From Octopus vulgaris (Eukaryota), in assembly GCA_951406725.2 (NCBI GenBank), contig CATOCA020000001.1:8990001-9054000 (forward strand): a stretch of DNA of 64,000 nt, in the 5' to 3' direction. The first letter of the stretch is position 1; the number at the start of each line of letters is the position of its first letter. The notes beneath the pieces are model-generated. The model was not told the origin of the DNA. It made no database searches and was given only the letters and a program-made list of their open reading frames with translations. Of this stretch, positions 1 through 64,000 are shown one piece after another. The position numbers were made by a program, and so were the translations under genes.

Positions 1-524
<524 letters not shown>

Positions 525-526
<2 letters not shown>

Positions 527-2212
527 GCTTCTATACGTATTGACTCTTGAGCCACTACTGCGGAAGCTGGCGACTCTAAGGGGCATCCCGCGAGAATTGG
601 GATGCGGGACGAGCGTGTCTGCATACGCGGACGACGTCACCGTCATAGTGTCACGCCACGAGCACATCGAGCTGGTCGGTGAGACACTGAAAAACTACGA
701 AGCGGTGACAGGAGCGAAAATCAACCGGGAAAAGTCAGTGGGCTTGCGACTAGGCACCTGGAGAAGCAAGCCCATGCCGTCCACCAGCGCCTCCGTCGTG
801 GGACGCTGGACCGACGGCCCGGTTGAGTTGCTCGGGGTCTGGTTTGGTCCGGACCTCCAAGTGGAGAAGAACTGGAACGAGATAACGAGTAGGGTGGTCA
901 CTCTCGCCCGGCAATGGGCCGAGAGGAAACTGTCCCTAAAAGGTCGAGCGGAGGTGGCGAACACGTACATCGCGTCCGTCATCTACTACCGCCTGACCGT
1001 CGTACCTTGTCCCGACCCTACCATCACCAAACTACAACGCATCCTCTTTCGCTTCTGTGGAAAGGATGCGTCCCGATGGTCAGGCGATCCATTTGCTGTC
1101 AACACCCGTTAAAAGGAGGGCTGGGCATGCCGTGGTTGATGATGCGCAGACACGCGCTGAGACTGCGACATCTCTGGCTCTATGTAGACGACGGTGAACA
1201 GGTGTGGTCGCCGTTTGTGAGGCACGCTTTCCCGCAGCTCGTCTCCATGACCGAACTGCAGTCGTGGATCAAAAAGAGGCCGAGGAAGGGCGAATGGCAC
1301 CGCGAGTGTCGCGTTGCTCTCAAGCAACTCTGCCGTCCTGGGTCGACCTTAAGTGACTTCAACACAACCAAAGCATTCTATAGGGGTTTAGTGGAGGGGA
1401 GGTACGACGACGAGCTCGGGGCGAACCTGGACGTCGACGAGGAGTACCTGACCCGCCTGTTCAGGACGACTTTCGGGCCAGGGCCCATGGACAACTTCCA
1501 GAGATCCCTGGCCTGGCAGTGCTACCGAGAAGCGCTACCCGTTCGGGATAAGCTCTACAGACACGGCTCGAGAAACACGGGGCCGACCTGCCCGAGATGC
1601 GGTCAGAGCGACGAAACCGTTCTGCACGCACTCGTTCAGTGTCCAACAATTTCCGACCTGTGGGCTTATGTCGAACAACAACTGCTGTCACGTGTGGGAC
1701 GAGTCGGTTTATCAGCTGAGTCTATCGTCAATATTGTCACGCCTCCTTCCTTCAAACGGGAAGGAAGAGCTATTTTCATCATCCTTGTGGCTATGGCGAA
1801 AGAATGTATCTGGTGGACGCGTCTGAAAGGATTGGAGACAAACACTTTCCTCTCTGGTCAATCTCTCATCAACTTCTTCAAGTACCACTTGAAAAGGAAA
1901 GTGAGAGTAGAGAGGCAAGTTTTGTCTAGCGAATGTTTTAAAAAAAGATGGGTGAATGTAGCAAGAATGGCACGTATGAATGACGAAGCCACCTTGAGCA
2001 TAGTCCTATGAACCCAGAAATCGAAAACAGAGAGTTGCTTATTTGCAAAAAAAAAAAAAAAAAAAAAAAAAAGAAATATAAAATGTGACTTCATTGACGT
2101 GCGAGGTTACCGTGGTCTTTTCCGTATTTTCTCTTTTCTTCCACGGGTAAACCTCTACCTGTCCTCCCCTTTACACTTCATATTGACATTTCTGTGATAA
2201 CGATCCCTATTG

Positions 2213-2244
<32 letters not shown>

Positions 2245-2420
2245 CCTCTCCCCCCTTTTTTTAACCCCCTTTTTTTTGTCCTCCTTCTCTCCTTTTACGA
2301 TCCCTTTTGATCGAAACTCCCCCTTACTTTTTTTTTTTTTTTTTTTAAACATTCAAAAGAAAAGCTCTACCTTGTAATTTGTTCTATCTGTGTGCAGCCC
2401 TGTGTGGCTAATAAAGAAAC
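525..2420 (+). mobile_element. 5'-truncated Tx1/L1-clade non-LTR retrotransposon, copy 1 (RT C-terminal half, zinc finger, 3' UTR)
   Basis: ORF 540-1112 has the RT motif [11 protein letters not shown] 914-2011 has GGLG and the zinc finger CPRCGQSDETVLHALVQCP. There is a 1-nt deletion near 1056 relative to copy 2. The 3' end ...GGCTAATAAAGAAAC is shared with copy 2. Confidence 0.92.
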
Positions 2421-2832
<412 letters not shown>

Positions 2833-2837
<5 letters not shown>

Positions 2838-3021
2838 CGATCAGTCGAAGTTGACTCTCGGTTACTCGTTGGATCAGTGTCCCCCAGGCAGTTCTATCCT
2901 GGGTCGCTTCTTTCAGGTTGGCTATGTCCACTCCTGTGTCACTCTTGATGGTGTCAAGCCAACGGGTTCTTGGTCGGCCCCTGTTGCCACTGACCATTCC
3001 GAGCATGATGTCCTTCTCCAG
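2833..3021 (-). mobile_element. 3' end of an RTE-clade (BovB-like) LINE
   Basis: Manual translation of the minus strand gives [62 protein letters not shown], the typical RTE/BovB C-terminus. Confidence 0.85.
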
Positions 3022-3029
3022 GAATTTTC

Positions 3030-3351
<322 letters not shown>

Positions 3352-3769
3352 GGTAAATTATATGGCACAATAAGTGTAGCGTCCTAGCTATCGAGGTTCG
3401 GGTGTATGACTGTGTGTGTGGGCAAAACTTGAAAAAATTGTACCTCCAGGGGCTGGCTAAATACGCGGTGAAGATACTGACGAATTTTTTTTTCAGAAAA
3501 TGGATTGGTGCCTTTTTACTTTTTGTATATTTTTTATATTTATTAAAATTTTTATGTATTTTTTTTTTCTCAGTTTCGGCGCACCGATGTCTCATATGGG
3601 TCCGGGGCGTGGAGTTTTTGTGAAGATAACAGAAGCAGGCATATTTTGAGCTGAAATGTCTTCCACATCTACTTTTACTTGAATTTTCATTGAACACACG
3701 ATCAACAACAAAAACATAGAAAAACTGGGCACAAAGAATAAGTCCCGGGTCATGCTTGTGTTTCTCGAC

Positions 3770-4743
3770 GCGGTTCGGCAGAGACCGATAGAATAAGTAC
3801 TGGGCTTACAAAGAATAAGTCCCAGGGTCGATGCTGGTGTGTTTACGTCCCCGTCACTTAGCGGTTCGGCAAAAGAGACCGATAGAATCAGTACTGGGCT
3901 TACAAAGAATAAGTCCCGGGGTCGATGCTGGTGTGTTTACGTCCCCGTCACTTAGCGGTTCGGCAAAAGAGAGACCGATAGAATAAGTACTGGACTTACA
4001 AAGAATAAGTCCCAGGGTCGATGCTGGTGTTTACGTCCCCGTCACATAGCGGTTCGGCAAAAGAGACCGATAGAATAACACTGGGCTTACAAAGAATAAG
4101 TCCCAGGGTCGATGCTGGTGTGTTTACGTCCTCCGTCACTTAGCGGTTGGCAAAAGAGACCGATAGAATCAGTACTGGGTTTACAAAGAATAAGTCCCGG
4201 GGTCGATGCTGGTGTGTTTACGTCCCCGTCACTTAGCGGTTCGGCAAAAGAGACCGATAGAATAAGTACTCGACTTACAAAGAATAAGTCCCAGGGTCGA
4301 TGCTGGTGTGTTTACGTCCCCGTCACTTAGCGGTTCGGCAAAAGAGACCGATAGAATAAGTACTGTTTACAAAGAATAAGTCCCAGGGTCGATGCTGGTG
4401 TGTTTACGTCCCCGTCACTTAGCGGTTCGGCAAAAGAGACCGATAGGAATAAGTACTGGGCTTACAAAGAATAAGTCCCAGGGTCGATGCTGGTGTGTTT
4501 ACGTCCCCGTCACTTAGCGGTTCGGCAAAAGAGACCGATAGAATAAGTACTGGGCTAACAAAGAATAAGTCCGGGGTCGATGCTGGTGTGTTTACGTCCC
4601 TGTCACTTAGCGGTTCGGCAAAAGAGACCGACAGAATAAGTACTGGGCCAATAAAGAATAAGTCCCGGGGTCGATTTGCTCGACTAAAAAGGCGGTGCTC
4701 CAGCATGGCCGCAGTCAAATGACTGCTAAAAGAGTAAAAGAGT
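3770..4743 (+). repeat. ~94-bp tandem array (about 10 units) derived from an internal segment of SINE family A, ending in a normal SINE 3' end
   Basis: The motif CAAAGAATAAGTCC recurs at 3809, 3903, 3999, 4090, 4184, 4278, 4370, 4465, 4559 and ~4652. The terminal tail is AAAAGAGTAAAAGAGT. Confidence 0.93.
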
Positions 4744-4756
4744 ATATATATATATA

Positions 4757-4990
4757 AAGCCTTGTGAGTGGATTTGGTAGACGGAAACTGAAGGAAGCCT
4801 GTCTGTATATATGTATATATATATATAAGTGTGTGTGTCCGTGTTTGTCCCCCCTAGCGTTACTTAGCGGTTCGGCAAAGAGAGACCGATAGAATAAGTA
4901 CTGGGCTTACAAAGAATAAGTCCCGGGGTCGATTTGCTCGGCTAAAGGCAGGTGGTGCTCCAGCATGGCCGCAGTGAAATGACTGAAACG
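4757..4990 (+). mobile_element. Partial SINE family A
   Basis: Matches the reverse complement of the 42070-42482 copy (GAGTGGATTTGGTAGACGGAAACTG ... GCATGGCCGCAG). Confidence 0.8.
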
Positions 4991-5237
4991 AATTTTTTTT
5001 TCATTAAAAAAATGGAATTGAAACAGTTTTACGTTTTTTATTGCTTTTTTATTTAATTATTTTTTTTTTTATTTATCGTTTTTTTGGTTTTTTTTTGCAG
5101 TCGACTGCTCTCGATAAAGGGTCCAAGTACTTCCGGGGTCGCGGAGCTTCTTTACTGTGCACCCGAAACAGGACGAAGTCTTTTAAGCTCCACCAATGTT
5201 CCTTCCACATCTACTTTTATTGAATTTTCATTGAAAC

Positions 5238-5283
<46 letters not shown>

Positions 5284-5346
5284 GCACAAAGCTATTTGAA
5301 TTCTCGACGACTCCAGCAATAGCAAGAACACTAAAAAAAAAGCTGC

Positions 5347-5608
5347 AGTGGTTAGGGCAGCGGATTCGTGGTCGGAGGATCGCGGTTTCGATTCCCAGAC
5401 CGGGCGTTGTGTGTGTTTATTGAGCGAAAACACCTAAAAGCTCCACGAGGCTCCGGCAGGGGTCGCTGGCGACCCCTGTTGTACTCTTTCTTCTGTTGGC
5501 CTGCTCGCCTAGCCAGCGGGGTGGCGTCATTCGAAGGCTTAAACAATGCGAAGGGCATTGTGACCAGCGATGTGTAACAACATCTGATAGCCTGGTCGAT
5601 CACGGTGA
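5347..5608 (+). mobile_element. tRNA-derived SINE family B, tail variant 1 (5' end slightly truncated)
   Basis: Shares ~130 bp with 5643-5779, including the B-box-like GGTTTCGATTCC. Ends in (TA)n. Confidence 0.75.
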
Positions 5609-5630
5609 TATATATATATATATATCTTGA

Positions 5631-5926
5631 GGCGCAATGGCTCAGTGGTTAGGGCAGCGGATTCGTGGTCGGAGGATCGCGGTTTCGATTCCCAGACCGG
5701 GCGTTGTGTGTGTTTATTGAGCGAAAACACCTAAAAGCTCCACGAGGCTCCGGCAGGGGTCGGTGGCGACCCCCTGTTCTACTTTTTCGCCCCAACTTTC
5801 TCTCATACTTTCTTCCTGTTTCTTGGGTAACGCAGAGGGTGGGGGAACACATACGCCACAGAAACCGGGAAACCGGGCCCATTAGGGTTAGGGTTAGGCT
5901 AGGCTTGGAAAGGGCGCACAAAAAAA
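5631..5926 (+). mobile_element. tRNA-derived SINE family B, tail variant 2
   Basis: Head GGCGCAATGGCTCAGTGGTTAG (A box TGGCTCAGTGG) and B box GGTTTCGATTCC. Ends in an A-run. Confidence 0.8.
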
Positions 5927-6089
5927 TCAGCAGCAATTGCTATAACAACAACAACAAATGCAAGAACAAGAATTAAGACGATGACAACAGCTTCAATAAT
6001 AATAATTAAAATATTCATCACGGAAAGTGACAACGGAAGAGAGGACGAAAAAACATTGATTTTCCTTCCTTCTTTTACATATATTTTTT

Positions 6090-6742
6090 ACTACCCAGCG
6101 TCCAATTACTCCCTCCACAACACTAATCTCAAAAAGTCTTCTTGTGAACGTGACCTGGGTATTATTGTCGACAGAGATTCGTGTTGGACAAAACACATTG
6201 CTAAAATTGCCAAGAAGCCTGAGGGTGTCTTGGCATCACTCACCAAGTCCTTTGTGAGCCGCTCTCCGACTATCTATCTGCGGCTTTATATAGCTATGGT
6301 AAGATCTCACCTGGAATTTGCATCACCGGTCTGGAACCCCTTTCTTGCCCAGGATATCAATCGTCTTGAAGCCGTTCAGCGATGTGCAACCAAAAGAATA
6401 ACCTCCATCAGGAATTTGCCATATTCTGAACGCCTTACTTCCCTGGGCATGGATACATTGAAACTCCGACGTCTGGCAGCTGACTTGGCAGACACCCATA
6501 AAATTATTAACCATCTTACAAACAATAACTCTGAGCACCTTTTCAAACTCCACCCATCTAACACCCGTGGTCATATTTAGAAAGTCAGAAAACAGCACAG
6601 CTCCCATGACTTCAGGAAACATTTTTTCACGCTGAGAGTTGCTGAAGCATGGAACAAACTGCCGGCATCAGTTGTTAGTTATCGGAGCACTGCATCCTTC
6701 AAAACTTCCATGCTTCCTGAGATTCGCCAACACTACACCTGA
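6090..6742 (+). mobile_element. 3' fragment of a CR1-clade LINE (ORF2 C-terminus, premature stop at 6578-6580)
   Basis: Translation: ERDLGIIVD..RSHLEFASPVWNP..LEAVQR..LPYSERL..LRRLAADL..NTRGH, continuing in frame after the stop as FRKHFFTLRVAEAWNKLP. Confidence 0.9.
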
Positions 6743-8465
6743 TTTTGTCCCTTCCATACACACGCTGAAGCATGGAACAAACTGCCGGCATCAGTTGTTA
6801 GTTATCGGAGCACTGCATCCTTCAAAACTTCCATGTCTTTCTGAGATTCGCCAACACTACACCTGATTTTGTCCCTTCCATACACACGCTGAAGCATGGA
6901 ACAAACTGCCGGCATCAGTTGTTAGTTATCGGAGCACTGCATCCTTCAAAACTTCCATGCTTCCTGAGATTCGCCAACACTACACCTGATTTTCTCCCAT
7001 CCATACACACACAAGCATGGAACAAACTGCCGGCATCAGTTGTTAGTTGTCGGAGCACTGCATCCTTCAAAACTTCCATGCTTCTTGAGATTAGCCAACA
7101 CTACACCTGATCTTCTCCCCTCCATACACACGCTGAAGCATGGAACAAACTGCCGGTATCAGTTGTTAGTTGTCGGAGCACTGCATCCTTCAAAACTTCC
7201 ATGCTTCCTGAGATTCGCCAACACTACACCTGATTTTCTCCCATCCATACACACACAAGCATGGAACAAACTGCCGGCATCAGTTGTTAGTTGTCGGAGC
7301 ACTGCATCCTTCAAAACTTCCATGCTTCTTGAGATTAGCCAACACTACACCTGATCTTCTCCCCTCCATACACACGCTGAAGCATGGAACAAACTGCCGG
7401 TATCAGTTGTTAGTTGTCGGAGCACTGCATCCTTCAAAACTTCCATGCTTCCTGAGATTCGCCAACACTACACCTGATTTTCTCCCATCCATACACACAC
7501 AAGCATGGAACAAACTGCCGGCATCAGTTTTTAGTTGTCGGAGCACTGCATCCTTCAAAACTTCCATGCTTCTTGAGATTAGCCAACACTACACCTGATT
7601 TTCTCCCATCCATACACACACAAGCATGGAACAAACTGCCGGCATCAGTTGTTAGTTGTCGGAGCACTGCATCCTTCAAAACTTCCATGCTTCTTGAGAT
7701 TAGCCAACACTACACCTGATCTTCTCCCCTCCATACACACGCTGAAGCATGGAACAAACTGCCGGTATCAGTTGTTAGTTGTCGGAGCACTGCATCCTTC
7801 AAAACTTCCATGCTTCCTGAGATTCGCCAACACTACACCTGATTTTCTCCCATCCATACACACACAAGCATGGAACAAACTGCCGGCATCAGTTGTTAGT
7901 TGTCGGAGCACTGCATCCTTCAAAACTTCCATGCTTCTTGAGATCCTAGATTAGCCAACACTACACCTGATCTTCTCCCCTCCATACACACGCTGAAGCA
8001 TGGAACAAACTGCCGGTATCAGTTGTTAGTTGTCGGAGCACTGCATCCTTCAAAACTTCCATGCTTCCTGAGATTCGCCAACACTACACCTGATTTTCTC
8101 CCATCCATACACACACAAGCATGGAACAAACTGCCGGCATCAGTTGTTAGTTGTCGGAGCACTGCATCCTTCAAAACTTCCATGCTTCTTGAGATTAGCC
8201 AACACTACACCTGATCTTCTCCCCTCCATACACACGCTGAAGCATGGAACAAACTGCCGGTATCAGTTGTTAGTTGTCGGAGCACTGCATCCTTCAAAAC
8301 TTCCATGCTTCCTGAGATTCGCCAACACTACACCTGATTTTCTCCCATCCATACACACACAAGCATGGAACAAACTGCCGGCATCAGTTTTTAGTTGTCG
8401 GAGCACTGCATCCTTCAAAACTTCCATGCTTCCTGAGATTCACCAACACTACACCTGATTTTCTC
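6641..8465 (+). repeat. Tandem array of ~15 units of 121-124 bp made from the CR1 3' end, with a 244-bp higher-order dimer
   Basis: GCATGGAACAAACTG recurs 15 times between ~6647 and ~8363. Near-identical ORFs start at 7040 and 7284, 244 bp apart. Confidence 0.95.
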
Positions 8466-8475
8466 CATACCCCCT

Positions 8476-8855
8476 AGACGACGCCGTGGTGATCTCATTC
8501 TCGCTCACAACATCATAAGCGGAAAGTGTAACCTCTCGAAAGAGCTGTTCTTCACTCCTGATCCAGAGCGTAGGTTGCGGGGTCACTCCGAAAAGCTCTA
8601 TCTGCGACGATCTCATCTCAGTCGAAGGAGAGGGTCTTTCTCCGTCCGGGTTGCGGATCCGTGGAACAAGCTTCCGGACGAGATGGTGAAGATGCTGACG
8701 ACCGCTCGGTTCAAAGTCTCCCTTGACCAGAAATGGCCTGAACTCTTTACATGAACACCACCCTGTACATAACTCCATGTCCCCCCTACATGGCCTTGCT
8801 TTTTGCTTTTTGAGCCAAAAATGAACTAACTAACTAACTAACTAATTATCTAACT
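8476..8855 (+). mobile_element. 3' end of a second CR1-clade LINE family with an (AACT)n tail
   Basis: Manual translation gives RRRRGDLILAHNIISG..RLRGHSEKL..SFSVRVADPWNKLPDEMV..FKVSLDQKW, with the stop at 8752-8754 followed by (AACT)n. Confidence 0.85.
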
Positions 8856-9104
8856 AATTACTACTACTACTAGTTACAGCAACATGAGAATCCCTAGGAA
8901 CAACTACCACCAAGACAATACCACTGATAGTACCAGTACTGCAACCAATACAACAAACACTAACAAGATTCCCGGATTTACTGATTTGTTTTATTGTTAA
9001 TTAAAATGAATTTTTTTCTAATTCAATAAAACAATTTTTTTACTAGAAAATGTTTTTTCTTGGTTTTTTTTTTTTTTACTTATTTCTGTGTAGCAATAAA
9101 GTAC

Positions 9105-9309
9105 ATTACGGAGATGTACCTGCATAGCAAGTGACCTGATCTGAGATCGTGTGCTAGAACGAAAATAATTGCAGCGTGGAAGGTGTTTATAAGCGATTTA
9201 AGAAACACACAAAAACCGTTAGATTCGCTTCAACATTTCAATTGAATTTGTTCAAATCTTTTCCTCACTTTCCGACCGTGACCTGTTCACTGACAAAGCT
9301 TCATATGTA

Positions 9310-9346
<37 letters not shown>

Positions 9347-9569
9347 TACGGAGATGTACTTGCATAGCAAGTGACTTGATCTGAGATCGTGTGCTGGAAC
9401 GAAAACAATTGCAGCGTGGAAGGTGTTTATAAGCGATTTAAGAAACACACAAAAACCGTTAGATTCACTTCAACATTTCAATTGAATTTGTTCAAAGATT
9501 TGAACAAATTAAAATGAAATGTTGAAGTGAATCTAACGGTTTTTGTGGGTTTTTTAAATCGCTTATAAA
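9105..9569. repeat. Direct repeat (period 240 bp) whose second copy ends in a 71-bp-arm fold-back palindrome (9426-9569)
   Basis: 9105-9256 matches 9345-9496. Arm 9426-9496 is the reverse complement of 9499-9569 with few mismatches. Confidence 0.9.
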
Positions 9570-9651
9570 ATATAGTACATATGTTGTGTAATGTCTGTAG
9601 TACATAGTTTATGATGTATTTAGTATTTCCAAACAAGAATATTATTGACAG

Positions 9652-9699
<48 letters not shown>

Positions 9700-9866
9700 G
9701 TTTGTATGTCTGTTTATCCCCCCAACACCGCTTGACAACCGGTGCTGGTGTGTTCATGTCCCCGTAACTTAGCGTTTCGTCAAAAGAGAAAATAGATTAA
9801 ATACTAGGCCTACAAAAAATAAGTATTGGGTTCGAATTTCGCGAATAAAGGCGCTGCTGCGGCATG

Positions 9867-9966
<100 letters not shown>

Positions 9967-10634
9967 TTGTAATGTCTGTTTATTTCTCGAACATCGTTGG
10001 ACAACGGGTGCTGGTTTGTACAATTCCCCGAACTTAGCGGTTCGGGAAAAGGGACCGATAGTTTAAATACTAGGCCTACAAAGTATAAGTCCTGGGGTCG
10101 ATTTGCACGAATAAAGGCATTGCTCCACCATGGCCGCAGTCAAATAATTGAAAAATTAAGTGTGTAAAATAGAAAATAACCAGAAAAGTTTATATTCTTT
10201 TAACTACATCAGTAAGGGAGATAACTGAAAATCAACTTTTAGAGTTACTTCCCTTGACATATTGATAAAAGGCATGACAGTTTAAGATGTAGGCGCGTTT
10301 GTTTTTGATGCGAAGGGCACACTTGCATTCGCGCAGGAAGATACAAACATACGCATGCAAATTTTCTGCTGTTCACTTTAACAAATAAACATTATAATTT
10401 ACATTTAATTACACCCGAAAACTATGTAAAGTACTCACCATATCTAGTACTACCCTTTGGACATGATCAGGTTTTTATTTTGTTTTAGATAGTATATATG
10501 CGTATGTGGGTATATACACGTGTATATGTATGAATGCATGCATTTATGTATATAAATATATATATATATATATATGTATTTATATATATATTCATAAATT
10601 TATAATTTTATATATATATATGTAGGTATATACC

Positions 10635-10681
<47 letters not shown>

Positions 10682-10683
<2 letters not shown>

Positions 10684-13674
10684 TCAAAAATGGAAGATAA
10701 AATTCCTGGAGGACTGGATCGATGCCCATCCAAACCACATCCCTTTCTTCGTCCTCACTGAAACCCATCTTAGTGACCTCCACTTGGAAGCCGAGGTGAA
10801 AGTTAAAAATTTCAAAGCCATTCGTGCTGATCGTGCTGGCAGAAGAAAGGGTGGGACTGCCATTTATGTTCATGATTCATTCTCAACAGAAGCTATGAAC
10901 ATATTTTCCAATGGATACTGCGAAGCAGTCGCTATATTCAGTCAAACCAACAACTTAACAGTAGTTGGGCTCTACAGACCACCCCAAACGCCCCTACCAT
11001 GCTTCAAGGAATGCCTCAACAACATAAAGTGTTTCATTCAGCAGTGTCAACCTGACAACATTTTAATGATGGGAGACTTCAACCTTCCCGGGGTTGACTG
11101 GTCTACAAACAGTCTGCCGCCAGGTTCTTCTCTCTCAACCCCTGACAGGGAGGCAGTGGAATCGCTTCTTGACTTCATGGATGATTTCTTCCTGTCCCAA
11201 CTGGTGCTCGAACCAACGAGATGTCACAAAAACGTCTTAGACTTAATTTTCAGCAATCACACTGATACTATCCACAATATTGCAGTGGAGAAAACCCTAC
11301 TCTCCGACCATGACATGGTTCTCTGTGATCTGAGATTTCACCGGCCAAAATGCAAAACAAATGTCATCCCTCCTGTTCATCCATTTGACACTATGGATTT
11401 CCACAATGCAAACTGGGAAGCGATCAATAATGATCTTGCACAAGTCGATTGGTCCTTCACGCACACATACACACCCACTAACATCAAAAAGTCCTGGCAG
11501 TCATTTGTAGACACCATTACGAACATATGTGCAAACCACACCCCATTAAGATCTGCAAACAAATCTAAGTGTCGAATCCCTAGAAATAGAAAATCTCTCA
11601 TCAGGAAAATTAAAAGAATTAACAAAAAAATCAACGAGCTGAAATACTGTCAACAGCAACACACCAACCTGACTGCCATCTCGTCGCTAGAGATTAAAAA
11701 ACATAAACTCCAAAACAACATGATGTCTATCATCAATAGTCAGCGAAGAGCTGAAGAGGCCTGGGCCATTGAGAAGATCAAACTCAATCCCAAAGTATTC
11801 TTTTCATTTGCAAAAAAACACAGAGTCACTGGTTCTACTGTTGGCCCTCTGATTGATGAAAATGGTACTCTTCAAGACAATGCCAAAACCATGGGAGAGA
11901 TATTGCAGAAACAATACTGCTCTGTTTTCAGCAATCCTGATATGACTGATCTGGTCTGTATCAGTGATGTTACTCCCCAATACACTTTATCGGACATAAC
12001 CTTTGGTGCTCCTGATGTCTTAGCAGCAATAAAGGAAATGAAGCATAAATCAGCAGTAGGTCCCGATAGGTTCCCTGCTTGTGTCTTGAAGATGTGTCAA
12101 CACCAACTTGCACCCACTCGAGCCAATCTGTGGCGGAACTCACTGGATGCTGGATATATACCAGAAGACCTATCCCAGTTTGTATTCCCAGTTTTCAAAA
12201 AAGGAAACAAATCGCTTGCCGTGAATTACCGTCCAATCTCACTCACCTCTCATATCATTATGGTATTTGAGAGAGTGCTGAGATCGCGTATGACTCACTT
12301 CCTTGAGAGTCATGATATGCTGAACTCCAACCAGCATGGATTCCGTAATGGAAGGGATTGCCTGACGCAGCTACTGCATCATTTTGATGACGTTTTGAGA
12401 GCCTTGGGAGAGGGTTCCAACACTGATGTCATCTACCTTGATTTCAGCAAGGCCTTTGACAGGTTTGATCATAAGATCCTTTTGAGAAAGCTGTCTAATA
12501 TTGGTGTCACTAGAAAGCTGCTACAGTGGATCAAGTGCTTCCTGTCTAACAGAACCCAACATGTTGTAGTCGAAGGAGTCAAATCCAGCCCAGCCAAAGT
12601 CAGCAGTGGTGTCCCACAAGGCACGGTGTTGGGCCCACTTCTCTTCATCATCTACATAAATGATATTACTGACACCATCAAACACAGTAACATCAGAACC
12701 TTCGCTGATGATTCCAAGCTCCAGAAGGTCATCAATGGCGTGGATGACCGAATAAGCCTTCAGTCAGACCTACTGGCTGTTGTCCAATGGGCGGAAAAGA
12801 ACAACATATTGCTAAACATAGACAAATTCGAACTGATCCACTTTGGAAGGGAGGACGCTCTGAAACTCCCATACTCCCTTCCTTCTGGAGAAATTATCAT
12901 GGCGTCCAACAACATCAGAGATTTGGGAGTAACAGTGGACAGCAACATAAGCTGGGCTACACATATAAGCAGCAAATTTGACATGGCCCGCAGAATGTGT
13001 TCCTGGATTCTCAGAACCTTCCAGTCGAGAGATTCCCACACCATTATCCTTCTCTTCTTCACTTTTGCCCGACCCCCACCTTGAATACTGTTGTCCACTG
13101 TGGTCTCCCTACACGAAACAAAATATTATGAGAATTGAAGCTCCCCAAAGGTCAATCACAAAAAAGGTAGATGGCATGTCAGACCTTGACTACTGGGGTA
13201 GACTAGAGAAGCTGAAACTGTATTCACTCCAACGACGCCGTGAACGCTACATTATCTGTATGATGTGGAAAATATTCCATCAGCACTGTCCGAATGATGT
13301 TGGCATCACCTTCAAAATACATCCAAGGCTTGGACAACGTGCCATCCGTCCACAACAAAAATCTAAATCGCATCACATAACAACAATACGGCACAATTAT
13401 TTCACCTCAATTGGAACCGCTCTCTTCAACATTACACCAGGACACGTCAAAACAGAAACTGACCACACAAAATTCAAGAAGTCTTTGGACAAATTCCTTC
13501 AAACAGTCCCGGACAAACCATCCACACCCGGATATGTCTCCGCAAACAATAACTGTCTGCTCGAATGGGCCTTGGTGCCCAAATCCTGAATTGAAAGACT
13601 TCGCCAGGTGGTGCTATTAAGTTAGACATGGCCTGGGCCAATACTGGCCAAAACCTTTCTAAGTTATTCTAAGT

Positions 13675-13676
<2 letters not shown>
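10682..13676 (+). mobile_element. Near-complete ORF2 of a CR1/L2-group LINE (APE endonuclease + RT), one frameshift near 13075
   Basis: APE motifs LTETHL, GLYRPP, MGDFNLP and LSDHD. RT motifs NYRPISLTS, QHGFR, YLDFSKAFD, SGVPQGTVLGPLLF and FADD. C-terminus LEYCCPLWSP..YSLQRRRERY to 13589. Tail is (TTCTAAGTTA)2, inserted in (TA)n. Confidence 0.95.
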
Positions 13677-13706
<30 letters not shown>

Positions 13707-13810
13707 CACATGTATGTATATATGTATGTATATATGTATGTATATATGTATGTATGTATATATCTATATATATCTATATATATATGCATGCATATAACTA
13801 TGTATATATG

Positions 13811-13863
<53 letters not shown>

Positions 13864-13946
13864 GTATGTATATATGTATGTATATATGTATTTATGTATA
13901 TATGTATGTATGTATATATATATATCTATATATATATACATGCATA

Positions 13947-13984
<38 letters not shown>

Positions 13985-14040
13985 CATACATGTATATATT
14001 TATGTATATATGTATATATTTATGTATATATACATGTATG

Positions 14041-14071
<31 letters not shown>

Positions 14072-14100
14072 ATATATATTTGTATGTATGAGTATAAGCG
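13677..14100. repeat. (TA)n/(TATG)n low-complexity tract
   Basis: Direct inspection; a paralogous tract lies at ~19000-19340. Confidence 0.95.
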
Positions 14101-14409
14101 TATGTATGAGTATGTATGAGAAGGAGAAATTTTTTTCAAGAATATTGTTTACTTTAATATTTTTGTCTTTGTGAAATAGATGTTGGTTGGATTATGTTCT
14201 TCGTTATCTTTGTATTAATGGCGGGGGAGAAGGATGGCGTTCCAGTGTCTTGTTTATTTGAACTCATAAAATTATGTGTAATTAAAATTACTTCATCAGT
14301 AAATGAAGGATTTAAAAATATTCTTCCTTCCCCCCATCCCCCCATCCACTCTAATACTCCAATATAAATATCTTTTATAGGTAATTCCAGCCTGAAGAAT
14401 TCAATATGT

Positions 14410-14446
<37 letters not shown>

Positions 14447-15604
14447 TTTTAGTCAGTTGTCTGTTTGCTCAACAATATCAAAAATATGTTTGGGAAATTA
14501 TTGGCAGATACATTCGTTTGCTTCCTGGAAAACTGAAAATTGAGAATAATTTTTTAGCCTGAAGAGAAGGTGTGGAAGGATGAGCGGGAGGAGAGGTGGT
14601 GGTCATGGGGAAGACTCTTGTAAAGGATTATTCCTGTTGAAATTAAGTAATGAGATTATTAACTGAAAATATGTAAACTTGTCTTGTTCAATTATCAATG
14701 TCCCTTAAGTGTTGCATTATCTACACAAGTGCAATCTCTGAAATAATTTGAAAACAGCTAAATTGAATTGAGAAGAAATAATTAAATTAAAAACAGAATA
14801 CATTGATAATGCTTGTTCTTTTCTGAAGAATTATATTTGACAGAAGGAATTACACAATGTTGTTGTTTTTAACAATGCTGTTCAAATATTTGCTTTTAAA
14901 TTTCTCATTTTTATATTAAAAAATATATAACACTGCTCCTAATGAAAACTGTTTTTCTTTTCTTTTTATCTTGTTTTAAATTTTTAAATTTAAAAATCAA
15001 ACAAAATGTATTAAGGGGGTAAAACGTAGTGACTTCATACAAAATTTTAATATGAAACAAATTCACAAACTGGAATAAAAACAAAAAAAATTATCATACT
15101 TCAAATAAACTTGCAGACATAAGTCCATTAAAGGCATCATTATGAAAACATATTCAAAATTTGGTTATTAATAACCAAATAGTAGAAACCGATTGACAAG
15201 ATGAGACATTTCAAATAGATTTTTTTATAATGAACTGCTGTCAAATGTAAATAAAGGAAATGTTAACACAGGAGATAATGACTGCGAACGATCTGCTAAT
15301 TAAAGTGCAATTAGCAACATGGGTGATGGTTTAATTAGCAACACTCACTGGTAAAGAAAAACAGGGATTACCTCCCCTTGCCTTTCAACTCCATCCAAGC
15401 ATGTTCCATGCATTAAATACCTGCCAGTTGTTACTTGGGGATTCGACAGGATTGTTAGCGGATTGCTTAGAATGTATTGAAGTAGTCATTCTGGCATTCT
15501 GTGCCCTGAGTTCAAATCCCATCAACGTCAACTTTGCTTTTTCATTCTTTCAATACAACATCAGGTACTGAAAGGAATACATCATTATATTTTGCACTCT
15601 CTCA

Positions 15605-15665
<61 letters not shown>

Positions 15666-16355
15666 TTGAAAGATTTCCACTGTGGTTTGACAGAGAGAGG
15701 GGTTAGCTACATCATGTTTAAAATACCCAAATATGAGTGTGAGGAAGGCGTCCTTATGATTCTGACAACATATGATGACTGAAGACAGGGAATGGATATG
15801 AATAGACCCCCTCATCAATAGATATACCCAATACTCAATCCTATTGAACAACCACAGTTATCTGTGGTAGTAGTAAGTACATCAGATAAAAATGCTATCT
15901 GATGCGTCTACTGAAAATCTAAGCAGGGTCCTGTCAAACTGTTCCTGTCTATTTATTTGCACAAGCTAATAATGAACCAATGAGAGATCGTGTATGTGGT
16001 GGTTAGGTCTGTTAGATGTAGCAGCCACATCTGCCTCGTATCTTAAAACAAGGACATGTGAACTCACATGGTTATATGGTCATTGCAAATAGGAAAAAGA
16101 CAGGATGGTCACAGCTAGAATGCTTTTGATCTCAGGCCTGCACAGTCAGGGTTGACCAAGGGCTAAGCAATAAATTTGTTCACAAGGGATGTATGTATGT
16201 TTATCCCTCCAACACCGATTGACAACCGGTGCTATTGTGTTCATGTCCCCGTAACTTAGCGTTTCGTCAAAAAGAGAAAGATAGATTAAATACTAGGCCC
16301 ACAAAGAATAAGTCCTGGTTTCGATTTTCTCGAATAAAGGCGCTGCTGCGGCATG

Positions 16356-16408
<53 letters not shown>

Positions 16409-16947
16409 GCCGATAGTTTAAATACTAGGCCTACAAAGTATAAGTCCTGGTGTCGATTTACACGAATAAAGGCATTGCTCCACCATGGCCGCAGTCAAAT
16501 GATTGAAAAATTAAGTGTATAAAATAGAAAATAACCAGAAAAGTTTATATTCTCTTAACTACATATAAGGGAGATAACTGAAAATCAACTTTTAGAGTTA
16601 CTTCCCTTTACATATTAATAAAAGACATGACAGTTTAAGATGTAGGTGCGTTTGTTTTTCGCATGCGAAGGGCATGCTTGCATTCCTGCAAGAAGAGACA
16701 AACATACACATGAAAATTTTCTGCTATTCACTTTAACAAATAGACATTGACTAGCTTATAATTTACATTTAATTACACCTGAAAACTATGTAAAGTTCTC
16801 ACCCTATCCAGTACTACCCTTTGGACATGATCGGGTTTTCTTTTGTTTTAGATAGTATATATGCGTATGTGGGTATAGACACGTGTATATGTATGAATGC
16901 ATGCATTTATGTATATAAATATATATATATATATGTATATATGTATT

Positions 16948-18416
16948 AAACAAATCGCTTGCCGTGAATTACCGTCCAATCTCACTCACCTCTCATATCA
17001 TTAAGGTATTTGAGAGAGTGCTGAGATAGCGTATGACTCACTTCCTCGGCAGTCATAATATGCTGAACTCCAACCAGCATGGATTCCGTAATGGAAGAGA
17101 TTGCCTGACGCAGCTACTGCATCATTTTGATGTCATTTTGAGAGCATTGGGAGAGGGCTCCAACACTGATGTCATCTTCCTTGATTTCAGCAAGGCCTTT
17201 GACAGGGTTAATCATAAGATCCTTTTGAGAAAGCTGTCCAATATTGGTGTCACTGGAAAGCTGCTGCAGTGGATCAAGTGCTTCCTGTCTAACAGAACCC
17301 AACATGTTGTAGTCGAAGGAGTCAAATCCAGCCCAGCCAAAGTCAGCAGTGGTGTCCACAAGGCACTGTGTTGGACACACTTCTCTTCATCATCTATATT
17401 AATGATATTACTGACACCATCAAACACAATAACATCAGAACTTTCGCTGATGATTCCAAGCTCCAGAAGGTCATCAATGGCGTGGATGACCGAATAAGCC
17501 TTCAGTCAGACCTACTGGCTGTTCTCCAATGGGCGGAAAAGAATAACATGTTACTAAACGAAGACAAATTCGAACTGATCCACTTTGGAAGGGAGGACGC
17601 TCTAAAACTCCCATACTCCCTTCCTTCTGGAGAAATCTCATGGCGTCTAACAACATCAGAGACTTGGGAGTAACAGTGGACAACAACATAAGCTGGGCTA
17701 CACATATAAGCAGCAAAGTTGATATGGCCCGCAGAATGTGTTTCTGGATTCTCAGAACCTTCCAGTCGAGAGATTCCCACACCATTATCCTTCTCTTCTC
17801 CACTTTTGCCCGACCCCACCTTGAATACTGCTGTCCACTGTGGTCTCAATACACAAAACAAAATATTATGAGAATTGAAGCTCCCCAACGGTCAATCACA
17901 AAAAAGATAGATGGCATGTCAGACCTTGACTACTAGGGTAGACTAGAGAAACTGAAACTGTATTCACTCCAACGACGCCGTGAACGCTACATTATCTGTA
18001 TGATGTGGAAAATATTCCATCAGCACTGTCCAAATGATGTTGGCATCACCTTCAAAATACATCCAAGGCTTGGACCACGTGCCATCCGTCCACAACAAAA
18101 ATCTAAATCGCACCACATAACGACAATACGGCACAATTATTTCATCTCAATTGGAACCGCTCTCTTCAACATTACACCAGGACACGTCAAAACAGACACT
18201 GACCACAGAAAATTCAAGAAGTCTTTGGACAAATTCCTTCAAACAGTCCCGGACAAACCACCCACACCCGGATATGTCTCCGCAAACAATAACTCTCTGC
18301 TCGAATGGGCCTTGGTGCCCAAATCCTGAACTGAAAGACTTCGCCAGGTGGTGCTATTAAGTTAGACATGGCCTGGGCCAATACTGGCCAAAACCTTTCT
18401 AAGTTATTCTAAGTTA
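16948..18416 (+). mobile_element. Disrupted paralogous copy of the 10.7-13.7 kb LINE (RT and C-terminus only)
   Basis: Aligns to 12205-13676. Stops at 17027-17029 and 17934-17936; frameshifts near 17356 and 17637. Confidence 0.93.
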
Positions 18417-18791
18417 TATAAATATATATATATATATATCAAACTAGAATCATTGAGGAAGCAAATACAAAGTCAACCGCATGTCATTTCATAATTCGAA
18501 CATTTAATTATAGAATAAACATATAACCCGCAAGATGGAAGAAAATTCATATGTACGGCACGTAATAATAATAATATGGTATGGTGCGAGAAAAATTCTT
18601 ATCTTTAAAACTTAGAATTAATATTCTAGCGATTCAAAGAGAATACATTTATAAAAGGACGTATAAAGTAAAATATAATATAAGCAATATATAAAAATAT
18701 ATAGGTATATAAAAATATAGACATATAAAAATATATAAAACATATATAAATATATATACATATAGGAGCATATAAAAAATATAATATAAAT

Positions 18792-18988
18792 ATATATATA
18801 TATCGTGTAAATAAAGTAAAATAAGGTTCATCGTTTAGAAATCTTAATCAGGTAAAATAAGCCTTATATATAATGGCCATAGGGATAAGTAAACATGATT
18901 TCCTTCTTATATATAAGGCTTATTTTACCTGATTAAGATTTCTAAACGATGAACCTTATTTTACTTTATTTACACGATATATATATAT
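18792..18988. repeat. Perfect inverted repeat, ~82-bp arms with a 33-bp spacer
   Basis: 18792-18873 is the reverse complement of 18907-18988. Confidence 0.93.
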
Positions 18989-19200
18989 TATATATATAAC
19001 TGTATGTATATATGTATGTATATATGTATGTATGTATATATCTATATATATCTATATATATCTATATATATATGCATGCATATAACTATGTATATATGTA
19101 TGTATATATATACACATGTATGTATATATGTATGTATATATGTATTTATGTATATATGTATGTATGTATATATATATATATCTATATATATACATGCATA

Positions 19201-19236
<36 letters not shown>

Positions 19237-20138
19237 CATACATACATACATACATGTATATATTTATGTATATATGTATGTATGCATATATATATATATA
19301 CATGTATATATATATATATGTATGTATGAGTATAAGCGTATGTATGAGTATGTATGAGAAGGAGAAATTTTTTTTCAAGAATATTGTTTACTTTAATATT
19401 TGTGTCTTTGTGAAATAGATGTTGTTTGGATTATGTTCTTCGTTATCTTTGTATTAATGGCGGTGGAGAAGGATGGCGTTCCAGTGTCTTTTGTTTATTT
19501 GAACTCATAAAATTATGTGTAATTAAAATTACTTCATCAGTAAATGAAGGACTTAAAAATATCCTTCCTTCCCCCCATCCGCATCCACTCTAATACTCCA
19601 ATATAAATATGTTTAATAGGTAATTCCAGCCTGAAGAATTCAATGTTATATAATAATGATAAGTCATTAAAGACATCATTATGAAATCATATTCAAAATT
19701 TGGTTATTAATAACCAAATAGTAGAAACCGATTGACAAGATGAGACATTTCAAATAGATTTTTTTATAATGAACTGCTGTCAAATGTAAATAAAGGAAAT
19801 GTTAACACAGGAGATAATGACTGCGAACGATCTGCTAATTAAAGTGCAATTAGCAACATGGGTGATGGTTTAATTAGCAACACTCACTGGTAAAGAAAAA
19901 CAGGGATTACCTCCCTTGCCTTTCAACTCCATCCAAGCATGTTCCATGCATTAAATACCTGCCAGTTGTTACTTGGGGATTCGACAGGATTGTTAGCGGA
20001 TTGCTTAGAATGTATTGAAGTAGTCATTCTGGCATTCTGTGCCCTGAGTTCAAATCCCATCAACGTCAACTTTGCTTTTTCATTCTTTCAATACAACATC
20101 AGGTACTGAAAGGAATACATCATTATATTTTGCACTCT

Positions 20139-20188
<50 letters not shown>

Positions 20189-20737
20189 TTTTCTTTGAAA
20201 GATTTCCACTGTGGTTTAACAGAGAGAGGGGTTAGCTACATCATGTTTAAAATACCCAAATATGAGTGTGAGGAAGGCGTCCTTATGATTCTGACAACAT
20301 ATGATGACTGAAGACAGGGAATGGATATGAATAGACCCCCTCATCAATAGATATACCCAGTACTCAATCATATTGAACAACCACAGTTATCTGTGGTAGT
20401 AGTAAGTACATCAGATAAAAATGCTATCTGATGCGTCTACTGAAAATCTAAGCAGGGTCCTGTCAAACTGTTCCTGTCTATTTATTTGCACAAGCTAATA
20501 ATGAACCAATGAGAGATCGTGTATGTGGTGGTTAGGTCTGTTAGATGTAGCAGCCACATCTGCCTCGTATCTTAAAACAAGGACATGTGAACTCACATGG
20601 TTATATGGTCACTGCAAATAGGAAAAAGACAGGATGGTCACAGCTAGAATGCTTTTGATCTCAGGCCTGCGCAGTCAGGGTTGACCAAGGGCTAAACAGC
20701 ACATTTTATTATTAGTATTGTTGTTGTTATTGTTGTT

Positions 20738-21170
20738 AAGGTGACGGAAATGTGAGCACATCAGGCAAAACGCTTAGTAGCATTTCTTCTGACTTTACAT
20801 TCCAAATTCTGATTACCATGAAGCTGACTTTGCCTTTCATCCTGTTAGGGTCAGTAAAATAGGTACCAGTTGAATACTGGGGTTGATTAATGGACTATAT
20901 ATTCCACTTTACCAAAATTATTTTTATCTTCATCATCATCATCAACATCTTCATCATTATGGCGGCAAGTTGGCAGAAACATTAGCACATTGGACAAAAT
21001 GCTTAGCAGCATTTTATTCACCTTTATGTTCTGAGTTCAAATTCCACCAAGGTAGACTTTGACTTTCATCCTTTCAGGGTCAATAAATTAACTATCAGTG
21101 AAACACTGGGGTCATTGTAATTGACTAATCATCCTTCCCCAAATTTCAGGCCTTCTGCCTTTAGTAGAAG
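20738..21170 (+). mobile_element. Two degenerate copies of tRNA-derived SINE family C (~20738-20900 and ~20960-21170)
   Basis: GGCGGCAAGTTGGCAGAA..CTGAGTTCAAATTCC..GACTTTGCCTTTCATCC core, matching the minus-strand copy at 24812-25043. Confidence 0.7.
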
Positions 21171-24724
<3,554 letters not shown>

Positions 24725-24811
24725 CATATCTATTGATGTCGATCTCTCTCCGTCTCAGTCACTCTCTCTCTTTTCTCCCTTATTATATATATGTCGCTAT
24801 ATAACTCCGGC

Positions 24812-25043
24812 TTAATTGTTTATTGCTCACAAGGGGCTAAACATAGAGGGGACAAACAAGGACAGACAAACGGATTAAGTCGATTTCATCGACCCCAGTG
24901 CGTAACTAGTACTTAATTTATCGACCCCGAAAGGATGAAAGGCAAAGTCGACCTCGCCGGAATTTGAACTCAGAACGTAACGGCGGACGAAATGCCACAA
25001 AGCATTTGGTCCGGCAGGCTAACGTTTCTGCCTGCTCGCCGCC
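24812..25043 (-). mobile_element. Full-length tRNA-derived SINE family C
   Basis: Minus-strand head GGCGGCGAGCAGGCAGAAACGTTAG, B box GAGTTCAAATTCC, A-rich 3' end. Confidence 0.8.
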
Positions 25044-26049
25044 TTCCTATTGATTCTCTTACTTCATACTCTGTTTTCCTCACATCTGCTTTCTCCTCTC
25101 TCTCTCTCTTTCCTACCCTCTCCCTCTCTCTCTCTCTCCATTCCTCGCCTCTACATCATATATTCGAGTTATCCCTCTTTCTCTCCTTTCTCTCACCATC
25201 TCGTTACACATTCATTTCAATCTCTCCACCTCCCTTGCTACATCACTTACCTTATCCTCTCCCTCACTTGCCGCAACTCTGTCTCATACTCACCCCTCTC
25301 TTTCTCTGTTACCCCCATGCATTAACCTATCACACCCCGCCCTCTCCCTTTTCCCACTCCCCCCACCGCATTATACATTACCCTTTCCCTCTTCCTTTAA
25401 TTTTATTTCTCAGACGCTTCTGTCCTTCTAATAAATTATATTTTCAGATTTGCCTTAAAATTGTTTTCTTGTTTACGTTGATTACTAACTAATTAATTAT
25501 TTAATTAACTTAATGAAAATAGTTCAGTCATTGAAGGACAATTTAAGAAACCTTTATTAAAAGAATTGTCTTATAGAGGACTTCACATCATGCTAGAAAT
25601 AACTGTCAAGTGCACAGAAATTTGTGTTCTTTTTCATAGAGAACTGAAAGGTCTTAAAGAATCATAAATCTGCCCCCGTCAAAGTGGTCAGTATTGATGC
25701 TGAAAACACAAACCAAGGGACTTCAAATTCCCTTTGTTTATCCTTTTTTATGTATGTAAGTGAAGGATAACTTCAGAAAACTTTATGAAGCAATCTGACC
25801 CCTATATTGTCTCGCATCATTCAAGAAAGACCAACGATGCTTCGTATTGTTCTACAGGTGGTCCGGTATCTTGCTAGAAATAATAGCTCATTGTATCATT
25901 TTCATGCACGATTGAAGGATACTTTAAAAAGCATCTGGAGAAATATTGTCCATCTGGTGGTCTTACGTGATGCTAGAAATAACAGCCACGTACGCTAAAA
26001 TTTTGTATTGTTTTCCTATAAGAAATAAGGACACTTAAAAAACCCTCTA

Positions 26050-26848
26050 CACACACACACACATATCCTTCGCTGTGCTTCTCCAATTCTTTCACTCCCT
26101 CTCTCAACCGATACACTCCCTCTCCCATCTTTGTCTCAGAGGAGACCCCCTCACTCTCTCTCTCTCTCTCTCCCTCTTTACCACCTCATATATCATAATA
26201 TCCCTCTACTTTTGCTTTCTCGCCCACGTCAATCCCTCCCCCCTCAATTTCCAAACCTCTCTGTCGCCATCTCTCTCTCTCTCCCCCCACCTCATTATAT
26301 GACTACGCCTTCTTTGCTTTTATCTCTTACCTCATACTTTCCCTCTTTTGCTAAGCTTATATATCCCTCTTTACTCCCTTTCTATCTCTCTCTCTATCAG
26401 TCTCTCTCTCTCTCTCTCTCTGTCGCTTTGTCTGTCTCATTATTTGCCTCTCTCTTTCTCACTCTCTTTTCTTACTCTCTCTCTCTCTCTATCTTCCAAC
26501 CCCTGTCACTGTCACTCCCCCTCTCTCTCTCTTACCTCATTATATATTAACTCTCCGCCTATTTTCTCCTTGTCTCTCAACTCCTACTCTCCCTCTCTAT
26601 CAATTATGTTTTGTTCTAATCCTCTCTCTCTCTCTCTCTCCTTCTTACTCTCCATCTTTCTCCCTCTCTTTCCGTCTCTCGCTTTTTCTCCCACTCACTC
26701 TCCCTCCTCCTCTCTTCAAAGAACGAAAGAATCACTTCGACTTTCTTTATTTCTTCCTTTCTTTCTTCCTTTCTTTCTTACTTTCTTTCTTTCCTGCTTT
26801 CTTTCTTTCTTTCTTTCCTTCTTTCTTTCTTTCTTTCTTTCTTTCCTG

Positions 26849-26895
<47 letters not shown>

Positions 26896-27389
26896 TCCTT
26901 CTTCCTTTCTTTCTTTCTTTCTTTCTTTCGTTCTTTCTTTCCTTTCTTTCTTCCTTCCTTTCTTTTTCTTTCTTTCTTTTCTTTCTTTCTTTCTTTCCTT
27001 TCCTTTCCTTCTTTCTCTCTTTCTTTCTTTCTTTCTTCCTTCTTTCTTTCTTTCTTTCTTTCTTGTTTCTTTATCTTTTTGAGCATTTGCTTCTTTTTTC
27101 TTCCTTTACATATTTCCTTCTTTCCTTGTTTTCTTGTTCTTTCTCTCTTTCTTTCCTCTTCCTTTTTATCCTTCTTTCTTTCTCACCTTTTTCCTTTCCT
27201 TCTTTTCTTCTTTCTTTCGTTTTTGTTTCTTTTGTTTTTCTCTTTCCTTTTTCTCTCAAACATTCTCTCTATCTTTTTTTATTTCTTTCCTTCTTTCATT
27301 CATTCTTTCTTTCTATTTGTCTCTAGCCTTGTTTCCTTCTTTTATTCATTATTTCTCACTTACTATCTTCTATTCTCTCTCTCTTTCTT

Positions 27390-27424
<35 letters not shown>

Positions 27425-27613
27425 ATTTGTCTCTAGCCTCGTTTCCTTCTTTCATTCATTCTTCCTCTCTTACTATCTTCTATTCTCTCTCTCTCATTCT
27501 CTCTCTCTTTCTCTCTTTCCTTCTCTCTTTCTTTCTTTCTATTTGTCTCTAGCCCCGTTTCCTTCTTTCATTCATTCTTTCTCTCTTACTATCTTCTATT
27601 CTCTCTCTCTCAT

Positions 27614-27644
<31 letters not shown>

Positions 27645-27831
27645 ATTTGTCTCTAGCCTCGTTTCCTTCTTTCATTCATTCTTCCTCTCTTACTATCTTC
27701 TATTCTCTCTCTCTCATTCTCTCTCTCTTTCTCTCTTTCCTTCTCTCTTTCTTTCTTTCTATTTGTCTCTAGCCCCGTTTCCTTCTTTCATTCATTCTTT
27801 CTCTCTTACTATCTTCTATTCTCTCTCTCTT

Positions 27832-27862
<31 letters not shown>

Positions 27863-28245
27863 ATTTGTCTCTAGCCTTGTTTCCTTCTTTCATTCATTCT
27901 TTCTCTATTACTATCTTCTATTCTCTCCCTCTCTTTCTCTCTCTCTTTCCTTCTTTCTTTCTTTCTATTTGTCTCTAGCCTTCTTTCCTTCTTTCATTCA
28001 TTCTTTCTCTCTTACTATCTTCTATTCTCTCTCTCTCTCTCTCTTTCTCTATTTCTTTCTTTGTATTTGTCTCTAGCCTTGTTTCCTTCTTTCATTCATT
28101 CTTTCTCTCTTACTATCTTCTATTCTCTCTCTCTCTCTCTCTTTCTTTCTCTCATTCTTTCTTTCTTTCTTTCTATTTGTCTCTAGCCTTGTTTCCTTCT
28201 TTCATTCATTCTTTCTCTCTTACTATCTTCTATTCTCTCTCTCTT

Positions 28246-28278
<33 letters not shown>

Positions 28279-28558
28279 CTATTTGTCTCTAGCCTTGTTT
28301 CCTTCCTTCATTCATTCATTCTCTCTTACTATCTTCTATTCTCTCTCTCTTTCTCTCTCTCTTTCTTTCTCTCTTTCTTTCTTTCTTTCTTTCTATTTGT
28401 CTCTAGCCTTGTTTCCTTCTTTCATTCATTCTTTCTCTCTTACTATCTTCTATTCTCTTTCTCTTTCTCTCTTCTTTCTTTCTTTCTTTCTTTCTTTCTA
28501 TTTGTCTCTAGCCTTGTTTCCTTCTTTCATTCATTCATTCTCTCTTACTATCTTCTAT

Positions 28559-28637
<79 letters not shown>

Positions 28638-28696
28638 ATTTGTCTCTAGCCTTGTTTCCTTCTTTCATTCATTCTTTGTCTCTTACTATCTTCTAT

Positions 28697-28745
<49 letters not shown>

Positions 28746-28818
28746 ATTTGTCTCTAGCCTTGTTTCCTTCTTTCATTCATTCATTCTCTCTTACTATCTT
28801 CTATTCTCTCTCTCTCAT

Positions 28819-28869
<51 letters not shown>

Positions 28870-29400
28870 ATTTGTCTCTAGCCTTGTTTCCTTCTTTCAT
28901 TCATTCTTCATTCTTCTCTTACTGTCTTCTATTCTCTCTCTCTCTCTCCTTCCCCTCTTTCTCTCTCTCATTCTCATCTCGTTCTTTATTACAGAATCAC
29001 TTCACGTGTTTTTCTTTCTTTCCATCTTTCTTCCTCACTTTCTTGTTTTGTTTCTTCTTTCTTCCTTCATTTCATTATTCCTTCTTTCCATCTTTTCTTT
29101 CTTTCTTTTTCCCTCCCATCCTTCCCTTCTTTCTTCTTTTCTCTCTTGATTTCCTTCTTTCTCGTTGTCTCTTCCTCCCTCTCTCCTCTCACTTTCTCTT
29201 TTGTCATCTCTGTAACCCCATCTCTCAATCCTCCCTGTCTCTCTCTCTCTCTCTCTCTCCTTCAAACCCATCTCTTTGTCTCCCTCTTCTTCTCTCTCTT
29301 TAACTCTGACCCTTCCTGTATCTGACTGTCTGTCTGTCTACCTGTGTGTCTCTCTCCTTTTCTTTGCTTCTCTCTCTCTCTCTCTCACCTCATTATTTAT
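26050..29400. repeat. Long pyrimidine-rich (CT/CTTT) low-complexity tract
   Basis: Direct inspection. Confidence 0.95.
27290..28930 (+). repeat. Minisatellite, ~15 units of ~100-140 bp (constant core plus variable CT/CTTT spacer)
   Basis: The core TATTTGTCTCTAGCC..TTTCCTTCTTTCATTCATTC..CTTACTATCTTCTATTC recurs from ~27313 to ~28870. Confidence 0.92.
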
Positions 29401-29449
29401 TACTCTACCATTCTGCCTCTCTTCCCATTTATAAGTCTGAAACCTATTT

Positions 29450-31247
29450 AGGGGTAATTTGGGGTCACTAAGTTTTAAAATTGCAATATTTTTCTTTTCT
29501 ATCACATCACGTGATATTTCCCTATAGACTGGTCCATATTAACCCACCCATAGCTCCATCTTTCAGAAATTTCTCGATGTGTTTTTGGTAGAGTAGCTTA
29601 GCAGTAAGAATCTCAGAGTCAGTTGAGCATTCAGTGAGTGAGGTTGTGACGCTCTGTTGGCCTCGTATACATACATGTATAGAAGTGTGTTTCCTAATAT
29701 CTCTGAGCTTCAACGCTCGGTCGTCTCAATCTGCTTTGTTAATCTCTTCTTACTATCAACAAATGTACAAAAGACATCATCGTTAAACATTTCTGTTGAA
29801 TATTTATTTTATCCAAGTATTTCGACATCTATTTAGACAAACCTAGATACATAAATATGCTCTTTGTTCTTTTCTCTCTTTTCACATTTATCTCCTGAAA
29901 TAATGCAGAGGTTCAGTCGCATGGTGTCATTGCGAAGGAAATGATTGAAATTCCCTGACACCTGTGGGTGTTTTACAGTATCAAGTCCAAGAATGAACAT
30001 TGCTCAATTGACTTACCTGAAGATTAAAGTTGGCAATCGGTATAAATCATGGGTCCCGCTCAATATATGTAAACCCGGTGCCGAAAAATCTATGCCAATC
30101 GACAAAGGACTCAAACAAACAACTAACTTTTGGCATTCCTATGGCATGGTAAGAACCGAAGAACCATATTAAAGATTGCTACTTTTGTCTCACAAATTCT
30201 TCTGGTTATAGCAAGAGATTGCGACAGAACAAATCTGGATTCATCAAATCGTCCAATGTTTCACCCAGAACCCAGTTTCAAGGATCTACCGTCATTGCAA
30301 GATAAAACTGGTATATGTGAAGTAGATGTAAAACATGAAGATGACAGTGATACAGACTTTGTAGTAAGATCGACCAAAGAACGTGAAAACCAGGCAGAAC
30401 TCAAGTATTTCGTTAGAGACCTACGACTGTCACAAGAGTTATCGGAACTTATCTTCTAGGCTTAAAGAGAAGAATGTGTTGCAGAAACGTGACTTTTTAT
30501 CAGAACAAAGAAAAAGTCCTCTTAGCATTCATTACAACTGAAAATTATTTTGTTTACTGTTGTGACGTGGCGGGGCTGTTAAATGCGATGGGTGGTGGAT
30601 ACTATGACCGTTGTGAGTTTATAGATAGCTGAAAGAAGTGTCTAAAATGTTTGTTAGTCCAAAATTGAAACTTGTTTGCTGCGCTTCCTATTGGTCACTC
30701 TGTGAACTTAAAATAGAATTATGATCACATAAAAGTTGAATTAGATTTACCCAAATCTGATGAACACAAATGGGTCATATGTGTGGATCTAAAAATGCTC
30801 AACTTTTTACTTGGTCAACAAAGAGTTTACACAAAACATCCGTCTTTCCTGGGTTTATGCGATAACCAAACGAGAGACAATCATAGAGAGTGGAAACTCT
30901 GGCAAGTAAGGAAAAGTTTGACTTCTGGAGAGAAGAATATCATACACGAAACACTTGTTGAGCGAGAGAAAATCATCTTCTCAACCCTTCATTTTAAACT
31001 AGGACTAATGAAGTAATATATCGAAGCTCTTAATGTGGAGAGTAGCTGTTTCGAATTCATATGTTTAGCATTTCCTGTGTTATGATAAAATAATGGATGG
31101 TGTTTTTTGATGGGTCACAAATCCGAAAGTTAATGAAATGCCAGACATTCTCGTGCTCGAGGACTGACGTAGAAAAAAGAGCATGGGATTCATTTGTGGC
31201 TGTTGTGAAAGGATTCGTAGCGAGTGAAAAGGCTGAGAACTACAATA
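29450..31247 (+). pseudogene. Degenerate DNA-transposon transposase, probably Chapaev3 (CMC)-like; 3' part cut off by the Penelope insertion
   Basis: Fragments ELKYFVRDLRLSQELSEL, CVDLKMLNFLLGQQRVYTKHP, LHFKLGLMK, FDGSQIRKLM and EKRAWDSFVAVVKGF occur in order with many stops and frameshifts. The family assignment is from remembered motifs. Confidence 0.7.
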
Positions 31248-32436
31248 AGGATTCATTATTTATTTGTCCTCATTTTGTTTGTTGTTCTCATTCCGAAGGT
31301 ATTTTTCGATGTTATTATTATTATTAAGGTCATTGCCTGGATTCGAACTCGGAATCTTGGTGTTAGTAGCCAGTGGGCAATTATGGAGTGAATTTTATGG
31401 GTTATAAATCTAATATTTCCCTATCCTTCCTTAATACCGGTTCCCATAGGCTATTCATATCTGCACTCGGTCTGCTTAGGAGGATGTTGTGTCCTTGCAT
31501 ATGTGCTGCTTCTTTTAGTTTTCCTATTTTCCAGTGGTGTTCTCTGTCTATTATTTTAACTTCATCCCACCCGGATGAGGTGGTCTCCATTTTTCCATAC
31601 ATGATCACCTATACCCGTTTTATCAATATCTCCTCGTGTCACAGCTTTGCGATGTGCGTCTACCCTTGTTTCGAGGGGGAGGCATGTTTCGCCTTTGTAT
31701 AACCTACCATAGCTGCATGGGATGGAGTACACGCAGTCTTTGGTCATATTCTCTTCTATTGGTGGTTTTACTCGAAGGAAATATTTGCGAAGTGTTGTAT
31801 TACTCTTGAATACTGTCCTGATGTCATATGGGCCGCATATCTTTTGTATCTTTTCGGAGAAGCCTTTCACATAGGGTAGACAGACTGTGGACAGTTCATT
31901 GGTTTCATCCTCTCTTTTCTTCATAATTAGAGTGGATTGCATATTTTGGGGTAGTTGTTACTTAATAGATTGTTACTTAGCTTGATCATTTCTTCGTTGT
32001 GGGTATCACAATCGATACTTATATTCTTTACTCGATGTTTTAGGCACTGAGCAATCCCTCTCTTTACACTGTATGGATTGTAGGAATTGAAGTTGAGGTA
32101 TCGTCCGGTGAAGGTCGGCTTGTAGTATACGGATGTCCTGAATCCATACTTGGTGCATGTTACTAATACGTCCAGGAATGCCAGCTGATTGTATTTCTCC
32201 TTTTCCATTGTGAACTGTATGGATGGCTTTATTGAGTTCACATGATATAACAGCACCTGAGCATATTCCTGGTGGGGCCAGACTATAAACGTGTCATCAA
32301 CATATCGCAGCCATAGGGTTGGTTTTAGTGGTGTTGATCCTAAGATTCACTCCATAATTGCACACGGGCATATGACGCAGTGGTTAAGAGCGCGGGCTAC
32401 AAACCCTAAGATTCCGAGTTCGATTTTCGATTCCAG
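31248..32436 (-). mobile_element. 5'-truncated Penelope-like element (RT C-terminus + GIY-YIG endonuclease, frameshifted), with a 3' pseudo-LTR and an inverted partial pLTR at the 5' end
   Basis: Minus-strand translation: WLRYVDDTF, IQFTMEKE..LAFLDV..YKPTFTGRYLNF, LPYVKGFSEKI, VYSIPC..YKGET..R..H..E. 32345-32436 is an inverted copy of ~31337-31393. Confidence 0.92.
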
Positions 32437-32756
32437 ATAACTGATTGAAGTGTTATATGTACATTGTTTTGTCTTGGTATAAAGATGGGCTAGAATATTC
32501 CTCAAACAGATTTGCTTGTCAGTTGTTGATAACCAGTGGATGTCTAGTGGCTGACGATATTCATCTCTGATCACGAGCAGAAGTAGTGGGGAGCATCATA
32601 GCCATGTGTTGGAGGATTCTGGGTTTGAATAATTCACCCTGAAAATGGTGGTTCTTTCAACATCCTTAAACAATCCTTATTGGGAGGGATGGCTACTCAC
32701 CTGAAAAATTCTAACTGGCCCCACTGCAATAATAATAATAATTAATAATAATAGTC

Positions 32757-32801
<45 letters not shown>

Positions 32802-33235
32802 CGGAAAATATGTAGTACTCCTTGGAGTAGTCCGTCCGCTTTGGTCCTCCCGTGAATCCCACCTCTCACCTGTGGTTCATCATTGCTATCTGCATGCAAC
32901 AGTATCCACACCCTGGCTCACGGCTTCCACAGGCTGGCTAAACCATGGTAAGGGTAGCACACGGCCTTTAACCATTGGTGGACTAGGGCTTGTCTATCTA
33001 ACGATGTGAACCGGTTGAGTGTGCTGAGGAAACCACTAGACAGGCTCACAGACCCGCAAATTTTGTGGAGGGTGAACTGCAACCTGTCTGTAGTTTTCTT
33101 GACTTCATCCTTCCACTGGAATCACAGAGGAAGGGACTAGAGAGTGAGCCAGATGCTATTGTGCAACCTTCCCTCACTTTAATCCATGTCACGCTCAATT
33201 CAAGATATCACACCATCCCAGGGTCAGGTAAAATA

Positions 33236-33474
33236 TTGGGTTGGTGCATAATTATTGCGGCTATTTTTCAACAAATATTATTCAACAAAAACAATAAAAA
33301 TATTTATCAAAAACATCTTTACATGATCGTCTATCAAGCGAATGGGAAGCAGTTATTGAAGTAGATGGTGAATATGCTCCGGAATAATCATTTAACGATG
33401 TTTTTGTTACATGTTATTGTTTTTGTTGAATAAAATTTGTTGAAAAAAGCCGCAATAATTATGCACCAATCCAA
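33236..33474 (+). mobile_element. Mariner-derived MITE (MADE1/Hsmar1-like TIRs) with TA target duplication
   Basis: TA-TTGGGTTGGTGCATAATTATTGCGG ... CCGCAATAATTATGCACCAATCCAA-TA, TIRs ~60 bp. The interior encodes DRLSSEWEAVIEVDGEY*, a mariner transposase C-terminus remnant. Confidence 0.88.
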
Positions 33475-34279
33475 TATATGGACACACACACACACAAGTC
33501 GGTCGACAATGGCAAAGAGACGGACGGAACAACGGTTCGCTTATTGATGAGAGAAACGGATGTGAGGACATCTGGATGGAACGCCTCTTCAGAGAGCATC
33601 GTGCGGTGTGTGGAGGGAGAGAAAGGGACGGAGCGATGGCGAGTGATGCCTATTATTAAAAAGAGAGAGAATAATATAAAATAGTGTTTATAACACATTA
33701 TCGATAAATATCGAACATTGATCAATGGAATTAGTACAGATTGCGACTCCACGTCACTGATTCGTTTTTTATTTCGCTTTTTCACATTTCCAATTCTTTA
33801 CTTTTCCTTTCACTCTGCCTGCAATCATCACACAGTTTGCATGGTCGCTGGAGTGAAGTGGCTTAGAGGTTAGGGGTATTCGGCTTAGATTTGGGGTGAT
33901 ATATTAATATATGCTGAGGTGGGAGAGCGAGGATTTTCTAAGTACCCTTAATTTTTATATGAGTGACAACACAAAACTTTGATATACTTGGCTGTTATTT
34001 CTAGCATCACCTAGGTCCACCAATTGTGTATTATTCCTCCGGATGCTTCTTAACGTCTCCTTCAATCTTTCATGAAAAACAATGCAGAATATAGTGTATT
34101 GAACTGTTATTTCTAGCATATTACCCGACCACCTGTAGGACAATATGTTTGATAGACGCTTCGTCAAGTGTCCTGCTTTTATAAAATAAAAACTTTAGGA
34201 ATTTCAAGGTGTTTGGTTGCTGTTTCACGAATGATGCGAGACAATAGAGAGGTGAGATTCTTTTATATAAAGTCGAAAT

Positions 34280-35243
34280 TGTTTTGGGAGGGAAACAATG
34301 AGATTAAGGGAAAGAAAGAGAGTGAGGGAGAGAGAGAGTAAAAGGAAGGAAAGAATGAAAGAGAGTGAGAGAGAGAGAGAAAGAAAGAAAAAATAAAAAA
34401 AGAAGGAATGAAAGAAAAGAGCAAGGAAGGAATAAAGTAACGTGATTCTGTAATAATGCATGAAATGAGAGCGAAAGAGAAAAAGAAAGAAAGAAAGGAA
34501 GGAAGGAAGGAAGGAAGGAAGGAAGGAAGGAAAGAAGGAATGAAGGAAATAAGGAAGTAAAAGAAGGAAGGAAAGAATGGCATTAAGGAAAGTAAGAAGG
34601 AAAAAAGGCAGTAAGGAAAGAACGAAAGAAAGAAAGAGAGAAAGAAAGAAAGGGAGAAAGAAAGAAAGTAACAAGGAAAGAAAGAAAGAAAGAGAGAAAG
34701 AAAGAAAGGGAGAATGAAAGGAAGAAAGGGAGAAAGTAAGAAAGAAAGGGAAACAGAAAAGAAAGAAGGTTAGAAGGAAAAAGAGGGAAAGATAGAAAGA
34801 ATGAAGGGAAAAAAAGAAAAAAGAAAGAAGGAAAGAAAGTGAGAAGGATAAGAGAAGGGTGAGAGGGAGAGAGAGAAAAAGGAGACAAGGAAAGGAAACG
34901 AAGCAACGACAGAAAAAAGAAAGGAAGAAAAATGAAAGACGGATTGAAGAAGGAAAGATGAGAGGGAAGAAAGAAAAAAAGAATGAAGGGTAAGAAGAAG
35001 GAAATGAAAAACAGAAAGAAAAACAAAGAAATAAGGAAAATAAAGGAAGGAAGGAAAGAAAGAAAGAAAGAATGAGAGAAATGAAGGAAGAAAGAAAGAA
35101 AGAAAGGAGAGAAAGAAAGAAAGAAAGGAAAGAATAAAAGAAAAAAGGAAATAAAGAAATGAAGAAAGAAAGAAAGAAAGAAATGAGAAATGAAGGAAGA
35201 AAGAAAGAAACAAACAAACAAAGAAACAAATAAAGAAGGATGA

Positions 35244-35275
<32 letters not shown>

Positions 35276-36700
35276 AAAAGGAAAAAAGAAATGAAGGAAG
35301 AAAGAAAGAAAGAAAGGAAAGAAAGAAAGAAAAAGGAAAATAAGAAATGAAGGAAGAAAGAGAGAAAGAAAGGAAAGAAAGAAAGAAAAAGGAAAAAAGA
35401 AATGAAGAAAGAAAGAAAGAAAGAAATGAGGGAACTGAAGGAAGAAAGAAAGAAAGAAACAAACAAACAAACAAATAAAGAAGGATGAAAGAAAGAAAGA
35501 AAGAAAGAAAGAGAAAGGAAAAAAAGAAATGAAGGAAGAAAGAAAGAAAGAAAGGAAATAAAGAAAGAAAAAGGAAAAAAAGAAATGAAGAAAGAAAGAA
35601 AGAAAGAAATGAGGGAAAGGAAGCAAGAAAGAAAGAAAGAAACAAACAAAGAAACAAATAAGAAAATTAAAAAAAGAAAGAAAGAAAGAAAGAAAGAAAG
35701 AAAAAATGACGGAAAAGAAGGAAGAAAGAAACAAACAAACAAACAAACAAAAAAATAAAGAAGAAGAATGAAAGAAAGAAAGAAAGAAAGAAAGAAAGAA
35801 AAAAGAAAGAAAGAATGGAAAAGGAAAGAAAAAAAGAAAGGAGGAAAGAAAGGAAAATGAAAGAAAGAAAGAAAAGAGAAAGTAAGTAAAGGGAAACAAA
35901 AAGAAAGAAAGAATGAGAGAGAGATAGAGAGGAAGGCGACGTAATTCTGTAAAAATGATGAGAAGAAAGAGGGAGAAGGAGGGAGAGAGAGGGGGAGGAA
36001 GGAGGAGGGATTAGAGAAATAAATGTTAAGAAGAGAGGAGGAGTATGTGATGAGAGAGAAAGAGTAAAAAGGCGGAGCATTAATATATAATAAGGTAATA
36101 GAGAGAGGGAGAGGGAGAGAGGGAGAAAGAGAGAGACAGACAAATAGAGACACGGAGACAGAGAGAGAGACATAAGAAGCAAGAGGGAGAAAGAGAGAGA
36201 CTGAAATAGAGAAATCGAGAGAGCAAAGAGAGAGAAAGACAGACAGAGAAATAGAGGGAGAGGGAAAGGGAGAAGAAAAGGAGGGAAAGAATGAGGTAAG
36301 AGAATGAGAGAATATTATATAAGGAGGTGGAGGGAGAGAGAGAATGATACATAGGTTTAGAAAGAGAGGGAGAGTGTGACGTGGGGCGGAGCGCAAAAGA
36401 GGTAGAGAGAGAGTACGAGATATGAGGTGGTAAAGAGGAAGGGAGAGAGACAAAAATTGAGGGAGGGGGAAGGAAAGAGAGGTGATGTATGAGATATATG
36501 CTTTGTGAGGGAGGGAGAGTAGGAGTTGAGAGAAAACGAGGGATGAGGGAGGCGGGGTTAAACAATAACATAAATAAGTGAAAGAGGGGGAGGGAGAGGA
36601 GTAGAGAAGGAGAGGGAATGATGTGTGTGATAAGAGAGGGAGTATATCATGTATTAGAGAAAGGAAGAGGGGAAGGATGAGGTATTAATACAGAATGAGG
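34280..36700. repeat. Long purine-rich (GAAA/GA) low-complexity tract; inverted paralogue of the 26-29 kb tract
   Basis: Direct inspection; unique islands are shared in inverted orientation. Confidence 0.9.
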
Positions 36701-36872
36701 AAGGAGAGAGAAGAGTTTCGAAGTGTCCTTCATTTTCATATGAAACACAAAACCAAACTTTAACATACTTGGCTGTTATTTCTAGCATCACATTTGATCC
36801 CCAACTGGACTATATTTCTCCAGAAGCTTCTTAAAGTGTCCTTCATGATAACAATGTAAAGTATAGCGTAAT

Positions 36873-37232
36873 GGGCTGTTATTTCTAGCAAGATAACAGA
36901 CCACCAATACGTTTTATAGACGCTTCTTCACTTGGTTTCTCTTTCGAGGAAGAAGTCTGACCAGATCCGGGAAAAAGTTTTATAAATGCTTCTTAAATTG
37001 TCTTTCAATTTCGTATGAAAAACAAAGCAACTTTGAGTGTAGTGGGCTGTTATTTCTAGCAAGATACCAGACCACCAATACGTTTCATAGACGGTTCTTC
37101 ACTTGGTTTCTCTTTCGAGGAAGAAGTTTGACCAGGTCCGGGAAAAAGTTTTATAAATGCTTCTTAAATTGTCTTTCAATTTCGTATGAAAAACAAAGCA
37201 ACTTTGAGTGTAGTGGGCTGTTATTTCTAGCA
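36873..37232. repeat. 171-bp tandem repeat, ~2.1 copies
   Basis: GGGCTGTTATTTCTAGCA occurs at 36873, 37044 and 37215. Confidence 0.9.
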
Positions 37233-37494
37233 TGATGTCAAACCAGGTGTAGGAGGATTCTTTGAATAAATGCTTCTTAAATTGTTCATCACTGTCTCGG
37301 CTATTTAAGTTGCTCAATTAAGAACTACACAGTAATTACGTAATTAATGGTTAGTTAAATAATTAGCTTCTGGTAAAATAATTAGCGAGAGAGAAATTTG
37401 AAGGTAAATCTGAAAATATAATTTATTTGTAAGAAAGTAAGGTTTCTTAGGGATAAAGGGAGAGGAAGAGGGAGAGGGTAAGATATAAGGAGGT

Positions 37495-38872
37495 GGGAGA
37501 GATAGAGAGAGAAAGAAAGGAAGAAAGAGTGAGAGAGAGAAACCCTAGGGGAGGGGAGGGATATATTAATGTATGAGGAAGCAGAGAAAGAATGAGAGTG
37601 GGAGAGAGAGAGAGAGACAGAATGTGGGAGAGAGAGAGAGGGAGAGAGAAAGGAAGAAAGAGTGAGAGAGAGAAACCCTAGGGAAGGGGAGGGATATATT
37701 AATGTATGAGGAAGCAGAGAAAGAATGAGAGTGGGAGAGAGAGAGAGAGAGAGAGAATGCGTGAGAGAGAGAGAGAGAGAAAGGAAGAAAGGGAACGAGA
37801 GAGAGAAACCCTAGGGAAGGGGAGGGATATAGTAATGTATGAGGAGGCAGAGAAAGAAGAGAGTGGGAGAGAGAGAGAGACAGAATGCGTGAGAGAGAGA
37901 GAGAGAGAGAGAGAGATAGAAAGGAAGCAAGAGTGAGAGAGAGAAACCCTAGGGAAGGGGAGGGATATATTAATGTATGAGGAAGCAGAGAGTGGGAGTG
38001 AGAGTGGGAGAGAGAGAGAGAGAGAATGCGTGAGAGAGAGAGAGAGAGAAAGGAAGAAAGGGAACGAGAGAGAGAAACCCTAGGGAAGGGGAGGGATATA
38101 TTAATGTATGAGGAGGCAGAGAAAGAATGAGAGTGGGAGAGAGAGAGATAGAATGCGTGAGAGAGAGAGATAGAGAGAAAGAAAGGAAGAAAGAGTGAGA
38201 GAGAGAAACCCTAGGGAAGGGGAGGGATATATTAATGTATGAGGAAGCAGAGAAAGAATGAGAGTGGGAGAGAGAGAGACAGAATGCGAGAGAGAGAGAC
38301 AGAATGCGAGAGAGAGAGACAGAGAGAAAGAAAGTAAGAAAGAGTGAGAGAGAGAAACCCTAGGGAAGGGGAGGGATATATTAATGTATGAGGAAGCAGA
38401 GAAAGAATGAGAGTGGGAGAGAGAGAGAGAAAGAGAGAAAGAAAGGAAGAAAGAGTGAGAGAGAGAAAGCCTAGGGAAAGGGAGGGATATATTAATGTAT
38501 GAGGAAGCAGAGAAAGAATGAGAGTGGGAGAGAGAGAGACAGAATGCGTGAGAGAGAGCGACAGAGAGAAAGAAAGGAAGAAAGAGTGAGAGAGAGAAAC
38601 CCTAGGGAAGGGGAGGGATATATTAATGTATGAGGAAGCAGAGAAAGAATGAGAGTGGGAGAGAGAGAGAGAGAGAAAGGAAGAAAGAGTGAGAGAGAGA
38701 AAGCCTAGGGAAGGGGAGGGATATATTAATGTATGAGGAAGCAGAGAAAGAATGAGAGTGGGAGAGAGAGAGAGACAGAGAGAAAGAAAGGAAGAAAGAG
38801 TGAGAGAGAGAAACCCTAGGGAAGGGGAGGGATATATTAATGTATGAGGAAGCAGAGAAAGAATGAGAGTGG

Positions 38873-38904
<32 letters not shown>

Positions 38905-39190
38905 ATGCGTGAGAGAGAGAGAGAGAGAAAGGAAGAAAGAGTGAGAGAGAGAAAGCCTAGGGAAGGGGAGGGATATATTAATGTATGAGGAAGCAGAGAG
39001 TGGGAGTGAGAGTGGGAGAGAGAGAGAGACAGAATGCGTGAGAGAGAGAGAGAGAGAGAAAGAAAGGAAGAAAGAGTGAGAGAGAGAAAGCCTAGGGAAG
39101 GGGAGGGGTATATTAATGTATGAGGAAGCAGAGAAAGAATGAGAGTGGGAGAGAGAGAGAGAGACAGAATGCGTGAGAGAGAGAGAGAGA
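37495..39190 (+). repeat. Minisatellite, ~13 units of ~105-150 bp with variable (GA)n
   Basis: The core GAAA(C/G)CCTAGGGAAGGGGAGGGATATATTAATGTATGAGGAAGCAGAG recurs from ~37540 to ~39095. Confidence 0.93.
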
Positions 39191-39864
39191 GACAGACAGA
39201 TATACAGTTAGTGAGGGAGAGGAAGAGGTGAACGCTTTTCCAAGGGAGGTGGGCGGTGATTAAAATTAATATATAATGAGGTTCTGAGAGAAAGGAGACA
39301 AAGAGGGAGAAGTGGGAGGATATGTTTTGTAGGGGAGGGAGAAAGAGTATGAAAATGCATTAAGGGTTTAGTGAGGTACAGACAGAGGGAATTAAGAGTA
39401 AAAGCAAGGGAGGGGGAAGCATTGGGTAATATATGAGGAGGTGGGAGAGGGAGGCGAAGAGAAAGAGACAAAGAGGGAGAGCGCGCTTATTGGACGATAT
39501 ATATTTAGTAATAGGGGAAGGGTATGAGTTCATAAAGAAAGCAAAATGGGCGGAGTCAGTCTACATTATGCAAAGTGGTGGGAGGAGTCAACGTTGAAAG
39601 GGTAAGAACAATAACTCTTATTGAATCCCTTTTCGCTTTAAATTCTATTTTTTTCTTGCGCAGAATTTGAAGATTTCCAAAAATGATTTAATGTAAATAA
39701 TAGATCGAAGGGTTTAATATTGCAATTCTTAGCCCTTAATTTCCTCCTCGTAATCTTCACACTGCACCCTGCACCTATTGTGGAGGCAGCTGCTAGAAAT
39801 AGCAGCCAAACATCGCATACTAAATGAAACCTCTTATTTCTTTAATTGCTTCAAAATTTATTTA

Positions 39865-39988
39865 TTAAGTTGAGGAAAATTTCGTGCGTTTGGTCTTTAT
39901 TTTGAAGAATATTTGTTGCTTTTGAATAAATTCTTGCATAAAACAATCATTATTTTAACACGACGCACGGACTTTTCCCTCAATCTAA
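39865..39988. mobile_element. Short degenerate mariner-type MITE with TA flanks
   Basis: TA-TTAAGTTGAGGAAAATTTCGTGCG ... CGCACGGACTTTTCCCTCAATCTAA-TA, imperfect TIRs. Confidence 0.6.
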
Positions 39989-42074
39989 TAGTTTCTATTT
40001 TATAATTGGCATTTGGTCAGATTACTGCAAAGATTAGCCATTGACTGTCCACTACAAAGAGAAGGGAGCAAGAATATGCAATGAAAGTGCAGTTTAGTGC
40101 AGCCGTGCACTGGTTGTCGTCCTATTTTAAGCTGCAAAAATGTGAAAGTAAACTTCGAGAAGGAAAGAGATCAGACCGGAAGTGATGAGAATAGAACAGG
40201 AAACAAGTGAATGCCATCTAACGGAGAACAATTCAGCTCATAGTGACCACGCCTCGACCACCGAAACATCTCGACACACTGTTTTTACTCATCGCAGGCC
40301 GGTCCCATGGATGTGTGACGGAGCTGTGTTGCGGGGAAACAGCTACGAGAACGGAAATCGACGGAAATTGACGCATCTCGACGGTTATGAAGGAGTTCAG
40401 TGTGAAGATATTAAATGCCTTTCGGTATTGCTTCAGATGTTTGACACCCGAATTTCCTGCCTCAGAGCTTCCAGAAAATGGAGATTTTAAATTATATTTT
40501 CTAAAACTGAGCTTCTGATGCTGTAAATTGCGATTATATCGGAATATTTGATGAAAACATTTTTCCTTCTTCAGAAAATTAGTAAATTTTTAATGGAATT
40601 TTTTTATAAATGCCTTTCAGAGTGTGTCAATTACAATTATATCGGAAATGAATATGAGAAAATTAATTTGGTGGATTATTACAGATACAGAGAACAACAG
40701 GTCACATATCGACAACAGAAAATTGTGGTGTGCGTCAGTGTGTGTGTGTGTGTGCTCAATAGTTTTTCTTTCCACATTAAATTCCAATATAATCGCATTT
40801 TACACACACTGTAACGTATTTGCAGAAAATTACCTTAGAAAATAACCCATTTTTTGTTTAAGTTCTGAGCAAACACAGACAATTCGTGTGAATTTTACGA
40901 AACTCATCTTTCCGCCCACAGACAAATTTGTTTCGCTACAAATTCCGATATAATCAGAATGATCACCATCTGAAGCGTATTAACAGAAAATTTAATTAAA
41001 TATGTCCGTTTGGCGGGGAGTTATGAGGAAACAAATTCGGTGCGTCGCACACATCTGTGAGAATGGCTGACTTCCCAAGACGGGTCTTCTGCTGGAAATC
41101 GCTGTTCCAGTCGGGAAGCTTCTCGGCTCTCCTCTCCCGCATCTGTGCGTGTCGGTGGGACATTACCGTCAAATCCAAGCACCATTTGAGTCGTCTCTTT
41201 TCCTCACTAACATCTCTCTCTCTCTCTCTCTCTCTTTCTCTAATTCTTTTTTCTTTCTTTCTCTCAGCCCTACCCAACCATCAGAATCATCCTCACCTGA
41301 CCTAAGACCGACAATGACAGAGAAAGTAGCCGTCCATCTGCAGCTGACATGTACCCTAAGCCTCGACCCCTTGAAGAATCAACGGCTTAAAATGTGTAAG
41401 AAGCCGGTTCCCATTGTTAACAGCATGTAGGTCGACGGCAGAAATATCTGGTCGGTTGTGAAAGATTGAGACAGATGCACAGGTATCTCGACGAAATTCA
41501 GCTGCGGGGAAGTGGCATCTGTCTTTACGATCAACCATGTGTTTCATTTTTCTTGAATCTTTTATTTAAATAAGAAATTTCAGTGTTTTCCCTTTTGTAC
41601 AGACATATTACGTTTATTAAGTTGTCCAAAAATGTCTGACAAATAGAATAATTTGTATAACGAATCTTCGTTGTGGAACAAATCTGAATTTAATCCCAGC
41701 AGGAATATTATGTCTTCATTTTCTTAAAGTTCTAACAATTGGTTCAAAGCTTCTCCATTTCAGATTCATCACACTTCTGTTCTTTATAAAACTTTGCTGA
41801 AATTGGATGCCATTTCCTCACAGAAGAGGAAACTATTGAGAACAAGAATTTTAATAACGTTAATAATGTTAACCGCTTCTTGTAATATTGCAAAAGTATC
41901 TGGAAATATTTTCAGAGAAACCAACACCTCTCAGTGAAGATTGTAATAAGTGACAGAAATAGGGTTTTTATCTTACAAATTTAACTTGAACCCCAATTTC
42001 CCTCCTTATCATAGCTTATGCACCTTTATTACATACTACATTACATTTATACCATCCAAGGCCTAGTTCTATCT

Positions 42075-42482
42075 CTCTTTTACTCTTTTACTTGTTTCAG
42101 TCATTTGACTGCGGCCATGCTGGAGCACCGCCTTCAATCGAGGAACTCGTCCCCGGGACTTATTCTTCTGTAAGCCCAGTACTTATTCTATCGGTCTCTT
42201 TTGCCGAACCGCTAAGTGACGGGGACATAAACACACCAGTATCGGTTGTCAAGCAATGCTAGGAGGACAAACACAGACACACAAACATATACACACACAT
42301 ATATATATATACATATATACAACAGGCTTCTTTCAGTTTGCGTCTACCTAATCCACTCAAAAGGCATTGGTCGGCCCGGAGCTATAGCAGAAGACACTTG
42401 CCCAAGATGCCACGCAGTGGAACTGAACCCAGAACCATGTGGTTGGTAAGCAAGCTACTTACCACACAGCCACTCCTGCGCC
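42075..42482 (-). mobile_element. Full-length tRNA-derived SINE family A
   Basis: Minus-strand head GGCGCAGGAGTGGCTGTGTGGTAAG (A box), GGTTCAGTTCC (B box), internal (TG/TA)n and (AAAAGAGT)n tail. Confidence 0.88.
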
Positions 42483-42819
42483 TTTCATCTACTTTTAGCT
42501 ACAAAGTCCCCTTCTAACGAACCAATCTTCCTGGACCCTATTCTATATTACTATAGTTTGTAATTTTACTTGCTTCATCTAATTGAATTGTATGTTTAGA
42601 GACGTTGTTTAAAAACCTTCGCATAATTTACTCCAATTAATCATTATTCATTTCTGAAATACAAATACCAACATTATCATTTCGCAGACGAACTTTGATT
42701 CATCTGCATGTTATTTCAATGAATAATTCCAGATGTTTTCATTGCTGCTGCTAATACAAGTTCTTCGCCGATGTTGTTTGGGGTTTCTTTTATCTCTTGC
42801 AATTAAATAAACAGCTTCA

Positions 42820-43170
42820 AAAGATGCCCTTCTACTATAACCTCTGCCCCATCAGAATATCGTGAGTGTATTTGGTAGATGGAAACGGAAAAAAGCCCGT
42901 CGTATACATATATACATACATACTTATGTGTTTGTGCTTGTATGTTTGTGCGCGTGTCTTTGTGTTTGCGTTCGAGAAGCCACCCCGCTTGACAACCAGT
43001 GTTTCTTTGTTTACGTCCTTGTGGTATAGCCGTTTGGCAAAAGACACCGTTACTAGAAGTAGTATGCATAATTATAAAAGAAAAATCTAGAGGGGTAATT
43101 CATGCGATTAAAATTCATCAAAACGGTGCCCCAGCATGGCCGCAGTCGAATTACTGAAACCAGTAAAAAA
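42820..43170 (+). mobile_element. Older degenerate SINE family A copy
   Basis: CTTCTACTATA..TTTGGTAGATGGAAAC..GCTTGACAACC..CCCAGCATGGCCGCAGTC. Confidence 0.7.
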
Positions 43171-43429
43171 TATAAGATTTAAATAAAACAATAGTTTCCT
43201 CTTCGCTAAACTTATTTGCCTTTTATAATCAGTTCGATCTCTTATTTCCATTCAATCATATTTGGCAGTTTTCTGAAGTCTTCGCAGAGACACAGATTCG
43301 ATTTAACCCAACCGAAAGTAATTCAGTTGAAAAGAAGAACGGGGTTTAAGAAGAGGAATTATCTTTGCCCCGTCTGGGATAATCTCTTCCCTCTCATCCT
43401 TCTCTTTATTCCATTATCACGTCCTATTT

Positions 43430-44165
43430 CTTTCAATCTCGTTCATTCCTTTTTTCCTTCCTTTTTTTCTTTTATTCATTCATTCTTTTTTTCTGTTTTC
43501 TTCCTTCTATCTTTCAATATAACTTGCTTTCTTTCTTCCTTCTTTCTTTCTTTCAGTTTATCTGCCTTTTTTCAGTCCTTCTTTCCTTCCTTCTTTCTTT
43601 CTCTCTTTCTTTCTTTTTTTCTATTTTCCATCTTCTATCTTTCTATCTCTGTTTCTTTTGTTCTCTCTTCCTTCTTTCTGTCAGTTTTTCTTTATTTCCT
43701 TCTTTCTTATCTCCTCCTTTCTTTCTTTCTTTCTTTTATTCTTTCTCTCTTTCTTTCTTTCTTTCCTTCTTTACTTTCTCCCTTCTTCCTTTCCTTCTTT
43801 CTTATCTCTTTCTTTCTTTCATTCTCTGTCTCATTTGTTATCAATCTTATTTTCTCCTTCGCAAAATAACTTCGCCGTTTGTTTATTCTTCCTTTCTTTT
43901 TTCCACTCTTTCTTTATTTCCTTCTTTCTTTCTCTTCTTTCTTTGTTTTATTTCCTTCCTCATTTCATACTTCCTTTCTTTTCTTCTTTCTACTATTCTT
44001 TCCTCTTTCTTTCTTTCTTCCTTTGTTTCTGTGTTTTTCTTTCTTTCTTTCACTCTTTTAGTTTTCCTTTACGTACTCTTTTTTCTCTACCTTTCTATCT
44101 CTCTTTCTATCTCTCTTTCTTTCTCTCTTTTCTTTCCTCGTAAGTCGCGGTTTTCTCTTTTCGTC
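43430..44165. repeat. Pyrimidine-rich low-complexity tract
   Basis: Direct inspection. Confidence 0.9.
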
Positions 44166-44799
44166 TAGCGTCATTTCTGAAATGTGACAACAAAGCTATA
44201 AGACGGACACACCGAACAAAGCTAGCAGTCAGAAACTCACTGGAGAAAGGCGGTTCGGTTCGACTTCCAGGGAGACTTAGACAGATAGACACACATGTTG
44301 ACGTCATGAAACGAGAGGATGTATATTTTGGTGGTGGGATCCATCTTTGCCGGCACCGTTCAGTTTTGATCATTTGCCGAGTGATTCGTGTCGCCGATGT
44401 CGTCGGATACTTCTAAGTTCTTTACACCGAGCTACACTACACCTCGGATGCTGGTTCATGTCTTTCGAAAGACACAGCGCATTGTAGTAGCTGTTCTCTA
44501 AAGCAAGTCTCTCTGAACAATATCACTAATCGTAAACTAACGATGGTTTTCACCTCGTCCAATGAAAGGGTACCCGCAAGATTGTTTGTTTTTTATATCA
44601 TCGGACAGCGATGGTAAGCGGAATGACAGCAGATCACCGCTTAAGTGGATCCTTTTTCTAACGTCTGGATACCATTTCTAACGTCAGTCAGTTTATAGAG
44701 TGTTCTGATTGTGTTGATGTGGCACCAGTGAGGCTGAATGTTACATTGCACCAGCCTCCACGAGCGCACAAGATTAGGTACGCTCAGCTTAAAAGAGAT

Positions 44800-45690
44800 G
44801 CAGGGGACATGCCTATATGCAAGATCAACCACGATTTTACTTCGCCTGACGTCTTTTCTCAAGCATAGCAAACCGTCCTGTGTCTCGGTCCTTGTCATCC
44901 CTTCTGTGAGACCCAACGTCTGAAGATCCTTTCTCCCCATTTCGTCCCACGTTTTCTTGGGCCTACTCCTTCCGCAGTGTTTCCTTCACAATTAGAGATC
45001 AGCACCTCTTGATGAGATAGTTTTCATTCATACTCATTACATGATCATACCAGCGCAGTCTTCTCTCTTGCACACTAGATCTAATGCCTTGTATACACAG
45101 TCCTTCTCTCAAATCACTTACAAACTGTTGTATACGCTCACTGATATTACTCATCCAGCGGAGCATACTGGCTTTATTTGTTTCAAGCCTTCGCATATCT
45201 TCACTAGTCCCAGCGAATGTTTCACAATCATGTAACGCAGCTGTTCGTACATAGGCATCATACAATCTGCTTTCCACTCAGAGGGAGTGACCTATCGTCA
45301 CTAACAGATGTAGTAGCTCTCAGAACTTTGCCCAGCCTATTCTTATTCAAGCAGTTATGCCTTTGGAACAACCTCACTCCACAACATTTAACTTGGCCAC
45401 CTAAGCAAACAGTCTGCTACTTCTAAGGGTCCTCCTGACTTTTGAGGGAGTCTATTTTTGTACGTTCCTAGTGTTTAAAGAACCTGGACATCTGCTACAC
45501 GTAAAGACTACATTCTCATCTTAGGCTTCCAATGATACAAATAGATGTTGAACAAATACAGCCCCGAGGCAGTCAGGGCCGGCTTTAATTTCCTTGATTC
45601 CCTGATGAACTCAGTGTACAGGGAAACTGGTGACCCCCAGCTCAGCATAACTCCCTTATATAGAAACCTGTTTCTATAATTGTTATTCAG
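44800..45690 (-). mobile_element. Degenerate RTE-clade LINE 3' fragment
   Basis: Translation: RLYDAYVRTAALHDCET..MLRWM..RRLRWYDHVM..GRSRPKKTWDE..DLQTLGL. Confidence 0.8.
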
Positions 45691-47246
45691 CAAAAGTTGG
45701 AGGGTCATTCAAACACAATGTCATACCAACTTGAAAGATGGAGATTTCCTATATTACTCAACCAATTCTCTTTCTTCACCATCATCATAGTCATCAACAT
45801 CATCCTAGGAATGTCCAGCTTCTCTCTTTCAGACTGGTGTAGGTGGGATGTTACGGACAGTAGGTCAGAGAGCTCTGTCCAACCAATACCTCTGTCCTTG
45901 CCTTGCTTGAAACTGAGCCTCAGTAGTATTTCTCCTTGGCATAAAACAAAAGCGGCATCTCATCTACGCTAATTCTCTGAATGAAGTTTAATATTTTGAA
46001 ATGTATCGGAGCACTGACCCTTTTCAACCAATTTGAAGCGATTCAGTTTTCTGAAAAAAGGGATTTCAGCTATAGGGCATAGAATTGGTTTCGAAACAGT
46101 AAATGTTGACCTAAAGAAGATTAATAACCCATGGTTGTGTGGTTCAAAAGCTTTCTTCCTAAGTATGTGGTCGCGAGTTCAGTCCCACTCCACGGTTACT
46201 TGGGCTATTATCTTCTCCTTTAGGCCAAAGGTTAACCAAAGGATTTGTATGTGGATTTAGTAACCGGAAACTGAAAGAAGCTCATCATGTGTGTACTTGA
46301 TATCATGTGATGACTAAAAACGGCCTTACCATCAATACAAGTGATGTCGATCATTTCCAATCTTCCTTCAGAAACATGTCCGGCCGTCGGAAAATATTGC
46401 TGTGCTTGGGAACAGGTCAGAGTTGGAACCAGCAATTGAGTCCAGCTATAGAAAATCTGCCTCAATAAATTCTGTCTGACCCATGCGAGCATGGAAAAGT
46501 AGACGTTAAATGATGACAAAGAGAATGGCATGGGCGATGTGTGTACTTGTACATATGTATATATGTATGTACACACACACACACACACACACACACGCAT
46601 TTTTTAATCGAGACCCATTATGATCGGTGGGAACGTCTGAGATTCTAAGTTGGGTTTCTCTAATAGCCTGACCATAGTTTCTTACACAAACGAATCAAAT
46701 TTAATCCTCTTTAGAACAAACACTGTGTATATATGTGTCGGTGTGTGTTTGTATGCCTGTGTATGTATGTTTGCGGATGTGTGTGTGTGTTTGTGTGCGT
46801 GCATCCGTAAATGGACTTAATGTTGTTGTAAACATATTTCAGACAGGTGGCCAATACAATGCCTGATTCCATGCAGTCTCTACAAATTCTACCCGCACAG
46901 CTTATATCGATCTTGTCGAAATCTACAATGAAGATCTGTGGTAGTCCTTACCAAGTTCTTCTGTGTTGCCACTGAACATTTAGAACGGCTGCTCTTCATC
47001 GAAATTACAACAAAATATCTGGAACAGATTCTCTCTGTGACAGGCTGAAATAGTATCAAAGATTTGTAAACTAGACCTATCAAACCCCATTAATATCAAA
47101 ACAGTTTTTAAAAATAAGAAAATCAGGAAAACATCTTTTTGTTGAATAATATATTATTTATTTACATTGAGGTGAATCACACAGTTCTATAACGTATGAT
47201 GTAATATATATTTTAGAATATGTTCTGCCGTAGCTTTACAATGTAA

Positions 47247-47625
47247 CTAGCAGTATCGCCCGGCGTTGCTCAGGTTTGTAAGGAAATAACTATAAAGCAT
47301 TTTTAGAGAGTTATATCCAAAAAACAGCAAAAAGATGGAAAAAAATGATGGTAAATTTTTTTTTAGTTAAAAAAGGTGGAGTTGAGTCCCCTAGACAGTT
47401 TGCAATTTGTGTTTCTGATTCTCGACCCCATGTCGAATTTATCGATTTTTTCAGAACTGGGGGAACTTTTCAAAATTTTCGCTGCGTTAGTTTTGAACTA
47501 TGACATTGGGCTATGTGTGTGTCAAGTTTCATCAGAATCGGTTGAAAGCCGGGGTCAGGGTGAGGGTACGAGAAAACAGACACACAGAAAACGCACAGAC
47601 AAACTGCCGTTTATATATAGAGAGA
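47247..47625 (-). mobile_element. Non-autonomous Helitron
   Basis: The minus strand starts 5'-TC (47625-47624) and ends CTAG-3' (47250-47247). A subterminal GC-rich hairpin (CCTGAGCAACGCCGGG) is present. Inserted between A and T with no TSD. Confidence 0.8.
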
Positions 47626-47955
47626 TATATATTTCGAGCATTGGTTTATGAATATAATTTTGTGATTAATTCAAACAAACTTTCTAAGATTAAGCATTAT
47701 CTTTAAATTAGGGTTAAATATATAAAATATATTCAAGTAAAGAAAAAAAAAACATTTGAAAGATTTGTTGAGAGGAAAGACGACAAGGTGAGAAAAGATA
47801 AGAATTTAAATGGAGTTTTGTGTTTCTTTTATAAGATTGTTAACATATAAGAGTAACAATTTGAATCAGATAATGTCGTCATTGTGTGTGTGTGTGGATG
47901 GGGGGTGAAACGCTATTCCAGTGGAATACATACACTGTTTCTAGTTCATTAATAT

Positions 47956-47961
47956 TTTATT
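47956..47961 (-). promoter_or_regulatory. Candidate polyadenylation signal AATAAA for the minus-strand gene
   Basis: TTTATT on the + strand, ~170 nt downstream of the stop codon. The AT-rich background makes chance occurrence likely. Confidence 0.35.
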
Positions 47962-48132
47962 ATCAATTAACTAATTAGGAATCATTATGGTAACTATCTT
48001 TGTTCGAGGATCCAGGCTAAAACCTACGTATTTTGTGTGACTATTCCAGAAGCATCCCATCGAATAAAGAAATATAGTCAAAAGGCTGCTAATGCCAATT
48101 GCTCGTAACATATATTGATTCAATATAGGGCC

Positions 48133-50095
48133 TTATCTCTCATAATAAAATAATCCATCAAAACGGTTGTCCAAATTTCCGTAAATCATGATGAAATAAT
48201 CCGAAACATGTATGGCCTTGATGTGGCAGACTTCAATTTCCTGAGAGCTGAGAAAGATTTCGCATTTGCTGTCTACAGATACTTGGTGGATATTGTTATT
48301 AAAATCTGATATGTAAATATTTTCGCCGTGGATGGTCAAGGATTTGTTGAAAATGTTTGGAAATGGTTCCTCACCTTGAATCATTAGTTGTTGACTTCTT
48401 ACCCAATTGTCTCTGTACCAACATACATCGTAATGATCTTCCTTGTACTTAAGAACGACGATGTCTTCATTCGATGTCACACCCATTGCTACAACCTTCC
48501 CCTCCTTCCCTAAATTCACTCGGCCCTTATACTCGTACATTTCACCGCCAATGTGAAGTATGTCTGCGTATGTCCCATATGGAATATTACTACATTCATT
48601 TGGAGCGTCTTCAAACACACATACCAGATTTTTGCCGTTCTTTTTGTACATTAAATTGTATGGTTTTTCAGTTGTGATCTTTTTTAAAAGACACAAATCT
48701 GTATCGAAGAACATCAGTTGTTTATCGTCCCGAAAGAGGACTACAAATGATTCATCGGTCCATTGACATATATCTTGAGCTTCTTTTTCAAATGTTTGAC
48801 TGTAAAGCAGATGACCGTCTCCACTGGTGACCATGAGAGTACATTTATGGAGGAGCACGACGATACTATTGTCTTGTAACATAATTAGCTTAAAAGCATT
48901 AAGAAAACAAAACATCGAATTTGAATCTAGTAAACCAGATAGAGAAAATGAAAGCGGGAACATTGCTGTTCTATGTGGCAGTCTTCTCACTGATATTTCA
49001 TCAATTCCTAACATACTTTCCGCTATGTAATTACCACGTCTTACTTCTATTTCCCTTGATGTACTTCTTCTTTCTCCTCCATCGCCACCGTTTTTAAGTT
49101 TGTTAAATAATTCATTACTGAACATTCCCTTCTTCTTCTGAGATGTAATGGAAGGGAAATGAAGGCCAGAATCAAGATTCGATAACGACATAGATTCCAG
49201 AACCTTCAGTTGGTCCCCATCAATTTTTATAGTATCACATTCAATCATGTTGATATGTACACACCAGTAAATATTTCCCACTTTTCTCCATATTATACCA
49301 TAAGGTACTCGACTTTCCCAAACTTTATATTTCTCCAAGTTTTGTGACTTCAGTTGAAATATTTCTTGTCTGTTAGGGAGTGTGACCAAGATATTTCTTT
49401 CTCCTGTAAAACATACACCACCAACAAAACTTCCAAAATCTCTGTAACATAGCAACTTCCCGTCATCATCAAATAGTTTAACATTTCCACTATTGGCCAT
49501 TTCGCACACAACTGTCTTTCCTTCATCAGAGATATCGATATCTTTTACTTGAACAGGACAATTGTTTGTTTGTAACCGTGAAACGGGGAATTTTTGCCGA
49601 TTAATCTTGTACAAACCTTCAATATATAAGTACGAGTCATAGTTTGCAACAATTCTCGGGCCTTTACAGTTAATACTGTTGAAATCCAACGGACGTTTAT
49701 AATGTCTTTCATTTAAGAATATTCCCTTGTATTCACCGTTCTGCAACAATGAGACAATACGATACTTTTTCGTGTTTTCATAGATGTTCTTCCGCCCAGT
49801 AATGTACAAATAAGTATCATCGGTTGCCATAGAAATGGGTCGGGAATAAATACTGTGCTTAAATGAATATAAATATTGCCCGTTCGGGTTCAGAATAGTG
49901 ATGAGCCTCTCGGTATTGACGATGATGTTGTCATTAGCAATAACTGAGATATGGGTGATATTATATCTGTAGCACATCCAAAATAAGTCTATTTCTCTCA
50001 TAATACGGACAGCTGACTGTATTTCATCGATATATATATAAAACAGGCCGTTTTCAATTTCGGGTATGCGGGTACCACCACCAACATTACTGCTG

Positions 50096-50151
<56 letters not shown>

Positions 50152-52976
50152 GCTACACACCAGTAGATTGTCGGATCGACAAGCGATACAATTGTATCGA
50201 TTTTCCGTGTGGTAAGTTGCCAAGACCAATGGGAATTCCACTTTTAATGTCAGCAGTTGATAGTTATTGGTCGTTATAACCAATGTGTTTGATCGCCAGC
50301 AACACATATGTCTAGGGACAACATTTAACTTGATAGAGTCAACAAGTTGACCATCAAAAGTTAATATCTTCTTAATGTTTTCATTTGTGCTGTCATATAA
50401 AGCAACCAGGTTATTTTCTGTAATAACCAAACAACCAATCTCCACTGGATGTCTATCTCCAAAACTTTGAGGGACAACAACTTCATGAGCTTTATCAGAA
50501 ACTGTGAGATCTTGTAGATACAATCTAGAAGACAACATTTCACTGAGACTGATGTTTCTAGAAAATACATCTACCAGATCGATGAACATGTTAATTTGGC
50601 TTCTTGTGACATGATCTTTCACCAGCAAGTCATGCTCATTTACAGCAAACATGCGGCTGTTGTCTATCAAATGAACACACATTTTATCAATACGTCCACC
50701 ATAGAGATTGGATTGTGTTTTCCCTTGCGACAGTAAAATATTGGGTATCATCTCAATGCTATAAGGACCACCGTCATAACCATAGAGATTGGAGGGTGTT
50801 TTCACTTGGGATGGTAAAACACTTCTTCTCCTCTTCCTGATGATCTTGTAGAAGAATACTGCTTTCTTACCAACAATCAATAGTTTTAGTGTTTCATTTT
50901 CTAACGATAATGATTTCATTACAAAAGGAATATTAATTTTATGAATTATTTGAACTTCATTACAATTTTTAATGTTTAAAATATCTAAATGCGATGGTTT
51001 ATCGCAATAACAAATAATATGACTTTCACCCAGCTTACACACCCGTACATAAGCCTGGTTTAATGCTACACTTATAACTGCCTTTGATACGTTTCCGACG
51101 ACCCGTAATTGCTTCTCTAGAGGTAATGTGACGCCTATCTGATTATAATTCCATCGACATATATCTGTAGCTGTAGACGGCAGAGATAATATAGACACAA
51201 TGTTCCCTTCGTTGGAAATGTATAACAAACAATCATTATATATGTCGGACAACACCAACTGTCCATTTGCCAGATGACATATTTCACCAATGAGAACTTG
51301 GTCATTCTCCTTTTCTTCGAGTCGAATATTTAGATTTTTATTATAAGGATTTTGAAAGGTTACATGACAGTCTGACCAGTCATGGTACTTGTAAAGAAGA
51401 ATCCGACTGAGCAGATCGTCCAGCACATAAGCTGTTCCTTGGAAAACAGCAGCGTGACAGCGAAAGTTTGAAGGAAGTTTCAACTGCCATTTCCTTTGTC
51501 CAGTTATATTGTAACAAGTCATCAAAGACTCTCTCCTGAAGATAACATAGAAGTATAATTTGTCTGTGAAAACATGATGAGGATAGCCATTGAACTCAAT
51601 GTGTTTCTTGGAAAGCTCCTCACCAAAGCTTGAATAAAATAACAAGTTACGTTTCTTTCTGTCTACAACTACAAAATTAATTGGAGTAGCAGCAATGGCG
51701 ACATTGTCATGTTCCAATGAAATTCTGTTTACAATGTCGACATGATCCGTTTTAATCAATAAAATATGTACCTCCACTTTACCTTCATTGGTGGTCAGAG
51801 CCAAACACCTATTTGATACCATATGACACATTTGAATGTAATTGTTTTCGACGTCTATTAAATCACCTTCAGTTAGTTGTGGACAGGTAACATATTGAAG
51901 TTTCCTGTCCTCACTAAAAAGGACAAGAAATGTGTTCGAATCCACTCTGCAGAAAACAGAAGGCTGGAGTTTAAAGGTTAAACATTTTCCACCAAACGGT
52001 TGCCCTTCGTCAGTAACTAATATAGCTTTTAGATCCCGATATATAATTACTACTGAAGAGGCTGACATAGGTAGAATCGTTGTAATGTTGGAGGGGTCAT
52101 CAATATGGATTTGGTTTATCAGGCTCGGGACATGGTCTTGGTGATGGTAAGACAGCCGAGGCCAAAAATCTTTATTTGTCCTAATAATATGTACAAGACC
52201 AAAACGGTCAGTCAAGTAAATATTATTTGTTGCCACACAAATATATCGAGCTTTTATCCCAATTTCTCTTTGGGACACAGCACCGTTTGCTGAAATCTTG
52301 TAAATTACATTTCCTTGCAGAGCGTAAGAATAATTTCGATATACGGTGAGGTCGGTTGGAATATCGATGGAATGGGTCCTCAACTGAAACAAGTGTCTGC
52401 CATCTATTGTGTAACAGCTAATTCTATTTATATTAGCTAAGGCTATTAAGATATGATACTGTGGACCAACTGCTATGTTTCCAACAATTTCTTGCACACT
52501 AAATTTTTCTTCAAATTTATTTTTATCCCAGTCTATGAGATATATTGTCTTACTAAACATTTCTGTCCCTACAAATGTAGAATGTTCGAAATAGGAAATT
52601 GTAAAGAAACTATAATCCAGAGATTTTATGTGGAAACTTGATGGATTAATGAAAACTATTTTCTTGCGGAAAGGAATTGTGGCTAGAACAGTGTGTTCAC
52701 CAATTCTTGTCATGTCTGTGACATTAGAAGAACAATGAAAATCAAAATCACCGCCTGTTGTGGCACAACTTATTAACTTCAAATCTGGTGAATAGGTTAC
52801 TATTCCATTGCAGATTTCAACGATTCTTGAAACTGTGACCAGGTTGTTGGAATCGTTATCGGAGTCTGTGAGCTGCAATATTTTGGACACAGCTGGGCAA
52901 AGGGGACGGAATTTGGATGAATGCGACTTCATAATACTTTTACAGTCAAAACGTGGTATCTGCATGTAGTGATCAT
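48133..52976 (-). CDS. Terminal coding exon (~1614 codons) of an uncharacterised protein with six tandem NHL-like/6-bladed beta-propeller units; upstream exons not identified
   Basis: Uninterrupted 4.8-kb ORF of non-repetitive DNA. Pyrimidine tract and acceptor TTTTATTTCTGTTGTTATTGTTATTCAG|ATGATCAC at 52977/52976 (phase 1 relative to the ORF). A ~260-aa periodic motif recurs (e.g. ATDICRWNYNQIGVTLPLEKQLRVV). No TE domains seen. Confidence 0.85.
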
Positions 52977-55219
52977 CTGAATAACAATAACAACAGAAAT
53001 AAAATTATATTAAATTTTCAAAAGACATGAATGGGTAATATTAATTTGTAACAGCAACTTCCTACGCAATTCGAGTCACAAAAAATATCAAATCTTCTCA
53101 ATTTAATGAAAACATTGCACAACATTCCTACCACACCATTTTCAAGACACTTTCCATTTCATTTATTGTAGATAAACACGGAAATAGCAACATCAGTGGG
53201 GTTACAAGCTGAAAACACTGATATACACCAGCGGAGTTTGTTACTGAAGAGCGATATCCGTGATGATCTGGCTATGTATACCTTGACCACTTCAATTGTG
53301 GTTAATACTAGAAGGTCTACACATGTACAACCACATACTGTACAATGAGGAAATAATTTAATGCATCCCGACTGCTACCACACTCCACCCCACAAAACAA
53401 AACACTGTATTTTGTAAGTTAACTCTGTGATGTTTAACAAGATGAAAGAATGGAATATTTGACGGGTTAGATCTGGGTGTTTTTTACGGAGGCTGTGACC
53501 AGCTGCGTATTGTTATATATATGTGTGTGTATGTATGTGAGTACTAAATATGGCCTGAGTAGCTATTACACGACCAATCCTAAGATTTATGATCTCTTTC
53601 TCTCTCTCTTTCTCCTTCTCTCTTTCTTTCTCTCTCTCTCTCTTTCTTTCTCTCTCTCTCTCTCTCCCTGACCTCATGTTAGACGTTAAAAATTAGATTA
53701 GCCCCAACACCAATTCTATGAATGAATGAGGTAAATAAAATTCGAATAAACAAAACAGAAATTGCCTTTTATCGATTTAGAGAAAACGAATAATTATTGA
53801 TAATTTATAGTCAATAACTTTCTGCACTCCACTTCCTTATTGCTGGGCTAATTCTAGATGCTCTGATTTAAAATACTAATTAGTGTTTTACAAATATACA
53901 GATATATATGAAAATATTCACAGAAATATATAAACCTGTAATTACCCATGTGATCTTTTAGTAATTACTAGTATTTATGGCAATCCAGAAACCTGTAATT
54001 ATCCATTATCTCAGTTGAGATTTGGTCAGTCTATCTCCTAATTTAACATGTATAACTTTGATGTATTTGCAAGTAATTAGTATCCATCGCTACCTACCAT
54101 CACTACCACTATCATCATTGAACGTCGGTTCCCCATTCTGGCAGGGTTTGTACGTTTTGTCAGGGGCTGGCTAGGGAGAAGAATGCACCAGGCTTCACTG
54201 TCTCATTTGGCAGGATTTTACAGCTTGATACTCTTCCCAACACCAACAACCTTACAGTGGGATCTGGATCCACAAGCACTGGTGGGGGTCACCAAAGAAC
54301 TTGGAAGACAAAAAGCCTTTGAGAGGGAGAGCATTGGAGGAGGAGGTGGTCGTGTGTCAGGGGATGACAGGTTCGACTGTGACAGAGGGACTGAAACAGG
54401 TGTCTTATAGTAGAAGACATACATGATTACCCGGTGAGAGGAGGCGGGCAAGAGAAACAGTGAGAGTGAGCAACCAAGGAATGTTAATAAATAATTAAGC
54501 ACTCTGGTACCTCACACACCGTTGTAACTCAGTCTCCATCATTTACTGTTGTCAGCCTCCACCGCTCCTTCGAATCACTTTTTTAATCCTTATTGTCTCG
54601 TATCTTTTAGTCTGCATTCCGATTCTTCTATAATCTCTTCTTCTCCCATCTTAAACATATCAGTGAACAAACACATCATAGAGTAGTGAGGACTAACTTT
54701 CTAATAATTTGGAATGTGACTCAACCTCACTAATGTTGGTGCTATGATCAAATGCTCCCACTACACACTAGGAGGTGGTTGTTGGATGAGAGTTGACACC
54801 GTAAGTTTGAGAGGGAGGTTTAATCTTGCCGAGGACATGACAATCTCTTGTAGTGTTTGTGCCACAATTATATTCACCCAGGACCCTTTGTAAAGTGGTT
54901 GGCGATAAGAAGGGAATACCACCATGAAAAAGCTGGAATGGTTAATTGAGAGGTAATCCTCAAGCAATCATTATGGGTAGTTTACTGTTATGACATGGAC
55001 AGTGACCACCCATCCAGTACATGGGAGCATAGAGAGCAGATGATAAAAGGGAGAGGATGATATCATTTACTGTATTGAAACTTGCAGATAGTGAAAGGGA
55101 GCGAGAAAGAGAGAGAGAGAAAAAGAGAGAAACAAAGAAAGGCGGAGAGAGAGAGAGAGAGCTTGTCTGAGCTGCAAAGCAGCCTTCTACTTGAATAAAG
55201 GTAATATTGAATAGATATA

Positions 55220-55322
55220 ATGGTTGAATAGTGGACGTAATGACAGTGAAAAAAATGGTTGAATAGTGGACGTAATGACAGTGAAAATGGTTGAATAGTG
55301 GACGTAATGACAGTGAAAAAAA
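55220..55322. repeat. Three copies of a ~32-36 bp tandem repeat
   Basis: ATGGTTGAATAGTGGACGTAATGACAGTGAAAA(A)n repeated three times. Confidence 0.9.
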
Positions 55323-55325
55323 ATT

Positions 55326-55942
55326 TGTGTACATATTACATTTACATCTATAAATATACATCTACACATAAAATGCAAAATACAAAGTTATATCTTGATA
55401 TCGCTAGTGATAACAATACTCAAAATATATAACAGACTGGAATTTTTAGCTCTTCTTATTTCTCTGCATTTTATACTTTATAGACAATAGTCTTTTCTTT
55501 AATTTAACTTTTTACTATCCATCTGGACTATTCCATTTCTGCTCGCTAATTTTAGTTTTAATTTAATTCCCATTCATGTGAAACCACTTATTCTAGTTCA
55601 AATCATTGATGCAATTTTATACTAATTGCTATTTTTACTTTTGTTATGTTACGATTATATTATAATTTAGTTTGATTTTAATTATTACTTACTACATATA
55701 ATTCAATTGTTATTATTATTTTTATTGTTAAAGTGAAAGCATCTGACATAAAATAGAGAATTATTTTTGTTTCACTTTTAACACGTAATACTGAAATAGT
55801 GGAGAAGATATGATATTGCTATGGGCTCGCTCTAGGCAAGAAGTTGAACATTTTCGTTGGCCCATGACACTCCCCGGACCCTAAGTAAGGCATATGTAAA
55901 ATCTGAATGAAATTGGTTGTGTAGTTCTCAAGTTTTAGGGAA

Positions 55943-55981
<39 letters not shown>

Positions 55982-56010
55982 CACATTCTCAGTTTTAAAT
56001 ATATAAAGTT
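55326..56010 (-). mobile_element. Non-autonomous Helitron-like element, 3' (CTAG) end missing
   Basis: Near-identical to 61996-62667 but lacks the CTAG/hairpin terminus. Confidence 0.65.
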
Positions 56011-56039
56011 TATATATGTTGTTTTTTAACTCCATCACA

Positions 56040-57185
56040 GTTTGTGCCTTGATCCTATTGCCTCAAGACGTGTCTCTCAGCAAGCTACCGTACCATTGTC
56101 TTCAAGCTTTTGGCATGATTTCTCCTGCTATTTGTAACTTCACTTGTTTCTGCTGATCATTTACAAACGATACACAGCACTACTTATTCGATTTAAACCA
56201 CACTTTTGCCCCAAATGATGAGTTAATCCAGCCTAACCAGAATTATTTGCATATCCTTCTGATCTCTCCTTAGTATTATTAAGTAATCCATGAATGCCTT
56301 CTTGTTGTAATTCACTTGAGCCCTTTCTGCTGATATAAGTAACATCCTCATAACCATCTCAAACCAAATGGCTCATATTGTCAACATACGGCTATTCAAA
56401 TTCCTGTCTCAACACGATGCCAGTCTGTTGTAATATTTTCTGTGATGAACCGCATTGTGAAATCATTATAGCAGCTCCTAATCAGATCTTTAATCTCCTA
56501 TTAATCGTTCATTGCTTCCATCAACCATTTCTATGGTATAGAACAATAAGCATTAGCCAGATCAGGCCATACATCTTTCAAATCAGTTATATTCTCCTTT
56601 CCTTCTCGCATTAATTCCAGATTGAAAATGCTTGTTGCGCACACGCTGGAGGTCCGGTGATTCCAGTCCTCCGGACACATTTGCTCAGATAGCCATTCTT
56701 TTATAGATATGTAGCTGATATCTAAGCCCATGTAAACCTTACCATTCTCTATTGAAATTGTCCTGCTGCCACTTGCTTTGGTAAGTAAACACTTTCTTGT
56801 ATGTACAGGTCATCAATCGGTTCACCTTTATACCCCAAATCTCTTCTTCCAGGTTATGCTTATAACATAACTGAGTACAACGTTTCTATACGTTCTGTGG
56901 TACAGCATCACCTCGTGTTGCACTCTAAACTCTTACTTTCTTCACACAACTCTCAACTTCTTTCTTCCTCTTTCTTCATGAAATCACTAAGCTGAAATAT
57001 TTTGATTCTTCGTTTCATTCGGCATTTCAGACTCTCCATGGCTGGGAATGGTTGATTTCGCTTTAGGTCACTGTACATCTCTTGTATATTCCCATCATTT
57101 TCCATGCCTTATAGCCTGCGACACATGGCATCAACAAACACCATTCTAGTACCATTAGAATGGTCCTTTAGGAACTGCTATCTAA
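56040..57185 (-). mobile_element. Highly degenerate RLE-type (Hero/R2-like) non-LTR retrotransposon RT remnant; also at ~59050-60200 and ~62700-63840
   Basis: Minus-strand pieces VKKVRV*SATRGDAVPQNV*KRC, VWPDLANAYCSIP and KAFMDYL resemble the motifs VKKAR..SAPG..G.PY.VYK.CP, WLDLANAYGSVP and AFMDD, in the correct order. Confidence 0.65.
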
Positions 57186-57189
57186 AACT

Positions 57190-57310
57190 ATTTACCTTAT
57201 TTACATATTTGGCCTGATCTTGTTTGTTGTTAGCACAACGTTTCGGCTGTTATACCTTGCAGCCTTCATCAGGTGCTTTGAGGAAATTCCTAAGGTATTT
57301 TTCGATGTTG

Positions 57311-57378
<68 letters not shown>

Positions 57379-57550
57379 TTCATCATCATCATCATTATTA
57401 ATCACGTCACTGCCTGAAATCAAACACGGAATCTTGGGGTTTTAGAAGTATGCTGTACGCCAGGGGGAAATTATGAACCAAATTTTAGGGATTATGTTCC
57501 TATATTTCCTTAATACAGGTTCCAATATGCTACTCATCTCTACTTCGGAT
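57190..57550 (-). mobile_element. Penelope 3' end/pseudo-LTR fragment; also at ~60208-60574 and ~63846-64000
   Basis: Homologous to 31255-31470. Translation EMSSILEPVLRK matches DMNSLWEPVLRK of the 31.4-kb element. Shares TTGTTTGTTGTT and AAGGTATTTTTCGATGTT. Confidence 0.85.
57232..57277 (-). ncRNA. Minimal type I hammerhead ribozyme motif, copy A
   Basis: AGCAC-CUGAUGA-A-GGCUG(caagguauaa)CAGCC-GAAAC-GUU-GUGCU. Stem I is AGCAC/GUGCU, stem II is GGCUG/CAGCC, and stem III is the palindrome AACGUU. Confidence 0.85.
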
Positions 57551-58660
57551 AGTGGGCCCATTATTGATGCCCTCCACAAAATTGATTGGCATTCCTAAAT
57601 CTCCGCTCTCAATTAAGACATCTTACATATCTCATTTACTTCTCACGTATCCACCTTAATAAAGTAGATGAGGTAATGGCAAACTTGATAGAAGTCAAAA
57701 AGGTAATGTTGATTTATACTCACCAACTGGTTCTACTTCTGTTTGAACTTCATTGTCAACAAGTGCTGGCGTCTCTGAAATAAATATTCTAAATTTTACC
57801 CTTCATAGAAAAACATCTTTATATTTCTTAATAATCAAAATGTTATTCTTGTGAGGTATTCCTGTCGTTGCTGGTCAGCTGGTGACCAGTACTGCTCGGG
57901 TCGACATTTTCATACTTTCTACAGTAATACCATGTAATAGCTCAATATCCAGGTCACAACTAAATAGACTCACCTTCCTATATATCCCAATTATGGCATC
58001 CTACATAATCTAACAATAACCCTATTAAGACATCTATATAATCTTATCATTACCTTCTTTAATTTTTCATTTGAAAACACTGATAATCACCTAGATTAAT
58101 TTTCCCTTTCATCAGTCGGAGCCCTATCAATGATCTGGCATTGTCTTATCACCTGCAGATTTCTCTAATCAACATTCTTCTCCTCTTCTAATTCTGATGT
58201 CAGTGAAGCTGGTCTCCAAACATCTAACCATAAACGCATGTCACAATACATCAAGTAGGATTAATATACACCTGCTCTCTTTTTAAAAGGTTGCTGCTGG
58301 TAATCTTTAATCTTAAATCCCCACATCACAATTCATCGGAATAGGATATGATTCTGGAAACATTTGAAGATATTTCAATGTCATTAATCCTCCTTAATAA
58401 GCAGCTAATTTCAGGTGAACAGTGTTTGCTCCTAAGCAAGTGGAGCAGAAAGTGATATCAGGTATCCCAAAACACTGTACTCTTGTATAGAAACTCATTA
58501 ACTAGACACACAGACACACACACATATACACACATGCACACAATCACACACACACACATACACATATATCTATGTGTGTGTGTATGTATATATGTATATG
58601 TATGTAGATGTGTATGTATATATATACATAGGTTTATACATACATGCATACATATATATT

Positions 58661-58723
<63 letters not shown>

Positions 58724-58761
58724 AGATGGATAGATAGAAAGATAGATAGATGAATAGATTA

Positions 58762-58798
<37 letters not shown>

Positions 58799-58828
58799 GA
58801 GTGAGAGAGAGAGAGAGAGAGATAGATG

Positions 58829-58892
<64 letters not shown>

Positions 58893-60249
58893 TAAGATAG
58901 ATAGATAGATTTATGAACGTACATTTACATATTATTGCAAAGGAATTATATCTGGAATAGTACTGACTCTCAAGAATATATAAGCAAGACAGAGATATAA
59001 ATCAAACTGGAAGCGCCAAATTTATTTTGCATTATGTTTTGATTTTAACTCCATCTCAGTTTGTGCCTTGATCCTATTGCCTCAAGACGTGTCTCTCAGC
59101 AAGCTACCGTACCATTGTCTTCAAGCTTTTGGCATGATTTCTCCTGCTATTTGTAACTTCACTTGTTTCTGCTGATCATTTACAAACGATACACAGCACT
59201 ACTTATTCGATTTAAACCTCACTTTTGCCCAAATAATGAGTTAATCCAGCCTAACCAGAATTATTTGCATATCCTTTTCATCTCTCCTTAGTATTATTAA
59301 GTAATCCATGAATGCCTTCTTGTTGTAATTCACTTGAGCCGTTTCTGCTGATATAAGTAACATCCTCATAACCATCTCAAACCAAATGGCTCATATTGTC
59401 AACATACGGCTATTCAAATTCCTGTCTCAACACGATGCCAGTCTGTTGTAACATTTTCTGTGATGAACCGCATTGTGAAATCATTATAGCAGCTCCTCAT
59501 CAGATCTTTAATCTTCTCTTAATCGTTCATTGCTTCCATCAACCATTTCTATGGTATAGAACAATAAGCATTAGCCAGATCAGGCCATACATCTTTCAAA
59601 TCAGTTATTTTCTCCTTTCCTTCTTGCATTAATTCCAGATTGAAAATGCTTGTTGCGCACACGCTGGAGGTCCGGTGATTCCAGTCCTCCGGACACATTT
59701 ACTCAGATAGCCATTCTTTTATAGATATGTAGCTGATCTCTAAGCCCATGTAAACCTTACCATTCTCTATTGAAATTGTCCTGCTGCCACTTGCTTTGGT
59801 AAGTAAACACTTTCTTGTATGTACAGGTCATCAATCGGTTCACCTTTATACCCCAAATCTCTTCTTCCAGGTTATGCTTATAACATAACTGAGTACAACG
59901 TTTCTATACGTTCTGTGGTACAGCATCACCTCGTGTTGCACTCTAAACTCTTACTTTCTTCACACAACTCTCAACTTCTTTCTTCCTCTTTCTTCATGAA
60001 ATCACTAAGCTGAAATATTTTGATTCTTCGTTTCATTCGGCATTTCAGACTCTCCATGGCTGGGAATGGTTGATTTCGCTTTAGGTCACTGTACATCTCT
60101 TGTATATTCCCATCATTTTCCATGCCTTATATCCTGCGACACATGGCATCAACAAACACCATTCTAGTACCATTAGAATGGTCCTTTAGGAACTGCTATC
60201 TAAAACTATTTACCTTATTTACATATTTGGCCTGATCTTGTTTGTTGTT

Positions 60250-60295
60250 AGCACAACGTTTCGGCTGTTATACCCTGCAGCCTTCATCAGGTGCT
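60250..60295 (-). ncRNA. Minimal type I hammerhead ribozyme motif, copy B
   Basis: Same as copy A apart from one stem II loop substitution; core and stems intact. Confidence 0.85.
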
Positions 60296-60328
60296 TTGGG
60301 GAAATTCCTAAGGTATTTTTCGATGTTG

Positions 60329-60402
<74 letters not shown>

Positions 60403-61930
60403 TTCATCATCATCATCATTATTAATCACGTCACTGCCTGAAATCAAACACGGAATCTTGGGGTTTTAGAAGCATGCTGTACGCCAGGGGGAAATTATGA
60501 ACCAAATTTTAGGGATTATGTTCCTATATTTCCTTAATACAGGTTCCAATATGCTACTCATCTCTACTTCGGTTAGTGGGCCCATTATTGATGCCCTCCA
60601 CAAAATTGATTGGCATTCCTAAATCTCCGCTCTCAATTAAGACATCTTACATATCTCATTTACTTCTCACGTATCCACCTTAATAAAGTAGATGAGGTAA
60701 TGGCAAACTTGATAGAAGTCAAAAAGGTAATGTTGATTTATACACACCAACTGGTTCTACTTCTGTTTGAACTTCATTGTCAACAAGTGCTGGCGTCTCT
60801 GAAATAAATATTCTAAATTTTACCCTTCATAGAAAAACATCTTTATATTTCTTAATAATCAAAATGTTATTCTTGTGAGGTATTCCTGTCGTTGCTGGTC
60901 AGCTGGTGACCAGTACTGCTCGGGTCGACATTTTCATACTTTCTACAGTAATACCATGTAATAGCTCAATATCCAGGTCCACAACTAAATAGACTCACCT
61001 TCCTATATATCCCAATTATGGCATCCTACATAATCTAACAATAACCCTATTAAGACATCTATATAATCTAATCATTACCTTCTATAATTTACATTTGAAA
61101 ACGCTGATAATCACCTAGATTAATTTTCCCTTTCATCAGTCGGAGCCCTATCAATGATTTGGCATTATCTTATCACCTGCAGATTTCTCTAATCAACATT
61201 CTTTTCCTCTTCTAATTCTGACGCCAATGAAGCTGGACTCCAAACATCTAACCATAAACGCATGTCACAATACATCAAGTAGGATTAATATACACCTGGT
61301 CTCTTTTTAAAAGGTTGCTGCTGGTAATCTTTAATCTTAAATCCCCACATCACAATTCATCAGAATAGGATATGATTCTGGAAACATTTGAAGATATTTC
61401 AATGTCATTAATCCTCCTTAATAAGCAGCTATTTTCAGGTGAACAATGTTTGTCCTAAGCAAGTGGAGCAGAAAGTGATATCAGGTATCCCAAAATACTG
61501 TACTCTTGTATAGAAACTCATTATCTGTACACACACAAACACACAAGCACATACACACACGCACACATGCACACACACACACACATATCTATATGTGTGT
61601 GAATGTATATATGTATATGTATGTAGATATAGATGTATGTTGATATATATATATATATATATATATTTCTATATATAAATATATGTGTATATATTTATAT
61701 ATATATATATATATGTGTGTATATATTTATATATATATATATATATATGTGTATATATTTATATATATATAAATACATGTTTATGTATCATATATGTATA
61801 TATATATATATATGAACGTTCATTTACTTATTACAGCAAAGGAATTATATTTGGAATAGTACTGACTTTCAAGAATATATAAGCAAGACAGAGACATAAA
61901 TCAAACTGGAAGCGCCAAATTTATTTTGCA

Positions 61931-62667
61931 CTAGCATTAAAGACCCATCGTTGCCGTGTCATAGTGCTAGTGCATGTATATATGTGTATATATTTGTGTA
62001 CATATTACATTTACATCTATAAATATACATCTACACATAAAATGCAAAATACAAAGTTATATCTTGATATCGCTAGTGATAACAATACTCAAAATATATA
62101 ACAGACTGGAATTTTTAGCTCTTCTTATTTCTCTGCATTTTATACTTTATAGACAATAGTCTTTTCTTTAATTTAACTTTTTACTATCCATCTGGACTAT
62201 TCCATTTCTGCTCGCTAATTTTAGTTTTAATTTAATTCCCATTCATGTGAAACCACTTATTCTAGTTCAAATCATTGATGCAATTTTATACCAATTGCGA
62301 CTTTTCCTTTTGTTATGTTACGATTATATTATAATTTAGTTTGATTTTAATTATTACTTACTACATATAATTCAATTGTTATTATTATTTTTATTGTTAA
62401 AGTGAAAGCATCTGACATAAAATAGAGAATTATTTTTGTTTCACTTTTAACACGTAATACTGAAATAGTGGAGAAGATATGATATTGCTATGGGCTCGCT
62501 CTAGGCAAGAAGTTGAACATTTTCGTTGGCCCATGACACTCCCCGGACCCTAAGTAAGGCATATGTAAAATTTGAATGAAATTGGTTGTGTAGTTCTCAA
62601 GTTTAGGGAAACACACAGACAGACAGACAGACAGACACACATTCTCAGTTTTAAATATATAAAGTTT
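61931..62667 (-). mobile_element. Non-autonomous Helitron-like element
   Basis: The minus-strand 3' end is GACACGGCAACGATGGGTC..CTAG at 61931. The empty site GCA|TTATG is seen at 59031/59032. Internal (GACA)n; the 5' TC end is degenerate. Confidence 0.75.
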
Positions 62668-63887
62668 ATATATGTTGTTTTTTAACCGCATCACAGTTTG
62701 TGCCTTGATCCTATTACCTCAAGACGTGTCTCTCAGCAAGCTACCGTACCATTGTCTTCAAGCTTTTGGCATGATTTCTCCTGCTATTTGTAACTTCACT
62801 TGTTTCTGCTGATCATTTACAAACGATACACAGCACTACTTATTCGATTTAAACCACACTTTTGCCCCAAATGATGAGTTAATCCAGTCTAACCAGAATT
62901 ATTTGCATATCCTTCTGATCTCTCCTTAGTATTATTAAGTAATCCATGAATGCCTTCTTGTTGTAATTCACTTGAGCCCTTTCTGCTGATATAAGTAACA
63001 TCCTCATAACCATCTCAAACCAAATGGCTCATATTGTCAACATACGGCTATTCAAATTCCTGTCTCAACACGATGCCAGTCTGTTGTAACATTTTCTGTG
63101 ATGAACCGCATTGTGAAATCATTATAGCAGCTCCTAATCAGATCTTTAATCTCCTATTAATCGTTCATTGCTTCCATCAACCATTTCTATGGTATAGAAC
63201 AATAAGCATTAGCCAGATCAGGCCATACATCTTTCAAATCAGTTATATTCTCCTTTCCTTCTTGCATTAATTCCAGATTGAAAATGCTTGTTGCGCACAC
63301 GCTGGAGGTCCGGTGATTCCAGTCCTCCGGACACATTTGCTCAGATAGCCATTCTTTTATAGATATGTAGCTGATATCTAAGCCCATGTAAACCTTACCA
63401 TTCTCTATTGAAATTGTCCTGCTGCCACTTGCTTTGGTAAGTAAACACTTTCTTGTATGTACAGGTCATCAATCGGTTCACCTTTATACCCCAAATCTCT
63501 TCTTCCAGGTTATGCTTATAACATAACTGAGTACAACGTTTCTATACGTTCTGTGGTACAGCATCACCTCGTGTTGCACTCTAAACTCTTACTTTCTTTA
63601 CACAACTCTCAACTTCTTTCATCCTCTTTCTTCATGAAATCACTAAGCTGAAATATTTTGATTCTTCGTTTCATTCGGCATTTCAAACTGTCCATGGCTG
63701 GGAATGGTTGATTTCGCTTTAGGTCACTGTACATCTCTTGTATATTCCCATCATTTTCCATGCCTTATAGCCTGCGACACATGGCATCAACAAACACCAT
63801 TCTAGTACCATTAGAATGGTCCTTTAGAAACTGCTATCTAAAACTATTTACCTTATTTACATATTTGGCCTGATCTTGTTTGTTGTT

Positions 63888-63933
63888 AGCACAACGTTTC
63901 GGCTGTTATACCCTGCAGCCTTCATCAGGTGCT
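63888..63933 (-). ncRNA. Minimal type I hammerhead ribozyme motif, copy C
   Basis: Identical to copy B. Confidence 0.85.
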
Positions 63934-64000
63934 TTGGGGAAATTCCTAAGGTATTTTTCGATGTTGTTGTTATTATTATTATTATTACATTTTTTTTCTT

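Follow-up and report, generated by a model that had tools for sequence, protein, structure and literature searches.

A six-unit NHL-like propeller exon of Octopus vulgaris and its probable splicing onto ankyrin-RING genes

A stretch of 64,000 nt of the Octopus vulgaris genome (hereafter the window) carries a giant exon on its minus strand, which raises the question of what this exon encodes and to which gene it belongs. The original prediction described six tandem beta-propellers of alternating type, with the N-terminal domains in upstream exons. We evaluated the exon, its copies elsewhere in the genome, its splicing, and the predicted structure of its product.

Reading frame and predicted fold

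The open frame at 48133-53004 spans 1,623 codons between stops, and it was the only long complex ORF other than retroelements among the 42 ORFs listed. The claim of a single intact giant exon is correct, as there is one open minus-strand frame with a phase-1 acceptor in use. The exon and its units are as follows.

48133..52976, minus strand: coding portion of the terminal exon, 1,613 codons and a stop, beginning in phase 1
47603..48132, minus strand: probable 3' untranslated region; the contigs that cover it also cover the coding end
52153..52905, minus strand: unit 1 (residues 24-274), predicted six-bladed NHL-like propeller, by model superposition
51373..52143, minus strand: unit 2 (residues 278-534), predicted six-bladed NHL-like propeller, by model superposition
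50590..51342, minus strand: unit 3 (residues 545-795), predicted propeller, final blades modelled at low confidence
49591..50496, minus strand: unit 4 (residues 827-1128), modelled as a six-bladed NHL-like propeller that includes a poly-Ser loop
50089..50154, minus strand: 22-Ser microsatellite loop, from the sequence
48970..49572, minus strand: unit 5 (residues 1135-1335), incomplete propeller in the model
48136..48957, minus strand: unit 6 (residues 1340-1613), six-bladed propeller in the model, with a net charge of -14

The motif expected in every unit was located six times out of six in the translation, at residues 85, 338, 602, 887, 1184 and 1399. Searches of the ORF against Pfam and against the sequences of solved structures gave no significant match. 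Pfam NHL did not match the ORF even at E values up to 10, and in the relative P0091 it scored 18.5 bits, below the cut-off of 20. The Pfam scan of the ORF revealed no transposase or reverse-transcriptase domain, and no B-box was found in the ORF or in the scanned family proteins. The protein of 48133..52976 has no hydrophobic stretch of membrane-helix length.

Structure prediction, as had been proposed, yielded propeller-type units: AlphaFold modelled six all-beta units whose nearest fold is that of NHL propellers (Z 21-25). The models of units 1, 2 and 4 superposed on NHL domains with Z 20-25 and rmsd of about 3 over 230-250 aligned residues. Specifically, the unit 1 model matched TRIM2 NHL (Z 20.3, rmsd 3.4, 238 aligned) and Lin41 (Z 20.4, rmsd 2.9, 233 aligned), and the models of units 2 and 4 matched Brat NHL (Z 21.6, rmsd 3.3, 248 aligned; Z 24.6, rmsd 3.3, 252 aligned). 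The models of unit 6 and unit 3 matched Drp35 (Z 18.8, rmsd 3.8, 256 aligned) and 7uhy_E (Z 16.0, rmsd 3.8, 230 aligned), respectively. About 24 strands were modelled in units 1, 2, 4 and 6 and about 22 in unit 3, the C-terminal part of which has low pLDDT; unit 5 has about 18 strands with a disordered insert. Units 3 and 5 were modelled as part of a longer chain. Taken together, the models suggest six NHL-type propellers, of which unit 5 is incomplete. The prediction of six propellers is better supported for units 1, 2, 4 and 6 than for part of unit 3 and for unit 5, which the fold search barely covered.

The kinship with molluscan B-box/TRIM-like proteins was borne out by these superpositions and by remote matches. 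Using a homologue as the query, the top clusters in the ESM Atlas were molluscan TRIM2-like NHL proteins (score 0.94). Among 28 sequence matches, the only two remote ones were one-propeller B-box proteins (E 3e-5 and 2e-4), and it is unit 3 whose sequence retrieves such single-propeller proteins. Foldseek returned generic multi-propeller proteins only, with TM-scores of at most 0.31.

The relationship among the units does not follow the predicted (A-B)x3 pattern. BLASTP of the protein against itself found no internal repeat, and unit-against-unit phmmer gave E values of 2.5e-5 to 0.5, indicating weak homology. The highest profile-profile probabilities were for pairs 3-6 (96%) and 4-6 (94%), followed by 4-5 (58%), 2-6 (39%) and 3-4 (35%), whereas other pairs scored 27% (1-3), 9% (1-5), 1% (3-5) and 5% (2-4). 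This comparison gives no support to triplication of a two-propeller module. An (ABC)x2 pattern is equally unsupported (1-4 6%, 2-5 2%), with a high value for 3-6 alone.

Copies of the exon and selection

The exon belongs to a family with about 100 loci in the O. vulgaris genome; neither this family nor the exchange with a Death exon described below featured in the original prediction. It is an octopod, lineage-restricted family, in agreement with the predicted lineage-specific protein. Where intact, its members are genes of a single ORF whose N-terminus is helical. Nine near-identical copies, including that of the window, have a phase-1 acceptor in place of this N-terminus; in the 1.9 kb preceding the acceptor, no remnant of the parental N-terminus was found, and the Atlas, queried with that N-terminus, returned only sub-threshold unnamed clusters. 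The nine copies are 92.7-99.6% alike; they have linker introns in common, and their extent varies. The length of the 22-Ser loop varies among copies in multiples of three. No close orthologue was found in O. bimaculoides (best 55%).

The original prediction took the intact ORF as a sign of selection. This argument fails: the copy is recent, with only 3 private codon changes, and the frame is broken in 7 of the 9 copies. Private alleles of the window copy lie at 52846 and 52855. An open frame is expected in the window copy because the duplicate is recent. Of the 93 other family loci, 33 have a frame of at least 1,650 codons. Judging from sequence comparison, selection is visible in the dN/dS of the lineage rather than in the intact window ORF. 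Against the two closest near-intact copies, dN/dS was 0.19 and 0.22 (p 6e-5 and 5e-4), and against 17 other members it was 0.34-0.46, at dS 0.8-1.1. Units 4 and 6 showed dN/dS near 1.

Linker exons and ankyrin-RING heads

The acceptor at 52976, for which an RNA check had been proposed, is in phase 1 and was used in all four runs, from four studies (runs presumed RNA), whose contigs carry the GT..AG joint from 52976 to 57724. The upstream exon that had been anticipated is the 51-nt exon at 57724. In run X1, the depth was 25-87 in the exon bins versus 0-3.5 in the first five intron bins. Contig-versus-window differences were mostly paralogue alleles among the 40 of 120 sites listed. The features of this region are listed below.

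52977..57723, minus strand: GT..AG intron, skipped by contigs in 4/4 runs (presumed RNA)
57724..57774, minus strand: 51-nt linker exon of the ankyrin-RING family, phase-1/phase-1, 17 residues, from the contig joint
60748..60798, minus strand: 51-nt linker exon, second copy, with a weaker donor, from the sequence
55401..63987, no strand assigned: about three tandem units of about 3 kb, 98% alike, bearing linker exons, from the sequence
32807..40217, minus strand: sequence that in ankyrin-RING-Death genes follows the Death exon, by homology

The linkers connect the locus to a second large family, in which the exon order is ankyrin-RING-linker-Death and the linkers are 51-nt exons. An ankyrin-RING-Death gene on C10 has linker introns homologous to the part of the 52977..57723 intron that lies above 54836, and the Death exon is absent from the window. 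In O. sinensis RefSeq, two isoforms differ by one 17-residue linker exon. No RING-to-propeller joint was seen among the reads and contigs, which were mapped on a stretch without a RING exon.

In 4 of the 9 copies, ankyrin repeats, RING, linkers and the propeller exon follow each other on the same strand. Headed loci lie at C28:8,151,500-8,190,000, C31:3,130,000-3,202,000 and C31:4,670,000-4,735,000. A Death exon follows the linkers in all seven non-propeller relatives examined; in the 100 kb that come after each of the four headed copies, no Death exon on their strand was present among 140 matches. The paralogue heads match Ank (E 3e-16) and zf-C3HC4_3 (E 1e-6 to 2e-9). Of three headed copies inspected, two have a RING exon with a phase-1 end; in the C28 RING, Asp occupies the position where the His ligand is usual. 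The upstream domains in the paralogues are ankyrin repeats and a RING, not B-boxes, and for the window copy no such head was found within 230 kb upstream.

The C28 head is 96% identical to one Death-ending gene and the head at 3.20M is 80% identical to another. The two heads are 51% identical to each other, whereas their propeller exons are 99.0% identical. Since each head is nearer to a Death-ending gene than to the other, the propeller cassette has been exchanged between heads. The propeller frame is unbroken in none of the four headed copies in this assembly; the lesions are a stop at 358, a one-base loss at 127 (two copies), and a one-base loss at 1448, inside an A run. The only unbroken copy besides that of the window, C31:2.78M, has no head found, and an assembly gap lies 18.9 kb upstream. 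Predicted gene models P0009, P0062, P0095 and P0109 join ankyrin-RING to the propeller exon. These are not independent evidence, because the two checked match the exons of this genome exactly.

Proposed explanation, alternatives and known systems

With a probability of about 60%, we propose that the propeller exon is spliced onto ankyrin-RING linkers in the place of Death, and that complete copies likely encode a cytosolic ubiquitin ligase targeted by its propellers. A single-ORF propeller gene would have lost its helical N-terminus and then been captured through the phase-1 acceptor, and recombination within the repeated linker introns would shift the cassette from head to head. The RING would recruit an E2 and proteins bound by the propellers would be ubiquitinated; the targets would most likely be stress-related or foreign proteins, as part of innate defence. 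As for the window copy, it most probably arose by recent duplication and lost its head, and it may be dead. More tentatively, the two clustered families (about 100 loci each of ankyrin-RING-Death ligases and six-propeller binders) could recombine through the repeated phase-1 linker exons, so that ligase heads swap tails and head-tail combinations differ between individuals as a germline-shuffled innate-defence repertoire; we consider this doubtful, though possible.

The cassette could instead be expressed headless, with its promoter within or close to the linker array; the propellers alone would then act as a scaffold or decoy that competes with full-length members. Neither unbroken copy has a found head, there is an in-frame Met at residue 4, O. 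sinensis models begin at this Met or within a linker exon, and the contig alleles at the sites listed fit C31:2.78M and C28:8.15M about equally. However, one contig extends 157 bases upstream of the acceptor, past two linker exons, the C31:2.78M copy is cut by its assembly gap, and the O. sinensis models lie on short contigs; we consider headless expression unlikely. Segmental-duplication debris, with at most one functional gene and with head swaps and other copies being non-functional shuffling or partly assembly error, would fit the seven broken copies, the 33 of 93 long frames, the assembly gaps adjoining two copies, and the non-synonymous:synonymous private changes of the broken copies (18:5 at 3.20M, 42:17 at 11.75M). 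Yet the spliced contigs from four studies (presumed RNA) show no frameshift among the long pieces listed, and together with dN/dS near 0.2 among the closest copies this indicates a maintained gene; we regard debris as distinctly improbable. Both accounts allow the window copy to be dead. If only one copy is alive and the rest are debris, this is still a clear new gene by exon capture.

Two further readings concern the function and the head of the protein. The propellers could bind RNA, as in Brat and LIN-41/TRIM71, with the RING adding ubiquitination in post-transcriptional control. The top structural matches are indeed RNA-binding NHL domains (Brat, Mei-P26, Lin41 and NHL-2), but identity to them is only 8-12%, propellers that do not bind RNA come within about 1 Z of them (PknD 21.2), and net charge per unit runs from +6 to -14, near neutral or acidic. 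Turnover by gain and loss across about 100 copies, and the dN/dS near 1 of units 4 and 6, would suit changing ligands better than a conserved RNA motif, and we hold RNA binding to be quite improbable. Least probable by far is that the window exon is read from Ig-receptor exons 60-155 kb upstream, so that Ig domains and tyrosine motifs would precede a propeller tail. The same strand does carry, further upstream, five Ig exons and seven tail exons with tyrosine motifs; the inspected tail exons have phase-1 boundaries, and no terminal exon was identified for them. We judged this fusion unlikely, since the upstream Ig copy lacks a membrane exon that is present in the C5 relative and no Ig exons lie upstream of the five other copies searched. 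In addition, the N-terminal domains of that Ig copy were not found, and 0 of 17 Ig-family proteins reach into propeller sequence. The Ig copy at C31:6.8M gave no alignment across the stretch compared.

Among known systems, TRIM-NHL proteins (Brat, Mei-P26, LIN-41/TRIM71, TRIM2) and molluscan B-box/coiled-coil/NHL-like proteins appear, from the models, to have the six-bladed NHL-like fold in common with the octopus units. In the genomic order of the headed copies (4/9), a RING precedes the propellers, as in TRIM-NHL. In contrast, the octopus exon has six propellers rather than one, no B-box and no match to Pfam NHL, and the RING of the headed copies is of MIB type, derived together with the ankyrin repeats from another gene family. 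If the proposed ligase is true, a RING ligase with six diverged propellers for Death would recreate the TRIM-like logic of ligase plus recognition from different parts. Like Mind bomb (MIB1, MIB2), the paralogue heads have ankyrin repeats followed by a zf-C3HC4_3 RING, and public models are labelled MIB2-like. In each head, however, one RING was found, and the proteins end in a Death domain or in six propellers. The SH3 repeats of Mind bomb (PF18346) gave 18 matches among 40 candidates scored in the genome, on C13 and C26 only and none at these loci.

Little of the intracellular immunity of cephalopods has been mapped. In plant NLRs with integrated domains, as would be the case here, a clustered family with rapid turnover acquires a new terminal module through the capture of an exon; the octopus genes have no NB-ARC or LRR, and any likeness would be one of mechanism only. 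Two large octopod families, publicly "uncharacterised" or MIB2-like, are now named, with recent exon exchange between them. They provide testable candidates: the heads and the splice joint are defined, and the units differ in their rate of change.

The titles and listings of the literature revealed no description of either octopus family, and the main-text portions consulted of PMC9068888, PMC10700109 and PMC13218726 contain no ankyrin, death domain, NHL or propeller; supplements may list families. One passage in PMC13218726 concerns a decapod RING expansion, and molluscan IAP RING ligases are described, in the parts consulted of PMC8917759 and PMC7831173, as having undergone lineage-specific tandem expansion with novel domain architectures. 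Unlike the bivalve IAP ligases, the octopod heads carry no BIR among the domains seen and are combined with other partner domains.

The six-propeller exon and its relatives

The propeller exon (48133..52976, minus strand, units 1-6) lies within a single open frame from 53004 to 48133, and the six motifs quoted in the original prediction were located at its positions. Pfam and PDB sequence searches with this ORF returned nothing significant. Two AlphaFold models (39-row alignments; mean pLDDT 72.8 and 70.5) contained six beta-rich units; units 1, 2, 4 and 6 have about 24 strands each, unit 3 about 22 and unit 5 about 18. In structural alignment of the models, NHL domains were the top matches of units 2 and 4 (Z 21.6 and 24.6 to Brat, at rmsd 3.3 and about 250 residues aligned) and were among the leading matches of unit 1. 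By prediction the fold class is the proposed one, NHL-like for units 1, 2 and 4, with units 3 and 5 barely covered by the alignment. The proposed alternating (A-B)x3 pattern was not recovered, since the only strong unit pairs were 3-6 and 4-6.

A protein search found 56 matches among 7,992 candidates scored, from Octopus (54) and Argonauta (2) and nothing else. Searching 1.84 billion representatives gave 28 matches, 26 strong and two remote; the eight new strong ones looked up were all from Octopus. Both remote matches are one-propeller B-box proteins aligning to unit 3; a freshwater mussel is the source of one. In one of the two, the entire propeller aligns (96%) with the family profile's unit 4. 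The ESM Atlas puts a homologue with NHL clusters of the molluscan TRIM2-like kind.

A search of this assembly with unit 3 gave 171 matches. Among the 150 listed we found at least nine copies at 92-100% and at least 93 further loci, 80 of them on sequence C28, a count that omits second-half rows, seven short stop-bearing rows and the 21 matches beyond the 150. The frame reaches at least 1,650 codons in 33 of these 93 loci. Of 20 loci inspected, most of them picked for a long frame, 17 have one ORF that starts with Met, continues through a helical N-terminus (130-240 residues) and ends at the stop. The window lineage is old within the family, because its dS is 0.8-1.1 to all 17 members and its best identity 57%.

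The single-ORF genes form main clusters at C28 (~2.4-25 Mb) and C27 (8.37-8.65 Mb). They carry at least three N-terminus types on similar propeller bodies, which suggests N-terminal exchange there too. A divergent member (33% identity; proteins P0091, P0110 and P0111 from three Octopus species) has a weak Pfam NHL match and is possibly closest to the ancestral gene.

Ankyrin-RING heads and the exchange of tails

The acceptor predicted at 52976 is preceded by a pyrimidine tract and AG, and contigs of all four runs (four studies; runs tentatively taken as RNA) join it to the 51-nt linker exon at 57724 with GT..AG ends, demonstrating the splice joint to the linker. Two runs contain an additional 51-nt exon between these positions, a variant missing from the window and carried by seven other copies. 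The 51-nt exon occurs 32 times in the assembly, before all nine propeller copies and at seven other places, six of which directly follow ankyrin exons (among 150 of 486 ankyrin candidates scored).

At all seven ankyrin loci inspected (six from the 51-nt-exon search, one from the ankyrin search), a Death-like exon follows the linkers; the two scanned with Pfam gave E 2e-5 and 0.015. There is thus a second family, ankyrin-RING-linker-Death. The Death exon has 140 matches genome-wide, and a genome search found no Mind bomb SH3 repeats at these loci.

The family is present on C31, C29, C30, C10 and others, its linker being a variable number of phase-1 exons of 51-78 nt. C1:216,930,000-216,965,000 holds some ten ~3.5-kb tandem units in which two ankyrin exons match as one unbroken stretch, with a Death match ~700 bases behind and mostly with stops; they look like an amplified processed copy. 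Mind bomb SH3-repeat matches cluster at C26:0.73-2.54 Mb (16, with two more on C13), where mind bomb-like genes have expanded separately. On C30 at 3.28 Mb (stretch L097:1902-5338), a family 10 fucosyltransferase gene lies directly behind an ankyrin-RING-Death gene.

Four of the nine propeller copies (C31 3.20M, 4.67M and 10.51M; C28 8.15M) are preceded by same-strand ankyrin and RING exons, which establishes the exon order; none of the 140 Death matches lies near them. In the 3.20M and C28 copies the RING exon has a phase-1 end, whereas in 4.67M it is shifted; linkers behind the RING exons inspected measure 51 or 72 nt. When heads were compared across two ankyrin exons plus the RING, that of C28 shared 96% identity with a Death-ending gene at C31 6.77M, and that of 3.20M shared 80% with one on C10. 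These two heads are only 51% alike, whereas DNA identity between their propeller exons reaches 99.0%. The comparison shows the swap: the cassette moved between heads long after the heads diverged.

The window intron above 54836 resembles linker introns on C10 (66-74%), and 32807-40217 resembles sequence behind the Death exon there (73-91%). Among 165 loci, a 1.4-kb piece of 32807-40217 has five matches at 92-98%, and four of these lie behind Death exons. The window has these Death-gene flanks and no Death exon, which fits replacement of the Death exon by the propeller exon. Recombination in the repeated linker introns may bring this about.

Putative role of complete copies

MIB-type ankyrin-RING proteins act as E3 ligases in the cytosol, Death domains mediate recruitment to signalling complexes, and the top face of NHL propellers binds proteins or RNA. 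Complete copies would use up to six propellers to capture targets for ubiquitination; the most likely setting is innate defence, in view of the clustering, the turnover and the Death-bearing sister genes. We put the probability of such a putative ubiquitin ligase with propeller target capture at roughly 60%, the splice evidence covering the linker-propeller joint. Against it count the four headed copies, all broken in this assembly, and an Asp at the usual His ligand position in one RING (C28). The individual parts are already known. No description of the two families (six-propeller and ankyrin-RING-Death) or of the exchange between them appeared in the literature searched, including the main text of cephalopod genome papers.

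State of the window copy

Homology to paralogues stops 12.6 kb above the acceptor, and no ankyrin or RING exons were found in 230 kb upstream. This stretch includes one 100-N gap, 184 kb up and beyond the Death exon of another gene, and a fragment of an Ig receptor that lacks the membrane exon. Only the window copy and C31 2.78M are unbroken; the other seven have stops or frameshifts. Private changes in the window copy are two synonymous and one non-synonymous, and in a rough model a neutral copy with about five changes has a 58% chance of staying open. For the window copy, dN/dS was 0.19 against 2.78M (p 6e-5) and 0.22 against C28 (p 5e-4); comparison with the six remaining copies gave 0.29-0.67. 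Pooled over 41 close pairs of other members, dN/dS for units 1-6 was 0.31, 0.51, 0.59, 1.12, 0.68 and 1.04, which is only a hint, given non-independent pairs and likely conversion.

Expression of the nine-copy subfamily is supported. The contig alleles at sites such as 52846 and 52855 are the paralogue's, at full depth in all four runs; this comparison covers differences only, among 40 of 120 rows listed, and the run animals differ from the genome animal.

Octopus type I Ig-superfamily receptors lie at C31:9,116,000-9,197,000 (stretches L027-L035), with relatives on C5 (27.4-29.3 Mb), C28 and C31. They have several Ig domains and cytoplasmic tails of short repeated exons with tyrosine motifs; of 13 matches, four lie outside the C5 cluster and are identical copies. 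The window contains the following repeats; its retroelement frames, judged by eye from translations, have endonuclease or reverse-transcriptase-like sequence.

285-2011, 10598-13589, 17030-17497 and 22867-24282, plus strand: broken non-LTR retroelement frames
3780-4675: tandem array, 94 bp, about 10 copies
6641-8466: tandem array, 121 bp, about 15 copies

Follow-up and report, generated by a model that had tools for sequence, protein, structure and literature searches.

Three minimal hammerhead motifs in duplicated octopus introns as probable remnants of a tRNA-headed Penelope/Poseidon retroelement

Penelope elements are recognized by an inverted, 5'-truncated copy beside the upstream pseudo-LTR (pLTR) and an optional tail of 30-40 bp, as set out in the parts of PMC8557442 drawn on here. 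In the anole element PAc, target-primed reverse transcription from the tail has been demonstrated and the hammerhead ribozyme needs the protein of the element for cleavage (Frangieh et al. 2024, PMC11167929). Within the sections of that paper cited here, PAc resembles the octopus family described below in its single ORF with RT and C-terminal GIY-YIG, in a hammerhead lying in the pLTR and overlapping the ORF start, in an optional tail of ~30 nt and in the use of uncut RNA as the insertion substrate. It differs in that the octopus pLTR starts with an A/B-box head of tRNA origin, not mentioned for PAc in those sections, followed by (TAA)n, and in that the octopus start codon lies 5' of the entire ribozyme. 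The minimal hammerheads of metazoan Penelope-like elements (PLEs) cleave poorly even as dimers (Cervera and de la Pena 2014, PMC4209133); they share with the octopus motifs an extra base between positions 9 and 10.1, G10.1-C11.1, a 5-bp helix I, a palindromic 15.2-16.2 and occurrence mostly as solo truncated copies, whereas helix II is 5 bp long here and 7-8 bp in the Schistosoma examples, and the cited portions of that account describe no tRNA head.

Other small repeats offer partial parallels, each taken from the portions of the source cited. The schistosome Sm-alpha and Sj-alpha repeats likewise place a Pol III-type promoter ahead of a hammerhead in a short interspersed unit, but they are non-coding, often tandem and bear canonical ribozymes, whereas in octopus a coding retroelement has the unit as its terminal repeat, which inserts in solo or inverted copies (PMC6765202). 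The TRIMp3 elements Cassandra, Helenus and Ajax carry a small-RNA-derived Pol III promoter inside a retroelement terminal repeat, yet are non-autonomous LTR elements, while in the octopus family the coding element itself bears the head (Kojima 2024, PMC10886601); the same paper argues that autonomous TRIMp3 partners must use polymerase II and that a long shared LTR stretch is unlikely. Metazoan non-LTR retrozymes are small hammerhead-bearing repeats for which movement by Penelope enzymes has been proposed, but they form head-to-tail repeats of 170-400 nt with canonical ribozymes, unlike the minimal copies spaced 3.0 and 3.6 kb apart here (Cervera and de la Pena 2020, PMC7229834). A tRNA-headed Penelope family was not found described in the literature searched, and could be included among the further ribozyme families listed in the supplements of PMC4209133.

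The window considered here is the whole analysed stretch of 64,000 nt from Octopus vulgaris, in which three hammerhead motifs lie on the minus strand:

57232 to 57277, minus strand: copy A of the minimal type I hammerhead, cleavage predicted after +57237
60250 to 60295, minus strand: copy B of the minimal type I hammerhead, cleavage predicted after +60255
63888 to 63933, minus strand: copy C of the minimal type I hammerhead, cleavage predicted after +63893

An earlier note, made from the letters alone, had proposed these motifs, and a minimal-hammerhead descriptor recovers exactly three matches in the 64-kb window, compared to none in 60 first-order simulations of it. Stems I and II have 5 bp each, as the note had drawn them, the three 46-nt copies indeed differ only at one base of loop II, and the expected absence of T4 until ~45 nt past the ribozyme is borne out by a first T4 located 44 nt downstream in each copy. 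The reading of stem III as a palindrome AACGUU was mistaken, this stem being only 2 bp long and loop-less with the 4-mer ACGU as its palindrome. An unpaired A sits between A9 and G10.1, cleavage is predicted after the U of each copy, and the motifs are spaced by 3018 and 3638 nt. The motifs thus display the features given for minimal type I hammerheads of PLEs in the cited part of PMC4209133, namely the conserved core, the extra base after A9, G10.1-C11.1, a palindromic loop-less stem III and a helix I of 4-5 bp. The Rfam hammerhead models, suggested earlier as a check, gave no match at E<=10 in 56900-57700, nor did the tRNA model; nothing in the whole window reached the gathering score, and ARAGORN reported zero tRNAs in it.

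Each motif is embedded in further remnants of a retroelement, and a separate copy of the family lies elsewhere in the window:

57190 to 57231, minus strand: 3' tail of the pLTR, copy A, with family matches stopping at 57189-57205
57308 to 57400, minus strand: pLTR-internal (TAA)n/(TGA)n tract of copy A
57416 to 57427, minus strand: B box of the copy A tRNA-derived head, degenerate, with two mismatches
57452 to 57462, minus strand: degenerate A box, copy A, three mismatches
57463 to 57541, minus strand: decayed Penelope ORF end and spacer ahead of the head, copy A, matching loci L010 and L137
60326 to 60424, minus strand: (TAA)n tract, copy B
60440 to 60565, minus strand: degenerate tRNA-derived head and ORF-end remnant, copy B, with a B box at 60440-60451 (two mismatches) and an A box at 60476-60486 (three mismatches)
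63988 to 64000, minus strand: 3' end of an inserted non-LTR retrotransposon that interrupts the copy C (TAA)n and extends ~1.5 kb past the window
31319 to 32415, minus strand: separate copy of the same Penelope family, 89% identical to L137 over 976 nt

The B-box remnant noticed earlier in copies A and B was found again, whereas the A box, which had been called missing, is present in degenerate form; the mismatches of both boxes are counted against the box consensus. With both boxes broken or absent, none of the three copies has the A/B-box head that a tRNA-derived SINE carries at its 5' end. In copies A and B, ~75 nt of a Penelope ORF end lies 5' of the head, reaching 57541 and 60565, and copy A is 77% identical to L010 over 57308-57541. 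The stretch matching 57190-57231 is the start of the ORF in the full element, and at loci L140, L211 and L212 the tail continues into that ORF. Copy C lost its head through the insertion of the LINE, which is presumably R4/Dong-like, judging by its motifs, and which is 95-97% identical in amino-acid sequence to a LINE at the equivalent position of a paralog. A decayed RT-like stretch at 56020-57190 matched neither Pfam nor the copy C LINE. The separate copy, at 31319-32415, retains ~1 kb of ORF, a damaged head and an inverted 5' piece, its ribozyme having been deleted.

The threefold occurrence is explained by the structure of the host gene, the relevant parts of which are as follows:

48136 to 52976, minus strand: large last coding exon, an open frame of ~1610 codons with its splice acceptor at 52976
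57724 to 57774, minus strand: 51-nt exon, copy A, of 17 codons, phase-1/phase-1, with AG/GT ends, an in-frame join to the large exon and support in spliced contigs
60748 to 60798, minus strand: 51-nt exon, copy B, with donor GTGTGT in place of GTGAGT
55323 to 58700, unstranded: duplication unit A, exon plus intron
59033 to 61707, unstranded: duplication unit B, with 56015-58700 and 59033-61707 being 96.5% identical
61992 to 63987, unstranded: partial duplication unit C, lacking exon and head, 98.4% identical to 55323-57331

The product of the large exon may contain NHL-like beta-propellers, a weak lead given by NHL look-alikes at 0.90-0.91, with Pfam reaching just E 0.035. The joint from 52976 to 57724 has GT..AG polarity on the minus strand, and exon-exon joints are present in contigs from the runs of several studies, although these contigs represent mostly paralog-type genes and their source runs are only guessed to be RNA. 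Four further copies of the gene (98-99%) bear equivalent exon-plus-ribozyme units, numbering one to four per gene copy in step with the exon, and three paralogs possess a 72-nt upstream exon 5' of all ribozyme units. The spliced contigs point to removal of the ribozyme-bearing introns by splicing in the paralogs. No back-joint at the ribozyme was found among the joints listed in the contigs, which drop rare forms. Near the ribozyme the intron has low cover in the contigs, an observation that carries no weight as evidence. The duplicated blocks, at 96.5-98.4% identity, make the triplication a by-product of tandem exon-plus-intron duplication; the motifs are not a purpose-built triple cassette. 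Jointly, and with a probability of roughly three in four, the three motifs are the decayed 3' pLTRs of one intronic insertion that was duplicated along with an exon, is likely inert and is spliced out, the family from which it came being presumably driven by polymerase III.

This family is dispersed over many contigs, with 1529 first-look candidates, 40 of which were scored. Its layout runs from an ORF with RT and GIY-YIG through a stop, ~45 nt, a tRNA-Arg-like head, (TAA)n, a start codon, the hammerhead and the tail, and then on into the next ORF. Locus L010, 95.5% identical to the window over 1.7 kb of flanking sequence, presents a GIY-YIG frame immediately 5' of the head, (TAA)n and ribozyme, in addition to an inverted ribozyme piece. 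A frame of 569 aa with RT and C-terminal GIY-YIG motifs is found at L137, where RVT_1 scores E 2.7e-6 and 27.7 bits, below the cut-off of 29.6; the family's own GIY-YIG part has no Pfam match, and its assignment rests on the visible motif and on the homolog P0069, which scores for both Pfam families. The pLTR flanks the ORF on both sides at L220 (unit, ORF, unit), partial tandems of ORF end, unit and ORF start occur at L213 and L214, and inverted 5'-truncated copies lie beside the upstream pLTR together with the optional tail. On inspection, RT and endonuclease are not joined by a Zn-finger linker in the L137 and L144 frames, which sets the family apart from Neptune and Nematis; a control Penelope family does carry that linker. 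By these sequence features, the family is a high-copy Penelope/Poseidon retroelement.

The head at the start of the pLTR is tRNA-Arg-like with A and B boxes that retain tRNA spacing, and over its full length it can be aligned to a complete tRNA-Arg(TCG) gene from this genome (score 55; z 8.5 against 200 shuffles), the best match among 25 distinct tRNAs tested. The Rfam hammerhead and tRNA models yielded no match at relaxed E-values for the window unit, six loci and one head, the last going unscored by the tRNA model. Since the head is found no more than 300 nt from the ORF end in 25 of the 30 ORF-end copies, the tRNA-like block belongs to the family, as the earlier note had expected; the unit, which the note called SINE/retrozyme-like, is the pLTR of a coding Penelope/Poseidon element and no independent SINE or retrozyme. 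The usual property of a SINE, a head absent from the autonomous partner, is lacking for the same reason. Octopus genomes reportedly carry short tRNA-derived repeats, the OK, OR1 and OR2 SINEs of Ohshima and Okada in 1994. OR1 and OR2 are of tRNA-Arg origin. OR2 is a CORE SINE, according to the cited part of PMC4758252, which the present unit appears not to be.

Most copies of the family are non-coding solo units of ~230-300 nt that start 3-20 nt before the A-box region, often arranged as inverted pairs with target-site duplications of 11-17 bp; direct repeats of at least 8 nt border 14 of 21 insertions, compared to 7 of 420 mismatched pairs. Solo copies of the pLTR behave in a SINE-like manner. 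The element begins within 20 nt of the head, at -20 to -3, in 25 of 30 head-anchored copies, half of which (15/30) have a perfect B box; this sample was chosen via an exact match over the A box and is therefore uninformative on A-box conservation. Counts of exact 20-mers, one word per point and with inverted arms counted twice, rise from 744 at about -146 and 896 at -45 to 3917 in the head and 11811 in the tail (reversed controls 0), such that the drop at the head start is 77% over ~65 nt, as opposed to 17% over the next 110 nt. An RNase P cut at the tRNA 5' end is a less likely source of this boundary, the cloverleaf not being kept and many copies extending 6-8 nt further 5'.

No T4 run is shared between copies along the 2.6 kb of the family, whereas a control Penelope family, the one such control examined in depth, shares nine within 1.9 kb. 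The family has 29 T4 runs in 73.7 kb of 65 loci, none common to more than 4 of 55 copies, while the control, of like composition, has 5.7 per kb. The deficit is weaker against nulls built from the family itself: Markov models give 1.0-1.2 T4 per kb, and synonymous shuffles of four natural frames (3 vs 3.1, 0 vs 1.8, 0 vs 1.2 and 0 vs 2.4) make it modest relative to the codon usage of the family; the count is low in an unrelated LINE frame too (2 vs 5.6). A scan for paired A and B boxes (0/25 in the control, 16/30 in this family) is left out of the evidence because a stricter B-box rule was applied to the control.

The lack of a shared T4, an element start near the tRNA-like head and the target-site duplications together point to transcription of the family by polymerase III, with SINE-like solo pLTRs as its product; with a tRNA-derived promoter at the start and no shared Pol III stop signal, the family likely spreads from such transcripts. 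Polymerase III would start ~13 nt before the A box, and readthrough of the T4-free unit would give an RNA with ribozyme and tail, which the element's own RT-endonuclease could copy by target-primed reverse transcription beginning in the tail. At the start site, a short hairpin may then let the cDNA end fold back, giving rise to head-to-head pairs. Uncut RNA would be the source of the inserted copies, and cutting would thus be dispensable for insertion. A bolder extension, tentative and short of probable, is that a protein-coding Penelope switched to RNA polymerase III by capturing a tRNA-Arg promoter, with a terminator-free transcript over the whole 2.6 kb, tens of thousands of SINE-like solo repeats as its outcome and the ribozyme in the coding frame serving as a switch between template and message.

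The head could instead be a captured relic that plays no part in polymerase III transcription, in which case the 5' boundary would reflect polymerase II initiation within the pLTR, or RT stalling and folding back at the hairpin, and the solo units would be ordinary 5'-truncated Penelope copies. This account is rather unlikely, though it draws on an internal promoter reported in the pLTR of Drosophila Penelope (in the cited parts of PMC8557442 and PMC6765202), on the need of the ORF for translatable RNA, normally made by polymerase II, on the modest T4 deficit against codon use and on the scatter of 5' ends from -20 to -3. Against it, the boundary falls where a polymerase III start ahead of the A box is expected, both boxes retain tRNA spacing, shared T4 runs are absent here but present in the control, and the hairpin has just 5 bp. 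Improbable, by comparison, is a separate SINE lineage of tRNA head and Penelope-derived tail that borrows the Penelope enzyme, with ORF-linked heads as secondary chimeras: solo units do outnumber ORF-linked ones by ~4 to 1 at the head and possess target-site duplications of their own, but 25 of the 30 ORF-end copies have that head in that position, L211 and L212 begin at the head and continue into the ORF, and the ORF start codon falls inside the unit.

Least credible of these is selection on the intronic ribozymes for an effect on the host gene, by which cis pairing through ACGU would cut the pre-mRNA or free intron RNAs of 3.0 and 3.6 kb. The earlier note had raised such cutting for motifs in introns of a minus-strand gene, and the motifs are indeed intronic and sense to the gene. 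Compared to a typical family copy, the window ribozyme is changed at five positions that spare the core and all ten pairs, both partners of one pair being substituted (simulated chance of a structure-sparing pattern, 0.014; the ribozyme is intact in 20 of 112 family copies), and the ten gene-linked copies show three differences, every one in loop II (chance of none elsewhere, 0.07-0.16). The motif was, however, chosen for its intact look among tens of thousands of copies, and its number follows the exon. A private change 3' of the window ribozyme is predicted to pair with the core, and with 125 nt of context the predicted probability of stem I falls to 0.0, from 0.89 for the bare motif; the minimum-energy fold of the dimer is not the ribozyme, with the caveat that single-strand folding is unable to model a dimeric ribozyme. 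Spliced contigs exist, the gene copy of the window shows no 72-nt upstream exon in a search to 40 kb beyond it, and the published activity of such motifs is nil as monomer and low as dimer (PMC4209133) or protein-dependent in the anole element (PMC11167929), as given in the cited parts, making cis-dimer cutting of the pre-mRNA appear unlikely. A retrozyme reading is set aside, as short tandem monomers are lacking, the ribozyme is minimal and the widely spaced units are exon-plus-intron duplications.

The three window copies, as decayed pLTRs, are of little importance in themselves, and it is the family that matters. It touches on how the 5' boundary of a Penelope pLTR is set and from which promoter such elements are transcribed, a question that becomes testable here, where the pLTR boundary coincides with a tRNA-type promoter. 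It bears equally on the origins of SINEs and on whether Penelope enzymes move SINE-like RNAs, this family showing a route by which a coding element directly supplies the short mobile unit in the form of its terminal repeat. Polymerase III transcription of the full element, if it occurs, would contradict the common assumption that autonomous retroelements depend on polymerase II, and the family would then represent an autonomous retroelement acting as its own SINE.

A descriptor of the minimal type I hammerhead, made up of the core, an optional extra base, stem II, a palindromic stem III and a stem I of at least 4 bp, matched three times on the minus strand of the window, compared with no match in 60 simulated windows, and thereby confirmed the three ribozyme motifs described in the earlier note, each of which lies inside a duplicated unit:

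57232-57277, minus strand, hammerhead copy A
60250-60295, minus strand, hammerhead copy B
63888-63933, minus strand, hammerhead copy C

All three motifs have stems I and II of 5 bp, an unpaired A after A9, a loop-less stem III of two pairs and a GUU triplet, the same traits as the minimal ribozymes of Penelope-like elements in PMC4209133. Rfam returned no match at gathering score in the window, and neither it nor ARAGORN matched the cassettes. The A box, previously held to be missing from these copies, is present in a degenerate form, and the B box is broken.

The ribozyme cassette is the pseudo-LTR (pLTR) of a Penelope/Poseidon element, as argued by a frame with RT and GIY-YIG that precedes it, a tail (the stretch 3' of the ribozyme) that enters an ORF, and the overlap of this ORF with the ribozyme. 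Queried with the ribozyme region, the 2.8 Gb genome yielded 1529 first-look candidates, 40 of which were scored; the top ten were the window copies and gene-linked paralogs, and the others were dispersed, at 82-92%. One locus, L010, has 1.7 kb of downstream flank in common with the window, and its cassette is still preceded on the 5' side by a reading frame that bears RT-thumb and GIY-YIG motifs. Its frame yielded 4286 candidates (150 scored), and among the best 30 of those scored, 25 had the tRNA-like head no more than 300 nt from the ORF end and 21 the ribozyme tail no more than 900 nt away, so that the earlier proposal of a family coupling promoter to ribozyme proved right. For the 569-aa frame of locus L137, comprising RT plus GIY-YIG, 2914 of 7990 scored homologs reach E<=1e-20. 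The post-ribozyme tail runs on into the 5' region of the ORF, and in locus L212 more than 200 stop-free codons extend from an ATG that precedes the ribozyme, across the latter and into the ORF, with the ribozyme-encoded peptide pattern recurring at the start of a 55%-identical homolog. The family resembles in this respect the anole Penelope element PAc, whose ORF also overlaps its ribozyme (PMC11167929).

The same Penelope family has a further copy at 31319-32415 of the window, in which a 5' piece is inverted and the ribozyme deleted; its 3' sequence nearly equals that of locus L074 (5.51 Mb on contig C31, which also holds the window at 8990001-9054000), a likeness that suggests an additional segmental duplication. 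The insertion site of the Penelope element, at 56020-57190 (minus strand) and in its duplicates, is a decayed RT-like remnant for which Pfam gave no match. In the family unit, the spacer that separates (TAA)n from the ribozyme includes another B-box-like word, which the window copies have lost by deletion along with the start codon, and 7 nt of complementarity to loop II, through which a loop-stem contact might form.

The head aligns end to end with tRNA-Arg(TCG) of the same genome (score 55, z 8.5) and with tRNA-Arg(TCT) (score 52.5, z 8.1), the best among 25 distinct genomic tRNA genes, a set without some tRNA types. A 34-mer covering the A box has 546 exact matches, compared with 0 for the control; among the first 30 copies, 25 start 3-20 nt 5' of the word, the other 5 extend into ORF-side sequence, and in about 11, judged by eye, the head folds back on a short hairpin at the start point. 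Exact matches to CpG-free 20-mers number 744 at about -146, 896 at -45, 3917 in the head and 11811 in the tail, and therefore the loss clusters at the start of the head; once 5-7% decay is taken into account, the genome would hold tens of thousands of units. No ORF-end sequence was seen by eye in the printed stretch of each of 30 tail-anchored matches. Flanking direct repeats of at least 8 nt, mostly 11-17 nt in length, accompany 14 of the 21 insertions whose 3' end is complete (the other 9 of 30 were dropped) and 7 of 420 mismatched pairs. The short units are therefore insertions in their own right, and an origin as products of deletion was rejected.

T4 runs are expected to be absent from a polymerase III template. 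The ORF sequence of the family contains 29 in 73.7 kb from 65 loci (0.39 per kb), and mapping on a natural near-full copy (16-55 copies per position) revealed 13 common T3 sites and no T4 run common to more than 4 of 55 copies. In a control Penelope family of the same genome and of similar base composition (T 24% vs 23%), T4 runs number 5.7 per kb, and 1.9 kb contain 9 that are shared (25 loci). The contrast is weaker against nulls based on family codon use, which predict only about 1-2 T4 per kb, with a probability of roughly 0.01-0.09 for zero T4 in 2.5 kb. The depletion is not seen in every single copy (3 T4 in L137 vs 3.1 expected), and T4 runs are likewise scarce in an unrelated LINE frame (2 vs 5.6 expected). 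The T4 deficit suggests polymerase III transcription but does not prove it. The control (L221-L245) is a second, younger family with a Zn-finger linker of the Neptune type; its first-look candidates number 18415, and several of its open frames exceed 800 codons.

Intact ribozymes occur in 20 of 112 family copies. The window ribozyme has 5 differences from the typical copy, all structure-preserving (simulated chance 0.014) and one a two-sided change in stem I, and the 10 gene-linked copies have 3 differences, all in loop II (chance 0.07-0.16), figures that bear the mark of a window motif picked for its intact look. In fold predictions, a private change downstream of the window ribozyme pairs with the core, and the probability of stem I is 0.0 for the window in context, 0.08 for the typical copy and 0.89 for the bare motif. 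According to PMC4209133, published minimal Penelope ribozymes show no activity as monomers and little as dimers; the anole ribozyme, according to PMC11167929, cuts only with the element's protein, is dispensable for insertion and produces no RNA-seq ends. Given the predicted loss of stem I in context and the weakness of published dimers, the suggestion that tandem copies cut the pre-mRNA as dimers in cis is probably wrong, and a host role for the intronic ribozymes is very improbable. In the family unit, for example at locus L078, the 3' strand of stem I can pair with the AC-rich tail as its own hairpin, competing with the ribozyme fold; this resembles the AC-rich stem-loop that the anole element has where RT starts, and it could be a built-in switch.

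The host gene and its paralogous copies, the latter 98-99% identical over the large exon, have the following features:

57724-57774, minus strand, 51-nt phase-1 exon of duplicated unit A
60748-60798, minus strand, 51-nt phase-1 exon of duplicated unit B
48136-52976, minus strand, large exon, acceptor 52976
C31 3.19 Mb, paralog, 4 gene-type ribozyme units
C31 4.67 Mb, paralog, 1 unit
C31 10.51 Mb, paralog, 1 unit
C28 8.15 Mb, paralog, 1 unit

The 51-nt exon is in frame with the large exon when joined at 52976, and each ribozyme unit of the paralogs lies either between short exons or 5' of them. A LINE inserted in the (TAA)n of several units, copy C included, separates head from ribozyme. The joint 52976-57724, with GT..AG polarity, occurs in contigs of two of four sequencing runs presumed to be RNA; in one run, X1, it passes via a variant exon present in the paralogs and absent from the window, and an 8-nt loose end is compatible with a joint between two standard exons. 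On one paralog, contigs join the variant exon to the standard exon in 3/4 runs, and in 2/4 the standard exon adjoins both the large exon and a 72-nt upstream exon, which is located 5' of all ribozyme units in three of the four paralog regions. From these joints and the position of the upstream exon, paralog mRNAs likely span the ribozyme-bearing introns and lose them. A search for the 72-nt exon in the window and 40 kb beyond it gave nothing, and the host gene copy of the window thus looks 5'-truncated. The near-identical gene copies represent either recent duplication or assembly duplication. With at least five near-identical members (window 48136-60798 and the four paralogs), the NHL-like multi-propeller genes form a young family whose acidic N-terminal linker varies by gain or loss of the 51-nt exon, from 2 to 6 copies per gene. 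At 55219-55320 of the window, a word of 31-35 nt, present as three copies in tandem, marks the junction of a deletion that removed two short exons relative to the paralogs.

At least two different LINEs, presumably R4/Dong-like, are inserted in the pLTR (TAA)n tract, at this locus and at dispersed ones:

window 63988-64000, LINE in (TAA)n
L031 1-1555, LINE in (TAA)n
L033, L034, L037 and L038, LINE in (TAA)n
L110, L129 and L135 (dispersed), LINE in (TAA)n

The tract is a landing pad for microsatellite-targeting LINEs. Elsewhere in the window, 10598-13081 (plus strand) holds an 828-codon open frame of the non-LTR retrotransposon type.

Every module is already known, Penelope pLTR ribozymes among them; promoter and ribozyme are joined in the schistosome SINEs of PMC6765202, and polymerase III promoters occur in LTRs of non-autonomous TRIMs in PMC10886601. 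The literature searched, which covered neither subscription journals nor Repbase, Dfam or the 1994 paper on octopus SINEs, gave no earlier example of a coding Penelope element whose pLTR has a tRNA-derived head, and the solo unit may already have been named as a SINE. The window locus is itself ordinary, and the interest lies in a family with a testable, possibly surprising promoter.
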